NCBI GenBank assembly: GCA_050943115.1
Contig: JBMNON010000004.1
Coordinates: 2,447-66,446 of the forward strand
Length of the DNA stretch: 64,000 bases
Source of the DNA: Patescibacteria group bacterium
GTDB taxonomy: Bacteria > Patescibacteriota > Microgenomatia > UBA12405
Direction of reading: 5' to 3'
The notes below the pieces were generated by a model, which was not told the origin of the DNA, made no database searches, and saw only the letters and a list, made by a program, of their open reading frames with translations. The position numbers and the translations under genes were made by a program. Shown here in pieces: positions 1 through 64,000 of the stretch. Numbering within the stretch: the stretch's first letter is position 1; each line of letters starts with the position of its first letter.

Positions 1-669
1 ACGCCGACCCTTCGATTGATTCGGCCAGGTTATTGCCGCTATCGGCGACAACAGTCACTTTATTACTTAAGTTGGCTACATTTTTATTGCTGATAAGAAG
101 TAGGTTTTTCTCATCTTCAGCAACCTGGTTCCCGCCGATTTCTCCCCAAACCTTGTTCATGTCAATATCCTGATAGTTCCCACTGAAGTTATTTAAAAAG
201 AAATACCTGTAGTTACTGCCGTCAAAATTACTGTTTATGATATTTATTAAATTAGCCCAGGCGGCGGCATCGCCTGTTACGATTTGTACATTATCTCCCG
301 TAATGGATTCATTGTTTCCGGTACTAGACTGGTTAATGGTTTCATTGTTAACATCCGCCTCATTTATATTTTCGGTATCTGTCGGTGTCGGACTGATCTC
401 GCCTTCGTTATTTGTTCCGGTTGGTGTCAAAGTAGGTGTAATATTATCTTCTGTCACTGTTGCGGCCGCGACGTCTGACATAGTTGGAGTTGGCTCCGAC
501 GTAGTTGTAGCGTCGGGACTTGGTGTTGGTTCTTCGGTTGGAATAAGCTCTTGTGTGTCAGTCGGAGTCGGGCTTACTGATAATTCCTGAGCCCAAGCTG
601 CAAAGCCAAAATTTAAATTGAAGATTAGGCTCAGGAGGGCTAATTTTAAAAATATTTTTTTAATTTCCA
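1..669 (-). CDS. Secreted Pro/Thr-rich protein, 5' part only (runs off the window edge). Start ATG at 669, Sec-type signal peptide MEIKKIFLKLALLSLIFNLNFGFAAWA, then a TPTPT-type linker.
   Basis: Reverse-complement translation from 669 stays open to position 1. It is absent from the ORF track because there is no in-window stop. N-terminal n/h/c signal-peptide architecture; low-complexity PT region like three other proteins in the window. Confidence 0.5.
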
Positions 670-680
670 TTACATTATTC

Positions 681-705
681 GCGGTCCGTCCTGGGACGGA
701 CCGCA
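681..705. terminator. GC-rich perfect palindrome GCGGTCCGTCC-TGG-GACGGACCGC between two tandem minus-strand secreted-protein genes; stem-loop terminator or attenuator.
   Basis: 11-bp perfect inverted repeat with a 3-nt loop, in AT-rich context, immediately after the stop of 717..1244(-) and 12 nt before the start of the next gene. No clean U-tract on the minus strand, so terminator function is uncertain. Confidence 0.35.
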
Positions 706-716
706 CTCTCGTTTAC

Positions 717-1244
717 TTAATCGTTAAAACCACTTTCCATGTAGTTGACGACAATCTCTTCGTCAATTCCGCTCACGGCATCCCCCGTGGTCATAGAGCC
801 ATCTCCTTCGACCTCGGCTTCACCTCCGGCAGAGTTAAACACTCTGGCTACATTTCTCTGGACGTTATTGCCAGTGAAAGCATAAGCAGTTGTACTGCTC
901 TTCACCAAAGCTACATTTGCTTTTAGTTGCAGACCATATTCAGGCGCATCATCAACACCAAGACGGTTAGCCCGAATGCTCTTGATAACTACAGCCTCGG
1001 CATTCCCCGTGCTCATATCTGAGTCATCAAGCTCTACTTCAGCCTCCCCACCGGGAGAACAAAGCAACGAAGCCCTATTGACTTGAAGATTGCCGCCAGT
1101 GTCTGACACAGCATTTGAATAACTCTTAATCCCGGCAAAATTGACTTGTGCGTCAATTAAGCTGGGTAAATTGAAAGCCATGGCAGGCACAGCCACTAAA
1201 GCGGTCAAAGCTGCCATAACTCCTAAAAAGGCAATTTTCTTCAT
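717..1244 (-). CDS. Secreted protein of unknown function with signal peptide and an internal duplicated segment (GGEAEVE...G.A).
   Basis: N-terminus MKKIAFLGVMAALTALVAVPAMA is a classic signal peptide (AxA site). Two ~45-aa internal repeats both contain GGEAEVE(L/G)D. No TM or sorting signal. Confidence 0.6.
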   Translation of the reverse strand: MKKIAFLGVMAALTALVAVPAMAFNLPSLIDAQVNFAGIKSYSNAVSDTGGNLQVNRASLLCSPGGEAEVELDDSDMSTGNAEAVVIKSIRANRLGVDDAPEYGLQLKANVALVKSSTTAYAFTGNNVQRNVARVFNSAGGEAEVEGDGSMTTGDAVSGIDEEIVVNYMESGFND

Positions 1245-1471
1245 AATTTCCTAAAAAATTTATAATTATTTGAAAAGGTTCGTTTTATTTTATAAAGTAT
1301 GTTTTCTTCACATAACCATCTACCTCCTCGTAAGTAAAAATTATTACTGACTTACTTCTTCTATCTTCAAACTTAAATGTGGTAAATAAATCAGAAAATT
1401 GTAATAAAAGTGTAATAAGAAATACCAAAAAACGTCAAGCCAATTTTTCTCTTTACTGATAAAATAAGTTT

Positions 1472-3148
1472 GTGTTGAAAACAGTAAAAATTGCCGGTCC
1501 GGCTGGGTTGGGAATTAAATCCAGTGGCCAGGTTTTATCACGGTCTCTTATTATCCATGGTTTTAACGTTGTTGATTACAGTGAATATCCCTCCCTTGTC
1601 AGGGGTGGTCACAATACCTATCAATGTAGTTTTACCCGGGAAGATTTATACGCGGTTCACGGGATTATTGACTATTTTTTTTCCGTAAGACCAGGTCATT
1701 GGCAGGAGCATTCAAAAGAATTTAGCAACAAAACCCTAATTTTTACAGAAGATATAGAATCTAAGCCGGAGAAGGGGATTCTCCTTCATCTGCCACTCAA
1801 AGACTTATCCTCAGAAGCTGGCAGTGCTCTGGCTACCAACACTGTTTGTCTGGGAGTGATTTCAAGCCTACTTAAACTTGATAAGGTTCTTTTCCTCGGG
1901 GAGATCAAAAAACAATACCCGCGATATGCCGAACTTAATCAAAAAGCATTTGAAGTTGGTTTTGACTATTCAGAAAAAAATTTTTCAAAATACATAATTG
2001 ATCTGAAAATACCCAAAAAAGCCCAAAAGAACAACAGCCTTCACGATGGTAATGAATCTTTCGGTTGGGGTTTTCTAAAAGGAGGCGGGAATTTCTACGC
2101 TGCTTACCCCATGACTCCTGCCACAGGTACCCTCCATTTTTTGGCAGAAAAACAAAAAGAAAACAAAATTAAAGTTCTCCATCCCGAAGACGAAATTGCT
2201 GCTTCCAATATGGCTGCCGGAGCTGCCATGGCCGGAGCCAGAGTCGCTGTCGGCACCTCCGGAGGAGGATTTGCCCTGATGAATGAAACGGTGAGTTTTT
2301 GTGGAATAGCTGAAATAGGGGTTGTTTTTTATCTGGTTTCCCGTCCGGGTCCCGCTACCGGTCTTCCTACCTGGACTTCCCAGGCGGATCTTCTCCATGC
2401 TATTTACTCTGGCCATGGCGAGTTTCCAAAAGTTGTCCTGGCTCCCGGGGATTGGCAGGAATCATTTGAATTTGGTATTGAAGCTTTAAATTTGGTCGAC
2501 AAACTCCAGACTCCGGTGATAGTATTAAGTGACAAGCTTCTTGGCGAATCTTCGCGGAACACCTCGGACTTTTCATCAAAAAAGGCAACGGTGGATAGGG
2601 GAAAGTTAGTTAAAGATGCTCCTCGTGATTATAAAAGATACCAATTGGCCAAAGATGGCATTTCACCCCGGACTCTTCCGGGAACTGTAAATGGAGAATT
2701 CCTGTCAAATAGCTACGAGCATGATGAATATGGATATGCAACCGAAAATGCAATTGTGGCCAAATCCCAAATGGACAAAAGGGCTTTAAAGTTGCTTCAG
2801 GCTCAAAAGCTGGCACCTAAAGTTAATTTTTTTGGCGATCAAAAAGCAAAAAACTTAATCATCTCCTGGGGTTCGACCAAAGGTCCCATATTAGAATCCT
2901 TTAAGTTAATGAAGAACCCCAAAGATTTTGCCTTTCTCCAGATTCGCACACTAAATCCGATTAATCCCAATATCAAACACATTATTAATTCCTTTAAGAC
3001 CACAATTGTTATCGAGAACAATCAATATTCACAATTAGTCACCCTTTTAAAATCCCAGTTCGATTTTAACCCCACAGATGCATTACTAAAATATGATGGC
3101 CGACCCTTTATGCCAGAAGAAATTTATGAACAACTTAAATCAATATAA
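1472..3148 (+). CDS. korA: 2-oxoacid:ferredoxin oxidoreductase alpha subunit (fused gamma-like N-domain plus alpha core), GTG start.
   Basis: N-terminal gamma-type domain (GPAGLGIKSSGQ) followed by the alpha-subunit core (YPMTPAT, GGGFALM). The size (558 aa) and the downstream TPP-binding subunit fit two-subunit OFOR enzymes. Confidence 0.8.
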   Translation: MLKTVKIAGPAGLGIKSSGQVLSRSLIIHGFNVVDYSEYPSLVRGGHNTYQCSFTREDLYAVHGIIDYFFSVRPGHWQEHSKEFSNKTLIFTEDIESKPEKGILLHLPLKDLSSEAGSALATNTVCLGVISSLLKLDKVLFLGEIKKQYPRYAELNQKAFEVGFDYSEKNFSKYIIDLKIPKKAQKNNSLHDGNESFGWGFLKGGGNFYAAYPMTPATGTLHFLAEKQKENKIKVLHPEDEIAASNMAAGAAMAGARVAVGTSGGGFALMNETVSFCGIAEIGVVFYLVSRPGPATGLPTWTSQADLLHAIYSGHGEFPKVVLAPGDWQESFEFGIEALNLVDKLQTPVIVLSDKLLGESSRNTSDFSSKKATVDRGKLVKDAPRDYKRYQLAKDGISPRTLPGTVNGEFLSNSYEHDEYGYATENAIVAKSQMDKRALKLLQAQKLAPKVNFFGDQKAKNLIISWGSTKGPILESFKLMKNPKDFAFLQIRTLNPINPNIKHIINSFKTTIVIENNQYSQLVTLLKSQFDFNPTDALLKYDGRPFMPEEIYEQLKSI

Positions 3149-3752
3149 AACCAATATTACACCGACTTGGTGTCCCGGATGCGGTAACTTTTTGGTCTAT
3201 GCCGCTATTCGCACTGCCCTGATAAAACAAAACATTCCCCAAGAATCCCTGTTTATTACTTATGACATTGGTTGTGCCGGAAACATGGCTGATTTTATTA
3301 AGTCCTATGGTGTCCACACCCTCCATGGCCGGGCAGTCCCTGTTGCTATGGGTGCCAAAATCGCCAATTCTAAACTTGTGGTTTGTGTTATCGGCGGTGA
3401 CGGTGGCCTTTATGGTGAGGGTCTAAACCACCTTATTGCCGCTGCCCGTCTCAATATCGATATAAAAGTCTTTGTTTCCAATAACTACTTATACAGTCTT
3501 ACCACCGGTCAAGCTAGTCCGACAACCCCAAAAGGGGCTGCTACCAAATCCACTCCTCTTGGAGTTGAAAGCGAGCCCATAGATGCCCTAAAACTCTTGA
3601 AGTCTGTCAATAAAGGGTTGTTTTTGGAGAGAGTCGACGGCAGAGATCATTTCAATTTAAACAAGGCCATCCTTGGAGCTTTTGATCACCAGGGTTTTGC
3701 CCTGGTAGATATCATTCAGGAGTGCATCGCTTTTGGAAAACAACTAAAGTAA
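3126..3752 (+). CDS. korB: 2-oxoacid:ferredoxin oxidoreductase beta subunit (TPP-binding); short form.
   Basis: WCPGCGNF cysteine motif near the N-terminus and the GGDGG TPP-binding motif. I prefer the ATG at 3126 (MNNLNQYKTNITPTWCPGCG) over the track start 3093. The gene overlaps the korA end, suggesting translational coupling. Confidence 0.75.
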   Translation: MNNLNQYKTNITPTWCPGCGNFLVYAAIRTALIKQNIPQESLFITYDIGCAGNMADFIKSYGVHTLHGRAVPVAMGAKIANSKLVVCVIGGDGGLYGEGLNHLIAAARLNIDIKVFVSNNYLYSLTTGQASPTTPKGAATKSTPLGVESEPIDALKLLKSVNKGLFLERVDGRDHFNLNKAILGAFDHQGFALVDIIQECIAFGKQLK

Positions 3753-3822
3753 TCTATCAAAAGATATCATTATCTAGATAAGGTGTTAAAATACACACAA
3801 TAATTGTAAAATATGGGAGATA

Positions 3823-5145
3823 ATGATTACTAAAACTTTAAAAGCCTTTCTTATACCCCTCCCTTTTTTATTTTTGTATATATTATTATCAAATATTCCT
3901 TCCGCTGTTAACAGCGTCGAGGATTGCCTTTCTGGTGAGTTTAAGTTGGACAACTGGAAAGACTCTGATAAAAACGTAAACAAAAATTGGTCGGATACGC
4001 CCGGTTTCAACTGTTCTTATGGTATTCAGGCAGCCGACATCCAAATAAAAGCCGGAGATGGCACCTATTTTGAGGCAAGCTCCTGTTACGGCATAAGCTG
4101 GGATCAATCGTCTTGGTCTGCATGGGAAAAATGGCAGGGGGACGATAAAGGCACTGAGTGCAAGGATACCGTACAATGGTATTGTAAGTGCCCGCCCCAA
4201 CCGCCCACATCAACTCCTACAAACACACCCACCTCGACTTCTACTCCGACTCCAGATCCCACTTCCACCCCCACTCCGACACCTACCAACACCCCATTAC
4301 CAACATCAACACCGTCACCGCTACCGACTCCGACACCTACTCCTACAAACACACCCACCTCGACTTCTACTCCGACTCCAGATCCCACTTCCACCCCCAC
4401 TCCGACACCAAACAATACCCAAACACCAACTCAAACCCCTATTGCCACGCCAACTAAAACTGTCACACCTACCCCCACGCACACTCCAACCCCGACAAAT
4501 ACACCCGTCAGTAATCCCACCCCTACAGCCACCGACACTCCCTCAAGTAGCTCGGAGCCCACTTCTACTCCTCCAGCTGTTGGAGGCGACAACCCCATTG
4601 TTACTTCTATCACTAAAACTTCCACCCCTCAGGTTTTGGGAGCATCACAAAACTTTAATCCGATTATCGAATCAATCAAAAAATCCCTTGTCGGCCAGGT
4701 TCTGGGAACCTCTTTTTTAGCCAACACCTCTGCTCCCTTTAGCCCCCAGGAAAAAATGCCCTCCTCAAACCTCCCTACAGACGGTTCCATCCTTATTCCC
4801 AAGATTGGTCTTTCTCAGCCTTTATATCAGTCTGCCAGAATAGGACAGGAATTTCTTGTCGGTGACCATGAAGTTCTGTTGGCAGAAGTTGATAATACCA
4901 CTTTGATTTACGGTCACAATAGCCCGAAAATATTCGGAAACTTGTATAGGCTGAAATCCGGTGACGCAGTAATCGTAGATATGGGAGACTATTTTGAAAA
5001 TTATATTATTTCTTCCAAGCATTTTGTCCACCAATCCGATGCCGACTTCCTAAAAATTGCCGATCAGGACAATATCGTACTTATGACTTGCAGTTATTCT
5101 AAACCTGAATATCGGCACATATTTATTGCTACCAAAACCAGATGA
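3823..5145 (+). CDS. Sortase-domain transpeptidase with unusual architecture: N-terminal signal anchor, Cys-rich module, ~180-aa Pro/Thr linker, C-terminal sortase catalytic domain.
   Basis: C-terminal domain has the sortase catalytic triad context: LIYGHNS (His), IVLMTCSY (TLxTC Cys), [12 protein letters not shown] (Arg). Compare SrtA LTLITC...RKIFVATEV. The Cys-rich region (C...C...[13 protein letters not shown]) resembles the module in the protein at 16326..17369. Confidence 0.75.
4214..4409 (+). repeat. Two identical 70-nt direct repeat copies (4214-4283 and 4340-4409) inside the sortase PT-linker coding region.
   Basis: Exact 70-nt identity read from the sequence; each copy encodes [23 protein letters not shown]. 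The copies are 126 nt apart. This is a recent intragenic duplication and a slippage-prone site. Confidence 0.8.
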
Positions 5146-5681
5146 AAAAAATAATCAGATACATTATCCCGGTATTTTTACTTATAGTTTTACTTTTTCT
5201 AGTTGTCCGGTCCCAAGATAGTTCTAAAGATACTCCGGAAAGCAACAACTTGACGACAGAAAATCAATTAATTTTGCCTGAATCCTGGTTTTACTCAGAA
5301 GATAATCAAGGTGCGACTCTAAAGATTGAAAAGCTTTCGGACAATGATGTCAGACCGGGAATTATCTTATTAGAATCCGATCTGCCGCCTGAGATTACTC
5401 CAAAAACTTACGTTGATAATTTAATAAAAGGTGCCCGCTCCACCCTTCCCAGTCTAAAAATTATTTCCGATAAAGAATCTGTTGAAAACTATTATCTCCG
5501 AAGTTTTAATTCCAGCTACACTATTAATGGTCAAAAAATAAATATAATCCAAAGAATATACGTAATCGACTCGCAGGTTTATACCCTTACAGCTTCGTAT
5601 CTCCCCGTGGAAGCCAGTATAGAATCCGATGTCGAGCAGATTTTTAATTCCATTTTTCAGTCCGAAATCATTTCCAATTAA
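5142..5681 (+). CDS. Membrane-anchored hypothetical protein, translationally coupled to the sortase gene (ATGA overlap).
   Basis: N-terminal TM segment [15 protein letters not shown] followed by a ~150-aa extracytoplasmic domain. The 4-nt overlap with the sortase stop suggests co-expression. Confidence 0.45.
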
Positions 5682-6240
5682 CCAGCTGCCACCATCTTTC
5701 TACAAACTCCTGCCTCCTGTTCTGGTAATCAAGATAATAGGCATGTTCCCAGACATCGAGCACCAAAATCGGCTCCCAGTCATTTAAAGCCAACAAATTA
5801 TGCTTCTCTACTTGTCCTATCAAAAGATCGTTTTCAAAATTTTTCCATAATACGACCCAACCCGACCCCTCAACACTAACCGCCGCTTGACTGAATTCTT
5901 TCTTAAAAGTTTCAAAACTGCCAAAATTCCTTTCCAGGTTTTCCCGGACTTCTCCTTCCGGTTCATTATTTTCTTGAGGTGGCCTCATGCTTTGCCAAAA
6001 TATATCGTGAAAAATGACTCCGTTCAAATTGAAACTTAAATCTTTAAGCAACCCCTTCAATTGTATGCTGTCATCGCCATTGCGGAACTTTTCCAGCTTT
6101 TCCAGGTCCTGATTAGTATTATTCACGTATGAGGCATGATGCAAATCATGGTGAATCTCCAACTGCCTCTTTGAGATAACCGGTTCCAATGCATCATATT
6201 CATAGGGTAGGGGAGTTAGCGTGTAGTTTTTGACTGTCAT
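5668..6240 (-). CDS. sodA: Fe/Mn superoxide dismutase.
   Basis: Motifs HHDLHHASYVNN, FHDIFW, GSGWVVL and DVWEHAYYLDYQNRR are diagnostic of Fe/Mn-SOD. The likely start is the internal Met at 6240 (MTVKNYTLTPLPY); the track ORF extends 40 codons further upstream. Confidence 0.85.
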   Translation of the reverse strand: MTVKNYTLTPLPYEYDALEPVISKRQLEIHHDLHHASYVNNTNQDLEKLEKFRNGDDSIQLKGLLKDLSFNLNGVIFHDIFWQSMRPPQENNEPEGEVRENLERNFGSFETFKKEFSQAAVSVEGSGWVVLWKNFENDLLIGQVEKHNLLALNDWEPILVLDVWEHAYYLDYQNRRQEFVERWWQLVNWK

Positions 6241-6301
6241 ATAATATAGTAAGCAACTAATAATCTTTTTAAATGATAAAGAAATTAAGTAAGAATAACG
6301 T

Positions 6302-6949
6302 ATGAAAATTGACAAAAGTCGGACATACACTCCTGCTGCGATTATTTTAACCTCTTTCATTGTAGCCTTATATTTTTATCCGAAAGCACCCGATACTATG
6401 GCTACCCACTGGGGTATCGGCGGTCAGGCGAATGGCTATTCATCAAAAGCATTTGCTCTTTTTTTCATGCCCGTCCTGTCTTTGATTTTGTTAGCCCCTT
6501 TATTGCTTTTACCAAGTATCGATCCTTATAAGTCGAATCTTAAGAGGTTCTCCAAATACTTTTATAACTTTATCAACCTACTTTATATCTTCCTTTTTTA
6601 TTTGTATTCTTTGACAATTATTTGGAATCTTAATACTAGATTCAATCTAATTCAGGCCCTAGTTCCTGCTTTTGCCATCCTTTTTTATTACTCCGGAGTA
6701 CTTCTTGGACGCGCCCAAAGAAACTGGTTTGTCGGCATTCGTACACCTTGGACATTAATAAACGAAAAAGTTTGGGACAGTACCCACCGGCTTGCCTCGA
6801 AATTATTTAAGCTTACTTCTCTTATTTCTTTACTTGGTTTGATTGTTCCCAAGTTTGCTTTTATTCTCCTGGTAGTGCCAGTTGTGTTGGTATCTTTTTA
6901 CCTCTTTGTTTATTCATACCAAGAGTATCAAAAAATTAATCAATCCTAA
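6302..6949 (+). CDS. DUF1648/SdpI-family polytopic membrane protein.
   Basis: N-terminal HWGIGGQANGYSSK matches the DUF1648 signature and NWFVGIRTPWTL matches the SdpI/YhfL-type motif. Four or more predicted TM helices. Confidence 0.55.
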   Translation: MKIDKSRTYTPAAIILTSFIVALYFYPKAPDTMATHWGIGGQANGYSSKAFALFFMPVLSLILLAPLLLLPSIDPYKSNLKRFSKYFYNFINLLYIFLFYLYSLTIIWNLNTRFNLIQALVPAFAILFYYSGVLLGRAQRNWFVGIRTPWTLINEKVWDSTHRLASKLFKLTSLISLLGLIVPKFAFILLVVPVVLVSFYLFVYSYQEYQKINQS

Positions 6950-6963
6950 GGGTATAATAAGGC

Positions 6964-7722
6964 GTGGTCATAATCAAAAACAAAAAACAAATTGAAGGGA
7001 TTAGAAAGTCGTGCATCTTGGCAACTAGAACATTGAAGTATTTATCCGCCTTTGTAAAACCGGGGATGTCGACACTGGAAATTAACGACCTAGGCCACCA
7101 GTTTATAACAAAACATGGGGCCATTCCGGCCCCCTTGGGTTATGGAGGTTTTCCCCGAAGCATTTGCACATCAATAAATAATGTTGTTTGTCACGGGATT
7201 CCGTCGGAAAAGGAAACTCTCAAACAAGGAGATATAATCAACATTGATGTCACCACCATCCTCGACGGTTATTACGGTGACGTTTCCGAGAGCTATCCGG
7301 TTGGTAAAATTTCTACAGAAGCCGAGCTCCTTTTAAAGAGAACCAAGCACGCCTTGGATTTATCAATATCTTGCCTCAAACCCGACAAGTATCTTAACGA
7401 CTGTGTCGGTCGAACCATTCAGGAATATGTCGAACAATTTGGCTACAGCGTAGTTCGGGAGTTGGGAGGTCACGGAGTCGGACTCAAGTTCCACGAAGAT
7501 CCTTTCGTTTTTCACTTTAGGACAAACAGGGATAATATTCTGCTTAAACCGGGCATGGTTTTTACTATAGAACCGATGGTCAATGCTTCACCGGACTACT
7601 CGATTAATATTGATAAGTTGGACGGTTGGACTGTCAGGACTAAAAGCGGGGATCTATCGGCACAATTCGAACATACGGTATTAATTACTCCAAAGGGAAG
7701 CGAAATATTAACCAGGATATAA
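6964..7722 (+). CDS. map: Methionine aminopeptidase type I (GTG start).
   Basis: Metal-ligand context is conserved (DIINIDV, GYYGD, GHGVG, FTIEPM, FEHTVLIT). 252 aa. Confidence 0.9.
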   Translation: MVIIKNKKQIEGIRKSCILATRTLKYLSAFVKPGMSTLEINDLGHQFITKHGAIPAPLGYGGFPRSICTSINNVVCHGIPSEKETLKQGDIINIDVTTILDGYYGDVSESYPVGKISTEAELLLKRTKHALDLSISCLKPDKYLNDCVGRTIQEYVEQFGYSVVRELGGHGVGLKFHEDPFVFHFRTNRDNILLKPGMVFTIEPMVNASPDYSINIDKLDGWTVRTKSGDLSAQFEHTVLITPKGSEILTRI

Positions 7723-7728
7723 TAAGTA

Positions 7729-8580
7729 ATGAAAATACTAGATGGTAAAGCTGTTTCCCAAAAAATTCTTGCCCGGATAAACGCTAATCTAAAAAGTTCG
7801 GCAAAAAATCTTAAGCTCGACATCGTCTTGGTAGGGGATGACCCGGCCAGCCATCAGTATGCTCAAATGAAAAAGAAACGCGCTGCTTCTGTTGGTATAG
7901 ATGTTCAGATCCACGAGTTTGCCACTACCGCTTCGAGTCAGGAAATCATTACCTTGATCAAGCTTCTCAACAAGGATCCGCTTGTCACCGGTATAATGGT
8001 ACAGTTACCCCTTCCCCAGCACCTTGATACTCGCGCGATTCTAAACGCGATAGACCCGGCCAAAGATGCCGACGGACTAACCTCAACCAATCTGGGACTT
8101 CTTTTTCAACGTGATCCTGATGCTATTGCCCCGGCTACCGCAGCTGGCGTTATGCTTCTTCTAAATGAATATGGAATAAAACTTAGCGGGAAAAATGCGG
8201 TAATTATTGGCAGGGGAGTTGAGGTCGGATTGCCCCTGGTTGCCCTGTTCATGGCAGCCAATGCCACTGTAACTCTTTGTCATTCATACACCCAAAATTT
8301 AATGGGTATTACCAAAAAAGCTGATATTCTGATATCGGCCGTTGGCAAATCAAAGTTAATCACTCGGAACCATGTAAAAAAGGGTGCTATTGTTATTGAT
8401 ATCGGTCTTTCACCTGATCCTGACACCGGTAAGTTGGTGGGGGATATTGACTTTGAATCGGTAGCTTCCAGGATATCTTATATTACACCGGTTCCCGGAG
8501 GCATAGGCCCCATGACCATCGCTACACTTTTATCCAATACTTGGCTAATATTTCAAAGAAACCGTAGCAAAACGTCGTAA
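7729..8580 (+). CDS. folD: Bifunctional methylenetetrahydrofolate dehydrogenase/cyclohydrolase.
   Basis: MKILDGKAVSQKI start, MVQLPLP, DPAKDADGL and GRGVEVGLPLV(NAD-binding)...CHS motifs; 283 aa. Confidence 0.9.
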   Translation: MKILDGKAVSQKILARINANLKSSAKNLKLDIVLVGDDPASHQYAQMKKKRAASVGIDVQIHEFATTASSQEIITLIKLLNKDPLVTGIMVQLPLPQHLDTRAILNAIDPAKDADGLTSTNLGLLFQRDPDAIAPATAAGVMLLLNEYGIKLSGKNAVIIGRGVEVGLPLVALFMAANATVTLCHSYTQNLMGITKKADILISAVGKSKLITRNHVKKGAIVIDIGLSPDPDTGKLVGDIDFESVASRISYITPVPGGIGPMTIATLLSNTWLIFQRNRSKTS

Positions 8581-8660
8581 AAAACAATTCCAAAAATATC
8601 ATAGCACATATCATAATTGCAGCCTTTTATACGAAATTACTACCTGTTATCTTAGTAGAA

Positions 8661-9090
8661 ATGACTGAAAACAAATATTTAAAACCCGTAACTCAAGAAG
8701 AACTTGATACTTGGTTAAAGTTTGAGGCAGGATTGGATGATCCGGCGGCTCACGAAGCCAGTTATCGGAATACTGTTGGAGAGAAAAATTATATCCCCAA
8801 TCCACGTCTCAGGCTGGAATACCAGGGAAAAAATATTGTACAATCAGATAATGCGTATCCAGCTATACGACCGAGGCAGCCCGCAAGGGAAGAAATTGTG
8901 GAATCAGTTGGATAACCTTTGCCAGCGTTTACAACTGGGTTCTTCTCCTGAATTTATTACTGATATGAGCCGGGTTTACTCATTGGGAGTACAAGGTAAC
9001 ACCGTTTTGTTAATAAATGGGCAGGTCGCCTTGGTTGATAAATTTCCTGACCAAAAAGAACTTGAAGATATTCTAAACGATTACCGTTAA
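8661..9090 (+). pseudogene. Possible frameshifted or decayed small gene: ORF 8661-8915 and overlapping +1-frame ORF 8722-9090.
   Basis: Two overlapping ORFs in different frames fill the map/folD to tatD gap. The C-terminal segment of the second frame (NTVLLINGQVALVDKFPDQKELEDIL) resembles the beta4-alpha4 end of a thioredoxin-like fold, but no CxxC is present. This could also be one real small ORF plus noise. Confidence 0.25.
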
Positions 9091-9884
9091 ATATTTAGTC
9101 CAAACAACCTGAGGGCATTATCATCTACGATGCTTTCTGTTTCTTCTAAATTCAGCTTCCAAATACTAGCCACTTTTCCGTAAACATATTTAACGTAATC
9201 AGGTTTGTTAACTTCCCCTCTGTGAGGAATCGGTGTCAGGAAAGGAGAATCTGTTTCCAGAATAAGCTTTTCTTTTGGTATTGCAGCCACCACATCGGCC
9301 AAGCCGGTTTCATAAGTCAAATTGCCGTCAATTCCAAAATACCAGTCAATCCCCAGATCTAACACGTTTTTAATCCTCTTTTTTCCTCCTGTATAACAAT
9401 GGAATACCCCCCTAAGACCCTTATATTCTCCCAGAATACCCAACACCTCATCGACCGATTTTCTGGCGTGTATTATTAGGGGGAAGCTATATTTTTTTGC
9501 CAATTGGATTTGTTTTCGGAAAAGTATTTCCTGTTCATCCTTGTCTCTCTCTCGTTCTTCCGGGGGAGGAGGGGAGTAGTCAAGCCCTGTCTCGCCGATA
9601 GCGACAACATATTCACGATTTAAATTAGCCAATTCTTCCAGTGAAATTATTTGTTCTTCAATTGGTAAATCAAGTTCCGGAGCTGTGTCCTGGGGGTGTA
9701 TACCAACACTGGCCCAAAGCAAGCCTTTATTGGATTTCGCCATTTCCACATTGTTTTTGGATTCTTCGATGTTGCTGGCGGCCAATATCACACACCTCAA
9801 GTCACTTTTCTTGATACCCCCTACTGTCTCCTCTAGCGAGACGTCGCAAAATCTATCATTAATGTGGGCATGCGTATCAATCAT
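9087..9884 (-). CDS. tatD: TatD-family metal-dependent hydrolase (DNase).
   Basis: MIDTHAHIND start (HxH), GETGLDY, HCY and ETDSPFL motifs; 265 aa. Confidence 0.85.
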   Translation of the reverse strand: MIDTHAHINDRFCDVSLEETVGGIKKSDLRCVILAASNIEESKNNVEMAKSNKGLLWASVGIHPQDTAPELDLPIEEQIISLEELANLNREYVVAIGETGLDYSPPPPEERERDKDEQEILFRKQIQLAKKYSFPLIIHARKSVDEVLGILGEYKGLRGVFHCYTGGKKRIKNVLDLGIDWYFGIDGNLTYETGLADVVAAIPKEKLILETDSPFLTPIPHRGEVNKPDYVKYVYGKVASIWKLNLEETESIVDDNALRLFGLNI

Positions 9885-9988
9885 GGTTTTGTAATATTAT
9901 CATCAACATTTTTGTAAATTTTAAATTACTTTTTCAGATATTTCTCTATTTCCAAAAAAAGAAACCTTGCTTACCCCAAACACTACAA

Positions 9989-11395
9989 CTAAATTACCCG
10001 AGGGAACAGGGCCTTTACTGGAACCCTCACTTGACCCGAAAAACACTCGTGTATAACTTTGGAAGCATTCGGCATAAACGGGGCTAAAAGAGACGAGGCC
10101 CTTTTGATGTTAGCTATAAGCTCTTTTAGTAATGCTACCCTCGTCGGATCATCTTTTTCCAATTTCCAGGGAGTTTCTGAATTTAATTTGGCATTTGAAG
10201 AGTCAATAAATTCCGCAAAGACCCCCCTTATCGCTTCATCAAAATTTAGATTGTCAACCAGAAACTTGAAATCATTGTCAATTTTTACTTCTACATCTTC
10301 GATAACGATACCTTCTGCCAACTTAGCCAACCTCGATACCAAATTGCCTAAATTATTAGCTAAATCAGCATTATACCTTTCCTTAAACCTTTCAATACCC
10401 ACATCGGAATCATTATTGGTCGGAAACGATCTGGCAATCAAATACCTGCTGCCGTCCACGCCAAAAAGGTCAATTAACTGCTGTGGCGATATTACATCCC
10501 CCAGTGACTTTGACATTTTCTGTCCGTCAATAATATAAAAACTGTGAATAAAAGTTTTTTCAGGTAAATCCAAACCTGCCGACATTAGCATCGCTTGCCA
10601 AATGACTGTATGGAACCACAAAATTTCCTTCGCTAAAAGGTGGATATTGGCTGGCCAATATTTCCCCTTATCATCCAAAAATTGAGTGGCACTGTAATAA
10701 TTAATTAGGGCATCAATCCAAACGTAAATAGTGTGTTTTTTGTCCCAAGGGACAGGTATCCCCCACTCCACGTTTTCTCTTGATATAGATATATCCTTAA
10801 CACCTAATTTTAACTTCGAGAGAACCTCACTTCTTTTACCTTCAGGGTAAACATAATTAGTTTTATCGTCTTCTATTAACTCGATAATCTTTGGCACATA
10901 CTTGCTTAATCTAAAAAACCAATTTTCTTCTTCTCTCCAAACCGTTTTTTCCGGTGGATGAAGCGGGCAATGGCCGCCAACTAGGTCGGTTTCGGTTAGG
11001 AAGCTTTCACAGCCGATACAATACCAACCTTCGTATTTATCCTTATAAATATCCCTGTTATCATACATTTTTTGTAAAAAATCCTGGACTACCTTTTCGT
11101 GTCGGGGATCTGTTGTACGGATAAAAAAATCATTGCTGATATTTAGACTCTTCCAGGCTTCAGAAAATCGGGGAGCGATACTGTCGCAGTATTCCTGGGG
11201 CGACAAACCTGCTTTTTGGGCTGCCTCGTCTACTTTTTGGCCATGCTCATCGGTTCCCGTTAAAAAGAAAACATCATCCCCCAAGTTTCGATGAAGACGG
11301 GCGATGAAATCAGCCGCCAGAGTTGTTGAACTGTGGCCGATGTGTGGCACATCATTGATATAGTAAATCGGAGTTGTAATGTAAAAATTTTTCAT
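9989..11395 (-). CDS. metG: Methionyl-tRNA synthetase, minimal form (no C-terminal tRNA-binding extension).
   Basis: Class I HIGH (PHIGHSST) and KMSKS motifs; CxxC...CPLH zinc knuckle; 468 aa. Confidence 0.9.
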   Translation of the reverse strand: MKNFYITTPIYYINDVPHIGHSSTTLAADFIARLHRNLGDDVFFLTGTDEHGQKVDEAAQKAGLSPQEYCDSIAPRFSEAWKSLNISNDFFIRTTDPRHEKVVQDFLQKMYDNRDIYKDKYEGWYCIGCESFLTETDLVGGHCPLHPPEKTVWREEENWFFRLSKYVPKIIELIEDDKTNYVYPEGKRSEVLSKLKLGVKDISISRENVEWGIPVPWDKKHTIYVWIDALINYYSATQFLDDKGKYWPANIHLLAKEILWFHTVIWQAMLMSAGLDLPEKTFIHSFYIIDGQKMSKSLGDVISPQQLIDLFGVDGSRYLIARSFPTNNDSDVGIERFKERYNADLANNLGNLVSRLAKLAEGIVIEDVEVKIDNDFKFLVDNLNFDEAIRGVFAEFIDSSNAKLNSETPWKLEKDDPTRVALLKELIANIKRASSLLAPFMPNASKVIHECFSGQVRVPVKALFPRVI

Positions 11396-11463
11396 TTTAA
11401 GAAAACGTCAACTAATAAAGTATAACTTTATTTTGCCATGAATCCCCCAAATTAGGGTCATGG

Positions 11464-11751
11464 CTATGACATTTTCTTTGAGCTTTTCTTGGTAGTTGCT
11501 TTCGTATCTTGTTTTTTCACTTTGACTTTTCCGGCGAATTCCGACTTTAATCTGGCAACTTTATTGCCGCGATAAATCCTTTTCTTCCCAACCTTGTCAA
11601 GTGCAGAATATACGGCTTTTAAACCTTCAGCACTTGGTTTTGTCAAAAAATCTTTAACAATTTTCTTTAATTTACTTTTGGCGTATACATTTTCCTTGCG
11701 GTTTTTCAAGGACTTTCTTAATGATTTTTTTGCAGATAAACTAATTGGCAT
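11464..11751 (-). CDS. rpsT: 30S ribosomal protein S20 with a Lys-rich C-terminal tail.
   Basis: SAKKSLRKSLKNRKEN...LKKIVKDF...KAVYSALDKVGKKRIYRGNKVARLKS fits the S20 pattern. About 95 aa with a basic extension. Confidence 0.75.
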   Translation of the reverse strand: MPISLSAKKSLRKSLKNRKENVYAKSKLKKIVKDFLTKPSAEGLKAVYSALDKVGKKRIYRGNKVARLKSEFAGKVKVKKQDTKATTKKSSKKMS

Positions 11752-11817
11752 GGCTCTTATTCTATCTCAACCTTCCCATATTTACAAGAATTTATATAAT
11801 AGGTCATAATTACACCT

Positions 11818-13431
11818 ATGAACATTAGGCAACGGCTTACCGTTTATACGACACGCCGGCAAAGCAGTATTCTTTCAGCTTCTATTGTTTTGGCTGTTAC
11901 CTTTGCCATATCGGCTGCCCTAGGTTATCTCCGGACCCGCTTTCTTTACGGCATGTTCTTTAAATGTTGCGCTTCTGAGTTGGATGCCTACAATGCTGCT
12001 TTCCGCTTACCGGATTTAATATTCAAGCTTTTAGTAACTGGCGCCTTATCAGCCTCATTCATTCCTGTATTTTCCGGCTATCTTCACAAAGATCCCAAGC
12101 AAGCCAACAAAATTGCCTCAACGGTAATAAACCTCCTATTTCTAGTTTTTATCGGTGCCGCCATAACACTTTTAATGTTTACCCGCCCCTTATCTGAACT
12201 CATTGCTACCGGTTTTACTTCAGAACAATTTGATTTAATGGTCAACCTTACCCGGATACTTTTGACCGCCCAAATCTTCTTCCTCATTAGCAATTTCATC
12301 ACGGCCATACTCCAAGTAAATCAGATTTTTCTCATTCCGGCCTTTTCTCCTATCGTCTACAACTTATTTATTATCCTTAGCATTTTCACGCTCGCCCCCC
12401 GCTTTGGTTTATATGGGGTTGCTTATGGTGCTGTTGTTGGTGCCTTTTTCCACCTGGCAATACAAATACCAATTGCTAGGCGAGTTGGATTTAATTATTC
12501 CTTGGTTGCCGATACAAAACTAAAAGGGGTCAGGGAAGTTGTTAGGTTAATGATCCCCCGCAGTTTGTCTTTGGGCTTAGGTGAAATTGAGAATACTGTT
12601 ACCTTATTCTTTTCCAGCACGCTTGCCGTTGGTTCCTTTTCCTTACTTAACTTAGCAATGCAACTTATATATCTCCCCTCCAGGATTTTTGGGACTACAG
12701 TAGGTCAAGCGTCATTACCGATTCTGTCGAAAAATATCGCCAGAAATGAGCTTAACACCTTTCGTCAAACCGTCAACAAAACTCTCCTTCAAAGTTTATT
12801 CATCTCACTTCCCATCGCCACGCTTTTGTTGATATTACGCCTGCCGGTAGTGAGAATTGCCTACGGATCAAGGCAATTTCCATGGGAAGCCACCGTACTT
12901 ACCGCCAAAACTCTGGCTTTCCTGACACCGGTTATAGTTTGCCAGGCTGCTATCCAAATCCTTGTTAGGTCCTTTTATGCCCTCCACAACACCAAAACTC
13001 CTCTACATATCTCGACCATTTCACTGCTTACAAACATTATCCTAAACTACACCTTTATAAAATTAACTGATCTTGGAATAATGGGGTTGGCTATCAGTTC
13101 GTCGGTAAGCAATATTATCCAGGTGTCCGGATTGATGTTTCTGTTTATCAAAAAAGTCGACGGCTTCAACTGGCTTTCAACCTTCAAATCGGCATTTAGA
13201 ATATTTATTGCTTCCTTAGCCGCGGGAGCGTCCACTTGGATGGTGTTCAAAGGTTTGGATCTTTTCTTGCTAAACACCAGCAGAACCATCAACGTTCTAT
13301 TGCTGCTCGGTTCCACCTCTGCCATAGGCGGTTCCATTTATCTGATTTTAGCTCACCTACTTAATATCGAAGAATTCGCCGAATATAAAAAGTATTTCCT
13401 GAAAACCAAGCGTTTTATTTCCGCCAAATAG
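11818..13431 (+). CDS. murJ: Lipid II flippase MurJ/MviN.
   Basis: About 14 TM segments; N-terminal FRLPDLIFKLLVTGALSASFIPVFS is the MurJ signature region; 537 aa. Confidence 0.85.
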   Translation: MNIRQRLTVYTTRRQSSILSASIVLAVTFAISAALGYLRTRFLYGMFFKCCASELDAYNAAFRLPDLIFKLLVTGALSASFIPVFSGYLHKDPKQANKIASTVINLLFLVFIGAAITLLMFTRPLSELIATGFTSEQFDLMVNLTRILLTAQIFFLISNFITAILQVNQIFLIPAFSPIVYNLFIILSIFTLAPRFGLYGVAYGAVVGAFFHLAIQIPIARRVGFNYSLVADTKLKGVREVVRLMIPRSLSLGLGEIENTVTLFFSSTLAVGSFSLLNLAMQLIYLPSRIFGTTVGQASLPILSKNIARNELNTFRQTVNKTLLQSLFISLPIATLLLILRLPVVRIAYGSRQFPWEATVLTAKTLAFLTPVIVCQAAIQILVRSFYALHNTKTPLHISTISLLTNIILNYTFIKLTDLGIMGLAISSSVSNIIQVSGLMFLFIKKVDGFNWLSTFKSAFRIFIASLAAGASTWMVFKGLDLFLLNTSRTINVLLLLGSTSAIGGSIYLILAHLLNIEEFAEYKKYFLKTKRFISAK

Positions 13432-13448
13432 TTGTATATACTGTTTAT

Positions 13449-14015
13449 ATGAAACCCAAAAAAGAGATTTCTCTTTTGCCGGATGAGATGGACCTCAACT
13501 CACCTTCTGCCCGTCTTTTACGCTGGATTACAACTGTCGGCCGTGTTGTCATAATTGCAACCGAACTGGTTGTTATCGGTGCTTTTCTCTCCCGGTTCTA
13601 TCTTGACAGAAAAAATGCCGATCTCTCTGAGGTAATAAGACAGCAAAGAGCTATATTGGATAGTACCAAAGAGTTTGAAGATGACTTTACTCAGCTACAA
13701 ACCAAGTTGTCCACGATAAAAAAGGTTTATGCCGCCACCCCAGCTTATGATGAAAAAATTAGCGATTTAGTTACTAGTACCCCCCTCGATATCAGATATG
13801 AAAGTATGTCTATCAAAAAGTCCGATACGAATACGATTTCTGCTGACATCGAACTGATAGCTTTCCAGGAAGAGTCGATTGTCAATTTTATAACCAATTT
13901 AATTCTTAGCCCTTCCATGGATTCTGTCAACATTCGGACCATCAAGAAAAATTCAAAAGAAAACTTTTATAGGGTTACAATAGCCTTGGTTTTCAAAAAG
14001 GATCAGCCAAAATGA
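13449..14015 (+). CDS. PilN-like bitopic membrane protein (candidate type IV pilus/competence assembly component).
   Basis: Short cytoplasmic N-terminus with ISLLPDE (compare the PilN INLLP motif), one TM, a predicted coiled coil and a ~100-aa periplasmic domain; 188 aa. No pilM is visible upstream, so the assignment is tentative. Confidence 0.4.
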   Translation: MKPKKEISLLPDEMDLNSPSARLLRWITTVGRVVIIATELVVIGAFLSRFYLDRKNADLSEVIRQQRAILDSTKEFEDDFTQLQTKLSTIKKVYAATPAYDEKISDLVTSTPLDIRYESMSIKKSDTNTISADIELIAFQEESIVNFITNLILSPSMDSVNIRTIKKNSKENFYRVTIALVFKKDQPK

Positions 14016-14650
14016 ATTTCACTGAAACCCTGAAAACCCAAAAAATTCACCGCTTTGTAAAAAAGCAAAGAGAAAATAAAAAATTTCTCAAGTCACTGGA
14101 GTTAAGCGGTACTTTTTTCCTTATTGCCTTTTTTGGTTTATTTGCAATAAAACCGGCAATCACAACAATTTCCGGCTTGGTCGGGGACATTAAGGCTAAG
14201 GAACAGCTCACAGTAAAATTAAGGGAGAGGATTAAAAATATAATACAAGCTCAGGAAAATTATGCCCTTATCCAGGAGAAGTACAGCGTAATCGAATCTA
14301 GCCTTCCCGAAGGTTATCATTTTTTTAACTCTTCTAGCCAATTCCGGGCCTCCTTCATTGAGCAAAATGTCGCTTCTGACAGGTTGGTATATGGCTTTTC
14401 TGACACCCAAAAGCAGTCAGTTAAGAATCTACAAGCCTACAATATAAAGACCGGTGGTCAGGCCGATTTTTCACAAATAGTCGGTTTTGTCGACAAGATA
14501 CTTGGTGTCAGGAGATTGATGGATATTGATCAAATTAACTTTTCAATTGAAAAGGATGCCTACGCTGGCAGCCAAAGTGAAGCTAGCGCATCAGGTGGTT
14601 TGAAATTTAATATCAATGCCGATGTTTTTTACTGGGAGGAAGAAAAATGA
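14012..14650 (+). CDS. PilO-like bitopic membrane protein.
   Basis: Basic cytoplasmic N-terminus, one TM (LSGTFFLIAFFGLFAI), coiled-coil segment, C-terminal periplasmic domain; 212 aa. Overlaps the upstream gene by 4 nt. Confidence 0.35.
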   Translation: MNFTETLKTQKIHRFVKKQRENKKFLKSLELSGTFFLIAFFGLFAIKPAITTISGLVGDIKAKEQLTVKLRERIKNIIQAQENYALIQEKYSVIESSLPEGYHFFNSSSQFRASFIEQNVASDRLVYGFSDTQKQSVKNLQAYNIKTGGQADFSQIVGFVDKILGVRRLMDIDQINFSIEKDAYAGSQSEASASGGLKFNINADVFYWEEEK

Positions 14651-14940
14651 ACAAAGAAAAAACTTCATCGTATTTGATATTCATTTCAATTTTTACTTTC
14701 CTCACCGTCTTCACCCTGCTTATTCAAAAAAGTTATGAAAATTTAATCAAACCCACTCAAAACCTTGGCACCAACGAAAATATTACTCCGATGAATCCGA
14801 ACCTGGACATGACTGTTCTGGATGAAATTGAAAAGAGGGAAGATCTGCGTGTCGAGGATATAGACATGGGATTGCTTCAGGAGCTTGTGCCAACTCCGGA
14901 TTCTACCGATACAGGTACTCAATCAGTTAGGCTTCAATAA
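14647..14940 (+). CDS. Small single-pass membrane protein with acidic C-terminal tail.
   Basis: N-terminal TM (YLIFISIFTFLTVFTLLI); coupled (4-nt overlap) to pilO-like and followed 2 nt later by the large surface protein. Confidence 0.4.
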   Translation: MNKEKTSSYLIFISIFTFLTVFTLLIQKSYENLIKPTQNLGTNENITPMNPNLDMTVLDEIEKREDLRVEDIDMGLLQELVPTPDSTDTGTQSVRLQ

Positions 14941-14942
14941 CC

Positions 14943-16292
14943 ATGCGACAAGAAAAAAGGATACCGACACTCTTAGGACTGATCCTTCTCGTTCTATTTA
15001 TATTTGGAGGCGTTAGCCTAACCAGAAAAACAACATCTCTCAATACAAAAGCTAGTAATCCCTGTAAACCAATCAACCCCCAAGTAACCAACATTACCAA
15101 CAACTCCGCCGATATCTCTTTTCTAACAGAGTCCACTTGCTCATCAGCAATTATCATTACCGACAGGACAATTACTAACTTTAGGGAAAACAGCCAGGTG
15201 CACTACTTTCAGATAACTAGTTTACAAACCTCTACTGACTATACCTTTTCTTTCTTAATAAACGGCAACCGGCAGGAAAGCAGTAATTACAAATTTACAA
15301 CTGCCGGACAGCCATCAGGCAACATGCCCACATCAAACTTGGCTTGGGGAAAAGTTTATACCCCGGATCATCAACCGGCAATTGACGCTATCGTTTATCT
15401 AAATATTCCGGGGGCTTCTCCTCTGTCTTCTCGGGTTACGTCAAACGGATATTGGAATATCTCATTGGCTACTAGTTTTGATATTAATCAGAACACCTGG
15501 TTCACTCCGCCGGAAAACATAGAGGAAGATATCGTCGTACTTTACCCCAACTCTCCTCCGACCCAAATCACCAGTAGCACATCAAGAAACAATCCGGTAC
15601 CTGATATCATAATCGGTCGCAACTCATTTTCTTCAGTTAGCGCCAGTGGCGAAGAACCACCCGGTGTTATAGATCTTCCCGATCCTGGAGCTGTCCAAAT
15701 ACCCCTTGATATTATCAACCCCAAAAATAACGAATCAATAAATACCCAAAAACCCGATTTTTTTGGTAGCGGACCGGCAAATACCGTAGTCGAAATTCAG
15801 GTTGAATCACCCCAAACATTTACCGGCCAAGTCCACATAAATGATGATGGATCATGGAATTGGTCTCCTCCTGAAAATTTGGAGCCGGGAGAACATACAA
15901 TTACTGTTACTGCTACTGACCCCGAAACTGGTTTGGTAGAAACAGTCAAAAGAAGATTCGTTGTTCTGGCGGCTGATAACGACAACCTTGCCTTCACCGC
16001 TTCACAATCAGCCAGTCAAGCTAGCCCTACTCCGACAACAATACCCACCCCAACAGCCAAAGTTAGTAGCGCGAGTCCGTCTCCAACTCAAATACCAACT
16101 GTAACACCAGCAACAATTCCCACCAAAAAACCGGATGCACCAACACCAATTCCATCTATTACTTCTTCTAGTTCCGGCACCCAATCCAGCTTACTCGAAA
16201 GCGGACAGACCACCCCTACTTTACTTACTTTCATTGTTTCTACATCCCTGATTGGTCTTGGTTTAAGGCTGTTAAGGAAAACAAGTATTTAA
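14943..16292 (+). CDS. Large cell-surface protein: signal peptide, FN3-like and Ig-like (Big) domains, Pro/Thr/Ser linker, C-terminal TM plus basic tail (LLRKTSI).
   Basis: N-terminal hydrophobic signal. The segment ...NITNNSADISFLTES...YTFSF is FN3-like beta-sandwich, and PGEHTITVTATDPETGL is Ig-like/Big. PTPTTIPTPTAKVS is a linker, and the terminal hydrophobic stretch plus RLLRKTSI resembles a sorting-signal layout without LPXTG. Confidence 0.6.
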   Translation: MRQEKRIPTLLGLILLVLFIFGGVSLTRKTTSLNTKASNPCKPINPQVTNITNNSADISFLTESTCSSAIIITDRTITNFRENSQVHYFQITSLQTSTDYTFSFLINGNRQESSNYKFTTAGQPSGNMPTSNLAWGKVYTPDHQPAIDAIVYLNIPGASPLSSRVTSNGYWNISLATSFDINQNTWFTPPENIEEDIVVLYPNSPPTQITSSTSRNNPVPDIIIGRNSFSSVSASGEEPPGVIDLPDPGAVQIPLDIINPKNNESINTQKPDFFGSGPANTVVEIQVESPQTFTGQVHINDDGSWNWSPPENLEPGEHTITVTATDPETGLVETVKRRFVVLAADNDNLAFTASQSASQASPTPTTIPTPTAKVSSASPSPTQIPTVTPATIPTKKPDAPTPIPSITSSSSGTQSSLLESGQTTPTLLTFIVSTSLIGLGLRLLRKTSI

Positions 16293-16325
16293 AACTCGAA
16301 AATTTTCCTCTAAACTAACAATATA

Positions 16326-17369
16326 ATGCTTGTTCGTAAATATCTTTATGCCATTTTTACTATAGTCTTTTTCTCGCTATCACTCGTCGGTACCCTTTAC
16401 TTGGTTCAAAGAAATCAGGATATTAGGGACAGGGCTGAGGGTTGTCCTGAATGTCAGGAATGGAACGGTAGTTCTTGTTACTGGGATTTTAGCGGAGGAG
16501 GCGATGACTATTACATCCGATGTTGTTGCGCCCACCCTGATATATGTTCTGAGAGCGACGATTGGATGCAAAATTATTGCCAATCAAGCCCGGACGAATG
16601 TACCGTCTATCACCAAGGATCTTGTTTTACTGTAGAAAATTGCCAAGGTGAACAGGTTCAAAGATTTCACAAAAACTATACTGGTACGTCCGATAATTAT
16701 GATCAGGGTTTCTGCGGAACAACTGAAAATCCCGAATCACGCATAACTGTTCCCGATAATAACCAACATACTTATTGTGCTAACGCCAATCCTTGCGAGT
16801 GCGCCCAAATCGATCACCACTTCGACGGTGCTGGTGTCGATGGACCTGGAGGTGTCTGTGAGTGTAAAGCTTGTCCTCCACCCACCAATCCTCCTACCCA
16901 AATTCCTACAACCCCACCCACCAATACACCTACTCTGACCCCCACTAAAACTCCCACCCCTACAGCCACTAAAACTCCGACTCCTACTGCCACCAAGACT
17001 CCCACCCCAACCCATACGCCCACTCCCACCAAAACTCCGACTCCTACTGCCAGCAACACCCCGCCTCCAGGATCTACTCCGACCTCAACTCCTATTCCTA
17101 CAAACACGCCCACTCCCACCAAAACTCCAACCCCTGTCCCCCCATCTGGCACGCCCGCTCCAAGCAATACTCCTGCTCCCAGCAATACCCCAATACCGAC
17201 CCTGGTTATTGCCCAAAATACACCCGTTCCTACCGACGCCCCTGCAATAGCTCAGGCTCCCAGCCCAACTACAGTCACCTTGCCGCAAGCTGGCGTAGAC
17301 CTTCCGGTAAAGATAATCGCCGTTGTCGGTACAATTATCACATTGTTCGGCTTTTTGATATTATTATAA
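16326..17369 (+). CDS. Cys-rich secreted protein with long Pro/Thr linker and C-terminal LPQAG motif followed by a hydrophobic anchor; candidate sortase substrate.
   Basis: About 24 Cys in the first 190 aa (CPECQEW, CCCAHPDIC, CECKACPPP). A 130-aa PT repeat region (TPTPTATKTPTPT). C-terminus TLPQAGVDLPVK-IIAVVGTIITLFGFLILL. The CECKACPPPTNPPT junction mirrors [13 protein letters not shown] in the sortase. Confidence 0.6.
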   Translation: MLVRKYLYAIFTIVFFSLSLVGTLYLVQRNQDIRDRAEGCPECQEWNGSSCYWDFSGGGDDYYIRCCCAHPDICSESDDWMQNYCQSSPDECTVYHQGSCFTVENCQGEQVQRFHKNYTGTSDNYDQGFCGTTENPESRITVPDNNQHTYCANANPCECAQIDHHFDGAGVDGPGGVCECKACPPPTNPPTQIPTTPPTNTPTLTPTKTPTPTATKTPTPTATKTPTPTHTPTPTKTPTPTASNTPPPGSTPTSTPIPTNTPTPTKTPTPVPPSGTPAPSNTPAPSNTPIPTLVIAQNTPVPTDAPAIAQAPSPTTVTLPQAGVDLPVKIIAVVGTIITLFGFLILL

Positions 17370-17370
17370 T

Positions 17371-18303
17371 TTGATGACTACATCTTTAAGGGTTAATCTT
17401 CTTTCTCTGATAGAAGCGCTACGTCCGGTTCAGTGGATTAAAAATTTAAATTTATTCGCCGCCGCTATCCTCAATGGTCAGTTAACAAATGCTGAAGTCT
17501 TTTTTAAAAGCCTGGGTGCTTTTATTGTCTTTAGTCTTTTATCATCTTCTTCCTATTTGATAAATGATCTTGTTGACATTAACAACGACAGGAACCACCC
17601 TGTTAAAAAAAACCGCCCATTGGCCAGGGGTGACGTCTCTGAATCACTTGCCATCTTTACTGCCTTCCTACTGCTTATCCTGGGCTTATTCCTGGCAATG
17701 TTTATCAACCCTGGTTTTCTGTTTATATCCCTTGTGTTTGTTTTTCTTCAATATACATATTCTCTGGTCCTAAAAAAGAAGGCTATCCTCGATATTATCG
17801 GTATTGCTTTTTTCTTTATCCTAAGGGCATATGCTGGTGAAATTGCTACCGGTTACCATTTACCCGTATGGATAATGTTGACGGTAATTTTTCTCTCCTT
17901 GTTTATCGCAAGCGGTAAAAGACGCAGCGAGCTTGTGAATACCGGTTCCAAAACCAGAGCCGCTCTAAAAGGTTATGGTACTTCTCTTCTTAACTTTTAC
18001 ACTACCATGTTCGGCGTTTGCACCCTTATCACATACGCCATGTTTACCTTTCTGGAAGAGCCTGTCAGATTTCAAGGACTAATTCATAATTTTTTGCTGG
18101 AAAATTTTCCGGCAGCGCTTGACCGCAAGTGGTATATGGTAACGCTTCTTCCGGTGATATTTGGTATTATGCGCTACGGCCAGATTATCTTTGAAATGCA
18201 GGAAGGGGAGAGGCCTGAACGGGTTGTTGCTACTGATATCCCGCTTCTGATGTCCATCCTCGCATGGGGTCTAATGATAATCACCATTATTTATGTTCTT
18301 TAA
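17371..18303 (+). CDS. UbiA-family prenyl-phosphate phosphoribosyltransferase, decaprenyl-phosphate 5-phosphoribosyltransferase (DPPR synthase)-like.
   Basis: LRPVQWIKNLNLF, first Asp-rich motif YLINDLVDINNDRNHPVKKNRPLARG (NDxxDxxxD) and second motif in a polytopic membrane protein; 310 aa. The pattern matches the Rv3806c-type subfamily rather than quinone UbiA/MenA. Confidence 0.7.
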   Translation: MMTTSLRVNLLSLIEALRPVQWIKNLNLFAAAILNGQLTNAEVFFKSLGAFIVFSLLSSSSYLINDLVDINNDRNHPVKKNRPLARGDVSESLAIFTAFLLLILGLFLAMFINPGFLFISLVFVFLQYTYSLVLKKKAILDIIGIAFFFILRAYAGEIATGYHLPVWIMLTVIFLSLFIASGKRRSELVNTGSKTRAALKGYGTSLLNFYTTMFGVCTLITYAMFTFLEEPVRFQGLIHNFLLENFPAALDRKWYMVTLLPVIFGIMRYGQIIFEMQEGERPERVVATDIPLLMSILAWGLMIITIIYVL

Positions 18304-19891
18304 GAGAAAAAATATCTTCGGGTATCTTTCTTGTGCATTGTTACTGCTGGCCTTATTAACTCGTTTCTATAAATTGGACTGGGGTGACGGCTACTTTTTT
18401 CATCCTGATGAAATGAATATGGCTGTAGCCATAACTAGGTTTTCCACCCACAACCTTGATCCTCACTTTTATGCCTATGGCCAGTTCCCTTTATATCTTA
18501 CATATTTTTCCATCAAAACCTTCAATTTTATATCTAATGCCTCTTTCACTTCTCCTGTTAGCTTAGAAAGTGCCGTCTTTGGACTTAGGATTTGGTCTGC
18601 CCTTTTCTCACTTGCTTCCCTACTTCTTCTCTATCGTCTCTCTCGTCTTCTTTTTCCCGATAAAGTTTCTCCCCGGATATTCGTCTTATTACTCATTTTT
18701 ACACCCGGACTTATACAACTTTCCCACTTTGGTACTACTGAATCGTTTCTGTTTTTTGTTTTTTGTTTCAACCTTCTCATTGCTGTAAAGATTTTTGAAA
18801 AGTTTAAGTTAACCAGTCTTGTCCTGGCTGCTTTTATTAGCGGTATTGCTGTTGGTACAAAAATCAGTGCGATAATTATGTTCGGTCCCGTTCTCTTGTC
18901 GTTATTATTGACAACGGTAAAGACAAAAAAAATCGCTTATTATATCCTCCGAAACCTAATTTTCTTTCTGGTGGTGCTTTTAACATTTAGCCTATCTTCT
19001 CCTTATAACCTTGTTAACTTTAATGATTATAAATCCGCTCTTAGTTACGAAACCGCCGTCGCTCTGGGTCACATGAAAGTCTTCTATACTAATCAATTTT
19101 TGGATACAAAACCATACTTGTTTCAGTTACAAAAAGTATTCCCCTACACTCAGGGAATATTTATTTTTTTGCTTTCGGCACCTGGTTTAGTTCTGCTTAT
19201 AAAGAAAATGAACCACAAATGGTTATTAATCCTGCTTCCTTCGTTTGTTTACTTTCTTTACAATGGTCAGCTTTATGTCAAATGGACCCGTTTTATGTCC
19301 CCTCTCTTTTTCCTCCCTCCCCTGCTTGCCACCTATTTTTTTAGCCATCTTCGTTCAAAAACCTTAATCGTTTCACTCATAGCTATCTCCATTATTCCCG
19401 GTGTCTTCTTTTGGACAAGCAGATTTGAAACCGATGTCCGCCTCAAGGCGTCTGATTGGTTTATCGATAACATCCCTGCAAATACCAAGATATTGTCCGA
19501 GTCAGGCAATGTAATTAATATCCCCCTTGCTTCCGTTCCCTATGATGTTAACAATTTCGACTTTTATGTTTTGGAAAATAATCCCCTGCAGCTTGAGTTA
19601 CTATCAAAAGAGCTTCGGCTATCTGAGTACATCATCGTTCCCTCAAGAAGGGTTTTTAAAAACCAGCAGGGAGATAGGTTCCCCACCAGCCGGAAGTACT
19701 ATGAGGCTTTGTTTTCAGGTGACTTGGGGTTTGTGGAAATTAAAAAGTTTGAGCGGAACAATTCCTTTTTACTTAACTCAGAAGATGCAGAAGAAACCTG
19801 GTCCGTGTTTGACAATCCTACTATTAGAGTATTTAAAAAGTTTAACCATTTATCCCTGGAAGAGTATAAAAAAATTCTTGGCGCCACATGA
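18293..19891 (+). CDS. GT-C fold membrane glycosyltransferase (GT39/PMT-ArnT-like), copy 1.
   Basis: About 11 TM helices; first extracytoplasmic loop carries the HPDE(MN) acidic motif typical of PMT/ArnT-type GT-C enzymes; large C-terminal soluble domain; 532 aa. Confidence 0.65.
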   Translation: MFFKRKNIFGYLSCALLLLALLTRFYKLDWGDGYFFHPDEMNMAVAITRFSTHNLDPHFYAYGQFPLYLTYFSIKTFNFISNASFTSPVSLESAVFGLRIWSALFSLASLLLLYRLSRLLFPDKVSPRIFVLLLIFTPGLIQLSHFGTTESFLFFVFCFNLLIAVKIFEKFKLTSLVLAAFISGIAVGTKISAIIMFGPVLLSLLLTTVKTKKIAYYILRNLIFFLVVLLTFSLSSPYNLVNFNDYKSALSYETAVALGHMKVFYTNQFLDTKPYLFQLQKVFPYTQGIFIFLLSAPGLVLLIKKMNHKWLLILLPSFVYFLYNGQLYVKWTRFMSPLFFLPPLLATYFFSHLRSKTLIVSLIAISIIPGVFFWTSRFETDVRLKASDWFIDNIPANTKILSESGNVINIPLASVPYDVNNFDFYVLENNPLQLELLSKELRLSEYIIVPSRRVFKNQQGDRFPTSRKYYEALFSGDLGFVEIKKFERNNSFLLNSEDAEETWSVFDNPTIRVFKKFNHLSLEEYKKILGAT

Positions 19892-21588
19892 TCAAAAAAG
19901 AAAAAATTTTATTATTGCTTATTATCATTCTGGCAGCAATATTAAGGTTTACCGGTCTTAATTGGGATCAGAATCAACATCTTCACCCCGATGAAAGATT
20001 TTTGACAATGGTTGCCGATGCCATCAAAATTCCCCAAAGTTTTTCAGATTACCTCGACCCTCAGTTATCCTCTATGAGTCCCTATAATAAAGGATTTGAC
20101 TTTTTTGTCTATGGCACCCTCCCTCTCAATTTAACTAAAATCTTGGCAGTCAACTTCGGCTTCGACGGCTATTCAAAAATATATTTACTTGGCCGTCTCT
20201 TATCTTCGTTGTTCGATCTCTCTACTTTGCTTTTAACGTATATTATTTGTAAGAACTTGTTTAGCAAAAAATCCGCCCTCTTTGCTGCTCTGGCTTATTC
20301 TCTGATGGTGCTGCCGATTCAGCTGTCACATTTTTTTACTGTTGATACTTTTCTTAACTTTTTCATGGTTTTAACATTCTATTTTCTTGTAAAAGCTGCC
20401 GACAAACCCCGTCTGTTATATTTCCTGGGATTGTCTTTTTCCTACGGACTTGCCCTATCCTCAAAAGTTTCTGCCCTGTACTTTCTACCCATAATTGGGA
20501 TATTCTTTTTATTTATTTTATTTAAAGGGAAATGGTCCGGCAGCACTCTTTTCTTGATGATGATCGCATTGCTTAGTACCGCAATTAGCTTTCGACTTGC
20601 TCAGCCCACAGCCTTTGCCCAGTCTTCTTTTTTAAACTGGCAGCCAAATGAACAATTTCTCGGTAATTTAAAAACTCTCAAATCCATGGGTAATATCGAC
20701 TCCTGGTTTCCGCCTGATGTTTATTGGATTTCTCGTCAATCAAAACTTTTTGCACTTGAGCATGTAACAATGTGGGCACTGGGAATACCTCTCGGTTTAC
20801 TCTCGCTAATTTCTCTTCCTTTTTCTACCTACCGCATCATTCGTACCACAAATCTCCATCCGTTTAAAAACTCCAAGACCTTCTCGATACTGTCAATAAT
20901 AATTTGGGTTGTTTTTCTCTTCGTTTATCAATCCTTTCAATTCACCAAAAACCTGCGTTATTTTTTAATTATTATGCCCTTTCTTTCAGTCCTTGTTGGG
21001 TATCTGCTTGCCTCTTCCGTAAAACATTTTCAAAAATTTATTCCATCCAAACTCTATTTGGGCATTATTATCATCCTTGTATCAATATGGCCTCTTTCAT
21101 TTATCTCTGTCTATCTTAGACCTCACAGCCGCATTCTGGCCTCATATTGGATTTACGAAAATATTTCCAAAGGATCTCAATTAACCTGTGAACATTGGGA
21201 TGATTGTTTGCCCCTGAATATCAGCTCCAGCCAAAATCCATCCGTTTATGAAATAACTCAGCTCAACCTTTATGATCCTGAAAGCGAAGAAAAATGGCAA
21301 AACATAAATTCCGTATTGGCTAATTCCGACTACATGGTAATTACCAGTAATCGCCTCTACGGTTCTATTCCCTTTGTCAGCAACCGCTATCCCCTAACTA
21401 CTGAATTTTATGAAAAACTTTTTGGTAACCAATTAAATTTCACAAAAGTAGCTGAATTCCACCCAAAACCTTGTTTTCTTGGAATAGAATCCCCTCTGAC
21501 GTGTATAAACGATGAATGGGCCGAGGAATCTTTCACCGTTTACGATCACCCCAAAGTTCATATATTCAAGAAAATTAGCCTTCAATAA
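19888..21588 (+). CDS. GT-C fold membrane glycosyltransferase (GT39/PMT-ArnT-like), copy 2 (paralog of the upstream gene).
   Basis: Same architecture and the same loop-1 motif (HLHPDERF). 566 aa; 4-nt overlap with copy 1. Confidence 0.65.
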   Translation: MIKKEKILLLLIIILAAILRFTGLNWDQNQHLHPDERFLTMVADAIKIPQSFSDYLDPQLSSMSPYNKGFDFFVYGTLPLNLTKILAVNFGFDGYSKIYLLGRLLSSLFDLSTLLLTYIICKNLFSKKSALFAALAYSLMVLPIQLSHFFTVDTFLNFFMVLTFYFLVKAADKPRLLYFLGLSFSYGLALSSKVSALYFLPIIGIFFLFILFKGKWSGSTLFLMMIALLSTAISFRLAQPTAFAQSSFLNWQPNEQFLGNLKTLKSMGNIDSWFPPDVYWISRQSKLFALEHVTMWALGIPLGLLSLISLPFSTYRIIRTTNLHPFKNSKTFSILSIIIWVVFLFVYQSFQFTKNLRYFLIIMPFLSVLVGYLLASSVKHFQKFIPSKLYLGIIIILVSIWPLSFISVYLRPHSRILASYWIYENISKGSQLTCEHWDDCLPLNISSSQNPSVYEITQLNLYDPESEEKWQNINSVLANSDYMVITSNRLYGSIPFVSNRYPLTTEFYEKLFGNQLNFTKVAEFHPKPCFLGIESPLTCINDEWAEESFTVYDHPKVHIFKKISLQ

Positions 21589-22708
21589 TTTCTCTAAAAC
21601 TGTTTACGGTTCTGTTCTCCGAGAAAACTTTTTTCATTCTTTTGGAATTATTTGGCCTTTTATTATTTACTTCATTAACTATTGCCCAAGCTAGATTATT
21701 TTTCTCCCTTGTATCAAACAAGGTACCGGCACCACTGATCAGGATTGGCACTCTAACCCCGGGCAAACTACTGGCAACAACCCTAGCTCCACCCAAAATT
21801 GCTTCAGCCTGAACCATTCCAAAAGCTTCGGTAGAATTTGTACTTGGCAATACCAGCAAGTCTATGTTTTTATAAAAATAAGACAACCCTTCATTTGTCA
21901 AAAATCCTAAGTGGCTTACTACTTTTCTGTGCTTATTCATCAACTTGTGAATCCGCTTGATATAATCTATTTCTCCGATTGCATTCTTTGGACCCACTAA
22001 ATAAACCCCCAGATTGTTTCCCAAAGCTTTTCTTATTGGCCTTATCACCTCAAGTAAGCTTTCTATGCCTTTCTCTGCCGACAACCTCCCCACAAAACCG
22101 ATTTTATAAGCTATATCCCTTGTTGCCTTATCTATCAAGTTTTTTTCTTTTTTCAAAACCATTTCTTTACTTAATCTGATTGGTGGATAAACTACTCTGA
22201 CCTTGTCAAGATAACGGGAGACTACCGGCGACAGGGAGGCGTAATCCATGCTTGAACAGACAATAATATCCGCAATGTTGCAACAAAGTTGGTTTATTAA
22301 TTGTAATACCCATTCAATAATCCTATTCACTAAACCACAGGGTAGTCTGACATCGCAGTGATAGATAACTATACTTTTTTTGTTCAATATTTTTGCAGCC
22401 AGCAATAAATAAAACGCTTCAGGTTGGGGGAGGTTGCTTATTACAGTATCGCTTTTACGAACCTCTTGCCATCCCTGCCAAAACCATTTCGGCATTATCA
22501 GTCCCTTACTAAATTTTTTCCAAACTGGAACCCTGACAACTCTAACTCCACCCTCTGATTCTTCAAGTGGCAACTTTTTGTCGTGTTGCGAGGTGATAAC
22601 AGAGATGCAATCACCTTTCTTCCTCAAGGCTACGGCCAGCCTAGACACGTAGACGCTCAACCCGGAAGTGTATGGCAAATAATAACTTAAAGAAAATAAT
22701 ATTCTCAT
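21575..22708 (-). CDS. GT4-family glycosyltransferase (GT-B fold).
   Basis: N-terminal SGLSVYVSRLA-type GT4 start; C-terminal EAFGMVQAEAILGGARVVAS (E-x7-E motif); 377 aa. Confidence 0.75.
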   Translation of the reverse strand: MRILFSLSYYLPYTSGLSVYVSRLAVALRKKGDCISVITSQHDKKLPLEESEGGVRVVRVPVWKKFSKGLIMPKWFWQGWQEVRKSDTVISNLPQPEAFYLLLAAKILNKKSIVIYHCDVRLPCGLVNRIIEWVLQLINQLCCNIADIIVCSSMDYASLSPVVSRYLDKVRVVYPPIRLSKEMVLKKEKNLIDKATRDIAYKIGFVGRLSAEKGIESLLEVIRPIRKALGNNLGVYLVGPKNAIGEIDYIKRIHKLMNKHRKVVSHLGFLTNEGLSYFYKNIDLLVLPSTNSTEAFGMVQAEAILGGARVVASSLPGVRVPILISGAGTLFDTREKNNLAWAIVNEVNNKRPNNSKRMKKVFSENRTVNSFREIIEG

Positions 22709-23250
22709 TAGGCTTCTAGTGATAACGCTGTACCGATACTCTTATCAAACACTTTACATGCTTGGTTATTTTGATGCAGTACCTTTTGTTGTGGCAGCTG
22801 TTTTTTGAGATATTCAACAATCAACTTGTCATCCTCGACAAATATATCCGGTTTTATCCTTTCCAGTACTTTTTTCTTGAATATATGTGGTTGTTCATTT
22901 TTCAAATTCAGATGAATTTCGCAAAATACCTTATCCAATTTTCTTTTTTTCAACCAAAGATGGGTCTCCCTCTCCAGAAAAGAGTATCGGCTGGATATGG
23001 CCACTACATTACACTTCTCTGTTCCGGCAGCCCTTTTAATCAAGTCCAAATTCGCCTTGATTGCTGGTCTAAAAAAATAGATGTGGGATATTTTTCTGAT
23101 AAGTTGTTCTATTCTTGTTCTTGGGAATCGATAGTGCAGCCTTTTTGCCTTGCCTTTAAACAAAAGTTCAATTAAGATTTTTGGTATCAATGGAGGCTTG
23201 TCGATAATAACTCCGTCCAGATCAACCGCCAGCACATACTTTCTCTTCAT
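22708..23250 (-). CDS. HAD-superfamily phosphatase-like protein.
   Basis: Motif I VDLDGVI (DxDxV), motif II VVAISSR, C-terminal K...FVEDD (motifs III/IV); 180 aa. Confidence 0.5.
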   Translation of the reverse strand: MKRKYVLAVDLDGVIIDKPPLIPKILIELLFKGKAKRLHYRFPRTRIEQLIRKISHIYFFRPAIKANLDLIKRAAGTEKCNVVAISSRYSFLERETHLWLKKRKLDKVFCEIHLNLKNEQPHIFKKKVLERIKPDIFVEDDKLIVEYLKKQLPQQKVLHQNNQACKVFDKSIGTALSLEA

Positions 23251-23297
23251 TTTCTTTGATTATAACAGTGCCGATTTTTCTTTGGATATAATAAGCC

Positions 23298-23873
23298 ATG
23301 AATCCATATACTAGCAGAGCCAAAGACTTTTTGTTTTGGCAACCACCACTGGACTACCTGGCCTTATTGTTGTCAAAAAAATTTGGCCGCCAACTTTTCG
23401 TCTTCCTAAATTTTTTTATCTGGCCCTACCTTTTTTACTTATCTGTAATTCTTACCATTACTGATCCAAATATATTCTGGCAAATCTTTATTGCCATGTT
23501 TATAAGTGTTTTTGTCGAATATTTGCTCAAATCTTTGCTCCCTTGGAAGCGGCCCATTACCAAAACCCAAAACTTTCTCCCTTTTGGTATTCATCACCAA
23601 TGGGCTTTAAAGGGCAGTTTTCCTTCGGGGCATACGGCAAAAACACTTATATTCTTTCTTTTTATACTCCAATATGGTGTCCACTCGCCTCTAATTTTTA
23701 TCTTAATAAATGTCCCCCTGGTGTTAGCCCGGATATTTTTGGGATTCCATTATCCGGTTGATATCTTTGGAGGTCTGCTCACCGGTTTTATCTCTTGGCT
23801 TTTTACCCACCAACTCATCTTTCCTTCAGAGTTTACTGATCCACTTCGTGATATATTTAAGCTAGTTTTTTAA
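23298..23873 (+). CDS. PAP2-family (type 2 phosphatidic acid phosphatase-like) membrane phosphatase.
   Basis: All three PAP2 motifs are present: KRP (LPWKRPITK), PSGH (FPSGHTA) and SRx5Hx3D (LARIFLGFHYPVDIFGG). 191 aa with 5-6 TM helices. Confidence 0.75.
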   Translation: MNPYTSRAKDFLFWQPPLDYLALLLSKKFGRQLFVFLNFFIWPYLFYLSVILTITDPNIFWQIFIAMFISVFVEYLLKSLLPWKRPITKTQNFLPFGIHHQWALKGSFPSGHTAKTLIFFLFILQYGVHSPLIFILINVPLVLARIFLGFHYPVDIFGGLLTGFISWLFTHQLIFPSEFTDPLRDIFKLVF

Positions 23874-23875
23874 AT

Positions 23876-25963
23876 ATGATCTCCGACTTAAAATTCATCA
23901 TATTCTGGTGGCTTTCTATCTTTTTGATCTCATCAATTTGTTTACCTCTAGTTCTTAGTATTTTTAAAAAATTTTGGGACAGGGGATACGTTTTTAGCAA
24001 GATACTTTCTCTCGTTGTTCTGACCTATTCTGTTTTTGTTCTTGGAGTCATAAAGTTATTACCCTTCACCAACCTTTCGATTTGGTTTTTAATTTTAATT
24101 TTCTTATCTCTAAACGGACTTTATCTATCCCGTCCCAAAAGGTTCAAAGCTTTTACTGGCTTGATTAAAGAAAACTGGAAAAAATTCCTTTTTGAAGAAA
24201 TTCTGTTTTTGCTCATCTTAATTGTTTGGTCTTTTGTTCGGGGGTTTAATCCTGCAATTGAAGGTTTGGAAAAGTTCATGGATTGGGGTTTTGTCAATTC
24301 AATGCTTCGTTCGGTTTATATGCCTCCCGTTGATATGTGGTTTGCCAATGAACCTATAAACTACTATTATTTCGGTCACCTTATTTTTGCTCTTGTTACC
24401 AAATTGTCAAATATTAACAGTACCATTACATATAATTTATCAATCGCATCCATTGCCGCGCTAACCTTCGTCAGCACTTTCTCCCTTTCGCTCAATCTGG
24501 TTTATTGCTTACTAAAAAAAAGTTCGTTAGCAAAATTAATTCTTGCCGGAACGGTGTCGGCCCTCTTGTTGACTTTCGGTGGCAATCTCCATGCTGTCTA
24601 CAAGATTGGCAGAATCAACATGGACAACAATCAGGGCAAGCTGGTTTTGAATGCAGGTGAAATTCAGAAGGCCGCTTCAGGTTATTGGTATCCTGACGCA
24701 ACCAGATTTATTGGCTTTGATCCCGAAACCAGCGATAAAACCATCCATGAATTTCCTATCTATAGTTTTGTCGTTGCCGACCTTCACGGTCACCTAAATG
24801 ACATCCCTCTTGTTCTTTTCTTTCTGGCCTTTTTGTTCTCGGTATCCCTTTTGCCAAAGCAATTTTCTTCCTGGAAATTACTAATTCCTGCCGGTTTTCT
24901 TTTGTCTATTGCCTATATGACAAATGCTTGGGACATAGCAGTTTATGGTCTCTTTTTCGGTCTTTATGTTTTCCTCTACAAATTACGACAGTATAATTTT
25001 AGGGATTCTCTGGTTAAAACTCTTTTTAATGGATTTCTGGTAATTTTATTCTGGTATTTATTTACTCTGCCTTTTTCACTGAACTTTACTCCGATGATGG
25101 AAGGCTTGCGTTTGTCTGATGCCCATTCACCCTTTTATCAGCTTTTTATACTTTATGGCGGGTTTTGGTTAATCGCCCTACCATTTGTGATTTTCTTTTT
25201 TGTAAAAAATAAATTAAACATTAAGAAAGCCACTCTTTCCGATGTATTTGTTCTCTCCTTACTCATCCTGGCGACACTTCTTATTATTATGCCCGAAGTC
25301 TTTTACATAAAAGACATTTATATTTACGAACACCGGAGAGCCAACACGATGTTCAAACTGGTCTATCAGGCATTTATCCTCTACTCTCTAGCTTCTGGCT
25401 ACATCCTTGTCCGACTCAAGCTGTCTTTGAAAAGAGTGCTTTTCGGGATTTATGCATTAGTTTTTTCTTTGGTTTTTATTTCTCACCTAATTTATCCTTA
25501 CTTTGCAACTAAATCATATTACTCTTTTAAGGAATACCATGGGTTGTGGGGCTTGGACTTTCTTGAAGACAAATATCCGGATAACTATGCTGCCATAAAA
25601 TGGTTAAACGCTAATGTCGAAGGACAGCCCAACATTATTGAAGCTGCCGGAGATAGCTATACTACTTATAACCAAGTATCTATGGCCACCGGATTGCCAA
25701 CTGTCCAAGGCTGGTTGGTTCATGAATGGTTGTGGCGTGGAGGGTATGACCAACCTGGAGCTAGAGCTGAAGAAGTCAAAACTGTCTACGAGTCGACAGA
25801 TATTGAAAAAGTCAAACCTATTCTCCAAAAGTATTCTGTTAAGTATATTTTCATCGGCGACAAAGAGTACGAAAAGTATCCCCAGCTAAACACCCAAAAG
25901 TTTGAAGAAATCGGCGCCAACATTGTTTTTGAATCAGGGAAAACCAAAATATTTCAACTTTAA
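23876..25963 (+). CDS. DUF2298 / Chlor_Arch_YYY-type large polytopic membrane protein (putative GT-C-like glycosyltransferase).
   Basis: 695 aa with about 14 TM helices. NYYYFGH 'YYY' motif in an early loop. C-terminal soluble domain with HEWLWRGGYDQPGARAEEV. Confidence 0.6.
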   Translation: MISDLKFIIFWWLSIFLISSICLPLVLSIFKKFWDRGYVFSKILSLVVLTYSVFVLGVIKLLPFTNLSIWFLILIFLSLNGLYLSRPKRFKAFTGLIKENWKKFLFEEILFLLILIVWSFVRGFNPAIEGLEKFMDWGFVNSMLRSVYMPPVDMWFANEPINYYYFGHLIFALVTKLSNINSTITYNLSIASIAALTFVSTFSLSLNLVYCLLKKSSLAKLILAGTVSALLLTFGGNLHAVYKIGRINMDNNQGKLVLNAGEIQKAASGYWYPDATRFIGFDPETSDKTIHEFPIYSFVVADLHGHLNDIPLVLFFLAFLFSVSLLPKQFSSWKLLIPAGFLLSIAYMTNAWDIAVYGLFFGLYVFLYKLRQYNFRDSLVKTLFNGFLVILFWYLFTLPFSLNFTPMMEGLRLSDAHSPFYQLFILYGGFWLIALPFVIFFFVKNKLNIKKATLSDVFVLSLLILATLLIIMPEVFYIKDIYIYEHRRANTMFKLVYQAFILYSLASGYILVRLKLSLKRVLFGIYALVFSLVFISHLIYPYFATKSYYSFKEYHGLWGLDFLEDKYPDNYAAIKWLNANVEGQPNIIEAAGDSYTTYNQVSMATGLPTVQGWLVHEWLWRGGYDQPGARAEEVKTVYESTDIEKVKPILQKYSVKYIFIGDKEYEKYPQLNTQKFEEIGANIVFESGKTKIFQL

Positions 25964-26028
25964 TACTTTTTTGTTAACAAGCCTTTACTCTTTTCAAGCC
26001 CAATATTTTTGCGTATAGTAAGATACGC

Positions 26029-27930
26029 ATGCATGATATTTTAGAAGGCCTTAATCCGGAACAACGCCAAGCCGTTATCCACCATGGAACACCCTTACTT
26101 TTATTGGCTGGTGCCGGTTCTGGAAAAACCCGGGTATTAACTCATCGGGCGGCTTTTTTTATCAAAGAAAAATTAGCTGCCCCGGACGAGATCCTTCTTC
26201 TGACCTTTACCAACAAAGCCGCCGGAGAGATGAAACAAAGGATGGGGCAGTTGCTCGGCCAAAACGTCGAAACCAAGTCACCCTCGTCCCCCAGTGTTTT
26301 CGCTGGTACTTTTCATTCTTTCTGTTGTCGAATCTTGAGGGTTGATGGCCACCATATCGGTATTCCTGAAAACTATGTAATTTACGATACAAACGATCAG
26401 GAAAACCTAATTAAATCTATCCTCAATGATATGGATTTAAGTAGTAAAGAGTTTAAACCAAGCAGCGTGCTTTATTATATTGAAGCTGCCAAGACCAACT
26501 TCCAGTCGCCTCAGGATATGTCCGCCGATTCACATGGTTTCTGGCAGTCATACGCCTCGAAAATATACGGCAAATACCAAACTCTTATGTCCGATTACCA
26601 TGCTCTCGACTTTAATGATCTTCTTTACAAAACCGTCGAGCTGTTTATCAATTGCCCCCAAGTTTTAGAAAAATATCAGGAACGCTACAAATATATTCTT
26701 GTCGATGAATATCAGGACACAAATACAATTCAATACAACTTGACCAAATTGATCTCTAAAAAATTTAAACAAATCACGGCTGTCGGCGATGCCTCTCAAG
26801 CCATTTATGGTTGGCGCGGGGCGGATTATCGTAATTTGGTCAGTTTTACTACCGACTTTCCTGACGCCAAAATTATTAACCTTGAACAAAATTATCGATC
26901 AACTCAAATCATTCTCGATGCCGCAAACTCCGTAATTTCCAAAAACAACTCCCATCCTGTCCTCAAACTTTTTACCAATAAAAAATCCAGCGATCTAATA
27001 AAATTATACGAAGCCGAATCTGAATTGGCCGAATCTGACTACGTTGCCTCAAAAATCAGGTTCATTCACGACAACCTCCATATTCCCTTTAGAAACATCG
27101 CTGTCCTTTACAGGATGAACGCCCAGTCTCGGGTACTCGAAGAGGCTTTTCTAAAACGCTCTATCCCTTATGTTTTGATTGGCGGTACCCGTTTCTATGA
27201 ACGTGCCGAGATCAAAGACATTTTGGCGATGTTGCGCTACGCCAACGACAGTGCCGACAAAATCTCCTTAGAAAGGGTGGAAAAAGCGCTGGGAAAACGT
27301 CGCTTGGCTGCTTTCTTGGAGCATCTACGAGGTTTGAACTTGAAGGAACTTAACTCTCTTCAGATATTGGAATCTTTGGTAATCAACTCCGGTTATCTGG
27401 CTAAATTTAATCCCAAAGAGGAAGATGATCAAAGGAAAATTGAAAATATCAAAGAATTAAAGTCTGTCGCAACAAACTTTCCCAAATTAAATGATTTTTT
27501 GGAAAATATTGCCTTGGTTCAGCAGGAGTATTCCCTTCAGGAGAAAAACAAGAAAAAGGAGAACCGCGATGGTGTCCGGCTTATGACCCTCCACTCTTCA
27601 AAAGGCCTCGAATTTGAAGTGGTTTTTCTGGTTGGTTTTGAAGAGGGGATATTACCCCATTCTCAAAGTATGATAGAAGAGTCCGAGATCGAAGAGGAGC
27701 GTCGTCTTTGCTACGTCGGTATTACCCGGGCCAAGGATTATCTTTACATAACCTATGCTTCCCGACGGCTTTACTTTGGCAAGAGCAGTTTAAATGAACC
27801 CAGTCGTTTTCTTGTCGACATTCCCCAAAATTTAATTGAATTTGAAGAACCAAACGAGATTGTCCGCGATTATCGTCATGGTCGAAACCACGGCGGTGAC
27901 GAATTTATTTATGATCCTGATATATACTAA
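26029..27930 (+). CDS. UvrD/PcrA-family SF1 DNA helicase (compact, 633 aa).
   Basis: Walker A AGAGSGKTRVLTHR, DEYQDTN, GDASQAIYGWRGA, NYRST, LMTLHSSKGLEFEVVFL, VGITRAK. Confidence 0.85.
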   Translation: MHDILEGLNPEQRQAVIHHGTPLLLLAGAGSGKTRVLTHRAAFFIKEKLAAPDEILLLTFTNKAAGEMKQRMGQLLGQNVETKSPSSPSVFAGTFHSFCCRILRVDGHHIGIPENYVIYDTNDQENLIKSILNDMDLSSKEFKPSSVLYYIEAAKTNFQSPQDMSADSHGFWQSYASKIYGKYQTLMSDYHALDFNDLLYKTVELFINCPQVLEKYQERYKYILVDEYQDTNTIQYNLTKLISKKFKQITAVGDASQAIYGWRGADYRNLVSFTTDFPDAKIINLEQNYRSTQIILDAANSVISKNNSHPVLKLFTNKKSSDLIKLYEAESELAESDYVASKIRFIHDNLHIPFRNIAVLYRMNAQSRVLEEAFLKRSIPYVLIGGTRFYERAEIKDILAMLRYANDSADKISLERVEKALGKRRLAAFLEHLRGLNLKELNSLQILESLVINSGYLAKFNPKEEDDQRKIENIKELKSVATNFPKLNDFLENIALVQQEYSLQEKNKKKENRDGVRLMTLHSSKGLEFEVVFLVGFEEGILPHSQSMIEESEIEEERRLCYVGITRAKDYLYITYASRRLYFGKSSLNEPSRFLVDIPQNLIEFEEPNEIVRDYRHGRNHGGDEFIYDPDIY

Positions 27931-27937
27931 AAAGTAA

Positions 27938-28975
27938 ATGATCACCCGAATTTTATATAACGAGGAAAAAGATCAATACAATAAGTTAATAAATCATCCG
28001 GTTCAAACATGGGAGTGGGGTGATTTTCAAATATCCCAAGGCCACAGGGTTTATCGCCTTGGTGTTTTCAATAAAAGCAAAATGGTCTCCGCTTATTCAG
28101 TTAGCTTTCACCAACTGCCCAGAACTGAATATTCCGTAGGGACTATCCTGCGGGGTCCGGCAATCAACCAGGACATGATTACCAACATTACCAAAATTGC
28201 TACTGACGAAAATGCTGTTTTTGTAAAATTCGAGCCAGACAAAATTATCGCTACTTTTGACAAGTACAACACTCCCAAGCACACCAAAATAAATATGGAT
28301 TTTCCCCATCTTATCGTATCTCCCAAAGTTGCCTTCTATCCCTATTCATACCTCCTTGACCTGTCAAAATCCGAAGATGAGTTGCTCTCTCTAATGCACC
28401 CCAAAACTCGTTACAACATTCGTGTTGCCAATCGTTACGGTGTTACCATTGAAGAGAAGAGCGATGACGAAGGGTTTGAAATTTATCTCAAACTCCTTTT
28501 TGAAACCACCAAGCGCCAGGGCTTTTATCTGCACACCCAAGAATATCATCGGGATCTTTGGAACACCCTCAAAACTACATCAATACCAAAAATCCTGCTT
28601 GCTTCATACCAGGGCCGGGTTTTGGCCGCTTTTATGCTTTTTGTCCAGAAAGATAAGCTTTTTTATCCTTACGGAGCTTCAAATGACGAGCAGCGGCAAG
28701 TGATGGCCCCCACACTATTGATGTGGGAAGCTATCAGATTAGGAAGGAAAAACGGATGCAAAACCTTTGATATGTGGGGGAGCCTGGGTCCCGAAGCCAA
28801 AGAGTCGCAACAGGGTTACGGTTTTCACCGTTTCAAGCAAGGTTTCGGAGGACAGCTGGTTCAATTTGTTGGAACTTATGACTTGGTGATTAACCCAAAT
28901 GCATATCGGCTTTATAATCTTGTTGATAAATACCGTTGGAAATTTCTAAGGCTAAAAGCCAAATTTGTCAGGTAA
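27938..28975 (+). CDS. FemAB-family peptidoglycan interpeptide-bridge aminoacyltransferase.
   Basis: 345 aa. C-terminal half (YQGRVLAAFMLFVQKDKLFYPYGASNDE...APTLLMWEAIRLGRKNGCKTFDMWGS) fits the FemABX/MurM GNAT-like core. Confidence 0.65.
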   Translation: MITRILYNEEKDQYNKLINHPVQTWEWGDFQISQGHRVYRLGVFNKSKMVSAYSVSFHQLPRTEYSVGTILRGPAINQDMITNITKIATDENAVFVKFEPDKIIATFDKYNTPKHTKINMDFPHLIVSPKVAFYPYSYLLDLSKSEDELLSLMHPKTRYNIRVANRYGVTIEEKSDDEGFEIYLKLLFETTKRQGFYLHTQEYHRDLWNTLKTTSIPKILLASYQGRVLAAFMLFVQKDKLFYPYGASNDEQRQVMAPTLLMWEAIRLGRKNGCKTFDMWGSLGPEAKESQQGYGFHRFKQGFGGQLVQFVGTYDLVINPNAYRLYNLVDKYRWKFLRLKAKFVR

Positions 28976-29016
28976 TCTATACGGATAAAAACAAAAATAT
29001 AACTTATAATATACCC

Positions 29017-29319
29017 ATGTCTAACGGTAAGAAAATCACTAAAACAGAGCTGGAACATATTGCCCGTCTTGCCCGAATTAAATTAAATGAAGAAGACATA
29101 AACCGTTTTCTCCCCCAGCTGGACACTGTCTTGGAATATCTTGATAAGCTAAAGGCCAAAGATACTTCCGCAGTTCCCGTTTCTTATCAAGTTACCCAGT
29201 TGGAAAATGTTCTCCGTATAGATAAGGCCGGTCCCTGCCTAAGCCAAAAACAGGCTCTATCTAACGCTCCCAAAACTGAGGATGGTTATTTTGTTGTCCC
29301 AGCTACAATTAAAAAATAA
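29017..29319 (+). CDS. gatC: Glu-tRNA(Gln)/Asp-tRNA(Asn) amidotransferase subunit C.
   Basis: ITKTELEHIARLARIKLNEEDINRFLPQLDTVLEYLDKL is the GatC consensus. Start chosen at ATG 29017 (about 100 aa) rather than the track start 28936, which overlaps femAB. Confidence 0.75.
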   Translation: MSNGKKITKTELEHIARLARIKLNEEDINRFLPQLDTVLEYLDKLKAKDTSAVPVSYQVTQLENVLRIDKAGPCLSQKQALSNAPKTEDGYFVVPATIKK

Positions 29320-30794
29320 TGGATCTTGCAAAACTTACCATAAACAAAATAAAAAAATGTTTGGTTGACGGAGATTTTTCTGCCCGACATATTCTTGGGG
29401 AATATTTGAATCAAGTAAAGTCTTGCGATTCCAAAGTCAAAGCCTTTATTACCGTTGCTGAAAAAGAAGCAGTAAACTCAGCCGAAAAAATTGACCAAAA
29501 AATTAAGAATAAGGAAAAGTTGGGAAGTCTGGCCGGTACTGTAATGGCTGTCAAGGATATATTTTTAACTGAAGGTATTGAAACCACCGCTTCATCCCGA
29601 CTTCTTAAGGGCTACATCCCTCAATATTCATCTACTGTATACCGAAGACTGGTAGAACAGGACGCCATAATTATTGGCAAAACAAACACTGATACTTTTG
29701 CTTTTGGTGCCAGTACTGAAAATTCCGGGTATTTCACTACCCACAACCCTTGGAATCTGGAAATGGTCCCCGGCGGATCTTCCGGAGGTTCGGCTGTTGC
29801 AGTCGCCACCGATATGGCAACTATCGCCTTGGGTACCGATACCGGAGGTTCAATCCGCCAACCAGCTTCACTATGCGGAGTATCTGGCCTCAAACCTACC
29901 TATGGCCGAAATTCCCGTTATGGTATCACTGCGATGGCCTCATCTTTTGATTGTCCGGGTGTTTTCGCCCGTCATGTAGAAGATATCGCTCTCTCAACCC
30001 AATTTATGGCCGGACAAGATCCTCACGATGCTACCAGTAGTTATACTCCTGTTCCTGATTACTTTAATTCTTTACAAGCTACGAATATTAAAGGCTTAAA
30101 GATCGGTATTCCCAAAGAATATTTTGAAGGCTCTATAAGCCTAAAAGTTAAAGAAAAAGTATTAGAGGCAGCCTCATTATTTGAGAAACAGGGCGCCCGG
30201 CTCGTCCCCGTCTCTCTTCCCAGCACGGATCTTGGCATTGCCGTTTATTACGTCTTAGTCCCTTGCGAGATATCGGCAAACATGGCCCGTTACGACGGTA
30301 TCCGATTTGGTCAAAGCAAGCGGGATACACAGGATTTATTCTCCTACTATATGGAAACACGGGGAGAATTTATGGAAGATGAACTAAAAAGAAGAATAAT
30401 TATCGGCACTTATGCTCTTTCGGCTGGTTATTACGACGCTTACTATACCAAGGCTTCCCAAGTTAGAACTCTAATTAAAAACGAGTTTTTAGATGTTCTA
30501 AAACAAGTCGATGTTATTCTGGCCCCTGTCTCACCGACTACCGCCTGGCCTATTGGCCAAAAAGCCAATGATCCTTTGGAAATGTACATGGCAGATGTTT
30601 ATACTGTTTGTGTTAATGTTGCCGGGCTGCCTTCTTTGGCTCTCCCTTGTGGATTTGATGATTCAAAATTACCCATAGGCTTTCAACTCGTGGGTGGTTT
30701 CTTTGAAGAGGAAAAAATCCTTTCACTCGGCTTTCAGTATCAGCAATTAACGGATTACCATTTATATACTCCGCCTATATGTCAAAACCCATAA
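29319..30794 (+). CDS. gatA: Amidotransferase subunit A (amidase signature family).
   Basis: GGSSGGSAVAVA and GTDTGGSIRQPAS amidase-signature motifs; 491 aa; overlaps gatC stop and gatB start. Confidence 0.9.
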   Translation: MDLAKLTINKIKKCLVDGDFSARHILGEYLNQVKSCDSKVKAFITVAEKEAVNSAEKIDQKIKNKEKLGSLAGTVMAVKDIFLTEGIETTASSRLLKGYIPQYSSTVYRRLVEQDAIIIGKTNTDTFAFGASTENSGYFTTHNPWNLEMVPGGSSGGSAVAVATDMATIALGTDTGGSIRQPASLCGVSGLKPTYGRNSRYGITAMASSFDCPGVFARHVEDIALSTQFMAGQDPHDATSSYTPVPDYFNSLQATNIKGLKIGIPKEYFEGSISLKVKEKVLEAASLFEKQGARLVPVSLPSTDLGIAVYYVLVPCEISANMARYDGIRFGQSKRDTQDLFSYYMETRGEFMEDELKRRIIIGTYALSAGYYDAYYTKASQVRTLIKNEFLDVLKQVDVILAPVSPTTAWPIGQKANDPLEMYMADVYTVCVNVAGLPSLALPCGFDDSKLPIGFQLVGGFFEEEKILSLGFQYQQLTDYHLYTPPICQNP

Positions 30795-32248
30795 AATCTG
30801 TCACCCCAATTATCGGCCTCGAAGTCCATGTTGAGCTCAAAACAACAACGAAGATGTTTTGTTCTTGCCCGGCTAATCATTTCCATGTTAAACCGAATAC
30901 TCACACCTGTCCCGTTTGTTTGGGTTTGCCCGGAGCTCTTCCTGTACCCAATAAAACAGCCATCGATTGGTGTATAAAAATCGGATTAAGCCTAAATTGT
31001 TCTATCAATCAGCATTCCTTTTTCGAAAGAAAAAACTATTTTTACCCTGATTTGCCTAAAGGTTATCAGATAAGCCAGTATCAACAGCCTTTCACTGTTA
31101 ATGGTAGCTTGAAAGTTGGCGACCACGATGTTCGCATTAATCGGGTTCACATGGAGGAGGACACTGCCAAATCTATCCACTCCACGCTTGATGGACAGGA
31201 AGTAACTCTTATTGACTTTAATCGTTCCGGGGTACCTTTGGTCGAAATCGTCTCCGAACCCGATATTGTTTCACCTCAAATGGCTAAGGTCTATCTCCTC
31301 TTAATTCAACAGTTAATGCGCTATTTGGGAGTATCGGACGCCGATATTGAAAAGGGAAGTATGCGCTGTGAACCCACCGTCAATTTAAAGGTCGAAACAG
31401 ATGAAACTACGATTTATACACCCATAGTTGAAGTCAAAAATGTTGCCTCTCTTACCGGTGTTCAAAATGCTATTGAATTTGAGCTGGATAGGCAGCTTCT
31501 TGACTGGCAAAAGACCGGTGAGTCCAAAACCGTTAACAATAAAACAACCCGAGGCTGGGATGCTGCCAGAAGTCAAACATTTCTTCAAAGAGAGAAGGAA
31601 GGTTCTTCGGATTATCGTTATTTCCCGGAGCCAGATATCCCGCCCGTCAATTATTCAGATGATGAGGTCTTTCATATAAAATCTACCATACCCGAATTGC
31701 CCCAGGCCAAAATTAGCCGTTACATAGCCGACTTTGCCCTGACTGATTATGATGCTTCACTTTTAGCCTCAGATATGAATTTTGCTCTGGCTTACGAAAA
31801 GGCCTTGGGTGAAAATCCGTCAAAAGATTTTGCTAAATTCACAGCAAACATATTTACTGGACCCATCAAAACATATCTTAATGAATCTAACTCGTCTGTC
31901 GATCTGGAAAAGGTAAGCAGGGAGATATTTAGTACATTGTTTGATGCTGTCAGTCAGGGAGAAATATCCTTAACTGTTGCCCGGCAGATTATTGTTGAAT
32001 CCTATCTATCCGGGCAGGATCCGCTGCAAATTGCCAGGGACAAAGGATTAATTCAAGTTTCCGACACGGCAGAAATTGAATCAATAGCCAAACAGATTAT
32101 TGATGCCAATCCAAAAGCCGTTGCTGATTACCAAAAAAATCCCAATTCCATAGGTTTCTTTATAGGCCAAGTGATGAAAACCTCCGGTGGAAAAGCCAAT
32201 CCTCAGGTGACCAAACAAATCATAGAAAAGCTATTATCCCAAGTTTAA
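30779..32248 (+). CDS. gatB: Amidotransferase subunit B.
   Basis: IGLEVHVEL, CPVCLGLPGALPV; C-terminal GatB/YqeY domain; 489 aa. Confidence 0.9.
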   Translation: MSKPIKSVTPIIGLEVHVELKTTTKMFCSCPANHFHVKPNTHTCPVCLGLPGALPVPNKTAIDWCIKIGLSLNCSINQHSFFERKNYFYPDLPKGYQISQYQQPFTVNGSLKVGDHDVRINRVHMEEDTAKSIHSTLDGQEVTLIDFNRSGVPLVEIVSEPDIVSPQMAKVYLLLIQQLMRYLGVSDADIEKGSMRCEPTVNLKVETDETTIYTPIVEVKNVASLTGVQNAIEFELDRQLLDWQKTGESKTVNNKTTRGWDAARSQTFLQREKEGSSDYRYFPEPDIPPVNYSDDEVFHIKSTIPELPQAKISRYIADFALTDYDASLLASDMNFALAYEKALGENPSKDFAKFTANIFTGPIKTYLNESNSSVDLEKVSREIFSTLFDAVSQGEISLTVARQIIVESYLSGQDPLQIARDKGLIQVSDTAEIESIAKQIIDANPKAVADYQKNPNSIGFFIGQVMKTSGGKANPQVTKQIIEKLLSQV

Positions 32249-32583
32249 TAGCGGCTGACTCTTACCAGAAGTTCGCTATCACCATCGTTAAAACTTAATA
32301 CCATTGGGCTGCTTCCCCGAACATAGTCTGGCATTTTTATCAGCCGTCTTTCCGGTAGTTTAGTATTGTCGATACCGTATATAACTGCCATCTCCGATTC
32401 TTCTTTCGTTGAAAAAGCAAAAAGGCTTACTCTGTTTCCGTGATAAATATCTATATATTCAGAATCTGTACTATGAAATGACAATGGCTTGTCATCAACC
32501 CGAAACAACCCTTTAGGATCAACTTTCAGTCCGTAATCGCATGGCAGATCACACTTTCCAATTTCTATTAATGCTCCCGTCAC
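32245..32583 (-). CDS. Hypothetical cytoplasmic protein (112 aa), convergent with gatB and divergent from the membrane wHTH regulator.
   Basis: Clean ORF with a 4-nt convergent overlap with gatB; no recognisable motif. Confidence 0.35.
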   Translation of the reverse strand: MTGALIEIGKCDLPCDYGLKVDPKGLFRVDDKPLSFHSTDSEYIDIYHGNRVSLFAFSTKEESEMAVIYGIDNTKLPERRLIKMPDYVRGSSPMVLSFNDGDSELLVRVSRY

Positions 32584-32715
32584 AAATTTACCCCCTTAAA
32601 ATATATTTTATAATATTCTATAAATAATGGAAGTATCCAAAAAAACTAAAATAACTTGTAATAATAGATATTGTATTATTGTTCTTTCTCAGTTTAATTT
32701 CCTATAATTATTACA

Positions 32716-33942
32716 ATGCCAATCCCTTACCATCAAAAAGCACCCCCTTTCTCCTGGGGAATAATTATCACCTTAGCTGCCTTCTCCTTACTTATTTTGG
32801 TAATAATTATGTATTATTCTTGGCAATCTCAAAGAGAACAGCTGCAAAATCACCTTAGTACTCTTTCCGATATTGTTAAAAGTGATATATCCTATCATGA
32901 TGGTCAATGGGATATAACAAAATATCTCAATGACACTCAAATCCCCAATGACATACCCCTTTATGTTATTACCAGTGAAGGCTATGTTGTTGATCGGCGC
33001 AATATATTAATAAATTTCCTGGACACTTCCGATCTCAGATTCAGCTCGTCTTTCCAAACCCCTCAAACAATCACAACTCCTGTTGGGGAAACTTGGTATA
33101 TGTACAGTAAACCTTTAATCAGAAATAGGATTAGCTACGGTACCATTCTTCTTGCCTATCACCAACCTGAATTCTCTTCCATAAACGAGATAGAACTCCA
33201 GTTAAAGGATCTGGGTCGTATGATCGATTCCCGGATAAACGTTAGCGGTGACAATTTACTTGATTTGTCAGGTTTCGACCCCAAAACAATAAGCGGCAAG
33301 ATTTCTTATCAGATTGTTGATACCAGGAATAAGGTTGCAGCCACCTCCGGGCCTATTCCTTCTTATATAGACAGAAGCTATTTGTCCTCATTTGACAGCG
33401 ATCAATTTATCAATATAAAAAATAGTTCTAGCATATATACTGCCCATATTGCCCCGATTGTTGATAATAACCGCCAAATAGGAGTTGTTGTTACTGCCCA
33501 GGATACCATCGGAATAGGTACTGATGTCGGCAATAAAGTCTTGCTTGCTTATGGCCTGACTTTGATGTCTGTCACCCTGTTACTTTCATTGATGCCCCGA
33601 CTTTTACCCGGACATCTTGGTACCCTAGCCCTGTTAAGTTTTGATAAAAAGTCCAGTCGGCTTTTTTACCAGGACAAGGAGCTTCCCATTCCTCTTGATT
33701 CGAATCAGTATTATGTTTTGGTTGCACTATTTTCAAAACCAGGTAAACGTTGGGAAACAGATGAGCTAACCGACATCATTTTCGGTCAAACCTCTTTATC
33801 AGAAATGAAATCTTATTGGCGGAAAATATATGATGCCGTCAGGTCCATAAACCAAAAAACCCAAAACACATTCGGGCAAAAAATTATTGAAACTGAAGCC
33901 AAAACTTTTCGTCTCAGATCTCATTTGGTTTACTCAAATTGA
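32716..33942 (+). CDS. Membrane-bound one-component regulator: TM, ~250-aa extracytoplasmic sensor domain, second TM, cytoplasmic OmpR/PhoB-type winged-helix DNA-binding domain.
   Basis: TM1 at residues ~14-35 and TM2 at ~283-305. The C-terminal 100 aa (LSFDKKSSRLFYQDKELPIPLDSNQYYVLVALFSKPGKRWETDELTDIIFG...KTFRLRS) fit the trans_reg_C wHTH pattern. No receiver or kinase domain. Confidence 0.5.
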   Translation: MPIPYHQKAPPFSWGIIITLAAFSLLILVIIMYYSWQSQREQLQNHLSTLSDIVKSDISYHDGQWDITKYLNDTQIPNDIPLYVITSEGYVVDRRNILINFLDTSDLRFSSSFQTPQTITTPVGETWYMYSKPLIRNRISYGTILLAYHQPEFSSINEIELQLKDLGRMIDSRINVSGDNLLDLSGFDPKTISGKISYQIVDTRNKVAATSGPIPSYIDRSYLSSFDSDQFINIKNSSSIYTAHIAPIVDNNRQIGVVVTAQDTIGIGTDVGNKVLLAYGLTLMSVTLLLSLMPRLLPGHLGTLALLSFDKKSSRLFYQDKELPIPLDSNQYYVLVALFSKPGKRWETDELTDIIFGQTSLSEMKSYWRKIYDAVRSINQKTQNTFGQKIIETEAKTFRLRSHLVYSN

Positions 33943-33990
33943 CTCAACCAATAATACTGTATTCTTTGCCTGTTAACATTTATAACAAAA

Positions 33991-35040
33991 ATGAAAGTAA
34001 CACAAAAAGCCAAAAAATATTCTCCCTTAGGGGTTTTTGTCCTTTTATTATTTATCGCCTTCTCCTCTGTAGCAATCATCAAAGTTTTTTCGGAAGAAGA
34101 CACCTGGATTTGTGAAAATGGAGAATGGGTCCGGCATGGCAATCCTTTTTTACCCAAACCCAAGAGCTACTGCCCTTCTTCAATCTCTAACGCTCAAAAC
34201 CGGGAAGCTGATCCCAAGGAGACAGTTGAGAGCTTCTATAACTGGTATCTCCAGTACGAAGGCAATCCAATAAGCAGCGGTGCTTACAAAACCAGTGACT
34301 ATTTGTCCGATAACTTTAAAAAAGAAATCGATAGTCTCTTGTCAGGCTTTGAAGGAGGTGGTTACGATCCCATACTATTGGCTCAGGATTTTCCCAGCAG
34401 CTTTGAAGTCAGCGTAGTATCAGTCAACAACGATCAAGCCAGTGTTGCTGTTGAAATGGAGTTTTACGGTATGACGCAAAGCGTGGAAATTAATCTGGTC
34501 AAAAGCGGAAAACTATGGCAGATAGACAAAATCTTCAGATCATCAGAGGCCAGCTCGTCTACCGGTCAATCCGACCAGTCGGTTACGATTTATTTTAACA
34601 ACCCTCGTCGTTCGACGGCTTCGGGTAGCAATGATTGTGGTGTTGTCTACGGCGTTGAAAGAATAATAAGCGAACAGGGTGATATCTACCAAGCAGCTTT
34701 AGAGCAGCTGTTTCAGGGGCCGTCGAATGCCGAAAAAGCCCAAGGTTACACTTCCTTTTTTACCTCAGAAACTAGGAGCATTCTAAAAAGTGTCAAAGTA
34801 AACGGATCTACCGCTTATGTCGACCTCGCTGACATTAGAAGTCTTATCCCGAACGCCAGTAGTAGCTGTGGGTCGGCAGAATTGCTTTCTCAAATAGAGG
34901 AAACCCTAAAGCACGACCGGAAAATTACGAAAGTCATTATTGCTATTGACGGTAATCCTCAGACCTTCTATGATTGGGTTCAGATAGGTTGCAATCAGGA
35001 GAATGGGAACTGTGATGCCACTCCTTTTAGCGACGAATAA
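33991..35040 (+). CDS. Membrane-anchored extracytoplasmic protein with C-terminal GerMN-like domain.
   Basis: N-terminal TM anchor. C-terminal ~140 aa (YQAALEQLFQGPSNAEKAQGYTSFFTSETRSILKSVKVNGSTAYVDLADIRS...) matches the GerMN/LpqB-type domain pattern. Confidence 0.45.
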   Translation: MKVTQKAKKYSPLGVFVLLLFIAFSSVAIIKVFSEEDTWICENGEWVRHGNPFLPKPKSYCPSSISNAQNREADPKETVESFYNWYLQYEGNPISSGAYKTSDYLSDNFKKEIDSLLSGFEGGGYDPILLAQDFPSSFEVSVVSVNNDQASVAVEMEFYGMTQSVEINLVKSGKLWQIDKIFRSSEASSSTGQSDQSVTIYFNNPRRSTASGSNDCGVVYGVERIISEQGDIYQAALEQLFQGPSNAEKAQGYTSFFTSETRSILKSVKVNGSTAYVDLADIRSLIPNASSSCGSAELLSQIEETLKHDRKITKVIIAIDGNPQTFYDWVQIGCNQENGNCDATPFSDE

Positions 35041-35051
35041 AAAAACAGCTT

Positions 35052-35075
35052 ACAACCAAGGCTGGTTGTTTATAA
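35052..35075 (+). terminator. Rho-independent terminator-like hairpin downstream of the GerMN gene.
   Basis: ACAACCA-AGGC-TGGTTGT stem-loop followed by TTATAA, 12 nt after the stop codon. Confidence 0.4.
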
Positions 35076-35122
35076 CCCTAAATATTAAAGAAATTAGCTT
35101 CAATTATTGATAAAATAATGAA

Positions 35123-38100
35123 GTGCCAACTATCATAGATCAGGTAAATTTTGAAACTGAGTACAAGAAGTTAAATCAACAGCAGAGGCAGGCGGTAGAC
35201 GCTATCGAAGGGCCGATAATGATTGTAGCCGGAGCTGGCACCGGCAAGACTCAAACAATCGCTCTTAGGATTGCCAACATTCTCCAAAAAACCCAGACAC
35301 CTCCTCACGGAATCCTCTGTCTCACTTTTACCGAGAATGCCGCCATCAATATGAGGGAGAGGCTGCAGACTATTATCGGTCCTCTTGCCTACAACGTCAA
35401 AATCCACACCTTCCATTCCTTTTGTAATGAAGTCATAAAAACCAATCCTGAACACTTTATCTTTGCCCAAAATATCGAATCTCTCGAAGAACTTGAAAAA
35501 ATTGAAATCATCCGGGAACTTATAGATAACTTACCGGAGGGTTCACAGCTTAAACCGTGGGGGGACCCCTATTACTACCAACGGGACATCATCAGCAGCA
35601 TTCAGTCACTCAAAAGAGAAAACATATCGCCCAAAAAATTTTTTGACCTTATCAAAGAACAGGAAAAATTCCTTAAGAACACCAAAGACCAATATTCAGC
35701 CCTTAAAGCTCTTAGAATCGGTAAGACTATCGAATCGGAACTTATGACTATTGTTGAAAACCTAAAAAAAGAATCTGAGAAATTTAAAGCAATTTACAGC
35801 CTAATAAACCTCAACCATCAGCTTTATCTTCAGGGACACTTCGACATCGGTCTGGCCAAAAACCCAGCAGTAAATTTCAAAAATGCTCTCATAAAAATAT
35901 TTGATAATTTTGAGAAAGACACCCCCCGTCAGCTTGAACTTCACCAGATATTTATCGCCTACCAGCAGGAACTCCAGCGACTGGGGCGCTATGACTTCGA
36001 CGATATGATTCTTTTTGTTCTCGATGCCTTCAGGGAAGATCAGGAACTGCTCCTGGCCTACCAGGAGCGTTTCCAATATGTTTTGGTTGATGAATACCAG
36101 GACACCAACTCAGCCCAGAATCAAATCCTAGACCTGCTTGGTTCCTACTTTGATGACCCCAATATATTTGTTGTTGGCGACGACGACCAGTCAATTTTCC
36201 GTTTCCAGGGGGCTTCAATCGAAAACATCTATGAGTTTTACCAAAAATATAAAAAAAGCATTAAAGTAATTGTCCTAAAAAACAATTACCGTAGTCATCA
36301 GCTTATCCTGGACACTTCCGCCTCAGTTATTAACTACAACAAAAATCGGATCGTAAACTACATTGAGAATATTGACAAATCCCTGGTTTCTATCAGTACC
36401 TATGACCCCAACCCCGTCAACTTCTATGAAGGCACCTCGGTTCTCGACGAGAATTATTTTATTGCCCAAAAAATTGAGGAGTTAACTGAAAATGGCACCA
36501 GCCCCAGGGAAATTGCTGTTTTGTTCCGTAACAACAGCGATGCCGATGATTTGGTCGAAACTTTAGAAAACAAAGGTATCAAATTTCATCTTGAATCTGG
36601 CACAAATGCCCTGGATCATCCCAGAATAAAGCAACTGATTAGATTGCTTACTTATATTAATGACCCCACAGATAGTGAAAGCCTTTTCCATCTACTTTCC
36701 TATGATTTTATAAAAATAAACTCATTCGATCTTTACCGGATACTTCAATATTCCCATCGCCATCAATTGCCACTAAGCGAATTGATATCCAGTCCTCATC
36801 TTTTAAGCCAGATTAATGGTATAAAGAAAAACACCTTAATCCGTTTAAAAAACTTTTCGATTCGTACTGCCAAAGCCATCCACTGGCTAAAATATTACAA
36901 CCTTGACCGTTTTTTCAATAGGACGATAAGGAAGTTTGGTTATTTAAGTCATATCGTCGCTTTAAATGACTTGGAGTTAATAAACTACCTTAACGCTTTT
37001 TATAACGAAATAAAGCGCTTCTCGGTAAAAAAGGAAACTACGCTTTCGGATTTTCTGGAACGCATTGAGCTCTTTATCGACAACAAAATCCCTCTTACTG
37101 CCCAGGAATTGTTATCCGACTCGGAAAACTCTGTTCGCCTGATGACTGTACACAAAGCTAAAGGCTTGGAATTTGAACATGTTTTTTTAACTAAATGCAC
37201 CGATCGGAAATGGGGAAACAACTATCATGCCAGCCCGCTCCGACTGCCTTCAGGCATTCTTAAAACCGAAATATCCCGTTTGGCTCACGATGAAAACGAA
37301 GATGAGCGCCGTCTTTTTTATGTTGCCCTCACCCGCGCCAAAAAACAAATCTACATCTCCTACTCCCGAAAAACCGAAACCGGCAGGGATCAGTTGCCTT
37401 CAATTTTTATTGCCGAAATAAAACCTGATCTTATTGAAAAAATATCCCCTCAATCCCAAAGTCAACAGGAGGCCATCTTTAATGCTTTCCCCCTGGATTC
37501 CAAGAAACCCATAAAAAATATTGAACTTTCATCCCACCTGAAAGATCAGTTGAAGAAAAATTACAAGCTTAACGTGACTCACCTGAACTCCTATCTGGAA
37601 TGTCCTCTCTGCTTTTATTACAAAACAATTTTAAGGATCCCATCAATCAAGGATAAATATGCCGCTCTGGGAACTGCTGTTCATTATAGCCTCAGCCATC
37701 TGTTTAACGTCCTTGGTCAACAGGGAAAGCTGATTAGCAAAAAAGATCTGTTAACCTTTTACGAGCAAGCGCTGAAGCGCGAGGATTTAAGTCAGAAGAA
37801 CTTTAAAGAAGCCCTGCATCGGGGAACGGAATCCCTCTCGGAATACTATGACCACTACCAATCGTCCTTTAGCGGTAACTGTGTTATGGATTATGATTGC
37901 ACCCCGCGTCACTTGTTTGTTGACGATACTCCCATTACCGGGAAAATAGACAAAATTGAAATTCAAAAGACCACTCGCGATGGGAAACCCGCTGCTAATT
38001 TAGTTGATTTTAAGACCGGTAATCCCGATACCAAGAGTAAAGATATGCAGCCCGGAGGTTCCTACTACAACCAGATTGTTTTTTACAAAATCCTTACCGA

Positions 38101-38329
38101 TTCTGATCCTGAGTTCCCTTATCACGTCAGCACCGCCACCATCGATTTCATTCAAAAGAGTAAATACAAAAAAACCTTCATCCGCAGGGATTTTGAGTTT
38201 AGGAAAGACGATATCGATATTGTCAAAAAATTGATAAAGGAAATATACGAAAAAATAATTAATCTCGACTTCAATCATATCGGTGAAGAATGCAAAGATG
38301 AACAAGACCTCCACGGCTTGCTAGAATAG
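35123..38329 (+). CDS. UvrD-like SF1 helicase fused to C-terminal RecB-family (PD-(D/E)XK, probable Fe-S) nuclease; AddA-like helicase-nuclease, GTG start.
   Basis: Helicase motifs AGAGTGKTQT, DEYQDTN, GDDDQSIFRFQGA, NYRSHQ, LMTVHKAKGLEFEHVFL, VALTRAK. Nuclease motifs GTAVHYSL, GKIDKIEI, LVDFKTG, YYNQIVFYKIL (QxxxY). Four flanking Cys (ECPLC...C...EECK) suggest an AddB/Cas4-like Fe-S ligation. Confidence 0.75.
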   Translation: MPTIIDQVNFETEYKKLNQQQRQAVDAIEGPIMIVAGAGTGKTQTIALRIANILQKTQTPPHGILCLTFTENAAINMRERLQTIIGPLAYNVKIHTFHSFCNEVIKTNPEHFIFAQNIESLEELEKIEIIRELIDNLPEGSQLKPWGDPYYYQRDIISSIQSLKRENISPKKFFDLIKEQEKFLKNTKDQYSALKALRIGKTIESELMTIVENLKKESEKFKAIYSLINLNHQLYLQGHFDIGLAKNPAVNFKNALIKIFDNFEKDTPRQLELHQIFIAYQQELQRLGRYDFDDMILFVLDAFREDQELLLAYQERFQYVLVDEYQDTNSAQNQILDLLGSYFDDPNIFVVGDDDQSIFRFQGASIENIYEFYQKYKKSIKVIVLKNNYRSHQLILDTSASVINYNKNRIVNYIENIDKSLVSISTYDPNPVNFYEGTSVLDENYFIAQKIEELTENGTSPREIAVLFRNNSDADDLVETLENKGIKFHLESGTNALDHPRIKQLIRLLTYINDPTDSESLFHLLSYDFIKINSFDLYRILQYSHRHQLPLSELISSPHLLSQINGIKKNTLIRLKNFSIRTAKAIHWLKYYNLDRFFNRTIRKFGYLSHIVALNDLELINYLNAFYNEIKRFSVKKETTLSDFLERIELFIDNKIPLTAQELLSDSENSVRLMTVHKAKGLEFEHVFLTKCTDRKWGNNYHASPLRLPSGILKTEISRLAHDENEDERRLFYVALTRAKKQIYISYSRKTETGRDQLPSIFIAEIKPDLIEKISPQSQSQQEAIFNAFPLDSKKPIKNIELSSHLKDQLKKNYKLNVTHLNSYLECPLCFYYKTILRIPSIKDKYAALGTAVHYSLSHLFNVLGQQGKLISKKDLLTFYEQALKREDLSQKNFKEALHRGTESLSEYYDHYQSSFSGNCVMDYDCTPRHLFVDDTPITGKIDKIEIQKTTRDGKPAANLVDFKTGNPDTKSKDMQPGGSYYNQIVFYKILTDSDPEFPYHVSTATIDFIQKSKYKKTFIRRDFEFRKDDIDIVKKLIKEIYEKIINLDFNHIGEECKDEQDLHGLLE

Positions 38330-38332
38330 GGG

Positions 38333-38764
38333 ATGCAAGTCAAAATTAAGCGCTTCGATAAAAATCTGCCTTTGCCCGCTTATAAAAGTACCGGTGCTGC
38401 CTGCACTGATCTTTATACTCGGGAAGATGCCATCATTCCCCCGGGAGGAATTTCCTATATCCCCTTAAATATCGCCCTTGAAGTTCCTGCAAGTCACCTG
38501 GCAATTATTGCTCCCAGAAGCTCAACTCACAAAATCGGCATTATGCAAGCCAATGGTATCGGCATTATTGATTCCGATTACTGCGGTGATAACGATGAAT
38601 TGGTTTTTGCAGCTTATAATTTCACCCCAGAATCCGTCAAGATTGAAAAGGGTACCCGTCTTGCCCAACTTATAATATTGGGTTATGAAAACATAGATTT
38701 TAAAGAAACCGATACCTTGGGCAATACTGACAGGGGTGGCTTCGGTTCTACAGGTCAAAAATAA
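38333..38764 (+). CDS. dut: dUTP diphosphatase.
   Basis: KSTGAACTDLY, IIDSDYCGD, RLAQLII, C-terminal GNTDRGGFGSTG motif V; 143 aa. Confidence 0.85.
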   Translation: MQVKIKRFDKNLPLPAYKSTGAACTDLYTREDAIIPPGGISYIPLNIALEVPASHLAIIAPRSSTHKIGIMQANGIGIIDSDYCGDNDELVFAAYNFTPESVKIEKGTRLAQLIILGYENIDFKETDTLGNTDRGGFGSTGQK

Positions 38765-38765
38765 A

Positions 38766-39920
38766 ATGCCTATCCGCCCGCTTGTCGACAGGATAATCAG
38801 AAAATTTGAAACAGGTTACCGGCCTTTCAACTACATCGAATTGTCCCGGTCCAGACTTTTAGCTAATTACGATTATTTTCAAAAATTATGCCCTTCATCA
38901 CAAATTTGGCCGGTACTGAAATCTAATGCTTACGGACATGGCTTACAACCGGTTGTATCGGTACTAAAGGAACGCCAGTTTGAGTATTTTGTTGTCGACA
39001 GCTATCACGAAGCCCTTAAAATTTGGGAAGTCGCTCCCCGCAAGATCCTTTTGATTGCTGCTCTGCATCCGGACAATTTCTCCAACCTTAATTACAAGAA
39101 CCTTACACTTACGATCCAAGACCCTTATTCTCTAAAAAAACTTGCCTCCCTGCGCACTCCGACTAGAATCCATTTAAAAATTAACACTGGTATGTCAAGG
39201 CAGGGAGTTGAGATTGAAGAAATTCCTCAAATCTTGCGGATTATCTTAAAAAATCCGCAAATAGAACTTGAGGGTATCTATTCACACCTTGCTGACGCTG
39301 ACAATACCGATAATTCCTTTACCATGATTCAGGAAAGCAACTTTTTGCGCGCAATAAAACTGGTTCGTCACAATGGTGTTAATCCCAAATTTATCCATCT
39401 GGCAGCTACGTCATCATCTGTCAAAGTCAACCATCATGATTTTAACGCCATCCGTCTGGGCATCGGTCTTTATGGCATTAACCCTCTTAATCCCCGGGAT
39501 CGGGATTACAAGAAATTAGAAGGGATAAAACCAGTGCTTTCATTTAAGTCAACGGTTGTAAAAACACGCACTCTCCAAAAAGGAGATTGTGTAAGTTATA
39601 ACTGTACTTATACTGCTCCTTCCTCAAGAACTATTGGCATAATTCCGGTTGGCTATTATGAGGGTATTAGCCGTCAACTTGGTAATTTTGCATCAGTCAA
39701 ATATCACGATAAATACTATCCGGTAATTGGTTTGGTATGTATGAATATGGCAGTAGTTGATTTTGGTAAAACAACTCCCGCTTTATTTGATGAAGTAGAA
39801 GTTATTAGTGCCGAAAGTGGCGATAAAAATTCCATTATCTCTTACAGTCGAGCCTGCCATGCTACTGCTTATGAATTGTTAGCCCAGCTAAATTCTTCTA
39901 CAAGAAGGCTTTTTGCTTGA
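38766..39920 (+). CDS. alr: Alanine racemase.
   Basis: PLP-lysine motif VLKSNAYGHGL, SYHEA, GMSRQG, YSHLADAD. Start taken at ATG 38766 just after the dut stop; the track start 38736 lies inside dut. Confidence 0.85.
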   Translation: MPIRPLVDRIIRKFETGYRPFNYIELSRSRLLANYDYFQKLCPSSQIWPVLKSNAYGHGLQPVVSVLKERQFEYFVVDSYHEALKIWEVAPRKILLIAALHPDNFSNLNYKNLTLTIQDPYSLKKLASLRTPTRIHLKINTGMSRQGVEIEEIPQILRIILKNPQIELEGIYSHLADADNTDNSFTMIQESNFLRAIKLVRHNGVNPKFIHLAATSSSVKVNHHDFNAIRLGIGLYGINPLNPRDRDYKKLEGIKPVLSFKSTVVKTRTLQKGDCVSYNCTYTAPSSRTIGIIPVGYYEGISRQLGNFASVKYHDKYYPVIGLVCMNMAVVDFGKTTPALFDEVEVISAESGDKNSIISYSRACHATAYELLAQLNSSTRRLFA

Positions 39921-39991
39921 TTATTTCAACACTAAGATATAAATTGGAAAACAGCAACTTTACTTAACCGGAATTATAGTAAAATTAAAGA

Positions 39992-41116
39992 ATGGTTCCT
40001 GTTTATATTCTGCTTGGTATCGTAATAGTCCTTTTGGTCTATTTTATTCTTCGCCAACCCCCCAAAGCCAAAACAGAAGAAATATCCGAGGAGTTTTTCA
40101 ACAAATTCAACGAAAAGTTCCCCGATATAATGAAAAACGCCAATTCCCTCCTTGTTTCCATGGCAGCCCAGAAACTTGATTCTCAAAAGCAGGAAATTGA
40201 AGTTGACCTGGCCAACAAGAAAGAAAATATTGAAAAGATGGTCAAGCAAGTCTTGGATGAGTTAAAAAATAGTTCCAACAAGTTAGAACAAGCCGAAAAA
40301 GACCGTGTAAGCAGCTTTTCCAGCCTTAAAAAATCACTTGAAAATTCAGAAAAGATTACCCAGCATTTATCGGCCACTACCGAAAGTTTAAGCAAAGTCC
40401 TTTCCAACAACCAGCTGCGGGGAGCTTTTGGAGAAAAAGTAGCCGAGGACCTTCTAAAAATGAGCGGGTTTGTTGTTGGCACTGATTATGAAGTAAACAA
40501 GGAGCAATCCACTACTGAAACCCGTCCCGATTTTGCTATTTTACTACCCGACGGAGCCAGGATAAACGTTGATGTTAAATTTCCTTATTCCAGCCTGACA
40601 AAAATGGCAGAAACCTCAGACGAGGAAACCAAAAACCGTTACTTAAAGATGTTTGAGCGGGATGTCAAAGATAAGATTAAACAGGTTTGTACCCGTGATT
40701 ATATCGATCCCGAAAATAAAACAGTTGACTTTGTTATTCTCTTTATCCCAAACGAAATGATATTTTCTTTTATCTACGACAAAATGACCAATGTCTGGGA
40801 AGAAGCCATGAAGAACAAGGTCGTTCTTTGTGGTCCTTTCAGCTTTACCGCAATTTTGCGTATGGTTCGCCAGGCTTACGATAACTTCCGCTATCAGAAC
40901 AATATCCAGCAAATAATAACTTACATCAAGCTTTTTGAAAAAGAGTTCGACAGCTATAATCAGGAATTCGAAAAAATCGGGGATAGGATAGAAAGCCTTT
41001 CCCGTCAGTACAACACTGTTAGTACTACCAGGACCAGGCAGCTTCTAAAAGTCGTTGACCGTATAAAAATAGAAGACTCCAATCAGAAATCATCTGTATT
41101 GGAATTGGAAAAATGA
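39992..41116 (+). CDS. rmuC: DNA recombination protein RmuC.
   Basis: N-terminal TM and coiled coil, then the RmuC core LRGAFGEKVAEDLL...RPDFAILLPDG...VDVKFP...VDFVILFIPNE; 374 aa. Confidence 0.8.
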   Translation: MVPVYILLGIVIVLLVYFILRQPPKAKTEEISEEFFNKFNEKFPDIMKNANSLLVSMAAQKLDSQKQEIEVDLANKKENIEKMVKQVLDELKNSSNKLEQAEKDRVSSFSSLKKSLENSEKITQHLSATTESLSKVLSNNQLRGAFGEKVAEDLLKMSGFVVGTDYEVNKEQSTTETRPDFAILLPDGARINVDVKFPYSSLTKMAETSDEETKNRYLKMFERDVKDKIKQVCTRDYIDPENKTVDFVILFIPNEMIFSFIYDKMTNVWEEAMKNKVVLCGPFSFTAILRMVRQAYDNFRYQNNIQQIITYIKLFEKEFDSYNQEFEKIGDRIESLSRQYNTVSTTRTRQLLKVVDRIKIEDSNQKSSVLELEK

Positions 41117-41415
41117 TCAAATACCTGGTTTTAAACCGCTGGCCGATATTTACCCTGTCCTTTCTCATAATATTACTCATATTTGTCTCCTCAGTTCCGC
41201 CTTCGGGTATAACTGCTTACCTCATATTTTTCTTTCTTCTTTTCTCGTTTTTCTTGTCTTTCACATTTATATTTACTCGCCGCATAAAAACAAACATCCT
41301 GATCGCTTTCTTCCTATTATCTGTTACCCTGATGTTTTTCTTTAACCTTGATAATCTGGTTAACATTTTCCTTTTAGCGGCTCTCTTCGTTGCCCTCTAC
41401 TTCTTATCTAAGTAA
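41113..41415 (+). CDS. Small polytopic membrane protein (100 aa), coupled to rmuC.
   Basis: Three hydrophobic helices; 4-nt overlap with the rmuC stop. Confidence 0.4.
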   Translation: MIKYLVLNRWPIFTLSFLIILLIFVSSVPPSGITAYLIFFFLLFSFFLSFTFIFTRRIKTNILIAFFLLSVTLMFFFNLDNLVNIFLLAALFVALYFLSK

Positions 41416-41426
41416 TCAATTAGCCC

Positions 41427-41455
41427 TTGACACCCGCTAGCACTCGACTTATTAT
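41427..41455 (+). promoter_or_regulatory. Near-consensus sigma70-type promoter TTGACA-N17-TATTAT upstream of hrcA, embedding a degenerate CIRCE-like half site (TAGCACTC).
   Basis: The -35 hexamer is an exact TTGACA, the spacer is 17 nt, and the -10 TATTAT ends 9 nt before the hrcA ATG (leaderless-like). The left CIRCE half TAGCACTC is present, but the right half GAGTGCTAA is only partly matched (TTGCTAA). Confidence 0.35.
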
Positions 41456-41464
41456 ATTGCTAAT

Positions 41465-42205
41465 ATGGCTGATTTAACTCAAAGACAAATAAAAATTCTT
41501 AAATGTATCACGGAAGAGTTTATTGAGACCGCCAGTCCGGTCGGGTCTGAAACATTAGAGAAAAAATACTCGCTTGGCATATCTTCGGCAACTATTAGAA
41601 ATGAAATGTCAGCCCTAACTCAATTGGGCTACCTCAAGAAAAGCCATTTGTCTTCCGGACGTGCCCCCACCTCCATCGGTCTCAAGTACTATGTTAGAAA
41701 TCTTATGACTCCTAAATCTCTTTCTATCAGCGAGGAAATTGGTGCCAAAGAAAAAATATGGGACTATCGGAATGAGTTTGAAAAATTACTTCGAGAAGCC
41801 ACCAAAGAATTGGCTTCACGTACCCGATCCATGGCTATAGCCACCACCGACCAGGGTAATCTTTATAGTTATGGAGCTTCCAATCTTCTTGAAGAACCCG
41901 AATTCTACAATATCGACGTTACCAAAACGGTTCTCTCCCTTGTTGACAATGTAAACTATTGGTTTGATATTTTAAACAAAGCCGAATCTGTCCAAAACCC
42001 CACCGGCGAGGAATTTGTCCACCTTCTGATTGGAGAAGATTTGGGTATGGAACATTTGGAGCCTTGCGGCTTTGTTTATCAGACTTACGAAGCCGGCCCT
42101 CACCGCGGTATTATGGGCATAGTCGGACCGGCTCGCTTCCGCTATACCGTAATTGTTCCCATAGTTGACTATTTTGCCGAACTCGTTTCCACCGTTACCC
42201 GTTAA
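41465..42205 (+). CDS. hrcA: Heat-inducible transcription repressor HrcA (short form).
   Basis: N-terminal wHTH LTQRQIKILKCITEEFIETASPVGSETLEKKYSLGISSATIRNEMSAL is highly HrcA-like; 246 aa; first gene of the hrcA-grpE-dnaK-dnaJ array. Confidence 0.8.
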   Translation: MADLTQRQIKILKCITEEFIETASPVGSETLEKKYSLGISSATIRNEMSALTQLGYLKKSHLSSGRAPTSIGLKYYVRNLMTPKSLSISEEIGAKEKIWDYRNEFEKLLREATKELASRTRSMAIATTDQGNLYSYGASNLLEEPEFYNIDVTKTVLSLVDNVNYWFDILNKAESVQNPTGEEFVHLLIGEDLGMEHLEPCGFVYQTYEAGPHRGIMGIVGPARFRYTVIVPIVDYFAELVSTVTR

Positions 42206-42213
42206 TCACAAAT

Positions 42214-42681
42214 ATGTCTCAAGAAAAGAAAGGAAAAACCACTAAAAAAGTTAACAGCGCCAAATTAAGCCATTTGGAGGAACAGATATCGGAGCTGAAG
42301 GAAAAATTAGCCAGGTCTCTTGCCGACTATTCTAATCTGGAAAAAAGAATCGATAGCCAGAAACAGCTTTTTGTAACCTTGGCTACCACCGGTATACTGA
42401 CCAAGATGGTGGAAGTTCTCGATGACTTTTATTTAGCTCAGAATCACCTTGGCGATCCCGGTCTGCAGATGGCCATAGACAAATTCCTTGCTGTGCTTAA
42501 ATCTGAAGGCCTGGAAGAAATCGACGCTCTCGGCAAGGAGTTCGATCCAAAAACCATGGACTGTGTTGACGTTACTGAAGGTACTCAGGATTATGTTGTC
42601 GAAATCAGGAAAAAAGGTTATTTGTTAAATGATCACGTTCTCCGTCCGGCTCATGTAGTCGTTGGCAGAGAAACTAATTAA
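42214..42681 (+). CDS. grpE: Nucleotide exchange factor GrpE.
   Basis: Coiled-coil N-terminus and C-terminal beta domain (YLLNDHVLRPAHVVVG); 155 aa. Confidence 0.85.
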   Translation: MSQEKKGKTTKKVNSAKLSHLEEQISELKEKLARSLADYSNLEKRIDSQKQLFVTLATTGILTKMVEVLDDFYLAQNHLGDPGLQMAIDKFLAVLKSEGLEEIDALGKEFDPKTMDCVDVTEGTQDYVVEIRKKGYLLNDHVLRPAHVVVGRETN

Positions 42682-42706
42682 TAATTTATTAATTAAATTT
42701 TAAATT

Positions 42707-44608
42707 ATGGCAAATAAAATAATTGGAATCGATTTAGGTACCACAAACTCCTGCGTTGCTGTTATGGAAGGTGGTAACCCAAAAGTTATCCTCACTTCAG
42801 AAGGAAGGAACCTCATTCCTTCAGTTGTTGAACCGGTTAAAGGATTGGTGGGTGATCTTGCCAAAAGGCAAATGGTCCTTAACCCTGAAAATACAATTTA
42901 CAGTATTAAAAGGCTAATGGGTCGGCGCATTGACGATCCTGAGGTTGAAAAAACCAAAAAATCCGTGCCTTATAAAAATGTATCCGGAAAAGATAATACT
43001 GCCTCGGTCGAAGTAAATGGCAAGCAATATACTCCTCAGGAGATATCGGCCATGATTCTCCAGAAAGCCAAATCTGATGCTGAAAAATACTTGGGCGAGA
43101 AAGTCACTGATGCCGTTGTCACCGTTCCGGCTTATTTTGATGATTCCCAGCGTCAGGCTACCAAGCAGGCAGGTGAAATTGCTGGTCTTAGCGTCAAGCG
43201 CATAGTCAACGAACCTACAGCTGCAGCTCTGGCTTATGGTTTGGATAAAAAAAATAGCGGTTTAATTGCTGTTTACGATTTAGGCGGGGGTACTTTTGAT
43301 ATTTCCATCCTGGAAATTGGCGAAGGGGTATTTGAAGTAAAAGCCACTAACGGCGATACCTTCCTTGGCGGCGATGACTTTGACAATCGGATTATTGACT
43401 GGCTTCTTGATAATTTTCAAAAAGATAACGGCGTTGATCTTCGCAGCGATCCGCAAGCCCTTCAAAGGGTTAGGGAAGCTGCCGAGAAAGCCAAAATCGA
43501 GCTTTCCAGCACCAATCAAACTGAAATTAACTTGCCTTTTATAACTCAAAAGGAAGGCCAGCCTCTCCACTTGACAGCTACCCTTAGCCGTTCCGAGTTG
43601 GAAAAACTGGTCGATGACTTAATCCAGAAAACTATTACCCCTGTTGAGCAGTGTCTCAAAGATGCTGGCGTTTCCAAATCGGACATCACCGATATCTTGA
43701 TGGTGGGTGGCATGACCCGCATGCCCAAAGTCCAGCAGGTAGTCAAAGATTTCTTTGGCAAAGAACTTAATACTACCGTCAATCCTGATGAGGTTGTCGC
43801 TATCGGAGCAGCCGTCCAGGGTGCTGTTTTAACCGGCGAGGTAAAAGATGTGGTTCTCTTGGACGTCACCCCGCTTACTCTTGGAATTGAAACTGCCGGT
43901 GGAGTTAGGACACCCCTTATAGAAAGAAACACCACCGTACCCACCAAGAAATCCCAAATATTCACTACATATTCTGACAACCAACCACAGGTGGAAATTA
44001 ACGTATTGCAGGGTGAAAGGCCTATGGCTACCGACAATAAATCACTGGGCCGTTTCGTTCTCGACGGTATCGCTCCTGCTCCACGTGGCGTCCCACAGAT
44101 CGAAGTCACCTTCGATATCGACAGTAATGGCATTCTCAATGTTTCTGCCAAAGATAAGGGCACAAACAAAGAACAGAAGATTACGATTCAAAATGCCACT
44201 AATTTGTCCCAAGAGGAAGTGGAGACTATGAAGGCAGAAGCTGAAAAGTTTGCTGCCCAGGACGAAGAGAAAAAGCAGCTTGTTGAATCCAGAAACAGGC
44301 TTGATTCCACCATCTTTTCCGCCGAAAAAACTCTCAAGGATTTGGGTGACAAAATAAAGGCCGAGGATAAGGTCAAAGTCGAGGAAAAGCTAAAACAAGC
44401 CAAAGATGTTATGGTCAAAACCGATGTCAAAAAAGACGAACTCGACAAAACTACTGAGGAATTAAGTCAAATCCTTCAAACAGTCGGAGCGGCCTTTTAT
44501 CAGCAGGGTGAACAACCCGGCCAACAACCCGGTCCGCAGGATAATCAGGAGAAAGAAGATGGCAAGGATAAAAAGGACGAACCCGAGGAAGGTGAGGTCG
44601 TCAGCTAA
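42707..44608 (+). CDS. dnaK: Hsp70 chaperone DnaK.
   Basis: [22 protein letters not shown], substrate-binding domain, C-terminal EEGEVV-like tail; 633 aa. Confidence 0.95.
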
Positions 44609-44614
44609 TCAAAA

Positions 44615-44636
44615 CCGTCCGGGAATTCCCGGACGG
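44615..44636 (+). terminator. Perfect GC-rich palindrome CCGTCCGGG-AATT-CCCGGACGG between dnaK and dnaJ (attenuator/processing hairpin).
   Basis: 9-bp perfect stem read directly, located 7 nt after the dnaK stop and 17 nt before the dnaJ start. It shares the CCGTCC/GGACGG core with the palindrome at 681-705. Confidence 0.4.
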
Positions 44637-44652
44637 GATAAAATATAAACTT

Positions 44653-45504
44653 ATGAAACGAGATTATTATGAAGTCTTGGGTGTTTCCAAGAATGCCAGC
44701 AGTGATGAGATCAAAAAAGCTTACCGTAAGCTTGCCTTGGAGTATCATCCTGACCGCAACAAATCTTCTGATGCCGAAGAAAAATTTAAGGAAATCAACG
44801 AGGCTTATGAAGTTCTAAGTAACGACCAGAAAAAACAAGCATATGATCAATTTGGGCATGCCGCTTTCGACCCCAATTCCGGACCTTTTGGCGGCCATAC
44901 CTACACCAGGCAAAACGGTCCTTTCAACTTTACCTACACAACTAGTGGCAACCCTTTCGGGGAAGCGGATTTTGACTTTGGCGGCTTTAGCAATCCTTTC
45001 GACATCTTCGAGCAGTTTTTCGGCACCTCTTTTGGTCGGGATAGAGGACCGCGCTTGCCCACCTATAAAATCCAGGTAAGTTTTCTTGAAGCTGCTAACG
45101 GAGTTGAAAAGGAAGTCATTGTTGATGGAAAAAAGACCAAGGTTAAAATTCCGGCGGGTATCGACGACGGTCAGAGGATAAAATTTAAAGATTTTTATCT
45201 TTACGTGGACGTCCTCCCTAACGACACTTTTCAGCGTGAGGGTAATAACGTTTTTGTTACCAAAGCAATTAGCTTCTCACAAGCGGCTCTTGGAGCTGAT
45301 ATCGAGGTCCCCACCCTAACTGGCAGTCTAAAAGTAAAAGTCCGGCCGGGTACCCAACCCAACACTTTAATTAGGCTAAGAGGCAAGGGGATTAAGGATA
45401 TCGGTGGCTACGGATACGGTGATTTGTATATTCGTCTTCAGGTGGAGGTTCCCACCCGGCTCTCAAATAAACAAAAAGAATTACTCAAAGAACTGGGTTT
45501 GTAG
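44653..45504 (+). CDS. dnaJ: DnaJ-class co-chaperone lacking the Cys-rich zinc-finger domain (type II, CbpA-like architecture).
   Basis: J domain with HPD (YHPDRN) and a G/F-rich region, followed directly by C-terminal beta-sandwich domains. There are no CxxCxGxG repeats. 283 aa. Confidence 0.8.
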
Positions 45505-45515
45505 ATATTTTAGGT

Positions 45516-45545
45516 TTGTATCTTAAACACATCCTTTGTTATAAT
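45516..45545 (+). promoter_or_regulatory. Candidate promoter for nusA-infB: TTGTAT-N18-(TGn)TATAAT with extended -10.
   Basis: Hexamers read directly, 77 nt upstream of the nusA ATG. Confidence 0.35.
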
Positions 45546-45571
45546 ATCTCAGATTAAATTTGTGTAATTGG

Positions 45572-45602
45572 AATGGGGGCGTGACAGTCCCCATTTTTGT
45601 TT
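45572..45602 (+). terminator. Intrinsic-terminator-like hairpin (AATGGGG-loop-CCCCATT plus TTTGTTT) in the dnaJ-nusA spacer / nusA leader.
   Basis: 7-bp GC-rich stem, 10-nt loop, followed by a T-rich tract. It terminates the dnaK operon and/or acts as a nusA leader attenuator, since it lies downstream of the candidate promoter. Confidence 0.5.
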
Positions 45603-45621
45603 ACACCTCAAGGAGAAAATT

Positions 45622-46608
45622 ATGGATTTAAAAAGATTACCAAAAACAGAATTTGCTGCTGCTGTAGCTCAAATTGCCGGTGAGCGTAATATTGACATTC
45701 AGGCAATCCTGGATTCTATCGAACTCGGTCTAGTATCTGCCTATAGAAGAGATCAGAAAGAGCATGGGATTATCGTTCCCGAAGAAGATATCTTTACGGT
45801 TGAACTGTCACCGGAAACTGGTTCTTTCCGGGTTTACAAGGTCGATGATGATCAAAAAACTGATGTTACACCCCCAGGATTCGGGCGTATTGCTGCTCAA
45901 ACTGCCAAACAGGTTATTGATCAAAAGATCCGTGAAGCTGAGAAGGAGGTCCTAATCTCAGAATATGAAAAGAAAATCGGTACTCTTCTTCCCGGAACTA
46001 TTTTGCACATCGATCCTTTTAAAGCCAGTGTCGGTATCGGCAAGGCTGAAGGTATCTATCCCAAGGAAGAACAGGTAAGAAATGAAGCCCTAACACTGGG
46101 TACTAGAAAACTATTTCTATTAAAAGAAATAAGTGAGATGGAAACCGGCCGTAAAGATATAATCTTATCCCGCAAGGATCCAGAATTTATTCGTCAACTC
46201 TTCGCCCGAGAGGTACCCGAAGTCGGCAATCATACCGTCATCATTGAAAAAATTGCCCGTACTCCCGGGGTCAGAACCAAGGTTGCCGTGTCTTCTACTC
46301 AGCCGGGAGTTGATCCTGTTGGTTCCTGTATCGGCCAAAAGGGTTCTCGGATACAATCAGTATTAAACGAGCTGCCTGAAGATGAGAAGGTCGATGTTGT
46401 TCCCTTCTCAAAAAACTTAAGCCAGTTTATTGTTCAGGCTCTCTCTCCGGCTGAAGGGGTAAAAGTTGAATCTATTCAAAACGGTATTGCCCTGGTTACC
46501 GTCCCAGAAGATCAGCAAGCCCTAGCTATCGGTGGCGGGGGTGAGAATGTCCACTTGGCAGGTGAATTGGCCGGTGTGGAAATTAAAATCGAAGCAGAGA
46601 AAAAGTAA
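45622..46608 (+). CDS. nusA: Transcription termination/antitermination factor NusA (core only, no C-terminal acidic repeats).
   Basis: Start at ATG 45622 preceded by AAGGAG (the track ORF begins 18 codons upstream). S1 and two KH domains (GSCIGQKGSRIQ); 328 aa. Confidence 0.85.
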   Translation: MDLKRLPKTEFAAAVAQIAGERNIDIQAILDSIELGLVSAYRRDQKEHGIIVPEEDIFTVELSPETGSFRVYKVDDDQKTDVTPPGFGRIAAQTAKQVIDQKIREAEKEVLISEYEKKIGTLLPGTILHIDPFKASVGIGKAEGIYPKEEQVRNEALTLGTRKLFLLKEISEMETGRKDIILSRKDPEFIRQLFAREVPEVGNHTVIIEKIARTPGVRTKVAVSSTQPGVDPVGSCIGQKGSRIQSVLNELPEDEKVDVVPFSKNLSQFIVQALSPAEGVKVESIQNGIALVTVPEDQQALAIGGGGENVHLAGELAGVEIKIEAEKK

Positions 46609-46665
46609 TTTTTCTCAAATAAAAATTTTTAGGTTTAATCTTAGCCTTAATAGGATGGGAGTTCT

Positions 46666-48123
46666 ATGGAAAACACTAACGCAAAAACAAAAATAAAAAC
46701 ACTATTCAGACCACCCGTCGTTGCCCTGATGGGCCACATTGATCACGGAAAAACTTCACTGTTAGATAAAATTCGGGCCACCAACACCTGGAAAAGGGAG
46801 GTTGGTGGGATTACTCAGCATATTGGGGCATACCAGGCCGCCGTCAAAGAAAAAGACGGTCAGGAAAAGCTGATAACCTTTATCGATACTCCCGGCCACG
46901 CTGCTTTTATTAATATGCGGGCCAGGGGCGCCCAGGCTACCGATCTGGTCGTCCTGGTCATTGCCGCCACCGAAGGTGTGATGGCTCAAACCAAAGAGTG
47001 TCTGCGACACATCAAAGACGCCAGCCTTCCCTTTATTGTTGCCATGAATAAGATGGATCTTCCCGGAAGCCAACCCGATAAAGTCAAAGGTCAACTGGTA
47101 GAAATGGGGTACACCCCCGAAGAATACGGAGGACAGCTTGCAGTAATACCCGTTTCTGCCAAAACCGGAGAGGGAATTGATGATCTTTTAAGTATGATTC
47201 TTCTTAACGCAGAAATTATGGAGTTGAAATCAGAACCCGATGCTTCTGTGGAGGCCATTGTTATCGAGTCAAAAGTTGACAAAAGAAAAGGTCCTGTCGC
47301 CTCGGCTATTGTTAAAAAGGGCACTCTTCGCCTAGGAGACCAGATTTATGCTGAGAACATCCCTTGCAAAATCAAAGCCATGGTTGACTATACCGGCAGC
47401 AACATCAAAGAAGCCGGTCCTGGTACTCCAGTTGAAATCTTGGGGTTCCAGCAAGTTCCCGCTGTTGGTAGCCTTATAACCACTCAAGCCAAAGCGGTTG
47501 AAGTGGAAAAAGAAGTGGCTCAGGCACGGACTACAATAGTAGACGAGGAAACGCCAAAGCTTCCGGTAATTATAAAGGCCGATACCGAAGGCACCCTTGA
47601 AGCTCTTTTGGGTAGTTTTTCTGATGATGTTCTTATAATATTTTCCGGCATTGGTCCGGTTACTGATAACGATGTTTTTATGGCTCAAACCTCAGGCGCT
47701 CAAATTTTTGCCTTCGATGTCAAGACTCCTTCTTTTATCCATAAGTTAGCCGAAAATAATGGTGTTAGGGTTATGGAGTCCAGGGTTATTTATGAAATAA
47801 TCGATGATATTCAGGCCCAGGTCCTAAAAATACTTGAACCCACTATTGATGAAACTATACTTGGCGAAGGTATTGTCAAAGCTGAATTCAAAATTAATAA
47901 AGTTAGGATTGCCGGAGTTGAAGTAACCAAGGGTGAAATTGTCAAGAGCGCCCCGGTCCACATCAAAAGGAACGGTAAAATCATCAAGGACACCAAAATC
48001 GACACCCTCAAGCAAGGCAAGGAGGATGTCGAAAAAGTAAAAATGGGGAACGATTGTGGCATAACATTCAAGCCTTATGTTGATTTTAAGGAAAATGATG
48101 TTATAATATCCTATAACAAATAA
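46666..48123 (+). CDS. infB: Translation initiation factor IF-2, short form (G domain onward).
   Basis: [29 protein letters not shown]; C-terminal beta barrels; 485 aa. Confidence 0.9.
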
Positions 48124-48126
48124 TTA

Positions 48127-48969
48127 ATGTCTCAAAATAACATGAATTTGAGCCAAAATAACCGCTCGGTTATCGAAGAGACAGGTAATCTTAAAAAATT
48201 TGGAAGCAGGCCAAATATGAAAAACTATAAAGTTGATTCCATCAAAAACTTAATTGACGGTGCCAAAAGCGCTCTGATTGTTGTCCCTGAACTAAACATC
48301 GATAGTGCCGGAGCTGCTCTTGCCTTAGCTTTACTTTTAAAAAAACAGGGCAAGCAGGTTCAGGTTTACTCGCCTCAATCTACCGACAATAATTATTCCA
48401 GGTTAGCCGGTCTCGATCTCTTAACCAACAATTTAACCAGCAGCGATTTGATTATTTCCCTCAATTATCCTCTGGATCAAATTGACCAGGTTTCTTATAA
48501 CGACGATGGCGGTAAATTGAATTTGGTTGTTAAGACCAAAGACAACGCCCCGAAAATCGAAAACGATAGTATCATCGTCAACAACCAGTCATCCGTTGCC
48601 GATGTCAATATTATGCTTGGTGACGAAACTAAATTGGAAAATCAGGAGATCATCAAAAAGGGTAATTGGGTACTAATCACTCCTCAAAACGTTAGTAAAG
48701 ACTGGCCAAAAGCTACTTTAGTCGACCCCGATGCCCCTTACTCTGAAATCTTCACCTTCTTACTGCCCATGCTTGGATTAGATTTGGACACCGATTCAGG
48801 CAAGGACCTATTAATTGGTTTAAGAGTTGCCACCCAGTCTTTTTCCGTTAATGTCTCACCCGAAACATTTGAAGCTGGCGCCATTAACTTGAGGGCTACT
48901 CAGCCTCCCGCCGAGTCTTCTTCAAATCAGGGTGGTAATCCCGAGCCCTCATCTGTATCCACAGTCTAA
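48127..48969 (+). CDS. DHH-family-like protein with degenerate catalytic motifs (NrnA-like position between infB and rpsO).
   Basis: ALIVVPELNIDSAGAALALALLLKKQGKQVQVY aligns with the NrnA motif I region (isHxnPDGDAiGSslaL), but the His and first Asp are replaced and no DHH triad is visible. 280 aa. Confidence 0.35.
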   Translation: MSQNNMNLSQNNRSVIEETGNLKKFGSRPNMKNYKVDSIKNLIDGAKSALIVVPELNIDSAGAALALALLLKKQGKQVQVYSPQSTDNNYSRLAGLDLLTNNLTSSDLIISLNYPLDQIDQVSYNDDGGKLNLVVKTKDNAPKIENDSIIVNNQSSVADVNIMLGDETKLENQEIIKKGNWVLITPQNVSKDWPKATLVDPDAPYSEIFTFLLPMLGLDLDTDSGKDLLIGLRVATQSFSVNVSPETFEAGAINLRATQPPAESSSNQGGNPEPSSVSTV

Positions 48970-49236
48970 ATGTCTAAAGAAAGCGTAAATACTTGCCAGG
49001 ATTGTGTTTTATTTTTACCAATCGAAGACACCAAACCGATAAAATATCTTCGGGCCAAATTAAAAGACTGTTCCCCTTGGAGAACCCAGCTTGATAATTC
49101 TCAAACCGGTTTATGCCAGAGTATGGCAAGATTAGTTATCGTTAACAGGAGTGGAAGGGCAGTTGTTGAATGTCCGGCGGTGTTGTCCACAGCCCCCTCT
49201 TGTGAAAACTTTCTTCCAAGAAGACGGGAAGAATAA
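48970..49236 (+). CDS. Small Cys-containing hypothetical protein (88 aa).
   Basis: ORF abuts the upstream gene (stop/start adjacent). Six Cys including a CxxC. Could be spurious. Confidence 0.3.
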   Translation: MSKESVNTCQDCVLFLPIEDTKPIKYLRAKLKDCSPWRTQLDNSQTGLCQSMARLVIVNRSGRAVVECPAVLSTAPSCENFLPRRREE

Positions 49237-49241
49237 ATTTG

Positions 49242-49250
49242 TGTTATAAT
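49242..49250 (+). promoter_or_regulatory. Extended -10 promoter element TGTTATAAT upstream of rpsO-pnp.
   Basis: TGnTATAAT read directly, 77 nt upstream of the rpsO ATG; no strong -35. Confidence 0.4.
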
Positions 49251-49327
49251 CTACCTCGTAGCTATCAGGTCGGTGTTTCGGAAGCCAAGCCGGAGCATTA
49301 TTAATTACCGACAAATAGCCCTAAACA

Positions 49328-49597
49328 ATGGCATTAACTAAAGAAGAAAAAAAAGGTATTATCGATAAGCACGCCCAAGCTAAGGGTGACACCGGTTCAC
49401 CTGAAATTCAGGTAGCCATATTAAGTAAGGAAATTGAAAAACTCCAAGGTCATCTTTTGGAAAACAAACACGATTCCCCTGCAAAAAGAGGTTTGCTAAG
49501 TAAGATCGCAAAAAGGCGAAGACTCCTAAGATATTTGTCTGAGCATAACCAGGATCGGTACGGTAAACTGATAAAGGATCTGGGTTTGAAAAAGTAA
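49328..49597 (+). CDS. rpsO: 30S ribosomal protein S15.
   Basis: MALTKEEKKGIIDKH...GDTGSPEIQVAILSKEI..L..HL..NKHDSPAKRGLL matches S15; 89 aa. Confidence 0.9.
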   Translation: MALTKEEKKGIIDKHAQAKGDTGSPEIQVAILSKEIEKLQGHLLENKHDSPAKRGLLSKIAKRRRLLRYLSEHNQDRYGKLIKDLGLKK

Positions 49598-49610
49598 TTT
49601 AAGATCCTTT
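49573..49610 (+). terminator. Stem-loop AAAGGATCT...AGATCCTTT spanning the rpsO stop (rpsO terminator / RNase III-type processing site before pnp).
   Basis: 9-bp inverted repeat with a 20-nt loop. The position is analogous to the rpsO-pnp intercistronic hairpin of other bacteria. Confidence 0.4.
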
Positions 49611-49648
49611 AACTTTGTGTTAATTTATGAATTTTAAAAAGGTAAAAT

Positions 49649-51838
49649 ATGGTTATGACCAGTAACTCTTTTGATATAAAAATCGGCGACCAAATTATAA
49701 ATCTCGAAGCCAACAAGCTCGCCCCCCAAACTAATGCTTCAGTAGTAGCCACCTATGGTAATACCAAGGTATTAGCTACGGTTGTAATGGGCAGAACTGA
49801 CCAAAGCCGGGATTATTTCCCTCTTTCAGTAGAATTTGTTGACAAGCTTTACGCTGGTGGTTTGGTTAAGGGTGGTAAATGGGTTAAAAGAGAAGGCGGT
49901 CCTTCTGACAATGCTATCCTTTTTGGCCGGATTATTGACCGGTCTGTTCGTCCTCTCTTTCCGGACGGCTTTATGAACGAAGTTCAGATTGTCACCACCG
50001 TCCTCAGCAACGACAAGGAACATGATATAGTTTTGGCTGCTTTTACCGCAGCTTCAGCCGCCCTGGCCATTTCCGATATCCCCTTTAATTCTGCAGTATC
50101 TGCTGTCAGGGTTGGTCTGATCGAGGGTAAGATGGTAATTAACCCGGCACTCTCTCATCTTAGCCAATCCAGCCTGGATCTCCTTGTCTGTACGGGTCCG
50201 GCGGGTGTCAATATGATTGAGGCTGATGCTCAAATAGTCGACAACGAGGCTGTCCTTAATGCCATTGAAGTGGCCAAGGACACCGGCGAAGCAATTAACA
50301 AACAGATATTGGAATTTGCCCAAAAATACGGTAAGAAAAAAGTGGAGTTTATTCCGGTTCTTCCGCCCCAGGATCTAATTGAAGAACTCAATTCTAAGTA
50401 TCAGGAAGATATCAAAAAATTCCTTGAAAACGGTGTCGACGGTAACCACATGCAGGCCGAGCATGATTTGCTGGAGAAAATTACACAAGATTACAAAGCC
50501 AGGGTTGAGACCGAAGAAGAATTTACCAAACTTTTAACTGAATCATTCAACTACGTCATTAAAAAACATATTCGCCAGAGTACTCTCGATGGCCAGAGAT
50601 ATGACAAAAGGGCTTTTGATGAAATTCGTCCTCTTCAAATCGAAGCCGGGATTCTCCCTTCGGCTCATGGTTCAGCCCTGTTTCAAAGAGGTTTGACGCA
50701 GGCATTGACCATAACTACTCTAAGCTCTTTGGCGGAAAAACAGTACCTCCAGGATTCAACCGGAGAAACCACAAAACGATATATCCACTACTACTCTGCA
50801 ATGCCTTTTTCCACCGGTGAAGCCGGTCGATTTGGTCGTCCCGGCAGAAGGGAAGTCGGCCATGGGGCTCTAGCTGAGAAAGCCCTGGCTCCTGTTATCC
50901 CATCTGAGCAAGAGTTTCCCTATACCATTATTCTGACATCGGAAGTTCTTTCGCAAAACGGATCTTCTTCCATGGCTTCTACTTGCGGCTCAACTTTGAG
51001 CCTGATGGATGCCGGAGTCCCCATAAAAGATAAAGTAGCCGGAATTTCTATTGGTATGATGTCTGATGACAAGGATAACTATGTCCTTCTGACTGATATC
51101 GCCGGAGTCGAAGATCACAATGGCGATATGGATTTTAAAATAACCGGCACCCGCACCGGTATTACCGCCATTCAGCTTGATATCAAAAGAATGGGCTTGA
51201 CCATGGATATGATAAAAGCTACTTTTGAGGCAAGTACCAAAGCCAGATTTCACATCTTAGATGAAATGGAAAAAGTGTTGTCCTCACCCCGTCCTGAGTT
51301 ATCACCCAATGCTCCTAAAATTTCTATGGTTCGTGTCCCCGAAGAAAAAATTGGAGAGATTATCGGCAGTGGCGGAAAGACTATTAAAGGGCTTATGGAG
51401 AAATATGGAGTTGAGATCGAGGTCGACGATGAAGGCATTACCTCAATATCCTCTCTGGATCCGGCCAAAAACGAGGCTGCAGCTGAAGAAATTCGGGCTA
51501 TGATAAAAGAGGTGGAAATAGGAGAAGAGTATGCCGGAGTAGTTACCAGAGTTGAGAACTATGGCGCTTTTATTGAGTTCCTTCCCGGAAGAGAAGCCCT
51601 GCTTCATGTTTCCGAGATGTCCGGTGGTTTTATTGCCGACCCTTCGTCTATTATCAAAATAGGCGATAAAGTCGACGTCAAAATTTCCGGTTTCAATGAT
51701 AATCACCAAATAAAATTATCTGCTCCTCAATTTAAGGCTGATCATCCCGGTTCTCCCCAGCAACCCAGACCGGCATTTGATCGAAATCGGACAAGCTACG
51801 GTAGGCCTCCTTTCCGACCCAAAGACCGTCGCCGCTAA
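49649..51838 (+). CDS. pnp: Polyribonucleotide nucleotidyltransferase (PNPase).
   Basis: Two RNase PH domains, KH (GSGGKTIKGL) and S1 (GVVTRVENYGAFIEF) domains, basic C-terminal tail; 729 aa. Confidence 0.9.
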   Translation: MVMTSNSFDIKIGDQIINLEANKLAPQTNASVVATYGNTKVLATVVMGRTDQSRDYFPLSVEFVDKLYAGGLVKGGKWVKREGGPSDNAILFGRIIDRSVRPLFPDGFMNEVQIVTTVLSNDKEHDIVLAAFTAASAALAISDIPFNSAVSAVRVGLIEGKMVINPALSHLSQSSLDLLVCTGPAGVNMIEADAQIVDNEAVLNAIEVAKDTGEAINKQILEFAQKYGKKKVEFIPVLPPQDLIEELNSKYQEDIKKFLENGVDGNHMQAEHDLLEKITQDYKARVETEEEFTKLLTESFNYVIKKHIRQSTLDGQRYDKRAFDEIRPLQIEAGILPSAHGSALFQRGLTQALTITTLSSLAEKQYLQDSTGETTKRYIHYYSAMPFSTGEAGRFGRPGRREVGHGALAEKALAPVIPSEQEFPYTIILTSEVLSQNGSSSMASTCGSTLSLMDAGVPIKDKVAGISIGMMSDDKDNYVLLTDIAGVEDHNGDMDFKITGTRTGITAIQLDIKRMGLTMDMIKATFEASTKARFHILDEMEKVLSSPRPELSPNAPKISMVRVPEEKIGEIIGSGGKTIKGLMEKYGVEIEVDDEGITSISSLDPAKNEAAAEEIRAMIKEVEIGEEYAGVVTRVENYGAFIEFLPGREALLHVSEMSGGFIADPSSIIKIGDKVDVKISGFNDNHQIKLSAPQFKADHPGSPQQPRPAFDRNRTSYGRPPFRPKDRRR

Positions 51839-51853
51839 TGTATACTGATAATA

Positions 51854-52915
51854 ATGGATACCAAGGCTTTGACTGTAGACCAAGCTATAGTCAATCTAAA
51901 GGCTAAAACTAAAGACACAAACTTTCCTCCTGCTTTAGTTGACAAGCTCAATGAGCTTTTTGCCCAACTGGAAATAAATGCCAGATCCGAATCCAACTTT
52001 TGGCAAAATTTTCAATCGGCATCCCAGTACATCGATTGGTTAATTAGCCTTCCCTGGAATCAGGAAAGTAAGGATATCCTAGATCTTGACTATGCCAGGG
52101 AAAAACTTAATGAAAATCACTATGGCCTCGATGCTGTTAAGGAGAGAATCCTCGAATATATTTCGGTTCTAGCCTTGCAAAAAAACCGTACCCCCGACCA
52201 ACCTCTTAGGGCTCCAATTCTTCTTTTTGTAGGTTTAGTAGGTACCGGAAAAACTACCATGGCCAAATCAATTGCTGATGTTATGGGCCGCAAGCTTATA
52301 CGTATTCCTTTTGGCGGCTTGGGTGATCCTCATTACCTTAGAGGTCGATCAAAGTACTACCAGGATGCGCAACCTGGTCAAATTATCAAAGGATTAGCTT
52401 GGGCAAAAACAAGAAACCCGGTGATTCTTTTGGATGAAATTGACCGTGTTGCCGACGATGCTTTAAACACCATAATGGGTGTTCTGGTCGAATTGCTGGA
52501 TCCTGAACAGAACATGGCGTTCACTGATCACTACATTGATTATCCCTTCAATCTTTCCCAGTGCGTTTTTGTTGCTACCTGTAACAATACCAATCGAATT
52601 GCTACTGCTGTTATGGATCGTCTTGAAGTTATTCAGATGCCCTCATATACCGATGAGGAGAAAATCGCCATAGGCCGGGATTATATTTTGCCTTCAGCGA
52701 TTAAAGATGCCGGCTTAAAGCCTGGCGAACTTCTAATCGCACCTTCTATATGGCCACAGGTTGTCCGCCCCCTGGGTTTTGATGCCGGAGTTAGAACCTT
52801 GAAAAGGAACATTGAAGGACTCTGCCGAAAGACAGCTCGTCTTATTTTTGAGAACAAGACCAAGGCTGTGACGGTGGACGAATCCAATGTTAAACATTTT
52901 TTGCCTCAGTGGTAA
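51854..52915 (+). CDS. Lon-like AAA+ ATPase module only (no N-domain, no S16 peptidase domain).
   Basis: Near-colinear match to the LonA ATPase region: HYGLDAVKERILEY, Walker A GLVGTGKTT, IIKGL...NPVILLDEIDRV (Walker B), LLDPEQNMAFTDHY, VFVATCN, MDRLEVIQM, sensor-2 GVRTLKRNIEGLCRK. The ORF stops where the protease domain would begin and the next gene is a UDG. Confidence 0.7.
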   Translation: MDTKALTVDQAIVNLKAKTKDTNFPPALVDKLNELFAQLEINARSESNFWQNFQSASQYIDWLISLPWNQESKDILDLDYAREKLNENHYGLDAVKERILEYISVLALQKNRTPDQPLRAPILLFVGLVGTGKTTMAKSIADVMGRKLIRIPFGGLGDPHYLRGRSKYYQDAQPGQIIKGLAWAKTRNPVILLDEIDRVADDALNTIMGVLVELLDPEQNMAFTDHYIDYPFNLSQCVFVATCNNTNRIATAVMDRLEVIQMPSYTDEEKIAIGRDYILPSAIKDAGLKPGELLIAPSIWPQVVRPLGFDAGVRTLKRNIEGLCRKTARLIFENKTKAVTVDESNVKHFLPQW

Positions 52916-53487
52916 TGTCGCCAAAAGATAAAAAACTAAAATATATCGCTGATTTAGTAGCTCAATGCACTAAATGCCCTCTTTATAAAACAGCTACCAA
53001 TCCGGTTCCGGGGTCAGGAGATTCTAAAACAGAAATTGTCCTTATCGGCGAAGCCCCGGGCTTTTATGAAGATCAGCAGGGTTTGCCCTTTGTCGGTAAT
53101 TCTGGTAAACTACTTGATAGACTATTGGCAGACATCAAATTGAGTCGGGAAGAAGTTTTTATCTGTAACATCCTAAAACATCGACCTCCCAACAATCGCG
53201 ATCCGCTGCCAAACGAAATTAGGGCTTGTGTACCTTATTTGAAAGCCCAATTACAAGTTATCGAGCCGAAAGTTATAGTCACCCTGGGAAGATTCGCTCT
53301 TAATTATTTTTTCCCGCAGGATATGATTAGCCGGGTTCATGGACAAATTAAACAATTTGTGTGGCAGGAACAAAACCTGTCTATGATTCCTGTCTATCAT
53401 CCGTCAGCGGCACTACGAAGCACCTCCAACCTAAAAGCTCTGGAAGAAGACTTCCGGAAAATCGGCAAATATTTAAATAAAATTTAA
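52909..53487 (+). CDS. Uracil-DNA glycosylase, family 4 (Fe-S type).
   Basis: CTKCPLYKTATNPVPGSG, GEAPG.YED..GLPFVG.SGKLL, HPSAAL; 192 aa. Confidence 0.8.
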   Translation: MVMSPKDKKLKYIADLVAQCTKCPLYKTATNPVPGSGDSKTEIVLIGEAPGFYEDQQGLPFVGNSGKLLDRLLADIKLSREEVFICNILKHRPPNNRDPLPNEIRACVPYLKAQLQVIEPKVIVTLGRFALNYFFPQDMISRVHGQIKQFVWQEQNLSMIPVYHPSAALRSTSNLKALEEDFRKIGKYLNKI

Positions 53488-53489
53488 TT

Positions 53490-55259
53490 ATGGAAAGAAA
53501 ACAAAGAAAACCAAAACAAAAAGGACAGGACCAAGTCCAGCAAAACTTTTACAATAACCCGGTCAGGCAGTATAAAAACCCCTATGACTCTGTCAGGATC
53601 GCCTCGTTGGGAAGCTTTGGTGATGTCACCCAAAACATGTTCGTTTATGAATTCATCCCTAACGGCGATTACAACAAGAGTCAAATAATAATTGTAGATG
53701 CCGGTGTCGGCTTTCCTGAGGAAGACGCTTTCGGGGTGGATCTTCAGATACCAGACACCCAATATCTTCAGGACAAAAAAGACAGAATACTGGGAATACT
53801 TATCACTCACGGCCACGAAGATCATATTGGTGCTATCCGCTTTATTCTACCGATTCTTGGGAAAAATATCCCTATTTATGCACCAAAACTTGCAGCTGCT
53901 TTTATTGAATCCAGGCTTACTGAAAGTAGCTTGAGGGCAAATATGCACATTTATGATGGCAGGGAACAAATCAAATTGGGTCCTTTCACGGTTGACCCTG
54001 TTCGGGTCACTCACTCTATACCAGATACTTTTCATCTTGCCATTAATACCTCAATCGGTGTCTTTTATCACGGATCGGATTTTAAATTTGATGTTTTCCC
54101 GCTTGATAATAAACCTTCAGACATGAGAAAAATAGCCCATGTAGGCGATAAAAATGTAGTATGTTTACTTTCAGATAGCTTAGGCTCTGATCATGAAGGT
54201 TTTTCTCCCTCGGAACGTTCAATTGCCGAAAACTTTAAAAGGGAAATTGTCTCTGCCCCCGGACGGGTATTTGTCACCTCGATTTCCAGCAACATTGTCC
54301 GTTGGAGTCAGGCCATAGAATATGCCAAAAGCGTCGGCCGCAAAATTGCCGTTGTCGGCTTTTCAATTGAAAAAGCTATTGGTATTGCGCGGGAGCTCAA
54401 CTACATTAACTTAACCGAAGCAGACATGATCCCAATTGAGAGGGCTAAAAATTTCCCGGACAACAAGATTATCTTTTTAGTTGCCGGTTTCGCCGGCCAG
54501 CCCGATTCGGCCCTCAGCAAAATTGTCATGGGCAAGCACCGCTTGAAAATTAAACCCGGGGACAAGGTAATATTTTCTTCCCCTGATTATATTCCCGGCA
54601 CTACCTCCGGCATATATGAAATGATTGATAATTTGGCACGTCAGGGTGCGGATGTCACATACGGAGAAAAAGAAGAACTCCATGTTTCCGGCCATGGATA
54701 TCAAAAAGAACACGCCATCCTGATTGATCTTCTCAAACCAAAATACCTTCTGCCTATTGGCGGCAACTTCCGGCATGTAAAAAGCTATGAAAGCATGGCC
54801 AAAAACCTGGGCTACAAGGAGGAACAAGTAATCAAACCGGACTATGACGCCACGGTCACTTTCCATGGCAACGGTAACTTTGATACCAATTTCCGCATAC
54901 CTTTAAAGAAGGTTTTAATTGACGGCTTGGGAATTGGTGACGTTGGCACTACTGTTCTTCGGGATAGAAAACTTCTAGCCGAAGACGGCATGATAACAAT
55001 TGTTATGCTTGTCGATTCCCAAACCGGCGAGCTGTATAAGGAGCCGGTAATTCTTAGTCGAGGCTTCGTCTTCGTAAAAGAAAGTTCGGATCTTCTTAAT
55101 TATCTGCGCCAGGAAGTTACTGGCAAGTTTAAGCAGGTCACCAGTAAACCAGCAAATTTCGATTATATCCGTGAGGAAATTCAGGGTTACATCGAAACAA
55201 TAATCCACCAAAAAACCGGCCGTGAGCCCATGGTTCTGCCCTTGGTAATTGAAGTCTAG
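53490..55259 (+). CDS. rnj: Ribonuclease J (metallo-beta-lactamase/beta-CASP).
   Basis: ILITHGHEDHIGAI (HxHxDH), beta-CASP motifs, C-terminal domain; 589 aa. Confidence 0.85.
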   Translation: MERKQRKPKQKGQDQVQQNFYNNPVRQYKNPYDSVRIASLGSFGDVTQNMFVYEFIPNGDYNKSQIIIVDAGVGFPEEDAFGVDLQIPDTQYLQDKKDRILGILITHGHEDHIGAIRFILPILGKNIPIYAPKLAAAFIESRLTESSLRANMHIYDGREQIKLGPFTVDPVRVTHSIPDTFHLAINTSIGVFYHGSDFKFDVFPLDNKPSDMRKIAHVGDKNVVCLLSDSLGSDHEGFSPSERSIAENFKREIVSAPGRVFVTSISSNIVRWSQAIEYAKSVGRKIAVVGFSIEKAIGIARELNYINLTEADMIPIERAKNFPDNKIIFLVAGFAGQPDSALSKIVMGKHRLKIKPGDKVIFSSPDYIPGTTSGIYEMIDNLARQGADVTYGEKEELHVSGHGYQKEHAILIDLLKPKYLLPIGGNFRHVKSYESMAKNLGYKEEQVIKPDYDATVTFHGNGNFDTNFRIPLKKVLIDGLGIGDVGTTVLRDRKLLAEDGMITIVMLVDSQTGELYKEPVILSRGFVFVKESSDLLNYLRQEVTGKFKQVTSKPANFDYIREEIQGYIETIIHQKTGREPMVLPLVIEV

Positions 55260-55277
55260 TTACCTTATAATAAGCTC

Positions 55278-56996
55278 ATGCTTTACAGCAAACTTTTTGG
55301 TAAAACCAGCAAGACCGTCAGTAGCCAGGCAGTTGTTACCAGCCACAAACTTCTCCTTCAAGGAGGTTTTATTAGGCCTCTTTCTGCCGGCAGATACACC
55401 TTCCTGCCACTTGGCTTTAAAGTTGCCCGAAAGATTGAGCAGATTATCCGTGAAGAAGTTGTCAAAACCGGAGCCCAGGAGTTAATAGTTCCCACACTTC
55501 ACCCCATCGAACTTTGGCAGAGGGCGAACCGCGATAAAAAATTCGGTTCCGCCATGATGCGCGTAAAAGATAGGAGCCAATCCGAGTTTACCCTTGGAGC
55601 CACTGCAGAAGTCATCATGATGGATTTAGTAAACCAATTCAATGTTACTTACAAAGATTTGCCAATTAACGTCTTCCAGTTTTCCCAAAAATTTCGTGAT
55701 GAAGCCAGACCGAGTGGCGGATTGCTTCGTACCCGGGAATTTGTCATGAAGGACGGTTATTCTTTTCATGAAAACGAAAAAGAACTAAAGAAAACTTACC
55801 GGCAGTACTGGGAAGCGTATGAGAGGATTGCCAAAAGACTCGGCCTTGATGTCCTTGTTGTCGAATCTGATAACGGCGCCATCGGCGGTGCCGTTTCTCA
55901 TGAATTTATGGTTGAAGCTGATGTCGGCGAAGATACCGTAGTAAAATGTTCCTGCGGCTATTCGGCCAATCTCGAAAGAGCCGAATTTATTAAAGAATCC
56001 AAAAATCTTAGCGATCAAAGTAAGCCTCTTTCCCGGATGGACGCTCTCCGGGGTTCCACCATGGAAGACGGAGTCAAGCTACACAATCTTCCCCTGTGGC
56101 AGCAGATAAAGGATGTCGTTTATGTCGACGAATCCGGTCGTTTTATTCTAGCCATAATTAGAGGCGACTTCATGGTCAACGAGACCAAACTGAAAAATTT
56201 GGTCAACTCGGTAGAACTCCGACACGCCGACGATGAAGAAATTAGAAACCAGCTTAAATCCGAACCCGGATTTATTTCTCCGGTTGGCATTAAGGAAAAT
56301 TTAGGCAATAATGTTAAGCTCATCATTGCTGCTGACGACTCGCTTCGTACCATTAAAAATGCCTACGGAGGATCGAATGAAAAAAATACGGACCTATTAA
56401 ATGTTAATATTGATCGCGACTTTAAACCCGACATTGAAGGAGACATCGCTCTAGCCCAAGAAGGTTACCTCTGTCCTAAATGTAAAAAACAGGTTCTCAC
56501 TGCAGTCAAAGCTGTTGAATTCGGTAACATATTTAACATAGGTTATACCTATTCAGAGCCCATGGATGGTACTTTCGTCGATGCTGAAGGCCAAAAAAAG
56601 CTGCTTTACATGGGTTCCTATGGAATCGGTATCGGTCGGGCCATGGCTACCATCGTCGAAAAACACCATGACGACAAGGGTATTATTTGGCCACGCTCCA
56701 TAGCTCCTTTTCAAATTCACCTTATAGGCCTTGACCTTTTTGAAGAATCCGTCAAAACCCAAGCCCAAAAGCTATATGAAAACCTTATAAGCAGGGGAAT
56801 TGATGTTCTCTACGATGATAGGGAAGAAGTATCGGCCGGCACCAAATTCAATGACGCTGACCTGCTCGGCATTCCCGTCCGCTTGGTAATTAGTAAAAAA
56901 AGTTTGGAAAATGGCGGAATAGAGTACAAAGAAAGAGACCAAAAAGAAACAGAAATTTTTTCAAAAACAAGCCTTACCGCCAAACTAAGCAAATAA
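55278..56996 (+). CDS. proS: Prolyl-tRNA synthetase (bacterial type with insertion/editing domain).
   Basis: Class II motifs (FRDE, GGAVSHEFM, GSYGIGIGR), C-terminal anticodon-binding domain; 572 aa. Confidence 0.9.
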   Translation: MLYSKLFGKTSKTVSSQAVVTSHKLLLQGGFIRPLSAGRYTFLPLGFKVARKIEQIIREEVVKTGAQELIVPTLHPIELWQRANRDKKFGSAMMRVKDRSQSEFTLGATAEVIMMDLVNQFNVTYKDLPINVFQFSQKFRDEARPSGGLLRTREFVMKDGYSFHENEKELKKTYRQYWEAYERIAKRLGLDVLVVESDNGAIGGAVSHEFMVEADVGEDTVVKCSCGYSANLERAEFIKESKNLSDQSKPLSRMDALRGSTMEDGVKLHNLPLWQQIKDVVYVDESGRFILAIIRGDFMVNETKLKNLVNSVELRHADDEEIRNQLKSEPGFISPVGIKENLGNNVKLIIAADDSLRTIKNAYGGSNEKNTDLLNVNIDRDFKPDIEGDIALAQEGYLCPKCKKQVLTAVKAVEFGNIFNIGYTYSEPMDGTFVDAEGQKKLLYMGSYGIGIGRAMATIVEKHHDDKGIIWPRSIAPFQIHLIGLDLFEESVKTQAQKLYENLISRGIDVLYDDREEVSAGTKFNDADLLGIPVRLVISKKSLENGGIEYKERDQKETEIFSKTSLTAKLSK

Positions 56997-57033
56997 GATA
57001 GAATTTGCATATTCTATGCTTTATACTTAATTC

Positions 57034-59175
57034 ATGGCTAAAAGAGGACGCAAAAAAAAATCTAGCGGAATCATCCCTCGTCTGAGATTGAAACCGTCTA
57101 CTGTCCAGTCAATATTTTTCATATTTTTCTTGATATTGGCAATTATTTCCATTTTTTCTTTTCTCCAAACTGGTCCTATTCCGACCCAATACAACCTCAT
57201 TCTTGGCAATCTTTTTGGATTCGGATCCATGTTTGTGCCCTTTCTGTTTCTTCTGATCGCCTTTCTTTTTGCCAAAATCAAGTCACCGCTGAAGGAGCCC
57301 AATGTTTTTCTTGGCTTTTCAATCATGTTTCTGTCAACTATTAGTCTCTTTAGGCAGGGTTTTGCCGGGGAATTTTTTTGGGAGCAGTTGACTATTCTCT
57401 TCGGTCCGGTACCGACTTTTCTCATCTATTTCTTTTCCTTTATTGTCGGTTTTGTAGTTCTCTTCGATACATCTGTTGCTCAGATTTTTAAGTTTTTAAA
57501 TAACACTTTTACTCTCATCAAAAAATACACTATTGGAAACCTACCCAAAGAAAAATCGACTAAAACCAAAAAGGAAATTGGCAGCATTTTTCAATCAGAG
57601 TTGCTGACTGAAAAGGATGATGATACCAAAAAGGAAACTAAATCCGACCCGGCAGTTGTTAACATACCCCCGGTTATCAAAACCCCCAATACCGGTCTTA
57701 ATGGCAACCCTCTTGGATCCTTAAGCAGTTCTGCAAATAAAATTTGGGAATATCCTAACATTTCAATTTTCGATGGCGCTCCCGGTGCAAAAGCTGACAG
57801 GGGAGATGTCCGCAAGAATGCCCAAATAATCGAGCAGACACTCGACTCCTTTGGCATTACTGCCCGAGTTGCCGAAGTCAACAACAGTCCGTCTGTTACT
57901 CAATATGCTCTCGAAGTTGCCCTGGGCACCAAATTAGCAAAAATCATTAGCCTAAGTAACGATTTGGCTATGGCTCTCGCTGCTCCCGGAGGCCAGATCC
58001 GGGTTGAGGCTCCGATACCGGGGCGTTCTTTGGTGGGTATTGAAGTCCCCAACAAATCTCTTGAAGTTGTACCTATCCGTCAAATTCTTGAGTCTGACAC
58101 GATGAAGCAGGCCAAAACAAAGATTACCGTGCCCCTTGGCAAAGACGTCTCCGGTCAGGCCAAGATCGCTGATATTTCCAAAATGCCCCATGTTCTGATT
58201 GCCGGTCAAACTGGTTCAGGAAAATCTGTTTGTGTTAACTCTTGGATTGCCACATTACTTTATAGGGCTTCGCCTGATGAAGTTAAACTGATATTAGTTG
58301 ACCCCAAAAGGGTAGAGCTGACACCTTACAATGGCATCCCGCACTTACTTACTCCTGTAATTGTTGAACCTGAAAAAGTTGTTTCTGCCCTAAAATGGGC
58401 TGTTGCTGAAATGGAAAACCGTTACAAAATGTTTACCGAGGTTGGGGCTAAAAACATTGAAGGTTACAATAACATGGCCGGATTCCAGTCCGTCCCCTAT
58501 ATTGTCATTGTCATTGACGAGTTAGCTGAGATTATGCTTTTCTCTCCGGCCGAAGTAGAGGATAATGTCTGCCGGCTTGCCCAAATGGCCCGTGCGGTTG
58601 GTATACATCTGGTTTTGGCCACCCAAAGACCTTCGGTCAATGTCATTACTGGTCTTATCAAGGCTAACATTCCCACACGGATTGCTTTTGCCGTTGCTTC
58701 AATGATGGACTCCAGAGTTATTCTCGATTCCCCCGGAGCGGAAAAACTGCTTGGTAGGGGAGACATGCTCTATATTCCGCCTGAGCTGGCTAAACCGGTC
58801 AGAATCCAAGGCTGCTTTGTCTCTGATCGGGAAATAAATAATTTAATTGATTACCTCAAGTCCCAAGGTGGCGATACTCAGTATAATGATTTAGTTACCA
58901 GTCAGCCGGTTGCCAGTCCTAATTCTATGAGTAAAAATGTTCTCTCTGTCGATGGCGAAGAAAGAGATTCAATGTTTGATGATGCGGTCAAACTCATCCA
59001 GGAAACAGGTAAGGCTTCTGCTTCGCTTCTTCAGCGTCGGCTTAAACTCGGTTATGCCAGAGCTGCCAGAGTATTGGATGAACTGGAGCAAGCCGGCATT
59101 GTCGGCCCTGCTAATGGTTCCAAGCCTCGTGATATTTTAGTGCCGCATAATTCTTCTGATTCCAGTAACGACTAA
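57034..59175 (+). CDS. ftsK: DNA translocase FtsK/SpoIIIE.
   Basis: N-terminal 4-5 TM helices, linker, motor domain with HVLIAGQTGSGKS (Walker A) and VIVIDELAEIM (Walker B), C-terminal gamma wHTH; 713 aa. Confidence 0.85.
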   Translation: MAKRGRKKKSSGIIPRLRLKPSTVQSIFFIFFLILAIISIFSFLQTGPIPTQYNLILGNLFGFGSMFVPFLFLLIAFLFAKIKSPLKEPNVFLGFSIMFLSTISLFRQGFAGEFFWEQLTILFGPVPTFLIYFFSFIVGFVVLFDTSVAQIFKFLNNTFTLIKKYTIGNLPKEKSTKTKKEIGSIFQSELLTEKDDDTKKETKSDPAVVNIPPVIKTPNTGLNGNPLGSLSSSANKIWEYPNISIFDGAPGAKADRGDVRKNAQIIEQTLDSFGITARVAEVNNSPSVTQYALEVALGTKLAKIISLSNDLAMALAAPGGQIRVEAPIPGRSLVGIEVPNKSLEVVPIRQILESDTMKQAKTKITVPLGKDVSGQAKIADISKMPHVLIAGQTGSGKSVCVNSWIATLLYRASPDEVKLILVDPKRVELTPYNGIPHLLTPVIVEPEKVVSALKWAVAEMENRYKMFTEVGAKNIEGYNNMAGFQSVPYIVIVIDELAEIMLFSPAEVEDNVCRLAQMARAVGIHLVLATQRPSVNVITGLIKANIPTRIAFAVASMMDSRVILDSPGAEKLLGRGDMLYIPPELAKPVRIQGCFVSDREINNLIDYLKSQGGDTQYNDLVTSQPVASPNSMSKNVLSVDGEERDSMFDDAVKLIQETGKASASLLQRRLKLGYARAARVLDELEQAGIVGPANGSKPRDILVPHNSSDSSND

Positions 59176-59180
59176 AGCTT

Positions 59181-59786
59181 ATGTTCAGAGCTTCAACAAT
59201 ATTAAAAAACGCCCGTCTGGATAAAGACCTGGAAGTTAATGAAGTCGCCAAAAAGTTAAAAATTCCCTCAAAATATATCCAGGCAATTGAATCGGAGGAT
59301 ACTGTCTGTTTCCCGTCAGAGCCTTATTGCTCCCTTATCGTAAAAGATTACGCTGATTTTTTAGGTTTGAACGGGCAGGAAATCCTAAAATTATTCCGTA
59401 GGGATTTTGCCCAGAAGAAAAAAGTAAAAACCGCCAAAAAAGAGTTCTTTTCCTTTACCCCTCAGTTCACCTTTACCGCTTCCATAGTATTTTTTACTCT
59501 CATATTTGCTGCTTACTTAACGTCAGAATACATCAAATTCAACAGTCCGCCTAAACTAAAAATTGAAGCTCCGCATGAAGCCGTCCTTGGTTCTTATATT
59601 GAAGTTTCCGGTAATACCGATCCGGAGTCGGCAGTGAGAATCAATCAGGACTTGGTTATTGTAGATCAAAACGGAAACTTTAATAAAAAGGTCTTGGTGA
59701 ATAATACCAATACCAAAATATTTGTGGAATCCAAATCTCCCAGCGGTAAGGTAACAACTCAGGAAATGATTGTTAATTCCAGGTAA
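59181..59786 (+). CDS. RodZ-like HTH membrane protein (N-terminal XRE-type HTH, TM, extracytoplasmic C-domain).
   Basis: ILKNARLDKDLEVNEVAKKLKIPSKYIQAIE is an HTH_25/RodZ-type start. Central TM (IVFFTLIFAAYLT); 201 aa. Confidence 0.5.
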   Translation: MFRASTILKNARLDKDLEVNEVAKKLKIPSKYIQAIESEDTVCFPSEPYCSLIVKDYADFLGLNGQEILKLFRRDFAQKKKVKTAKKEFFSFTPQFTFTASIVFFTLIFAAYLTSEYIKFNSPPKLKIEAPHEAVLGSYIEVSGNTDPESAVRINQDLVIVDQNGNFNKKVLVNNTNTKIFVESKSPSGKVTTQEMIVNSR

Positions 59787-59820
59787 TGACAAAAAAACAT
59801 AAAACCTTTATACTGGTTTC

Positions 59821-60072
59821 ATGGACTCTACACAGATAATAATTCTCCTTTCAATAGTTTCTATTTCGATAGTTGTCATTGTCGGGGGCGTTTGGTTCAT
59901 TATGATTCTTAGGGAACTTAAAACCACCATTTTCAAGGCCAATAGTATTCTGGATGATACTAAACTTATAACATCTTCGGTGGCCCAACCTGTTTCCTCT
60001 GTATCCGAATTTATTATGGGTTTCAAAAATGGCCTCAACCTGTTTAACACTCTCTTCAAAAAGGAGGCATAA
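59821..60072 (+). CDS. Small N-terminally anchored membrane protein (DUF948-like).
   Basis: TM IIILLSIVSISIVVIVGGVWFIMIL followed by a helical segment; 83 aa. Confidence 0.35.
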   Translation: MDSTQIIILLSIVSISIVVIVGGVWFIMILRELKTTIFKANSILDDTKLITSSVAQPVSSVSEFIMGFKNGLNLFNTLFKKEA

Positions 60073-60399
60073 GTGAGTTCTAACCGTCAAGAATGTAATA
60101 ACGATAGCACGAGTAGCTTTTTGTTTGGCCTGCTCCTCGGTGCCATAATCGGTGCGTTGATTGCAATTATCATCTACAAAAATAATAAATCAGAAGTCCT
60201 GTCTGATTTTCAGAAAAAAATTCAGGAGATAGTCGGTAAATTTACCAATCCGACAAGTTCTTCATCCCCAAAAGAAACCGCATCTTTCTTGCCAAAACCC
60301 CCGTCCCCAAAAACGCAAATTTCCACCCAAACCTCGCCGCCCTCGACTTCTTCAAAAAGAAAAACTACCCCAAAAATGTTCATTAAGCCCAAAAGATAG
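60073..60399 (+). CDS. YtxH-like small membrane protein with Ser/Pro/Lys-rich tail (GTG start).
   Basis: FLFGLLLGAIIGALIAIII glycine-zipper TM typical of the YtxH domain; 108 aa. Confidence 0.4.
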   Translation: MSSNRQECNNDSTSSFLFGLLLGAIIGALIAIIIYKNNKSEVLSDFQKKIQEIVGKFTNPTSSSSPKETASFLPKPPSPKTQISTQTSPPSTSSKRKTTPKMFIKPKR

Positions 60400-60425
60400 C
60401 AGCTTCTTTTGTTATAATCACTTTT

Positions 60426-62204
60426 ATGAAAGCCAGGGAACTAAAAGATAAGTTCATTCACTTTTTCGTTTCAAAAAATCATCAGGAAATCCCTAGTGCC
60501 CCCCTTGTCCCCGAAAACGATCCCACTACTCTCTTTATTTCGGCAGGCATGCACCCTCTGGTTCCGTATTTGCTTGGCCAAAAACATCCCCTCGGCAAGC
60601 GCCTTGTAAACGTCCAAAAATGCGTTAGGACTGGAGATATTGAAGACGTTGGCGATACCTATCATCACACCTTTTTTGAAATGCTTGGCAACTGGTCGCT
60701 GGGGGACTATTTTAAAGATGAAATGATTCCCTGGAGCTATGAGTTTCTGACAAAGGAATTAGGAGTTGACCCAAACCATTTACACGTCACCTGCTTTGAA
60801 GGAGATGTTGATGCTCCCCGGGACGAAGAGAGTGCCGCCATTTGGAAAAGAATGGGCTTGGCCGATAAACAAATTCATTTTCTGCCAAAAGAGGATAATT
60901 GGTGGGGCCCGGCAGGAACACAGGGTCCCTGTGGTCCTGATACTGAAATGTTTATTGACTTAAAACCGGAACTTCCTCATCAGGAGTTCAAAGAAGCTTG
61001 CCATCAGGGACGCTATATCGAAATTTGGAATGACGTTTTCATGGAGTACAACAAAACCGCAACGGGTACATATGAAACCCTTAGCCAGAAAAACGTAGAC
61101 ACCGGTATGGGTGTGGAGAGAACTACTGCTATTCTTTCGGGACTTTCTGATAATTACCTGTCACCAATCTGGCAGCCTATAATTATCAAAATTGAAGAAG
61201 TGTCCGGCAAATCGTACGCTACACCTGAAAACCAAAGACCGATAAGAGTAATTGCCGACCATCTTCGTTCAGCAGTTTTCATTATTGCCGACGGAATTGA
61301 GCCTTCCAACAAAGAAGCCGGCTACGTTCTTAGACGCCTAATCAGACGTGCTATCCGCCAGGCAAAGTTGCTGGGAGTCAGCACAAATTTCACCATGGAA
61401 ATTGCTAAATCAGTTTTGGACAATCAGGATAATTACGCCGGAACTTATCCTGAATTAGATCATTTCAGAGACAAGATCTTAACCGCTCTTGATGGCGAGG
61501 AGAATAAATTCAGGCGTACCCTCGATAATGGACTAAAAGAAATTAACAGGCTTATTAGCCGCCATCAAACCATATCGGGTACCGATGCTTTTAAAATTTA
61601 TGAAAGTTATGGATTCCCCCTGGAAATGATAATCGAAGAGTTGTCAAAAAACGGCCAATCATTAAATGTCGAAGAGTTTAATCAAGCCAAACTAGCCCAC
61701 CAGGAAAAATCCAGAACCCTCTCCTCTGGTAAGTTTAAGAGCGGTCTGTCGGACCAGTCGGAAGTTGTAACCAAATACCATACGGCCACCCATCTTCTTC
61801 ACGCCTCTCTTCGAAAAATATTAGGTAAAGAGGTTCGTCAGGTTGGCTCGAATATTACCAGGGAGCGTCTTCGTTTTGACTTCACTTACCCTGAAAAGTT
61901 GAGTCGGGAACTACTCGAATCTATCCAGAAATTAGTAAATGAAAAAATTAATGAATCTTTACCGGTAACGTGCCGTAATTTGCCCTACCGTCAAGCTATA
62001 GACGAAGGCGCCCTTGCTTTCTTTGAGGGTAAATACCCAGAAAATGTTTCGGTGTATACAATCGGCGAAGGCGATAATATTTTCTCAAAAGAAGTTTGTA
62101 CCGGACCCCATGTTGCCAACACAAAAACTCTTGGGAGCTTGGAAATTACCAAAGAAGAATCAGCCGGTTCAGGCAAAAGACGAATATACGCCACTCTTAA
62201 ATAG
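60426..62204 (+). CDS. alaS: Alanyl-tRNA synthetase, truncated form (catalytic, tRNA-recognition and editing domains; no C-Ala/oligomerisation domain).
   Basis: FHEMLGNWSLGDYFK-type class II core and the editing HTATHLLHASL...CTGPHV (HxxxH...CxxxH). It ends at 592 aa, whereas canonical AlaRS is about 870 aa. Confidence 0.85.
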   Translation: MKARELKDKFIHFFVSKNHQEIPSAPLVPENDPTTLFISAGMHPLVPYLLGQKHPLGKRLVNVQKCVRTGDIEDVGDTYHHTFFEMLGNWSLGDYFKDEMIPWSYEFLTKELGVDPNHLHVTCFEGDVDAPRDEESAAIWKRMGLADKQIHFLPKEDNWWGPAGTQGPCGPDTEMFIDLKPELPHQEFKEACHQGRYIEIWNDVFMEYNKTATGTYETLSQKNVDTGMGVERTTAILSGLSDNYLSPIWQPIIIKIEEVSGKSYATPENQRPIRVIADHLRSAVFIIADGIEPSNKEAGYVLRRLIRRAIRQAKLLGVSTNFTMEIAKSVLDNQDNYAGTYPELDHFRDKILTALDGEENKFRRTLDNGLKEINRLISRHQTISGTDAFKIYESYGFPLEMIIEELSKNGQSLNVEEFNQAKLAHQEKSRTLSSGKFKSGLSDQSEVVTKYHTATHLLHASLRKILGKEVRQVGSNITRERLRFDFTYPEKLSRELLESIQKLVNEKINESLPVTCRNLPYRQAIDEGALAFFEGKYPENVSVYTIGEGDNIFSKEVCTGPHVANTKTLGSLEITKEESAGSGKRRIYATLK

Positions 62205-62237
62205 AGCATCAGCTCAAAATATTGTATCCTTATATAG

Positions 62238-64000
62238 ATGAACCAAACAAATTTTTGGTTGATTTCTATTGACGAAGGTATTGTCTCCGCTTCTTTAATC
62301 CTTCTTAAAGAAAGCAGTTTTTCCATCGCCGCCATAGGTGGTCAGGTGGAATGGCACCAGGAAGACGATACTTCTCTACTAACGGCAGTTGACGGCTCTT
62401 TGTCCCAAGCTGCACTTAAAGCCGGATTATCTGAGGATCAGGAACCGGAAAATGCCGCTTTTATTCTACCTCCTTTTTGGGTCGGATCCGATGGCAAGAT
62501 TGTTGCCGACAAAAAAAAGAATATCGAAAATTTATGTAAAACACTCAATCTTAAACCGATGGGTTTTATTGCCAATGATGAAGCTGTTGTTGAAGAAGCC
62601 AATCTTAGGGATGGTTTTCCCGTCAGCTTTGTTTTACTTAACCTAAGTCAAAGCAGTATAACTATATCCTTAGTATATTTGGGCAAGATCAAAGAAAGGA
62701 TAAAAAAACCCATGCCCAATGAATTCAATCCGTCCTTAGTTGAATCTGCCTTAATAGAATTAAATTCCGAATCAACCCTGCCGCCACAAATACTAGTCTT
62801 TGGCCAAGCCGATGACAATATTATAAACTTACTTAAAAATTACCCCTGGATAGGTAAAAAGGATACTGAAACATTTTTACATTTTCCCGATATTAATCTG
62901 GTTTCCCAGGAAAGCGTCACCAAGATTTATTCCTCGGTTATTGCGTCCCAGATAAACCCCGGAAGCCTCAAAGCATCAGTGCCTATTCCTGCCAGCCGGC
63001 TTGACTCCGAATACAAAACTGAGATAGAACCTGACTCACCTGAAAGTGAACCAGGCCCTTCTGATGACGGACTTGATTACCCGCCCTCTGTTGATACATC
63101 AGAAATCACAGAAAGTTTCTCGTCATTCGACAAGCCGATAAAATTAGCCCAGGAAATCAAGGAAGTTCCTCCTCAAGATCTTGGATTTTCTGTCTCCGAC
63201 TATGACAAACCTCTTGATGATGTCAAGCCTGTCCAGGAAGAGACCTTGCCCTTAATAAACCAACCGGTCTTGGATACACCGTCTGAAACATCTCTTGACA
63301 ATATCCCTATTCCCCAAAAGAAAAAGCTTAATTTGTCTTTACCCAAAATAAATTTCCCTAAATTGAAATTACCGAAATTAAAATTAGCCGGTAGGCTGGT
63401 TTTTATTCTTCCTGCCCTATCTCCCTTACTTCTTCTTATACCTTTCTTTTTCTCGAAGGCAGATATCCGTCTTTTCGTCACCCCTTTTGAATTCGACTAC
63501 GTTAATAATGTTATTTTGGATACTGCAGCAGTCGGTTTCAATAGTAGTCAGAACATTATTCCTGCAGAAAACAAGACCTTAGAATTCACAGTTTCCGACA
63601 GCGTCCCTACCACCGGAGAAAAAACTGTTGGAGAAAAGGCTCAGGGAGAAATCACAATTTATAACAAACAAGACAGAAATCAATCTCTTAAACAGGGAAC
63701 AATCCTGATCGACTCTGATGGTCGGAATTATGAGTTGGTCAACGATGTCTCCGTGGCTTCCAGTAGTTCAGATTTGGATGAAGGCGTTATCAATTTAGGT
63801 CAAACAAAAGCCCTTGTAATTGCCGCCGACATAGGTCCCGAATATAACCTACCCAAAGATGCCAGACTCACTTTTAAAGAACACTCAGATGGAGCCTTAA
63901 TCGCCAAGGCTACCGATCCGTTCGTTGGTGGTAGTAAACGCCAAATAAAGGCCGTAAGCAAAGAGGATAAAACAGCTCTCGAACAAAGGCTTGACTCCAC
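62238..64000 (+). CDS. Large membrane protein, 3'-truncated by the window edge: cytoplasmic N-domain, acidic/Pro-rich disordered region, single TM, extracytoplasmic domain.
   Basis: ORF open from ATG 62238 to the window end (not in the track because there is no stop). TM LVFILPALSPLLLLIPFFF around codon 390. The off-frame 62389..62646 ORF is internal to it. Confidence 0.45.
   Translation, partial: MNQTNFWLISIDEGIVSASLILLKESSFSIAAIGGQVEWHQEDDTSLLTAVDGSLSQAALKAGLSEDQEPENAAFILPPFWVGSDGKIVADKKKNIENLCKTLNLKPMGFIANDEAVVEEANLRDGFPVSFVLLNLSQSSITISLVYLGKIKERIKKPMPNEFNPSLVESALIELNSESTLPPQILVFGQADDNIINLLKNYPWIGKKDTETFLHFPDINLVSQESVTKIYSSVIASQINPGSLKASVPIPASRLDSEYKTEIEPDSPESEPGPSDDGLDYPPSVDTSEITESFSSFDKPIKLAQEIKEVPPQDLGFSVSDYDKPLDDVKPVQEETLPLINQPVLDTPSETSLDNIPIPQKKKLNLSLPKINFPKLKLPKLKLAGRLVFILPALSPLLLLIPFFFSKADIRLFVTPFEFDYVNNVILDTAAVGFNSSQNIIPAENKTLEFTVSDSVPTTGEKTVGEKAQGEITIYNKQDRNQSLKQGTILIDSDGRNYELVNDVSVASSSSDLDEGVINLGQTKALVIAADIGPEYNLPKDARLTFKEHSDGALIAKATDPFVGGSKRQIKAVSKEDKTALEQRLDS

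Follow-up and report, generated by a model that had tools for sequence, protein, structure and literature searches.

Why would a sortase, an enzyme that fixes proteins to the cell wall, carry a Cys-rich module and a long proline- and threonine-rich (P/T) stalk in front of its catalytic domain? The question is raised by an open reading frame, ORF 3823..5145, within a window of 64 kb (the whole stretch of 64,000 nucleotides that was analysed), whose product is annotated by NCBI as MGI5840970.1, 'MAG: sortase [Patescibacteria group bacterium]'. Patescibacteria (CPR) are ultra-small, are believed to spend their lives fixed to other cells, and have a surface biology about which almost nothing is known. 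An initial annotation of the locus had read the stalk as a means of holding the enzyme at a distance from the membrane. The analysis described here points elsewhere: a sorting-signal-like tag lies just before the catalytic domain, and its presence suggests that the sortase probably processes or regulates itself. A stalk whose only role would be to keep the enzyme well away from the membrane is a less attractive prediction, because the chain has a substrate-like order, binding-type heads are shuffled among its relatives, and the pentapeptide stands at a fixed spacing.

The sortase domain and its N-terminal extension

Judged from its sequence and predicted structure, the product of ORF 3823..5145 is a genuine cysteine transpeptidase of the sortase fold in which the triad His365/Cys423/Arg431 is intact, and activity is predicted. 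The Pfam profile PF04203 matches residues 325-437 over profile positions 3-123 of 125 (E=8.2e-13, with 48.6 bits where 26.6 are required), AF2 folds residues 314-440 into the eight-stranded beta-barrel core of sortases with pLDDT 86-97, and a Foldseek search against the PDB gave 130 matches at E<=1e-3, the best 50 of which are all sortases (probability 1.0, TM about 0.5-0.67). The sortase assignment made at the outset is therefore borne out. His365 and Cys423 align with the catalytic residues of the solved sortases 7cg9, 8t28 and 7d6p (class C and A), and neither these two residues nor Arg431 varies across 29 aligned family sequences; the initial annotation had rightly placed the His in LIYGHNS and the Cys in VLMTCSY, a motif of the TLxTC type, and the Arg proves to be R431 (in YRHIF) rather than the terminal R440.

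The class of the enzyme is less sharply defined, in that no class-specific profile passes. Class C profile NF033745 reaches 30.5 of the 160 bits required, class D profiles NF033746 and NF058671 reach 20.9 bits (cut-off 165) and 21.8 bits (cut-off 140), no class A-specific profile in NCBIfam matches, and the general NCBIfam model TIGR01076 gives 34.1, under its cut-off of 39.35. Neighbours from classes C, A and E score alike by fold and by sequence. The class C lid motif DP[W/F/Y] is absent before beta1, and that loop contains L-[P/A]-x-T-[G/A/S] instead. A class A (housekeeping) layout was considered and rejected, since its short linker from membrane to catalytic domain is contradicted by the approximately 290 residues (head, stalk and conserved segment) that lie here between the hydrophobic N-terminus and beta1.

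The gene is preceded by GGGAG 6 nt 5′ of its ATG, and the features of its product are collected in Table 1. The N-terminal segment contains a 16-residue uncharged run, which is also the family median, and small-x-small sites occur in the N-termini of the family at varying distance from the hydrophobic run. Only 17 residues follow Cys423, again the family median, so there is no C-terminal transmembrane segment (TM). The Cys-rich N-module is as real as the initial annotation had it, with 6 Cys (residues 35, 64, 88, 113, 121 and 123), and is homologous to the heads of at least nine other family members, across which KAG, CY and C-K-D-ISH are conserved. No Pfam family was found for it, a word-indexed homologue search with it returned no matches, and an AF2 model built on an 8-sequence alignment reached pLDDT 43. 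What did not survive is the proposal that the module recurs in the candidate substrate ORF 16326..17369 as a device shared by enzyme and substrate: BLASTP between the Cys-rich parts gives E=1.5, with otherwise only low-complexity P/T matches, hhalign gives 0.25% probability for the N-module family profile against that ORF, and the likeness is confined to a 'C-x-C-PP then P/T run' at the head/stalk junction.

The stalk is likewise real and strongly biased, and the 180 residues initially ascribed to it are reached only if the less biased spacer to residue ~300 is counted in. The exact duplication within it, first given as 70 nt, runs to 71 nt and is part of a two-copy tandem repeat with a 126-nt period, which upholds the view that stalk length evolves by tandem duplication. 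Rfam and tRNA scans of the 64-kb window gave no matches.

Table 1. Coordinates of the features discussed, in positions of the window
Feature	Position	Strand	Remarks
Stalked sortase gene, whole ORF	3823..5145	+	440 aa plus stop
N-terminal basic and hydrophobic segment (signal peptide or signal anchor)	3823..3912	+	
Cys-rich N-module, residues 31-125	3913..4197	+	
P/T-rich stalk, residues 126-258	4198..4596	+	133 aa, 67% P+T, 78% P+T+S
Exact 71-nt duplication in stalk, copy 1	4213..4283	+	
Exact 71-nt duplication in stalk, copy 2	4339..4409	+	
Conserved pre-catalytic segment, residues 270-316	4630..4770	+	
Embedded sorting-signal-like pentapeptide LANTS, residues 299-303	4717..4731	+	
Minimal sortase catalytic barrel, residues 317-440	4771..5142	+	pLDDT 86-97
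Catalytic codons	4915-4917; 5089-5091; 5113-5115	+	His365; Cys423; Arg431
DcrB/LpqN/PsbP-like partner	5142..5681	+	179 aa, N-terminal TM; start overlaps sortase stop (ATGA)
Second candidate substrate	14943..16292	+	signal/TM, Big_13 Ig-like domain, S/T/P-rich region
Candidate conventional substrate	16326..17369	+	signal/TM, 18-Cys head, P/T stalk, LPQAG 17280-17294

A family with an embedded pentapeptide and a linked partner

An exhaustive HMMER search of 1.84 billion (1.84e9) cluster representatives revealed a family of stalked sortases, with 155 matches at E<1e-3 and 61 at E<1e-10. The family is small and divergent. A word-indexed homologue search returned only an identical fragment for the catalytic part, and four proteins when the family profile was used. 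The modular build that the initial annotation called atypical is thus unusual without being unique, since about 60 cluster representatives of the 1.84 billion have the same layout, which consists of a hydrophobic N-terminus, a variable head, a P/T stalk of variable length, a pre-catalytic segment of ~47 aa and a minimal barrel with no C-terminal anchor. Most members have 300-626 aa with the sortase domain at the extreme C-terminus; more than 150 residues lie ahead of the His in 49 of the 61 representatives, and P/T-rich sequence of at least 30 aa is present in 48. The heads include fn3, TSP_1 and DUF4215 domains besides the Cys module of ORF 3823..5145, and the one member with a named origin comes from Patescibacteria.

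Residues 270-316 of ORF 3823..5145 align with the family throughout. The segment has the consensus VLG..N[YF]NP[LI]..I..S..G.VLG, followed by the motif and then by k[LM]PSsN; AF2 predicts a helix at 280-288 and assigns low pLDDT to the remainder, with about 55 at the motif, whose position is therefore not confident. In the column of LANTS the relatives have LPKTG, LPQTG, LPDTG, LAKTG, LARTG, LPxTA, LMATA and similar pentapeptides. Among the 61 representatives, which are phylogenetically non-independent sequences, as are all those behind the family's conservation statistics, the Thr aligned with Thr302 is found in 58 (Thr302 is conserved at 90% or more), and 47 fit the strict pattern [LIMFWVY][PA]x[TA][GAS] at a single column, where the background rate of the pattern is 0.0005 per position. 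Of the 61, 30 have G as the fifth residue and 21 have A, and an exact LPxTG occurs in 13. The motif lies 24-25 residues before the Pro of the beta1 'IPkiG' in 46/62, a spacing as tight as that from His to Cys. It goes together with long N-extensions (35/51 versus 6/39; odds ratio 12), and only 1/27 of the ordinary short sortases that appear as weaker HMMER matches has it.

Those alignment columns that vary most closely with the presence or absence of P at motif position 2 are concentrated in the beta7/beta8 loop adjoining Cys423 (residues 424, 425, 427 and 430), an association that is only suggestive because phylogeny is uncorrected. The closest relatives of ORF 3823..5145 have LAGTS (locus L004) and LAATN (L005), which, like LANTS, lack the canonical P and G and are unlike the LPQAG and LLESG of the local candidate substrates. 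In some clades the motif is degraded further, to LMATA, PYKTA or TVQTD. Three members (P0006, P0035 and P0069) have the motif with little or no passenger, so passenger display cannot be its whole purpose.

A second companion of these sortases is a gene. A DcrB/LpqN-like partner abuts or overlaps the sortase stop in 16/16 distinct loci examined, with E-values from 1e-38 to 1e-74 for the partners in loci L002-L009 and L011-L019. ORF 3823..5145 has both of the features by which we recognise the family, the motif-bearing pre-catalytic segment and the downstream partner. For a sortase without a conventional anchor, this strictly linked gene offers a lead on how the enzyme is retained at the membrane or finds its nucleophile.

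ORF 16326..17369 stands as the candidate substrate first proposed, ending in LPQAG and a hydrophobic tail that has no basic tail after it. The C-terminal part of ORF 14943..16292 has LLESG (16191-16205), a hydrophobic segment and RLLRKTSI, and LLESG is tentatively its sorting motif. In the flanks of 16 family loci no convincing substrates were found besides the window's own; one candidate (L017 15412..16044) was rejected as it looks like a polytopic membrane protein. The window also encodes a FemAB-family gene and MurJ, and no further member of the stalked sortase family was found in its 64 kb.

What the embedded motif may do

Given the embedded motif and the linked partner, the N-terminal ~300 residues look like a sortase substrate in which the enzyme has taken the place of the anchor. 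Head, stalk and motif, in that order, are canonical for wall-anchored proteins, and ORF 3823..5145 presents a hydrophobic N-terminus, a Cys head, a P/T stalk and LANTS in the same succession. The hydrophobic segment and positive tail that would be looked for after a sorting signal are absent after LANTS, where a polar segment of 20 residues leads into the sortase barrel. The reading that we favour from sequence and analogy, with a probability of roughly 0.4, is that the protein is a self-processing chain of substrate and enzyme, in which head, wall-spanning P/T region and motif would form the substrate and the sortase domain would replace the C-terminal anchor. After Sec export, the catalytic Cys would attack the bond after Thr302, in its own chain or in that of a neighbouring copy, to form a thioester with the head-stalk fragment, which would then be passed to an amine nucleophile, probably a peptidoglycan or lipid II cross-bridge. 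The outcome would be a head displayed on its stalk and a freed sortase domain of ~15 kDa, which the membrane-anchored partner could keep at hand for repeated turnover of conventional substrates, ORF 16326..17369 with its LPQAG being one candidate. The head, stalk and motif of that neighbouring ORF follow the same order, which speaks for self-processing, and the solved complexes of S. pyogenes SrtA with LPATS and LPATA peptides (PDB 7s4o and 7s51) lend it chemical plausibility. The conserved helix-plus-loop upstream of the motif counts against it, being closer in character to a regulatory lid than to a free sorting signal. Since LANTS is degenerate, cleavage may be slow in ORF 3823..5145, and the segment may partly be a lid.

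The main rival takes that resemblance at face value. The N-terminal segment would be a permanent membrane anchor, and the helix-plus-loop would fold back so that the motif fills its own groove uncleaved, as a pseudo-substrate lid that gates access or protects the thiol, with head and stalk as accessories, for example for spacing or localisation. We consider this somewhat less likely than self-processing. Lid-bearing class C sortases and C. diphtheriae SrtA are among the best 50 fold matches, the active site of SrtE1 holds a tripeptide of the enzyme's own N-terminal linker (PMC5148588), and PDB 7f87 is a SrtA 'bound with self derived tripeptide'. The fixed spacing to beta1 and the conserved upstream context would suit a lid, as would the retention of the motif in passenger-free members and the degenerate LANTS, LAGTS and LAATN of the sub-clade, so unlike the LPQAG of a local substrate. 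Known lids, however, are not complete sorting signals, whereas 13/61 representatives hold a perfect LPxTG beside the sortase, and engineered fusions of LPxTG with a sortase do cleave themselves. A lid would also leave unexplained why adhesin-type heads are shuffled onto wall-spanning-type stalks in substrate order and why the motif is linked with long N-extensions, and AF2 shows no confident docking of the segment.

The reading of the initial annotation, in which an N-anchored enzyme sits far out on its stalk and acts in a thick wall or on an appendage with the help of a shared Cys module for recognition or co-localisation, now appears improbable. It draws on genuine observations: the protein's sole hydrophobic segment lies at its N-terminus, with no TM at the C-terminus, the long stalk varies in length, and both the sortase and ORF 16326..17369 have Cys-rich heads followed by P/T stalks. 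The Cys modules of the two proteins are nevertheless not homologous, and the heads of the relatives (fn3, TSP1, DUF4215 and others) are mutually unrelated, so there can be no common recognition device. The topology would moreover place the head beside the membrane, while the canonical nucleophile, lipid II, is itself established to be membrane-bound (PMC5148588), and neither the embedded motif nor the partner gene is explained.

Less probable again is that the motif serves another, housekeeping sortase, which would anchor the head and stalk and release the sortase domain as a pro-enzyme or passenger. Many members have a motif that would serve well as a generic sorting signal, and the 64 kb in view leave room for a second sortase elsewhere in the genome; yet the window holds no second member of the family, the fixed spacing and the beta7/beta8 association point to the adjacent catalytic domain, and the TM and charged tail that usually hold a substrate are absent. 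Least probable of all is that the pentapeptide is a structural element that never enters the active site and resembles sorting signals by coincidence, which would accord with the lack of AF2 docking and the decay of the motif in some clades, whereas the fit of 47/61 representatives with a near-invariant Thr and G or A at position 5 makes a non-functional origin very unlikely and variants such as LPxAG and LAxTG mirror real signals.

Self-processing, the reading preferred here, would have a wider consequence. More tentatively than for the single protein, sequence and analogy suggest that the family may represent natural 'self-sorting' surface proteins, in which a sortase domain cleaves its own motif and ligates the head and stalk to the wall or to another protein, with the partner acting as a membrane dock or presenter of the nucleophile. 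Variable adhesin-type heads (fn3, TSP1 and Cys-rich) on stalks of changing length are plausible host-contact molecules, and minimal, divergent enzymes of about 125 residues with possibly unusual specificities (LAxTS, LPxAG) are of potential interest for protein ligation.

Comparison with known sortase systems

To our knowledge, known regulation of sortases is limited to class C lids. A complete motif fixed before its own active site would, if true, be new, either as a form of autoregulation or as the first natural self-anchoring fusion of substrate and enzyme. In the searchable literature, whose coverage leaves most subscription journals outside, we found no earlier report of a naturally occurring sortase that contains a sorting signal or pseudo-substrate of its own or that cleaves itself, no prior account of a stalked sortase architecture in CPR, and no description of the embedded sorting-signal-like pentapeptide or of the sortase-partner linkage. 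The CPR sortase family fam000526 shows that sortases occur widely in CPR and in nearly all Microgenomates (Meheust et al. 2019, PMC6744442); that paper deals with presence and absence only, and no stalked architecture, embedded motif or partner gene was found in it.

The class C pilus-specific sortases (e.g., GBS SrtC1/SrtC2), which carry an N-terminal pseudo-substrate lid with DP[W/F/Y] (PMC3493515), are top fold and sequence neighbours of ORF 3823..5145. Barrel and triad are the same, and both have an N-extension of ~50 residues that forms a helix and then a loop before beta1; in class C that loop is the lid and occupies the sorting-signal groove. The class C lid is nevertheless DP[W/F/Y] and not the full L-P-x-T-G of the stalked family, class C enzymes have a C-terminal TM and no upstream head or stalk, which is the reverse of ORF 3823..5145, and no pilin operon is evident around this gene. 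Streptomyces coelicolor SrtE1, of class E, has LAXTG specificity and holds the tripeptide AQA of its own linker in the active site (PMC5148588). It shares with LANTS the Ala at motif position 2 (LAxT), and the fold matches to T. fusca SrtE are comparable. SrtE1 differs in having a cytoplasmic extension, a TM and a linker of ~30 residues with no head or stalk, its groove peptide AQA is not a sorting motif, and class E is marked by LAXTG substrates and a Tyr in the beta3/beta4 loop, whereas the candidate substrates in the window have LPQAG and LLESG.

On the substrate side, the canonical LPXTG surface proteins of Gram-positive bacteria follow the same order of signal, head, P/T wall-spanning region and pentapeptide (CWSS, PMC5148588), and where they continue with a hydrophobic segment and positive tail, the stalked family has its sortase domain. 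Single chains that combine SrtA with LPETG have been found to cleave spontaneously (SrtA-LPETG-target; Mao; BISOP, PMC2901362). These fusions are artificial and use S. aureus SrtA with flexible Gly/Ser linkers, whereas the stalked family has a natural, conserved segment of fixed length, at which cleavage is predicted. Among such designs, STEPL (Warden-Rothman et al. 2013, as cited in PMC9075798, ref. 23) reportedly places protein, LPXTG, linker and SrtA in that order. This succession of passenger, LPXTG, linker and sortase matches that of the natural family, and 'self-sorting' proteins, should the family consist of them, would be the natural counterpart of the engineered design. Protein-ligation technology has invented the arrangement of passenger, motif and sortase independently.

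Identity and layout of the stalked sortase

The 440-residue protein encoded at 3823..5145 (+), preceded by the ribosome-binding site GGGAG, is a sortase, as the initial annotation had proposed. Residues 325-437 match Pfam PF04203 at 48.6 bits (cut-off 26.6), and phmmer against PDB sequences returns class C and class A sortases, in whose alignments the catalytic His pairs with LIYG-H-N and the TLxTC Cys with LMT-C-S. AlphaFold2, run on a 29-sequence family alignment, models residues ~314-440 as a beta-barrel (pLDDT 86-97). Foldseek against the PDB gave 130 matches at E<=1e-3, the best 50 of which are all sortases, with classes C, A and E scoring similarly. His365, Cys423 and Arg431 are invariant across the family alignment; R431 is the catalytic Arg, and the terminal R440 is ruled out for that role. 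None of the class-specific NCBIfam sortase models came near its cut-off for this ORF, and because the chain ends only 17 residues past Cys423 it lacks a class C-type C-terminal anchor. The enzyme's identity is not new, since its NCBI label, in a 'Patescibacteria group bacterium' MAG, is already 'sortase' and sortases are known to be common among CPR bacteria (PMC6744442).

An exact duplication had been reported within the gene; it is present, although at 71 nt (4213-4283 = 4339-4409) and not 70, and it sits inside a two-copy tandem repeat with a 126-nt period. Alternative-frame and antisense ORFs over the stalk were rejected as genes, being low-complexity shadows of the P/T-coding repeats.

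Features of the sortase, its partner and their surroundings (residues refer to ORF 3823..5145; L, genomic or metagenomic loci with relatives; P, database cluster representatives)
Feature	Position	Strand	Remarks
N-terminal segment	residues 1-30		basic + hydrophobic
N-module	residues 31-125		six Cys
Stalk	residues 126-258		strongly P/T-biased, 67% P+T
Spacer	between stalk and residue 270		short, S/T
Pre-catalytic segment	residues 270-316		47 residues
C-terminal domain	residues 317-440		compact
Head/stalk junctions	4183..4206; L002 5970..7052; P0030, P0034, P0042, P0018, P0062		Cys cluster
Artefactual ORFs	4104..4415	-	long, on P/T-coding repeats
	4188..4457	+	as above
	4431..4625	-	as above
	16814..17185	-	as above
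Partner gene	5142..5681		start overlaps sortase stop (ATGA); N-terminal TM + domain weakly matching DcrB
Fe/Mn superoxide dismutase	5668..6360	-	first-ATG reading adds ~44-residue hydrophobic N-terminal extension
MurJ	11818..13431		lipid II flippase
Candidate substrate	14943..16292		Big_13 Ig-like domain, S/T/P-rich region, tentative LLESG, then RLLRKTSI
Candidate substrate	16326..17369		LPQAG + hydrophobic tail, without usual basic residues
Membrane glycosyltransferase + lipid-carrier block	17371..25963		directly downstream of the two surface-protein genes
UbiA	17371..18303
PMT family (protein-O-mannosyltransferase, PMT/PMT_2)	18293..19891; 19888..21588
GT4	21575..22708	-
PAP2	23298..23873
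DUF2298	23876..25963
FemAB family	27938..28975		peptidoglycan cross-bridge aminoacyltransferase
Alanine racemase	38736..39920

The family, its heads and its partner gene

Word-indexed homologue searches recovered essentially no relatives; an exhaustive HMMER scan with residues 262-440 against 1.84 billion cluster representatives yielded only 155 matches at E<1e-3, with 61 of them below 1e-10. Most of the strong matches are 300-626 aa long and carry the sortase region at their extreme C-terminus; together with full ORFs at 16 distinct genomic or metagenomic loci they define a common plan: a hydrophobic N-terminus, a variable head, a P/T stalk, a conserved pre-catalytic segment and the barrel. 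More than 150 residues precede the His in 49 of the 61 core representatives, and P/T-rich sequence amounts to 30 residues or more in 48; stalk length differs greatly between members. Judged from these sequences, the stalked architecture is a family trait and not unique to the window. Database lengths under-report it, because public gene calls in the family often break off inside the stalk; for example, P0023 is listed at 236 aa for a 360-aa ORF (L002 5970..7052) and P0012 at 208 aa for a 388-aa ORF (L016 9392..10558).

The heads vary by member and include fn3, thrombospondin type 1 repeats, DUF4215 Cys-rich repeats and the window's N-module. At least nine other members have heads homologous to this module, the clearest case being a 419-aa protein at L005; the module matches no Pfam family and gave no usable structure prediction (pLDDT 43). 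The largest relative seen (705 aa, L011 5461..7578) couples the same sortase cassette and the motif LMATA to a head in which DUF4215-like Cys repeats, TSP1-like repeats, a calcium-binding-like DTDNDGTGDAC stretch and fn3 (domains named by eye) are stacked, which shows that heads are shuffled freely in the family.

At every family locus with downstream DNA (16 distinct loci on 18 contigs), a homologue of the partner gene abuts or overlaps the sortase gene, matching the partner profile at E from 1e-38 to 1e-74. Its domain matches DcrB in seven of nine members (best 8.7e-7), LpqN in two and PsbP in one; the best PDB sequence match, LpqN, is not significant. A distant Nanosyncoccus sortase (L010) has neither stalk nor partner. 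The family-wide stalked architecture, the obligatory DcrB-like partner and the embedded motif considered below all appear to be undescribed, as no account of them was found in a literature whose coverage excluded most subscription journals.

The embedded motif and the candidate substrates

The pre-catalytic segment has the consensus vLG..NyNPLveGIk.Sy.G.vLG...[motif]........kLPsgN......l.IPkiG, in which one set of columns reads L-[P/A]-x-T-[G/A/S], the form of a sorting signal. The window carries LANTS (residues 299-303, nt 4717-4731), and relatives carry LPKTG (8 times), LPQTG, LPDTG, LPTTG, LPNTG, LPYTG, LPWTG, LAKTG, LARTG, LAQTG, LAGTG, LAFTG, LPxTA, LMATA, LPNAG/LPDAG and others. Among 61 aligned representatives (mutual identity <50%), the pattern [LIMFWVY][PA]x[TA][GAS] occurs in 47, exact LPxTG in 13 and the Thr in 58; 30 have G at position 5 and 21 have A. 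The background rate elsewhere in these segments is 0.0005 per position, giving a nominal binomial P of ~1e-144 that is inflated by the relatedness of the sequences. The Thr lies 24-25 residues from the Pro of beta1 'IPkiG' in 46 of 62, a spacing as tight as the intradomain His-to-Cys distance. The motif tracks the long N-extension (35/51 vs 6/39; odds ratio 12, kinship ignored), and it is found in only 1 of 27 ordinary ~180-aa sortases among the weaker matches. The catalytic-domain columns that best track whether motif position 2 is P or another residue cluster in the beta7/beta8 loop by Cys423 (residues 424, 425, 427 and 430), an association that, with kinship ignored, is only suggestive.

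The window is housekeeping DNA (GC 41%), and its 64 kb hold no tRNA, rRNA or other Rfam match and no second sortase of the stalked family. With FemAB-family, MurJ and alanine racemase genes present, an interpeptide bridge, the usual sortase nucleophile, is probably part of the organism's peptidoglycan. Some 10 kb downstream of the sortase are two genes for surface proteins whose C-terminal tails are hydrophobic. ORF 14943..16292 ends in ...LLESGQTTPTLLTFIVSTSLIGLGLRLLRKTSI; its hydrophobic segment and basic tail are proper but its pentapeptide (LLESG) is non-canonical, and it may carry a divergent sorting signal. A close resemblance between the C-terminus of ORF 16326..17369 (17280..17320, LPQAGVDLPVKII) and the beta1 region (IPQAGIDLPVAIG) of P0066, a short and distant sortase, is probably coincidental. 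No substrate usable for comparison with the embedded motifs was found in the available flanks of the other family loci. The adjoining PMT-family genes hint, speculatively, that the P/T stalks, the sortase's own included, may be O-glycosylated. Next to the partner gene, the superoxide dismutase probably starts at an internal Met (MTVKNY...), because its Pfam domains begin only at residue 45 and the protein collection has no exact match to the long form.

A Cys-rich module common to the sortase and ORF 16326..17369 had been suggested. The comparison does not bear this out: in BLASTP only the P/T runs align (Cys-rich parts, E=1.5), and hhalign with the N-module family profile gives a probability of 0.25%. 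The two proteins agree in layout, each having a signal/anchor, a Cys-rich head, a P/T stalk and a sorting-type pentapeptide. Many family members, like ORF 16326..17369, also have a short CxC, CPxC or CxxC cluster just ahead of the stalk (CKCPP, CECKACPPP, CPDCEIPTITCPPCP, CPSCPDCPSCP...), and the apparent module is this recurrent cluster, which may be a disulfide knot or a metal site.

Readings of the motif

The reading we favour, at a probability of roughly 0.4, is self-processing, in cis or between copies. The STEPL design reportedly has the same passenger-motif-linker-sortase order as the stalked family. Engineered SrtA-LPETG fusions self-cleave, even during synthesis (PMC2901362). On these two precedents, the first of them cited in PMC9075798, a chain with a good sorting motif ~25 residues from an active sortase would be expected to react, and self-processing is therefore favoured. 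We infer that the motif would react with the barrel of its own or a neighbouring copy, that the head and stalk would move onto a wall nucleophile, and that the barrel would thereby be set free, with the partner protein as its possible membrane dock.

The main rival, which we rate somewhat less probable, is that the motif stays uncleaved and serves as a pseudo-substrate lid. Class C sortases have such a lid, in a ~50-residue helix-plus-lid extension that overlaps the position of the LPAT peptide (PMC3493515); likewise, the groove in the SrtE1 crystal is filled by a tripeptide of the enzyme's own linker (PMC5148588). AlphaFold2 places a short helix at residues 280-288, and because confidence at the motif loop is low (~55), docking is neither shown nor excluded. 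LANTS is degenerate, the closest relatives of the window's sortase carry LAGTS and LAATN, and all differ from the local LPQAG, so that for the window's sub-clade the motif sequences lean toward a lid. However, LAxT is the class E signal (PMC5148588), and S. pyogenes SrtA can take a Ser at position 5 (7s4o). The enzyme on a long tether envisaged in the initial annotation would require an N-terminal segment that is not cleaved off and serves as an anchor, and this model accounts for neither the embedded motif nor the partner gene.

The self-processing reading also draws on the layout of ordinary wall-anchored proteins. Wall-anchored substrates run in the order head, P/T stalk, pentapeptide, with the N-terminal head distal and the P/T region spanning the wall. 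The window sortase keeps this order, but where a TM segment and basic tail should follow the pentapeptide it has the barrel.

Follow-up and report, generated by a model that had tools for sequence, protein, structure and literature searches.

Which enzyme, if any, processes the C-termini of two surface proteins encoded side by side in an uncultivated, ultra-small bacterium of the Ca. Shapirobacteria type (CPR/Microgenomates), and what do these proteins do in its envelope? The two genes lie in the stretch of 64,000 nucleotides analysed here (the window), and the preliminary description of this DNA had placed them at 14943-17369; they are two adjacent plus-strand open reading frames with exactly these outer limits:

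14943-16292, plus strand: 449-aa core envelope protein of the Big_13 family (open reading frame, Pfam, homologues, AF2)
16326-17369, plus strand: 347-aa accessory 'slot' surface protein (open reading frame; leader and tail shared with other slot genes)

We consider it probable, from their sequences and those of their relatives, that both are Sec-exported envelope proteins that end in variants of the Gram-positive tripartite cell-wall sorting signal and are cleaved by the lineage's own sortase. They are nonetheless two different things, one being the product of a core gene and the other that of an accessory slot gene.

The secretion signals expected at both N-termini are there, each made up of a basic n-region and a hydrophobic segment some 20 residues long, their cleavage being putative. 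In the 449-aa protein this segment is preceded by a conserved K(E)KRIPT motif, and is either a signal peptide (with a possible SKA/S site at residue 37) or a retained anchor; across the family, conservation reaches at least 90% at E4, P8, I10 and G12, and A37 does not vary. The protein is built as follows:

14961-15020, plus strand: N-terminal hydrophobic segment, residues 7-26 (AF2 helix at residues 9-26)
15072-15965, plus strand: ectodomain of three beta-sandwich domains (AF2, fold matches)
15072-15299, plus strand: beta-sandwich domain 1, residues 44-119 (AF2 pLDDT > 90)
15339-15578, plus strand: beta-sandwich domain 2, residues 133-212 (AF2 pLDDT > 90)
15708-15965, plus strand: beta-sandwich domain 3, the Big_13 domain, residues 256-341 (AF2 pLDDT > 90, Pfam)
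15981-16190, plus strand: disordered stalk rich in P, T, S and A, residues 347-416 (pLDDT < 50, composition)
16191-16205, plus strand: LLESG pentapeptide, residues 417-421 (at the family's conserved sorting-motif position)
16221-16265, plus strand: hydrophobic segment LLTFIVSTSLIGLGL, residues 427-441 (sequence, AF2)
16266-16289, plus strand: basic tail RLLRKTSI, the C-terminal end of the protein

The AF2 model (mean pLDDT 77.5, the three domains above 90) agrees with the FN3/Ig-like extracellular domains described earlier, and resolves them into three beta-sandwiches, the third of which matches Big_13 (PF19077) above its gathering threshold (41.4 bits vs 27, residues 262-327), an assignment also precomputed for most members of the family. 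Domain 1 contains a C41/C66 pair that is invariant in the family, and Foldseek returned for the ectodomain only generic FN3/BIg/S-layer beta-sandwich tandem matches. Both proteins do have the long P/T-rich linkers attributed to them, but that of the 449-aa protein has a mixed composition (P 17%, T 18%, S 21%, A 11%) and not pure TPTPT.

At its C-terminus the 449-aa protein has the transmembrane segment and basic tail that had been noted, and it also has what it was said to lack, a pentapeptide of the LPXTG kind: LLESG, whose G is followed by 28 residues, occupies the family's conserved motif position and aligns without gaps with the IPVAG of the closest relatives, P0002 and P0003. Of 183 unique family members, 141 carry the tail motif as [VIM]Px[TSA]G and 14 as L[YIL]x[ST]G, and it is followed by a transmembrane segment and usually by a basic tail (K or R in the last 8 residues of 51 of the 58 locus orthologues with a scored tail motif). 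The window's LLESG belongs to the minor flavour, which has no proline; about 90% of the sorting signals known do contain one. The motif [VIMLP]Px[TSAP]G lies 22-30 residues from the end in 116 of 120 database relatives, and the stricter [LIVM]P.[TAS]G occurs elsewhere in the relatives only 11 times in 46,532 aa.

The 347-aa protein has a different organization:

16326-16436, plus strand: slot-protein leader, a hydrophobic stretch ending in GTLYLV, then NQDIRDRA (alignment of slot proteins)
16437-16877, plus strand: globular 18-Cys module, nearly orphan (a single homologue, no family match)
16878-17279, plus strand: PT linker of 134 aa (P 31%, T 34%)
17280-17366, plus strand: slot-type sorting tail, made of LPQAG, a VDLPVK spacer and then IIAVVGTIITLFGFLILL to the C-terminus
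17280-17294, plus strand: LPQAG, residues 319-323, the pentapeptide of the 347-aa protein

The module had been credited with 24 cysteines; we count 18, all of them within residues 40-183. It matches no Pfam or NCBIfam family and has one homologue only (P0121, 45% identity). LPQAG is where it was reported, although with 24 residues after its G the earlier distance of 26 was approximate, and the hydrophobic segment that follows (residues 330-347) runs to the end of the protein with no basic tail after it. With such a segment closing both proteins, the tripartite layout is borne out for the pair. In 27 unique slot proteins the tail follows the consensus LPx[AS]G-[VFI][DEN]FP...G[FIL]LILL, ends in LILL with no charge in 27 of 27, and includes an unusually well conserved membrane segment (GxIxTLLGFLILL).

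Of 69 genomes, 40 have nothing in the slot itself; in the others its occupant is usually a gene sharing this leader and tail. A strict leader pattern, searched among 1,555 unique ORFs, retrieved 16 slot proteins, 2 Big_13 proteins and 2 truncated slot-like ORFs. While leader and tail stay, the modules between them fall into 9 unrelated clusters, that of the window being a singleton. The 347-aa protein appears to be an accessory cassette: by means of a conserved leader and tail, it would present on its PT stalk a module that is exchangeable and often rich in Cys. The linker DNA of its gene carries tandem repeats of 24 and 18 nt. Separately, proteins of these kinds are often truncated, or annotated on the opposite strand, in public data, because PT-coding DNA misleads gene callers.

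Are these pentapeptides more than chance? The loose pattern [LVIM][PL]x[TSA]G has 9 matches in the 19,314 aa of window proteins, and only LLESG and LPQAG lie 24-28 residues from a C-terminus and ahead of a hydrophobic segment. When the ORFs of 150 aa or longer from the window and 85 related loci are pooled (1,094 unique), 27 of 33 occurrences of LP.[AST]G and 53 of 65 of [VIM]P.[AST]G fall 20-30 residues from the C-terminus, a zone that makes up 3.2% of the residues; since these occurrences are homologous, the bias reflects conservation and not independent events. Equal frequency of LPQAG-like motifs at internal positions, which the preliminary description had named as counting against it, is not what is seen. 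Such tails are carried by 29 further ORFs of the loci and the window, every one of them a slot gene. The window's own two tails match neither of the curated LPXTG models TIGR01167 and PF00746. Relatives score 16.7, 14.6, 14.1 and 13.8 with TIGR01167 (cutoff 15.9), the passing tail at 16.7 being of the slot type and others of that type scoring 13.8-14.1, and they reach 14.7 with PF00746 (cutoff 20). TIGR01167, with these borderline scores, is the only curated C-terminal sorting model that touches these tails.

A candidate enzyme, and one that may prepare its substrate, are encoded in the same window:

3823-5145, plus strand: divergent sortase, candidate processing enzyme (Pfam, catalytic alignment, AF2, Foldseek)
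4717-4731, plus strand: internal LANTS motif of the sortase, ahead of the catalytic domain
27938-28975, plus strand: FemAB-family peptidyltransferase (Pfam FemAB, 130 bits)

The 3823-5145 product matches Pfam Sortase at 48.6 bits (cutoff 26.6), its catalytic His365, Cys423 and Arg431 align with those of class C/A sortases, and its catalytic domain is modelled at pLDDT 80-97, every top Foldseek match being a sortase. It reaches none of the NCBIfam classes A-F (sortase_fam 34.1 vs 39.35, class C 30.5 vs 160, class D 20.9 vs 165) and is a sortase-superfamily enzyme outside every curated class. The layout comprises a signal/TM segment, a Cys-rich module, a PT stalk of about 130 aa, the LANTS motif and the catalytic domain. 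In the sortase family the internal element takes the form [LFI]-x-x-T-[AGS], with a variable position 2, which would be compatible with relaxed specificity at that position. The nucleophile used by sortases is the peptidoglycan cross-bridge, which FemAB-family enzymes build; from this we infer the role of the one encoded here. Among 86 sequences (85 loci and the window), only 4 have the sortase and the Big_13 gene within 10 kb of each other. A sortase family has been reported as almost ubiquitous among Microgenomates (PMC6744442), and class E sortases, which use LAXTG, provide a precedent for a position 2 other than proline (PMC5148588).

We would thus picture the following course: (i) the C-terminal hydrophobic segment would keep the exported protein in the membrane; (ii) the divergent sortase would cut within the pentapeptide; and (iii) it would transfer the protein onto lipid II or the peptidoglycan cross-bridge. 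Cleavage, linkage to the wall and the identity of the acting enzyme are here what we infer; a sortase-type signal is the best reading because the pentapeptides are conserved and position-fixed in relatives. The earlier suggestion that both proteins are plausible sortase substrates gains support from these motifs, from the intact sortase and FemAB genes in the window, and from the match of the LPXTG model to relatives.

Alternatively, and in our view this is unlikely, the C-terminal segments could be stable, uncleaved TM helices acting as plain membrane anchors, the pentapeptide region serving as a hinge or partner contact and the 449-aa protein perhaps being tethered to the membrane at both ends. 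AF2 indeed models a 25-residue helix at residues 423-447 of this protein (pLDDT 68-89), the window's tails score below the curated LPXTG models, LLESG has no proline and the slot tail no basic retention signal. Moreover, a preprint on the Pam pilus proposes C-terminal TM helices as simple anchors for Ig-like envelope proteins of CPR bacteria, and such a helix as the tether of PamR, PamC and PamD (10.64898/2026.03.03.709456). However, a helix needs no pentapeptide fixed 22-30 residues from the end, with an invariant G and T, S or A at position 4; this motif is kept in 183 sequences whose overall identity is only about 47%, the unrelated slot family repeats the same layout, and the motif fits recognition by a sortase, one of which is encoded nearby.

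What the two proteins do is best approached through the genes around them:

13449-14015, plus strand: PilN homologue, gene 1 of the coupled unit (Pfam PilN on orthologues)
14012-14650, plus strand: PilO homologue (Pfam PilO on orthologues; family profile vs 3jc8)
14647-14940, plus strand: 97-aa bitopic protein of no known family (conserved between pilO and the Big_13 gene)
17371-21588, plus strand: UbiA (decaprenyl-phosphate phosphoribosyltransferase-like) and two PMT_2 GT-C glycosyltransferases, downstream and syntenic (NCBIfam, Pfam)

The 449-aa gene is the fourth and last of a translationally coupled unit, pilN-pilO-small-Big_13, that lies between murJ, which it adjoins, and the UbiA/GT-C glycan cluster. 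pilN and the next gene overlap by 4 nt, and the 97-aa gene overlaps its upstream neighbour by 4 nt and stands 2 nt from its downstream one. The 97-aa protein is present in 85 of 85 related loci, the ordered block is kept in 79 of 84, and the full gene order including the downstream UbiA and PMT_2 genes occurs in 58 loci; since related genomes are collinear over the whole 20-kb region, synteny by itself argues only weakly for a functional coupling to murJ or to the glycan genes. Pfam PilN matches 32 of 34 orthologues of the upstream gene (best E 1.2e-10), which carry an N-terminal KKE-ISLLP motif of the PilM-binding type that is more than 90% conserved; Pfam PilO matches 23 of 35 orthologues of the second gene, whose family profile also matches Myxococcus PilO (PDB 3jc8, E 2.5e-5). 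Neither pilM nor other pilus genes were found among the window ORFs scanned, and Pfam, NCBIfam and Foldseek gave no PilP or secretin similarity for the 449-aa protein.

This protein has 383 homologues at about 50% identity; its gene is single-copy and about 47% identical across 80 genomes of the Shapirobacteria type, and the median identity of its ectodomain (47%) is close to that of PilN (51%) and PMT1 (47%). Because it is single-copy, syntenic, conserved like its envelope-biogenesis neighbours and coupled to PilN/PilO, the 449-aa protein does not behave as a variable adhesin. It probably forms a stalk linked to the wall and acting together with the PilN/PilO membrane platform, a functional tie suggested by the operon, and any relationship to PilP/PilQ would be one of positional or functional analogy only.

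These observations bear directly on the idea, put forward in the preliminary description, that both proteins are adhesins attaching an episymbiont to its host, which we regard as quite unlikely. In its favour, the beads-on-a-string arrangement of beta-sandwich ectodomains on stalks resembles the stalks of SiiE and Bap, and the slot module is hypervariable between species and its gene accessory, as expected under diversifying pressure. Against it stand the conservation and operon context of the 449-aa family; in addition, no adhesin-specific domain was found and the fold matches are generic. Host attachment is thus not upheld for the core protein, a variable surface or adhesin role is possible for the 347-aa accessory protein only, and nothing in this analysis shows an episymbiotic lifestyle.

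Sorting signals classically end in positive charges, a defining feature that is missing from the slot tail, whose conserved membrane segment could mean recognition by something other than a sortase. That the proteins, and especially those with slot-type tails, are cargo of a non-sortase sorting enzyme (exosortase-, archaeosortase- or rhombosortase-like) is nevertheless very unlikely. In favour of it, the slot tail, conserved through its membrane segment and charge-less at its end, resembles -CTERM domains more than it does classical LPXTG signals, position 2 is Tyr, Ile or Leu in a Big_13 subclade, and the systematic difference between Big_13 and slot tails could mean two enzymes. Against it, none of 8 tails is matched by a -CTERM model (PEP-, PGF-, GlyGly-CTERM and similar) at E up to 10, while relatives are matched by the LPXTG anchor model, no exosortase, archaeosortase or rhomboid/rhombosortase family occurs among the scanned ORFs of about 190 aa or more in the window, itself a fraction of the genome, and the sortase family's own internal element has a variable position 2.

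Both proteins are probably variations on the known theme of sortase wall anchoring, and comparison with described systems reveals similarities and differences: (i) As in LPXTG systems (class A, class E), both combine an export signal, an ectodomain, a P/T-rich linker, a pentapeptide 24-28 residues from the end and a hydrophobic segment, the 449-aa family also having a basic tail, and the genome encodes FemAB and a sortase with the His/Cys/Arg triad and fold. LPXAG-type motifs are known in staphylococcal proteins. In contrast to LPXTG signals, the Big_13 family mostly has V, I or M in place of L at position 1, with Y, I or L at position 2 in a subclade and in the window copy, and slot tails have a charge-less end and a conserved membrane segment; the window sortase departs from known ones by lying outside the curated classes and by its Cys-rich module, PT stalk and LxxT[AGS] element. 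(ii) In diderms, the PilMNOPQ module connects the platform in the inner membrane with the wall and the outer membrane. The upstream genes here are true PilN/PilO homologues with an ISLLP-type motif, and the small and Big_13 proteins hold the gene-order positions of pilP and pilQ; however, the Big_13 protein has no sequence or fold similarity to PilP or secretins, and the unit, in a window with no pilM, ATPase, platform or pilin genes, adjoins murJ and no pilus cluster. CPR bacteria have been reported to lack PilQ (PMC6744442). (iii) As with the PT-linker glycoproteins of Actinobacteria (Pmt-type GT-C), P/T-rich exported proteins are encoded just upstream of two GT-C genes, both Pfam PMT_2 matches, with enzymes for a polyprenyl-phosphate sugar donor nearby (UbiA, PAP2). 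Here, however, UbiA (NCBIfam NF008978, 204.4 bits vs cutoff 207) points to a pentose donor (ribose or arabinose) and not to mannose. A tie of both proteins to the glycan genes, for example through PT-linker glycosylation, may be conjectured; the UbiA/PMT_2 cluster could equally build a wall polymer instead of a linker glycan, and the adjacency may be mere general genome collinearity. (iv) The Pam pili of CPR, likened here by description, also involve CPR-specific envelope proteins with Ig-like or FnIII folds, but the pam operon adjoins the genes for ATP synthase, the pili assemble by donor-strand exchange, and their description mentions no sortase motif (10.64898/2026.03.03.709456).

A more ambitious reading would join these elements, and we would grant it a small probability as a whole. 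Big_13 would be the counterpart of PilP/PilQ in monoderm CPR bacteria, a sortase-linked stalk through which the PilN/PilO platform would be coupled to the wall where lipid II is exported (murJ) and glycans are assembled, and it would be served by a lineage-specific sortase relaxed at position 2 of the pentapeptide (Pro, Tyr, Ile or Leu). The sortases would themselves be cargo-like: they have a variable module and a PT stalk, and an in-cis LxxT[AGS] site precedes their catalytic domain. This layout would allow self-anchoring or autoinhibition, and the neighbouring slot would be a cassette site that shows interchangeable modules via a second, charge-less type of tail.

CPR/Patescibacteria account for a large share of bacterial diversity, and their cell envelopes are almost uncharacterised. 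A full-text search of the literature retrieved no paper that pairs 'Microgenomates' with 'LPXTG'. From this locus come a candidate family of substrates, conserved and defined by the motif [VIM]Px[TSA]G or L[YIL]x[ST]G, swappable surface modules that carry a second type of tail (LPx[AS]G...GFLILL), and a candidate enzyme; together, substrates, tails and enzyme make sortase specificity and wall anchoring in CPR bacteria testable by peptides and metaproteomics. In turn, the operon link to PilN/PilO outside a pilus cluster hints at an envelope-spanning assembly specific to monoderm-like cells.

The preliminary description of the two surface proteins encoded at 14943-16292 and 16326-17369 is largely right, and at the level of the families to which they belong, the best-supported reading, to which sequence comparison lends a modest balance of probability, is that both are putative sortase cargo. 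The 449-aa protein, here called the Big_13 protein, is encoded by a core gene and carries a sorting signal that is conserved in its family; the 347-aa protein, which lies in a slot between the Big_13 and UbiA genes that is either empty or filled with accessory surface-protein genes, is an accessory cassette protein. Both open reading frames were recovered on the plus strand as described, each with an N-terminal secretion-type signal (a basic n-region followed by some 20 hydrophobic residues) and a hydrophobic C-terminal segment. Three details required correction: P/T-rich tracts are present in both proteins, but that of the 449-aa protein is a mixed P/T/S/A linker rather than a pure TPTPT tract; the module of the 347-aa protein described as having 24 cysteines belongs to a protein with 18; and its LPQAG, at residues 319-323, is followed by 24 residues after the glycine, the stated 26 being approximate.

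Features of the window discussed in the text
3823-5145: divergent sortase (Pfam Sortase 48.6, threshold 26.6)
4717-4731: LANTS, the window form of the internal sortase pentapeptide (nucleotide positions)
11818-13431: murJ
13449-14015: PilN homologue
14012-14650: PilO homologue
14647-14940: 97-aa bitopic protein
14943-16292, plus strand: 449-aa Big_13 protein
16326-17369, plus strand: 347-aa slot protein
downstream of the 347-aa gene: UbiA enzyme (NCBIfam decaprenyl-phosphate phosphoribosyltransferase 204.4, just below the cutoff of 207)
after UbiA: two PMT_2 GT-C glycosyltransferases, then GT4, PAP2 and DUF2298 genes
27938-28975: FemAB-family gene, the presumed source of the cross-bridge nucleophile

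A search with the ectodomain of the 449-aa protein returned 383 proteins, the best 120 of which span 410-450 aa and share about 50% identity with the query along its full length. In 116 of these 120 a [VIMLP]Px[TSAP]G pentapeptide lies 22-30 residues from the C-terminus, followed by xxxPT, some 17 hydrophobic residues and usually K/R, while the stricter pattern [LIVM]P.[TAS]G occurs only 11 times in the remaining 46,532 residues. Among 183 unique full-length members, 141 have a [VIM]P-type pentapeptide and 14 combine L with a position 2 other than proline, the proline-free forms being LY[EQK][ST]G, LI[KE]SG and LL[EK][ST]G; the first two positions are strongly coupled (Fisher p ~1e-15, phylogeny ignored). 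The C-terminus of the window protein reads LLTFIVSTSLIGLGL-RLLRKTSI, and the view that it has no LPXTG-like pentapeptide does not hold: LLESG, at residues 417-421, occupies the conserved sorting-motif site of the family and aligns without gaps to the IPVAG of its closest relatives. LLESG is of the proline-free flavour, and is thus one of the variants found in the family rather than a plain loss of the motif. Class E LAXTG signals provide a precedent for a non-proline position 2 (PMC5148588).

Random internal occurrence of LPQAG-like pentapeptides had been named beforehand as evidence against sorting, and when it was counted the motifs proved not to be randomly scattered. In 1,094 unique ORFs (150 aa or longer) taken from 85 related loci and the window, the zone 20-30 residues from the C-terminus holds 3.2% of all residues but 27 of 33 LP.[AST]G and 53 of 65 [VIM]P.[AST]G motifs; as the motifs lie in homologues, the counts measure conservation and should not be read as independent occurrences. 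Apart from the Big_13 and slot genes, no ORF in any locus has a tail of this kind. As for the choice between sortase and exosortase, which the preliminary description had left side by side, the LPXTG anchor is the sole curated C-terminal sorting model with matches: TIGR01167 was passed by one slot tail (16.7 against 15.9) and scored 13.8-14.6 on three others, one of them from a Big_13 protein. The two tails of the window itself were below detection with the LPXTG anchor models, and no tail matched models of the PEP-, PGF- or GlyGly-CTERM type. Two features of the slot tail speak against sortase: it has no classical basic end, and its membrane segment is unusually conserved.

MAGs of Ca. Shapirobacteria and Woesebacteria (CPR/Microgenomates) account for nearly all homologues and related loci. 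Among L006-L085, many loci whose gene content is clearly of CPR type bear the title 'uncultured Gammaproteobacteria', and 'Candidatus Methanoperedens' is the title of one; the likely cause is wrong labelling or binning of MAG records, apparently in bulk submissions.

The median identity of the Big_13 ectodomain to its orthologues (47%) compares with 51% for PilN and 47% for the first PMT, and PilO, at 35%, evolves faster than it. An AF2 model built from a 56-sequence alignment has an N-terminal helix (9-26), three confident beta-sandwich domains (44-119, 133-212 and 256-341), a disordered stalk (347-422) and a C-terminal helix (423-447). Foldseek searches with this model found generic tandems alone, of FN3, BIg, S-layer and macroglobulin type, with no functional lead, at a TM of only ~0.15 because the domains are flexible. 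The N-terminal segment is unusually conserved in the family (E4, P8, I10, G12); one possibility is a long signal peptide of Gram-positive type, with cleavage following the invariant A37, and another is a retained anchor, in which case the protein would be a membrane-to-wall tether.

The space between the Big_13 and UbiA genes is below 60 bp in 40 of 69 genomes, and larger spaces usually hold one or two genes of 106-610 aa. The 27 unique slot proteins have in common a leader, consisting of a hydrophobic region and then YLV[KR]xNQDxRx[RK]A, and a tail, GPSPTRI-x-LPx[AS]G-[VFI][DEN]FP-...-GxIxTLLGFLILL-COOH, in which a charged end is absent and the membrane segment is unusually conserved. Between them lie globular modules that fall into nine unrelated BLAST clusters, that of the window being a singleton; since its 18-Cys module has a single database homologue, P0121, neither a family nor a fold can be assigned to it. 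A Cys-rich module common to the sortase and the 347-aa protein was considered and rejected (BLASTP E 0.28). Among the individual loci, L056 and L058 encode minimal slot proteins of 106 aa that comprise the leader, a short linker and the tail and nothing more, L035 has a tandem pair of slot genes (11290-13591), and one slot tail (L081, 5877-6866) has LLESG in place of LPxSG.

The DNA coding for the PT tracts has a strong C-over-G skew (-0.31 at 4200-4600 and -0.26 at 16800-17300, 2-kb windows) and yields long spurious antisense ORFs, such as a minus-strand 'GVGV...' frame at 16814-17185. Public gene calls are often wrong across it: at 11335-12363 of L001 a 135-aa minus-strand gene was called at the site of a 342-aa slot gene, and the database relatives P0122 and P0123 are tail fragments.

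The order murJ-pilN-pilO-small gene-Big_13-(slot)-UbiA-PMT-PMT is kept on one strand in 79 of 84 loci (80 species-level genomes), and in the window neighbours from pilN to the 449-aa gene are separated by 4-nt overlaps or a 2-nt gap. The PilN/PilO identity of the upstream pair is solid at family level, by sequence comparison: 32 of 34 PilN orthologues match Pfam PilN (best E 1.2e-10), 23 of 35 PilO orthologues match Pfam PilO, the Myxococcus PilO chain 3jc8 is matched by the PilO-like profile (E 2.5e-5), and the KKE-ISLLP N-terminus of the PilN-like proteins is more than 90% conserved. The rest of the 64-kb window yielded no pilM and no gene for a pilus ATPase, a platform protein or a pilin, and this PilN/PilO platform beside murJ seems to stand apart from any pilus cluster. 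A relation to the CPR Pam pilus was rejected on the description of that pilus, whose genes have other neighbours and which does not involve a sortase. The best promoter-like sites in a promoter scan lie upstream of murJ (11773-11810), and all terminator-like matches within 13431-21588 fall inside coding regions and none in intergenic gaps, which is weakly consistent with one long operon.

Downstream, the genes for UbiA, the two PMT_2 GT-C enzymes, GT4, the PAP2 phosphatase and DUF2298 form a syntenic envelope glycan cluster (17371-25963) that resembles a polyprenyl-phosphate pentose donor pathway. Speculatively, the UbiA, GT-C and PAP2 genes could serve glycosylation of the P/T linkers, or else wall-polymer synthesis; the region is collinear throughout these genomes, so that adjacency is weak evidence. 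Over the whole window, no tRNA, tmRNA or Rfam family was found at threshold. A 108-aa ORF at 60073-60399, with an N-terminal hydrophobic segment, a P/T/S-rich and lysine-rich tail and no family match, may encode one more small protein of the envelope or for secretion, or may not be a gene.

The window's candidate sorting enzyme, the sortase at 3823-5145, reaches none of the NCBIfam class cutoffs. It aligns with solved class C/A sortases at His (YGHN), Cys (LMTCS) and Arg (YRHIFIA), its catalytic domain is modelled at pLDDT 80-97, and all top structural matches are sortases. A point against its assignment to these tails is that the sortase lies near the Big_13 gene in no more than 4 of 86 sequences, namely the 85 loci together with the window; a near-ubiquitous sortase family has been reported for Microgenomates (PMC6744442). 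From the N-terminus, relatives of the window sortase (P0128-P0247) have a signal/TM segment, variable modules (often Cys-rich, FN3 or TSP1-like), a PT stalk, a conserved QVLG...NYNPL...GQVLG segment and an [LFI]-[PAMVFY]-x-T-[AGS] pentapeptide (Thr at least 90% conserved) just upstream of the catalytic domain. This layout resembles a sortase substrate in which a sortase domain replaces the membrane tail, so the internal pentapeptide might act as a pseudo-substrate lid or be where the enzyme cleaves itself; the LANTS segment is modelled at pLDDT ~50, uninformative on active-site docking. Position-2 covariation between this motif and the Big_13 tail was not supported, since the two agree in the window, L027 and L068 but disagree in L006, whose sortase end is identical to that of P0128. 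Overlapping the sortase stop by 4 nt is a 179-aa protein (5142-5681) that begins with a TM segment and has a weak DcrB-like match; the pair recurs in three other genomes (partner gene at L006 124-660, L027 1161-1709 and L068 1063-1644), which suggests a conserved two-gene unit.

Taken together, these features suggest a pathway in which both proteins would be exported by Sec, the C-terminal segment would retain them, and a sortase would cut within the pentapeptide and transfer them to lipid II or peptidoglycan. To judge by the FemAB-family gene, this CPR bacterium has peptidoglycan with an interpeptide cross-bridge. The core protein would then form a stalk of three domains that is covalently bound to the wall and acts together with the PilN/PilO platform, and the slot protein would be displayed as an interchangeable module. 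The proposal that both are adhesins mediating host attachment is unsupported for the core protein and possible only for the accessory one. For LPXTG-type sorting in CPR bacteria, what would be new are the unusual motif flavours and a second, charge-less type of tail, and the PilN/PilO operon context and the atypical sortase are likewise unusual.

Follow-up and report, generated by a model that had tools for sequence, protein, structure and literature searches.

In the mycobacterial decaprenyl-P-arabinose (DPA) route (Rv3806c, Rv3807c, DprE1/DprE2 and Rv3789, with EmbA/B/C and AftA-D as glycosyltransferases), the genes for a UbiA-type DPPR synthase and a PAP2 phosphatase form a pair in a neighborhood of cell-wall genes, and the lipid-linked pentofuranose serves GT-C enzymes as donor. 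The residues of Rv3806c that bind Mg2+/PRPP (N73, D77, R22, K87, R90, K143 and Y138) and those that contact the phosphoribose (K28, Y70 and Q135) have been described, and the latter are not conserved in UbiA prenyltransferases (PMC10994848). P. aeruginosa glycosylates Ser/Thr of its pilin with D-Araf by means of homologues of Rv3806c, Rv3807c and DprE1/E2 together with the GT-C enzyme TfpW (bioRxiv 10.1101/2020.04.19.049825). Furthermore, Kelly et al. (2024) reported that an Rv3806c homologue and a HAD phosphatase make lipid-P-Ribf, which is used directly by a GT-C enzyme; farnesyl-P served as the lipid in their assay, while the use of undP in vivo was inferred, and such systems were termed widespread (PMC11127046). 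In the Citrobacter youngae O1/O2 loci, the components are ORF15 (PPPRS-PRP), ORF14 (a MATE flippase), ORF12 (a GT-C of family GT136) and an optional SDR epimerase, ORF13, and in the survey of these authors epimerase genes belonged to candidate modification systems for Araf/Xylf glycans (PMC11127046). The original prediction had called this kind of pathway essentially uncharacterised outside Actinobacteria, a view contradicted by the arabinosylation of pilin in P. aeruginosa and by the Citrobacter ribofuranose system of 2024.

Here, we compare these systems with a gene cassette of a Microgenomates bacterium located at 17371..25963 of the window, i.e. the whole 64-kb stretch of DNA that was analyzed. 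CPR/Patescibacteria are thought to live on host cells and, to our knowledge, almost nothing is known about CPR surface chemistry. The most likely role of the cassette is to load ribose on a membrane lipid and so to decorate the surface of this tiny, uncultured cell. The pathway is of a kind already known in other bacteria, while its partner enzymes are unusual and one of them comes from a DUF family without a known function.

Gene content of the cassette

All seven ORFs of the original prediction were found, and these are listed below with the neighboring genes discussed in the text.

3823-5145: sortase gene
11818..13431, + strand: MurJ, a MOP-superfamily flippase (TIGR01695 murJ_mviN)
14943..17369, + strand: two Pro/Thr-rich surface-protein genes, 1 nt upstream of UbiA
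17371..18303, + strand: UbiA protein, assigned as polyprenyl-phosphate 5-phosphoribosyltransferase (PPPRS/DPPRS, Rv3806c family); probable start ATG at 17374
18293..19891, + strand: GT-C1 glycosyltransferase (PMT_2/PMT-like; PMT_2 and PMT above cut-off)
19888..21588, + strand: GT-C2 glycosyltransferase (PMT_2-like; PMT_2 and PMT gathering scores exceeded)
21575..22708, - strand: accessory GT4 Leloir glycosyltransferase (Glycos_transf_1 and Glyco_transf_4)
22708..23250, - strand: candidate HAD-like soluble phosphatase (HAD motifs I-IV)
23298..23873, + strand: PAP2 membrane lipid-phosphate phosphatase (PF01569 and three motifs)
23876..25963, + strand: DUF2298/TIGR03662 'YYY' protein with a GT-C fold (PF10060, TIGR03662)

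We consider the ORFs to be real genes rather than chance reading frames, since homologues of each cassette gene number in the hundreds to thousands and some 30 related genomes show the same arrangement. The UbiA stop codon is overlapped by GT-C1 (11 nt), and because stop and start codons in the cassette overlap or adjoin each other, its genes may form co-translation units.

Assignment of the UbiA protein to the Rv3806c family

The UbiA protein matched the Pfam UbiA family (E=8e-25), and its top NCBIfam matches were three decaprenyl-phosphate phosphoribosyltransferase models (204, 180 and 169 bits), the score against NF008978 (204.4 bits) being 2.6 below the equivalog cut-off of 207, while the best non-DPPRS prenyltransferase model reached 52.7 bits. 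This profile-HMM comparison bears out the proposal that the protein is DPPR-synthase-like rather than a quinone/haem prenyltransferase. The Rv3806c structure (PDB 8j8j) was matched over residues 8-298 (E=1.9e-39), and the motif N64-D65-x2-D68-x3-D72 was found in the protein. Across 26 diverse family members, the equivalents of Rv3806c R22, K28, Y70, N73, D77 and R90 were invariant and that of K87 nearly so; Q135, Y138 and K143 are likewise identical in the window protein, whose aligned residues are R17, K23, Y61, N64, D68, K78, R81, Q126, Y129 and K134. The phosphoribose contacts (K23, Y61 and Q126) are thus kept, the second Asp-rich motif is replaced by GKRR, and F stands in place of Rv3806c Y157, a substitution also seen in some mycobacteria. 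Many close relatives have already been named decaprenyl-phosphate phosphoribosyltransferase by NCBI. Across Shapirobacteria- and Woesebacteria-like genomes the synthase of this cassette is 72-85% identical, which is more than is usual for membrane proteins of CPR bacteria and suggests that its function in the envelope is an important one. The assignment of the UbiA protein as a polyprenyl-phosphate 5-phosphoribosyltransferase of the Rv3806c family is therefore well supported at the level of sequence. That it could instead be an ordinary aromatic or lipid prenyltransferase (of the quinone, haem O or ether-lipid type), the cassette being unrelated to pentoses, is in keeping with the UbiA-superfamily fold and the common first Asp-rich motif; however, we regard this as highly improbable given the gap between the DPPRS models and all others, the retention of three residues whose Rv3806c equivalents are not conserved in prenyltransferases, and the GKRR sequence standing in place of the second Asp-rich motif.

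Conservation of the cassette in related genomes

Some 30 related Microgenomates loci contained a core consisting of UbiA, two GT-C genes, PAP2 and DUF2298, closely preceded by genes that encode Pro/Thr-rich surface proteins with sortase-type signals, which supports the proposed genetic tie of UbiA to a PAP2 phosphatase and GT-C enzymes. GT-C1 directly followed UbiA in 31 of the 32 related loci, and the same number had at least two GT-C genes after UbiA; PAP2 was found in 27 loci, with a HAD gene in its place in four others, and DUF2298 lay within the fetched flank in 27. Between GT-C2 and PAP2 lies a variable slot that constitutes a diversification hot spot: it is occupied here by the GT4 and HAD-like genes and elsewhere by methyltransferases, extra GT-C genes or an SDR epimerase. 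The GT4 and HAD-like genes had been counted as pathway members alongside the core, but they are encoded on the other strand, within this variable slot and outside the conserved core.

The cassette also occurs in other forms. One locus (L026) has a minimal UbiA-PAP2-DUF2298 form, while in a Levybacteria-type locus (L081) UbiA comes after genes for a GT2-like protein, a PMT_2 GT-C of a different kind and a WecA/MraY-like protein; two further loci (L064 and L075) share the ORF-size pattern of L081, and PAP2 and DUF2298 are absent beside UbiA in loci of this type. The UbiA link is thus kept through independent rearrangements. The housekeeping genes MetRS, PcrA, FemAB and GatCAB also fall within the conserved synteny around the cassette, and adjacency alone is weak evidence, since much of the synteny in reduced genomes is common to unrelated housekeeping genes.

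GT-C and GT4 glycosyltransferases

GT-C1 scored above the cut-offs for both PMT_2 (35.1 bits) and PMT (28.8 bits) and carries an HPDE motif (D39/E40) in its first outer loop, where GT-C2 has an invariant P34-D35-E36. As proposed originally, the two proteins are paralogous GT-C enzymes: they align over their full length (26% identity, E=1e-27), and both have a multi-TM GT-C fold predicted with high confidence, with the acidic motif in the first extracytoplasmic loop. By sequence the cassette GT-Cs are not Emb/Aft-like, and structurally they are nearer to PMT, ArnT and ALG than to the mycobacterial arabinosyltransferases. PMT (GT39) enzymes, which carry out O-mannosylation in Actinobacteria and eukaryotes, use polyprenyl-P-mannose made by a GT2 synthase. 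In contrast, the cassette proteins have no MIR domains and share only 13-17% identity with solved PMTs. In the 64-kb window, UbiA was the sole lipid-sugar donor synthase found, and no GT2 polyprenyl-P-hexose synthase was detected. GT-C2 also matched TIGR03663 ('flippase activity-associated protein Agl23') weakly, at 20.9 bits against a cut-off of 126. The GT4 protein matched Glycos_transf_1 (67 bits) and Glyco_transf_4 (45.8 bits), and its gene is present in 15 of the 32 related cassettes and missing in the others.

Candidate phosphatases

The PAP2 protein scored 40.6 bits against PF01569, above the gathering cut-off of 27.2, and, in agreement with the original prediction, carries all three superfamily motifs (KxxxxxxRP, PSGH and SRxxxxxHxxxD) as KSLLPWKRP at residue 78, PSGH at 109 and RIFLGFHYPVD at 145, the third opening with A where the consensus has S. 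Its gene lies directly upstream of DUF2298 in 27 of the 32 related loci, and this context makes it a candidate polyprenyl-P-5-phosphoribose 5'-phosphatase with the role of Rv3807c. Its top NCBIfam match was undecaprenyl-diphosphate phosphatase (52.6 bits, cut-off 229), so it could simply recycle the carrier lipid.

The HAD-like protein gave only weak, sub-threshold matches to HAD-superfamily Pfam models and no Pfam or NCBIfam match at threshold. Nevertheless, its motifs I (D9-L-D11-G-V), II (S85), III (K124) and IV (D139-D140) were invariant in six homologues, and the sole match of its profile was to the phosphatase region of Pnkp1 (E=0.002). No hydrophobic segment was detected in it, nor any similarity to the HAD-UbiA fusion family NF006088. 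In four relatives (L028, L040, L045 and L047), the HAD-like gene lies directly before DUF2298 and the PAP2 gene is absent; the HAD-like protein might act as an alternative 5'-phosphoribose phosphatase. In the lipid-linked pentofuranose pathway, separate PAP2 and HAD phosphatases may be able to replace each other.

These data also bear on whether the genes form one pathway at all. They might be neighbors by inherited synteny, the PMT-like GT-Cs and DUF2298 using polyprenyl-P-hexose or PP-linked glycans made elsewhere, PAP2 recycling undecaprenyl-PP, and the UbiA product serving another acceptor enzyme. The position of the cassette inside a long block of housekeeping synteny, the best named match of PAP2, the weak TIGR03663 match of GT-C2 and the Levybacteria-type loci without PAP2 and DUF2298 beside UbiA would all fit this explanation. 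Yet we consider it unlikely, because (i) the adjacency of UbiA and GT-C genes is kept in two different gene orders, and UbiA linkage also in the minimal form, (ii) a cytoplasmic HAD-like protein, as takes the position of PAP2 in four loci, is ill-suited to the outward-facing role of an Und-PP phosphatase, (iii) the window contains no further donor synthase, and (iv) the joined stop and start codons point to co-translation.

The predicted sugar donor

The absence of DprE1 and DprE2 from the window, noted in the original prediction, was confirmed by a Pfam scan in which all other ORFs of at least 100 aa outside 17371..25963 were taken as coding, and which revealed neither DprE1-type (FAD_binding_4/ALO) nor DprE2-type (adh_short) proteins. 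A search with previously validated query sequences found no DprE1 homologue in 1.44 Mb, comprising the window and 84 related loci, and returned only one generic SDR, in L082. Polyprenyl-P-ribofuranose, as had been suggested, is then the simplest donor, since no DprE1/DprE2 is encoded nearby. In the Citrobacter system, too, Ribf is delivered when the epimerase is lacking, and an optional GalE-like SDR alters the sugar. An SDR epimerase (PF01370) occupies the variable slot in six relatives of the window, four of which have no Leloir glycosyltransferase, in parallel with ORF13 of C. youngae O2; in these six relatives the pentofuranose delivered is probably another one.

Other parts of the genome may encode an epimerase or a polyprenyl-P-hexose synthase. 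A true DPA-type route would then be conceivable, with 2'-epimerization by unlinked DprE1/DprE2-type enzymes and the GT-Cs acting as D-arabinofuranosyltransferases, as in Mycobacterium or P. aeruginosa PA7. Its first two enzymes would be the same, and unlinked genes have a precedent in P. aeruginosa, where the GT-C gene lies apart from those for sugar synthesis. Still, the lack of any DprE1 homologue in the 1.44 Mb, with that single SDR as the only hit, the association of epimerase genes with candidate Araf/Xylf systems in the survey of Kelly et al., and the structural proximity of the GT-Cs to PMT, ArnT and ALG rather than Aft/Emb make this distinctly unlikely.

Proposed pathway

The family of the UbiA protein, the conserved core and the absence of DprE1 homologues from the 1.44 Mb led us to propose that the cassette is probably the Microgenomates version of a "three-component" lipid-linked pentofuranose glycosylation pathway. 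The UbiA enzyme would move ribose-5-phosphate from PRPP onto polyprenyl phosphate on the cytoplasmic side of the membrane, a step well supported by sequence, with Mg2+ held by N64/D68 and with the help of the conserved K/R cluster. As suggested by gene context, the adjacent PAP2 protein would remove the 5'-phosphate, as Rv3807c does, to give polyprenyl-P-ribofuranose, the soluble HAD-like protein being a potential phosphatase in some relatives and perhaps a redundant one here. As the cassette has no epimerase, ribofuranose would be delivered. After the donor has been flipped outward, possibly by the neighboring MurJ or by the GT-C proteins themselves, three enzymes with a GT-C fold (the two HPDE PMT-like paralogues and DUF2298) would transfer the sugar outside the membrane, most likely to Thr/Ser in the Pro/Thr-rich stalks of the upstream sortase-signal proteins or, alternatively, to a wall-linked glycopolymer.

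The proposed pathway shares with the Citrobacter system an Rv3806c-family synthase giving polyprenyl-P-Ribf, removal of the 5'-phosphate by a phosphatase and GT-C transfer outside the membrane; a PPPRS and a 5'-phosphatase, which the scheme of Kelly et al. requires, are represented by UbiA and PAP2 (plus the HAD-like gene) in one cassette in about 30 loci. However, the Citrobacter synthase carries a fused PRP domain, whereas here PAP2 and/or a highly divergent HAD-like protein are separate; its GT-C belongs to GT136, while the three found here are of the PMT_2 and DUF2298 types; and its acceptor is an O antigen, as opposed to a likely protein or cell-wall acceptor in a monoderm-like CPR cell. 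With the mycobacterial route it has in common the gene pair for a UbiA-type synthase and a PAP2 phosphatase, the use of a lipid-linked pentofuranose by GT-C enzymes and a position among cell-wall genes; unlike that route, the window has neither DprE1/DprE2 nor Emb/Aft GT-Cs, and the galactan/arabinan context is absent. If the reading is right, the recently defined PRPP-derived lipid-linked pentofuranose pathway, so far placed in Actinobacteria and in the O antigens and pilins of Gram-negative bacteria, gains a third major setting.

Candidate acceptors and flippase

The two surface proteins encoded upstream of UbiA are a 449-aa Big_13 protein and a Cys-rich protein of 347 aa with a C-terminal LPQAG and a TM segment. 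Their Pro/Thr content reaches 0.50 and 0.78 in 50-aa windows, a richness found in only three of the 54 window genes. In 22 related loci, UbiA is preceded, directly or at a distance of at most two genes, by genes for proteins that end in PTRIxLPxxGxxFP plus a TM segment, or in an [IMV]PxTG-like motif followed by a TM segment and K/R. We infer that these Pro/Thr-rich proteins are candidate acceptors, which provides specific candidate glycoprotein substrates open to glycoproteomics. The sortase itself also bears a PT-rich stalk, so this feature is not unique to cassette-adjacent genes. A precedent for such protein-directed use of the pathway outside Actinobacteria is P. aeruginosa Pa5196/PA7 (PsPA7_6245-6249 plus TfpW), in which Rv3807c/Rv3806c homologues supply a GT-C, and this enzyme O-glycosylates the protein of a surface filament at Ser/Thr. 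That system needs DprE1/E2 and a GtrA-like protein and has a single TPR-bearing GT-C encoded beside the pilin gene, while here no epimerase and three GT-Cs are found, and sortase-signal PT-rich proteins take the place of the type IV pilin as likely acceptors.

No dedicated MATE, GtrA or SMR flippase gene is present in the cassette, in contrast to the MATE flippase of Citrobacter. The only flippase-type gene nearby is MurJ (TIGR01695 murJ_mviN, 264.7 bits, cut-off 235.55), which is linked to UbiA across Microgenomates: it is located upstream in Shapirobacteria/Woesebacteria-type loci and downstream, in convergent orientation, in Levybacteria-type loci. The upstream surface-protein genes and MurJ offer the best hints as to acceptor and context. 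The region originally delimited began at 17371, which left out these conserved genes.

The DUF2298 protein

The last protein of the cassette matched PF10060 (E=6e-96) and TIGR03662 (483.8 bits, cut-off 300.25), and the GT-C-like character ascribed to it earlier was borne out by its GT-C fold, which is followed by a C-terminal globular domain resembling oligosaccharyltransferase. The family has thousands of members in CPR. According to TIGRFAMs descriptions, 'YYY' proteins are also found in Chloroflexi and Archaea, where the TIGR03662 and TIGR03663 families co-occur. The window resembles this pairing in that its DUF2298 protein scores above the TIGR03662 cut-off and has a PMT-like GT-C encoded in its vicinity, but GT-C2 remains far below the TIGR03663 cut-off. 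In the scant DUF2298 literature, we found no earlier report of a link to a DPPRS-like UbiA protein, and the pathway proposed here would be the first functional lead on this family. A bolder idea, which we put forward as doubtful, is that DUF2298 proteins are an unrecognized GT-C family of OST-like pentofuranosyltransferases acting on protein or cell wall and paired with a DPPRS-like synthase. In Microgenomates, they would coat sortase-anchored Pro/Thr-rich proteins with ribofuranose as a conserved core feature of the surface of these episymbionts, the hypervariable slot (GT4, methyltransferase, epimerase and extra GT-Cs) serving to diversify the glycan. In some relatives, the DUF2298 protein of the same cassette also carries a fused LysM domain of the peptidoglycan-binding type.

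Gene layout and comparison with known pentofuranose systems

The window belongs to a CPR (Patescibacteria) genome within Microgenomates, and every ORF of the original prediction was found at the position assigned to it.

17371-18303 (likely ATG start at 17374): UbiA-family protein, ORF present
18293-19891: GT-C1, ORF present
19888-21588: GT-C2, ORF present
21575-22708, minus strand: GT4, ORF present
22708-23250, minus strand: HAD-like protein of 180 aa, ORF present
23298-23873: PAP2 phosphatase, ORF present
23876-25963: DUF2298 protein, ORF present

UbiA and GT-C1 overlap by 11 nt and GT-C1 and GT-C2 by 4 nt, while PAP2 and DUF2298 are 2 nt apart and the gene 5' of UbiA stops 1 nt short of it. 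Operon structure was deduced solely from such overlaps and spacing; scans for promoters (43 versus 34.7±5.8 in shuffled sequences) and terminators (21 versus 12.7±3.3) gave weak and uninformative excesses, mostly within ORFs. Elsewhere the window carries housekeeping genes (PFOR, SOD, MetRS, PcrA, FemAB, GatCAB, an AddA-like helicase-nuclease, dUTPase, Alr, RmuC, HrcA-GrpE-DnaK-DnaJ, NusA, IF2, PNPase, RNase J, ProRS, FtsK and AlaRS), and four ORFs of 100-408 aa (32716-33942, 48127-48969, 5142-5681 and 41113-41415) had no match above the Pfam thresholds applied.

The cassette fits, with variations, the three-component pentofuranose scheme described for Citrobacter youngae. There, lipid-P-ribofuranose (lipid-P-Ribf) is synthesized from PRPP by an Rv3806c homolog that carries a fused phosphoribose phosphatase of the HAD type, as shown with farnesyl-P (undP being the lipid inferred in vivo). 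Flipping is presumed to be the task of a MATE protein, and alpha-Ribf is attached on the outer side of the membrane by a GT-C, the founder of GT136; a switch from Ribf to Xylf comes about through loss or gain of a GalE-like SDR epimerase (ORF13), and DprE1/E2 homologs go with Araf-containing glycans (Kelly et al. 2024; PMC11127046). In contrast to that system, the cassette has separate PAP2 and/or HAD-like phosphatases, apparently interchangeable, as well as three GT-Cs, of the PMT_2 and DUF2298 types, and is without a dedicated flippase gene; like it, the accessory slot of some relatives holds an ORF13-like epimerase. The original prediction was thus largely right at the level of the pathway, but it overstated the novelty, and the likeness to the mycobacterial arabinan machinery that it had proposed holds for the first two steps and not beyond them. 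The new elements are the occurrence in CPR, a conserved association with DUF2298, an apparent exchange of PAP2 for HAD, the tie to sortase-signal Pro/Thr-rich (PT-rich) proteins and the variable accessory slot. Kelly et al. do not mention CPR (PMC11127046), and our literature searches found no paper pairing the name of the Rv3806c-family polyprenyl-phosphate 5-phosphoribosyltransferase (DPPRS) with Patescibacteria and, for UbiA and CPR combined, no mention of UbiA.

The UbiA protein is DPPRS-like

The top NCBIfam equivalogs for UbiA were three decaprenyl-phosphate phosphoribosyltransferase models (204.4, 180.2 and 168.8 bits), and the protein falls 2.6 bits short of the cut-off set for the best of them (207). 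Interspersed with these was the HAD-UbiA fusion family NF006088 (170 bits across the UbiA portion), whereas the best conventional prenyltransferase model reached 52.7 bits and those for haem O synthase, chlorophyll synthase, UbiA and MqnP scored lower. Among solved structures, the sole strong match was M. tuberculosis Rv3806c (8j8j; E=1.9e-39, residues 8-298), compared with E=1e-7 or worse for archaeal UbiA prenyltransferases. The cryo-EM analysis of Rv3806c assigned N73 and D77 as Mg2+/ribose ligands, R22, K87, R90, K143 and Y138 to the pyrophosphate cluster, and K28, Y70, Q135 and Y157 to contacts with phosphoribose that, according to its authors, are not conserved in UbiA prenyltransferases (PMC10994848). 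In a HMMER alignment and a 26-sequence family alignment, the window protein has the same residue at each of these positions apart from that of Y157, where it has F, as do some mycobacteria. Furthermore, R17, K23, Y61, N64, D68, D72 and R81 do not vary, and K78 hardly varies, down to family members of 30-35% identity. When 1.84 billion cluster representatives were searched exhaustively, 898 clusters were retrieved at E≤1e-30, of which the nearest were Patescibacteria proteins labelled decaprenyl-phosphate phosphoribosyltransferase by NCBI or JGI; one NCBI protein is 100% identical, and the closest named relatives belong to Shapirobacteria and Woesebacteria. The protein does not group with protohaem or quinone prenyltransferases.

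Epimerases and the donor sugar

The predicted lack from the window of DprE1/DprE2, the epimerase pair of the mycobacterial decaprenyl-P-arabinose route, was borne out, since no ORF of the window matched FAD_binding_4/ALO or adh_short. Using M. tuberculosis DprE1 and DprE2 as queries (confirmed by full-length matches of 1058 and 546 bits to PDB chains bearing these enzyme names), TBLASTN and phmmer found no DprE1 homolog in the window and 84 related Microgenomates loci (1.44 Mb), and one generic SDR, in locus L082, was retrieved from the same sequence. With no epimerase in the window, the donor sugar is most economically taken to be ribofuranose. Six related species (L013, L014, L017, L020, L030 and L031) carry, between GT-C2 and PAP2, a gene for an extended-SDR NAD-dependent epimerase/dehydratase of 340-351 aa (PF01370, E=2e-38; e.g. 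L017:15839-16894), whose best NCBIfam match, the hopanoid-associated sugar epimerase HpnA, is sub-threshold; four of these six cassettes are without a Leloir GT. By analogy with ORF13 of C. youngae O2, this SDR is a candidate lipid-linked pentose epimerase.

Conservation of the cassette in related genomes

Related loci were collected by two protein-identity look-ups and a scan of GTDB species genomes (80 loci, UbiA 42-85% identical), for which the query was a nine-sequence UbiA alignment, the 26-sequence one being too divergent; they were analyzed with BLASTP and HMMs built from our own alignments. The Shapirobacteria/Woesebacteria-type order is MetRS(-), MurJ, PilN-like, PilO-like, a small TM protein, a surface protein of about 430 aa, (a Cys-rich PT-rich protein), UbiA, GT-C1, GT-C2, a variable slot, PAP2, DUF2298, PcrA, FemAB and GatCAB. 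Counts were made on the 32 loci of this type in which 6 kb or more follows UbiA. At least two PMT-like GT-Cs directly follow UbiA in 31 of them, the exception (L026) consisting of UbiA-PAP2-DUF2298 alone. DUF2298 lies inside the fetched flank in 27/32; in the remaining five the variable slot is enlarged and extends to the edge of the 10-kb flank. The variable slot holds a GT4 in 15/32 loci and elsewhere FkbM-type or class I methyltransferases, extra PMT_2 GT-Cs of 505-574 aa, or a DUF362 protein of 363-371 aa without obvious link to glycosylation (L003:14382-15473, L004, L047:8872-9987). Because GT4 and the HAD-like gene both sit in this slot, they are accessory and not part of the locus core. 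Identities to the window proteins were 63-85% for UbiA, 55-71% for DUF2298, 43-63% for GT-C1, 39-60% for PAP2 and 32-46% for GT-C2; the donor synthase is under tight constraint, and GT-C2 is the fastest-evolving component.

The Levybacteria/Gottesmanbacteria-type loci, with UbiA 42-50% identical, have a different gene order. In L081 (L081:5643-10002; CP066685.1, a Levyibacteriota chromosome) it is MetRS(+), TatD, a GT2-like protein (497 aa), a different PMT_2 GT-C (485 aa), a 121-aa ORF without family, a WecA/MraY-like Glycos_transf_4 protein and, last of the run, UbiA, with MurJ(-) and PilN/PilO beyond; the same run of ORF sizes lies directly upstream of UbiA in L064 and L075. UbiA therefore stays beside a GT-C in a second, independent arrangement. 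The gene content of this run hints at a primed wall-glycopolymer pathway on the same donor.

Many of the public GTDB records with typical CPR synteny (L005, L009, L012-L015, L017, L018 and others) are titled 'uncultured Gammaproteobacteria bacterium', and that of L014 'Candidatus Methanoperedens sp.'; these titles are evidently wrong or placeholders.

PAP2 and an apparently interchangeable HAD-like candidate phosphatase

The identity of PAP2 was upheld by its Pfam HMM (40.6 bits versus a threshold of 27.2) and by the presence of all three motifs, so that, at the level of sequence, family membership is certain. Its substrate assignment is not, the best named NCBIfam match, undecaprenyl-diphosphate phosphatase, being far under the cut-off (52.6 versus 229). 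The N-terminus contains five K/R, and the motif loop (residues 82-116) five K/R and zero D/E. By this crude positive-inside count the active site may, weakly, be placed on the cytoplasmic side, simple hydropathy segmentation having yielded overlapping segments. Such an orientation would suit dephosphorylation of a lipid intermediate prior to flipping and would account for a soluble HAD-like protein as a substitute. The latter reached no curated Pfam or NCBIfam threshold and showed no hydrophobic segment, and it has sub-threshold matches to several HAD-superfamily Pfam families and a profile match to the Pnkp1 phosphatase region (E=0.002); motifs I (DLDGV), II (S85), III (K124) and IV (D139-D140) are invariant in six homologs. 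No match of this protein to NF006088 was detectable, which bars its classification as a PRP-type phosphoribose phosphatase. PAP2 is present in 27/32 loci, and four without it (L028, L040, L045 and L047; absence verified by HMM and Pfam on unassigned ORFs) have a HAD-like gene directly before DUF2298, while the window and L005 have both, so the two appear to be interchangeable.

GT-C1, GT-C2 and the DUF2298 protein

The GT-C proteins are not unrelated transporters. GT-C1 and GT-C2 are paralogs over their full length (26% identity, E=1e-27), both with an H-P-D-E motif directly after TM helix 1; P34-D35-E36, as numbered in GT-C2, is invariant across 36 sequences. The GT-C comparison gave ALG12 26.9, AglB 26.6, Pmt4 26.2, ArnT 25.3, Pmt2 25.1 and STT3B 24.7, the mycobacterial arabinofuranosyltransferases ranking lower (AftB 19.3, AftA 18.0, AftD 16.3, EmbA 10.5). 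The DUF2298 protein is a GT-C with an OST-like C-terminal domain; our literature search found DUF2298 mentioned in two unrelated papers only. Its most conserved segments are as follows.

D35, after TM1
E129...D136-W-G
P150-P-x-D153
N162-Y-Y-Y-F-G167
W271-Y-P-D274...H291-E-F-P
H616-E-W-L-W-R-G622

In the model, these segments sit in low-confidence outer loops that are presumably mobile. Residues ~605-622, where model confidence is low, form an invariant T-G-L-P-T..G-W.V-H-E-W-L-W-R-G segment after the last TM helices, opening the OST-like domain, at a position that we take to be equivalent to that of the WWDYG acceptor-binding motif of STT3, PglB and AglB.

Candidate acceptors and neighboring genes

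The two genes directly upstream of UbiA encode surface proteins with long PT-rich stalks and sortase-like C-terminal signals (...LPQAG followed by a TM segment in the window; PTRIxLPxxGxxFP and TM, or [IMV]PxTG-like, TM and K/R, in 22 relatives). PT-richness this high occurs in three of the 54 window genes, the third being the sortase itself, and PT-rich linkers are classic targets of PMTs in Actinobacteria. PT-rich sortase-signal surface proteins are thus candidate acceptors, their upstream adjacency being the strongest clue. The pilin of P. aeruginosa Pa5196/PA7 sets a precedent for a surface protein that carries O-linked pentofuranose, as it is O-arabinofuranosylated on Ser/Thr by a system comprising Rv3807c, Rv3806c and DprE1/E2 homologs, a GtrA-like protein and the GT-C TfpW (bioRxiv 10.1101/2020.04.19.049825). 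Alternatively, the acceptor is a cell-wall glycopolymer, for which speak MurJ and FemAB as neighbors, the WecA-like gene beside UbiA in Levybacteria-type loci, and DUF2298 variants with a C-terminal peptidoglycan-binding LysM domain (L085:6208-8520, P0232; also P0236) in an otherwise standard cassette of UbiA, GT-C1, GT-C2, PAP2 and DUF2298.

MurJ, the only nearby MOP-family gene, was considered as a dedicated flippase for the donor, but its score exceeds the equivalog threshold for MurJ (264.7 versus 235.55), so it is most simply the lipid II flippase. Between it and the cassette (13449-16292) lie PilN-like (188 aa) and PilO-like (212 aa) proteins, a 97-aa protein with one TM segment and a Big_13 surface protein of 449 aa. 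This run keeps its position in L001, L003, L005 and most other Shapirobacteria/Woesebacteria-type loci; the PilN/PilO assignments are weak or faint hits among the Pfam marks precomputed for relatives. No type IV pilin or ATPase was found near these genes, and the 'Pam pilus' of a 2026 CPR preprint, which does not mention glycosylation, was rejected as their explanation, being a different operon beside ATP synthase.

Of the surface proteins preferred here as acceptors, the one encoded at 16326-17369 consists of a Cys-rich domain, TPTPT repeats, PTR[IV]xLPxxG[VFI][DEN]FP and a hydrophobic helix ending in LLxL (tails compared in 22 loci). This tail resembles a sorting signal of the sortase (or exosortase-like) kind that is specific to the lineage, and it differs from the [IMV]PxTG and K/R tail of the neighboring protein. 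The sortase-domain protein (3823-5145, 440 aa) has an unusual architecture, with an N-terminal Cys-rich module and a PT-rich linker of about 130 residues before the catalytic domain; this architecture also accounts for the GC skew, which is strongly negative at 4-6 kb and at 16-18 kb.
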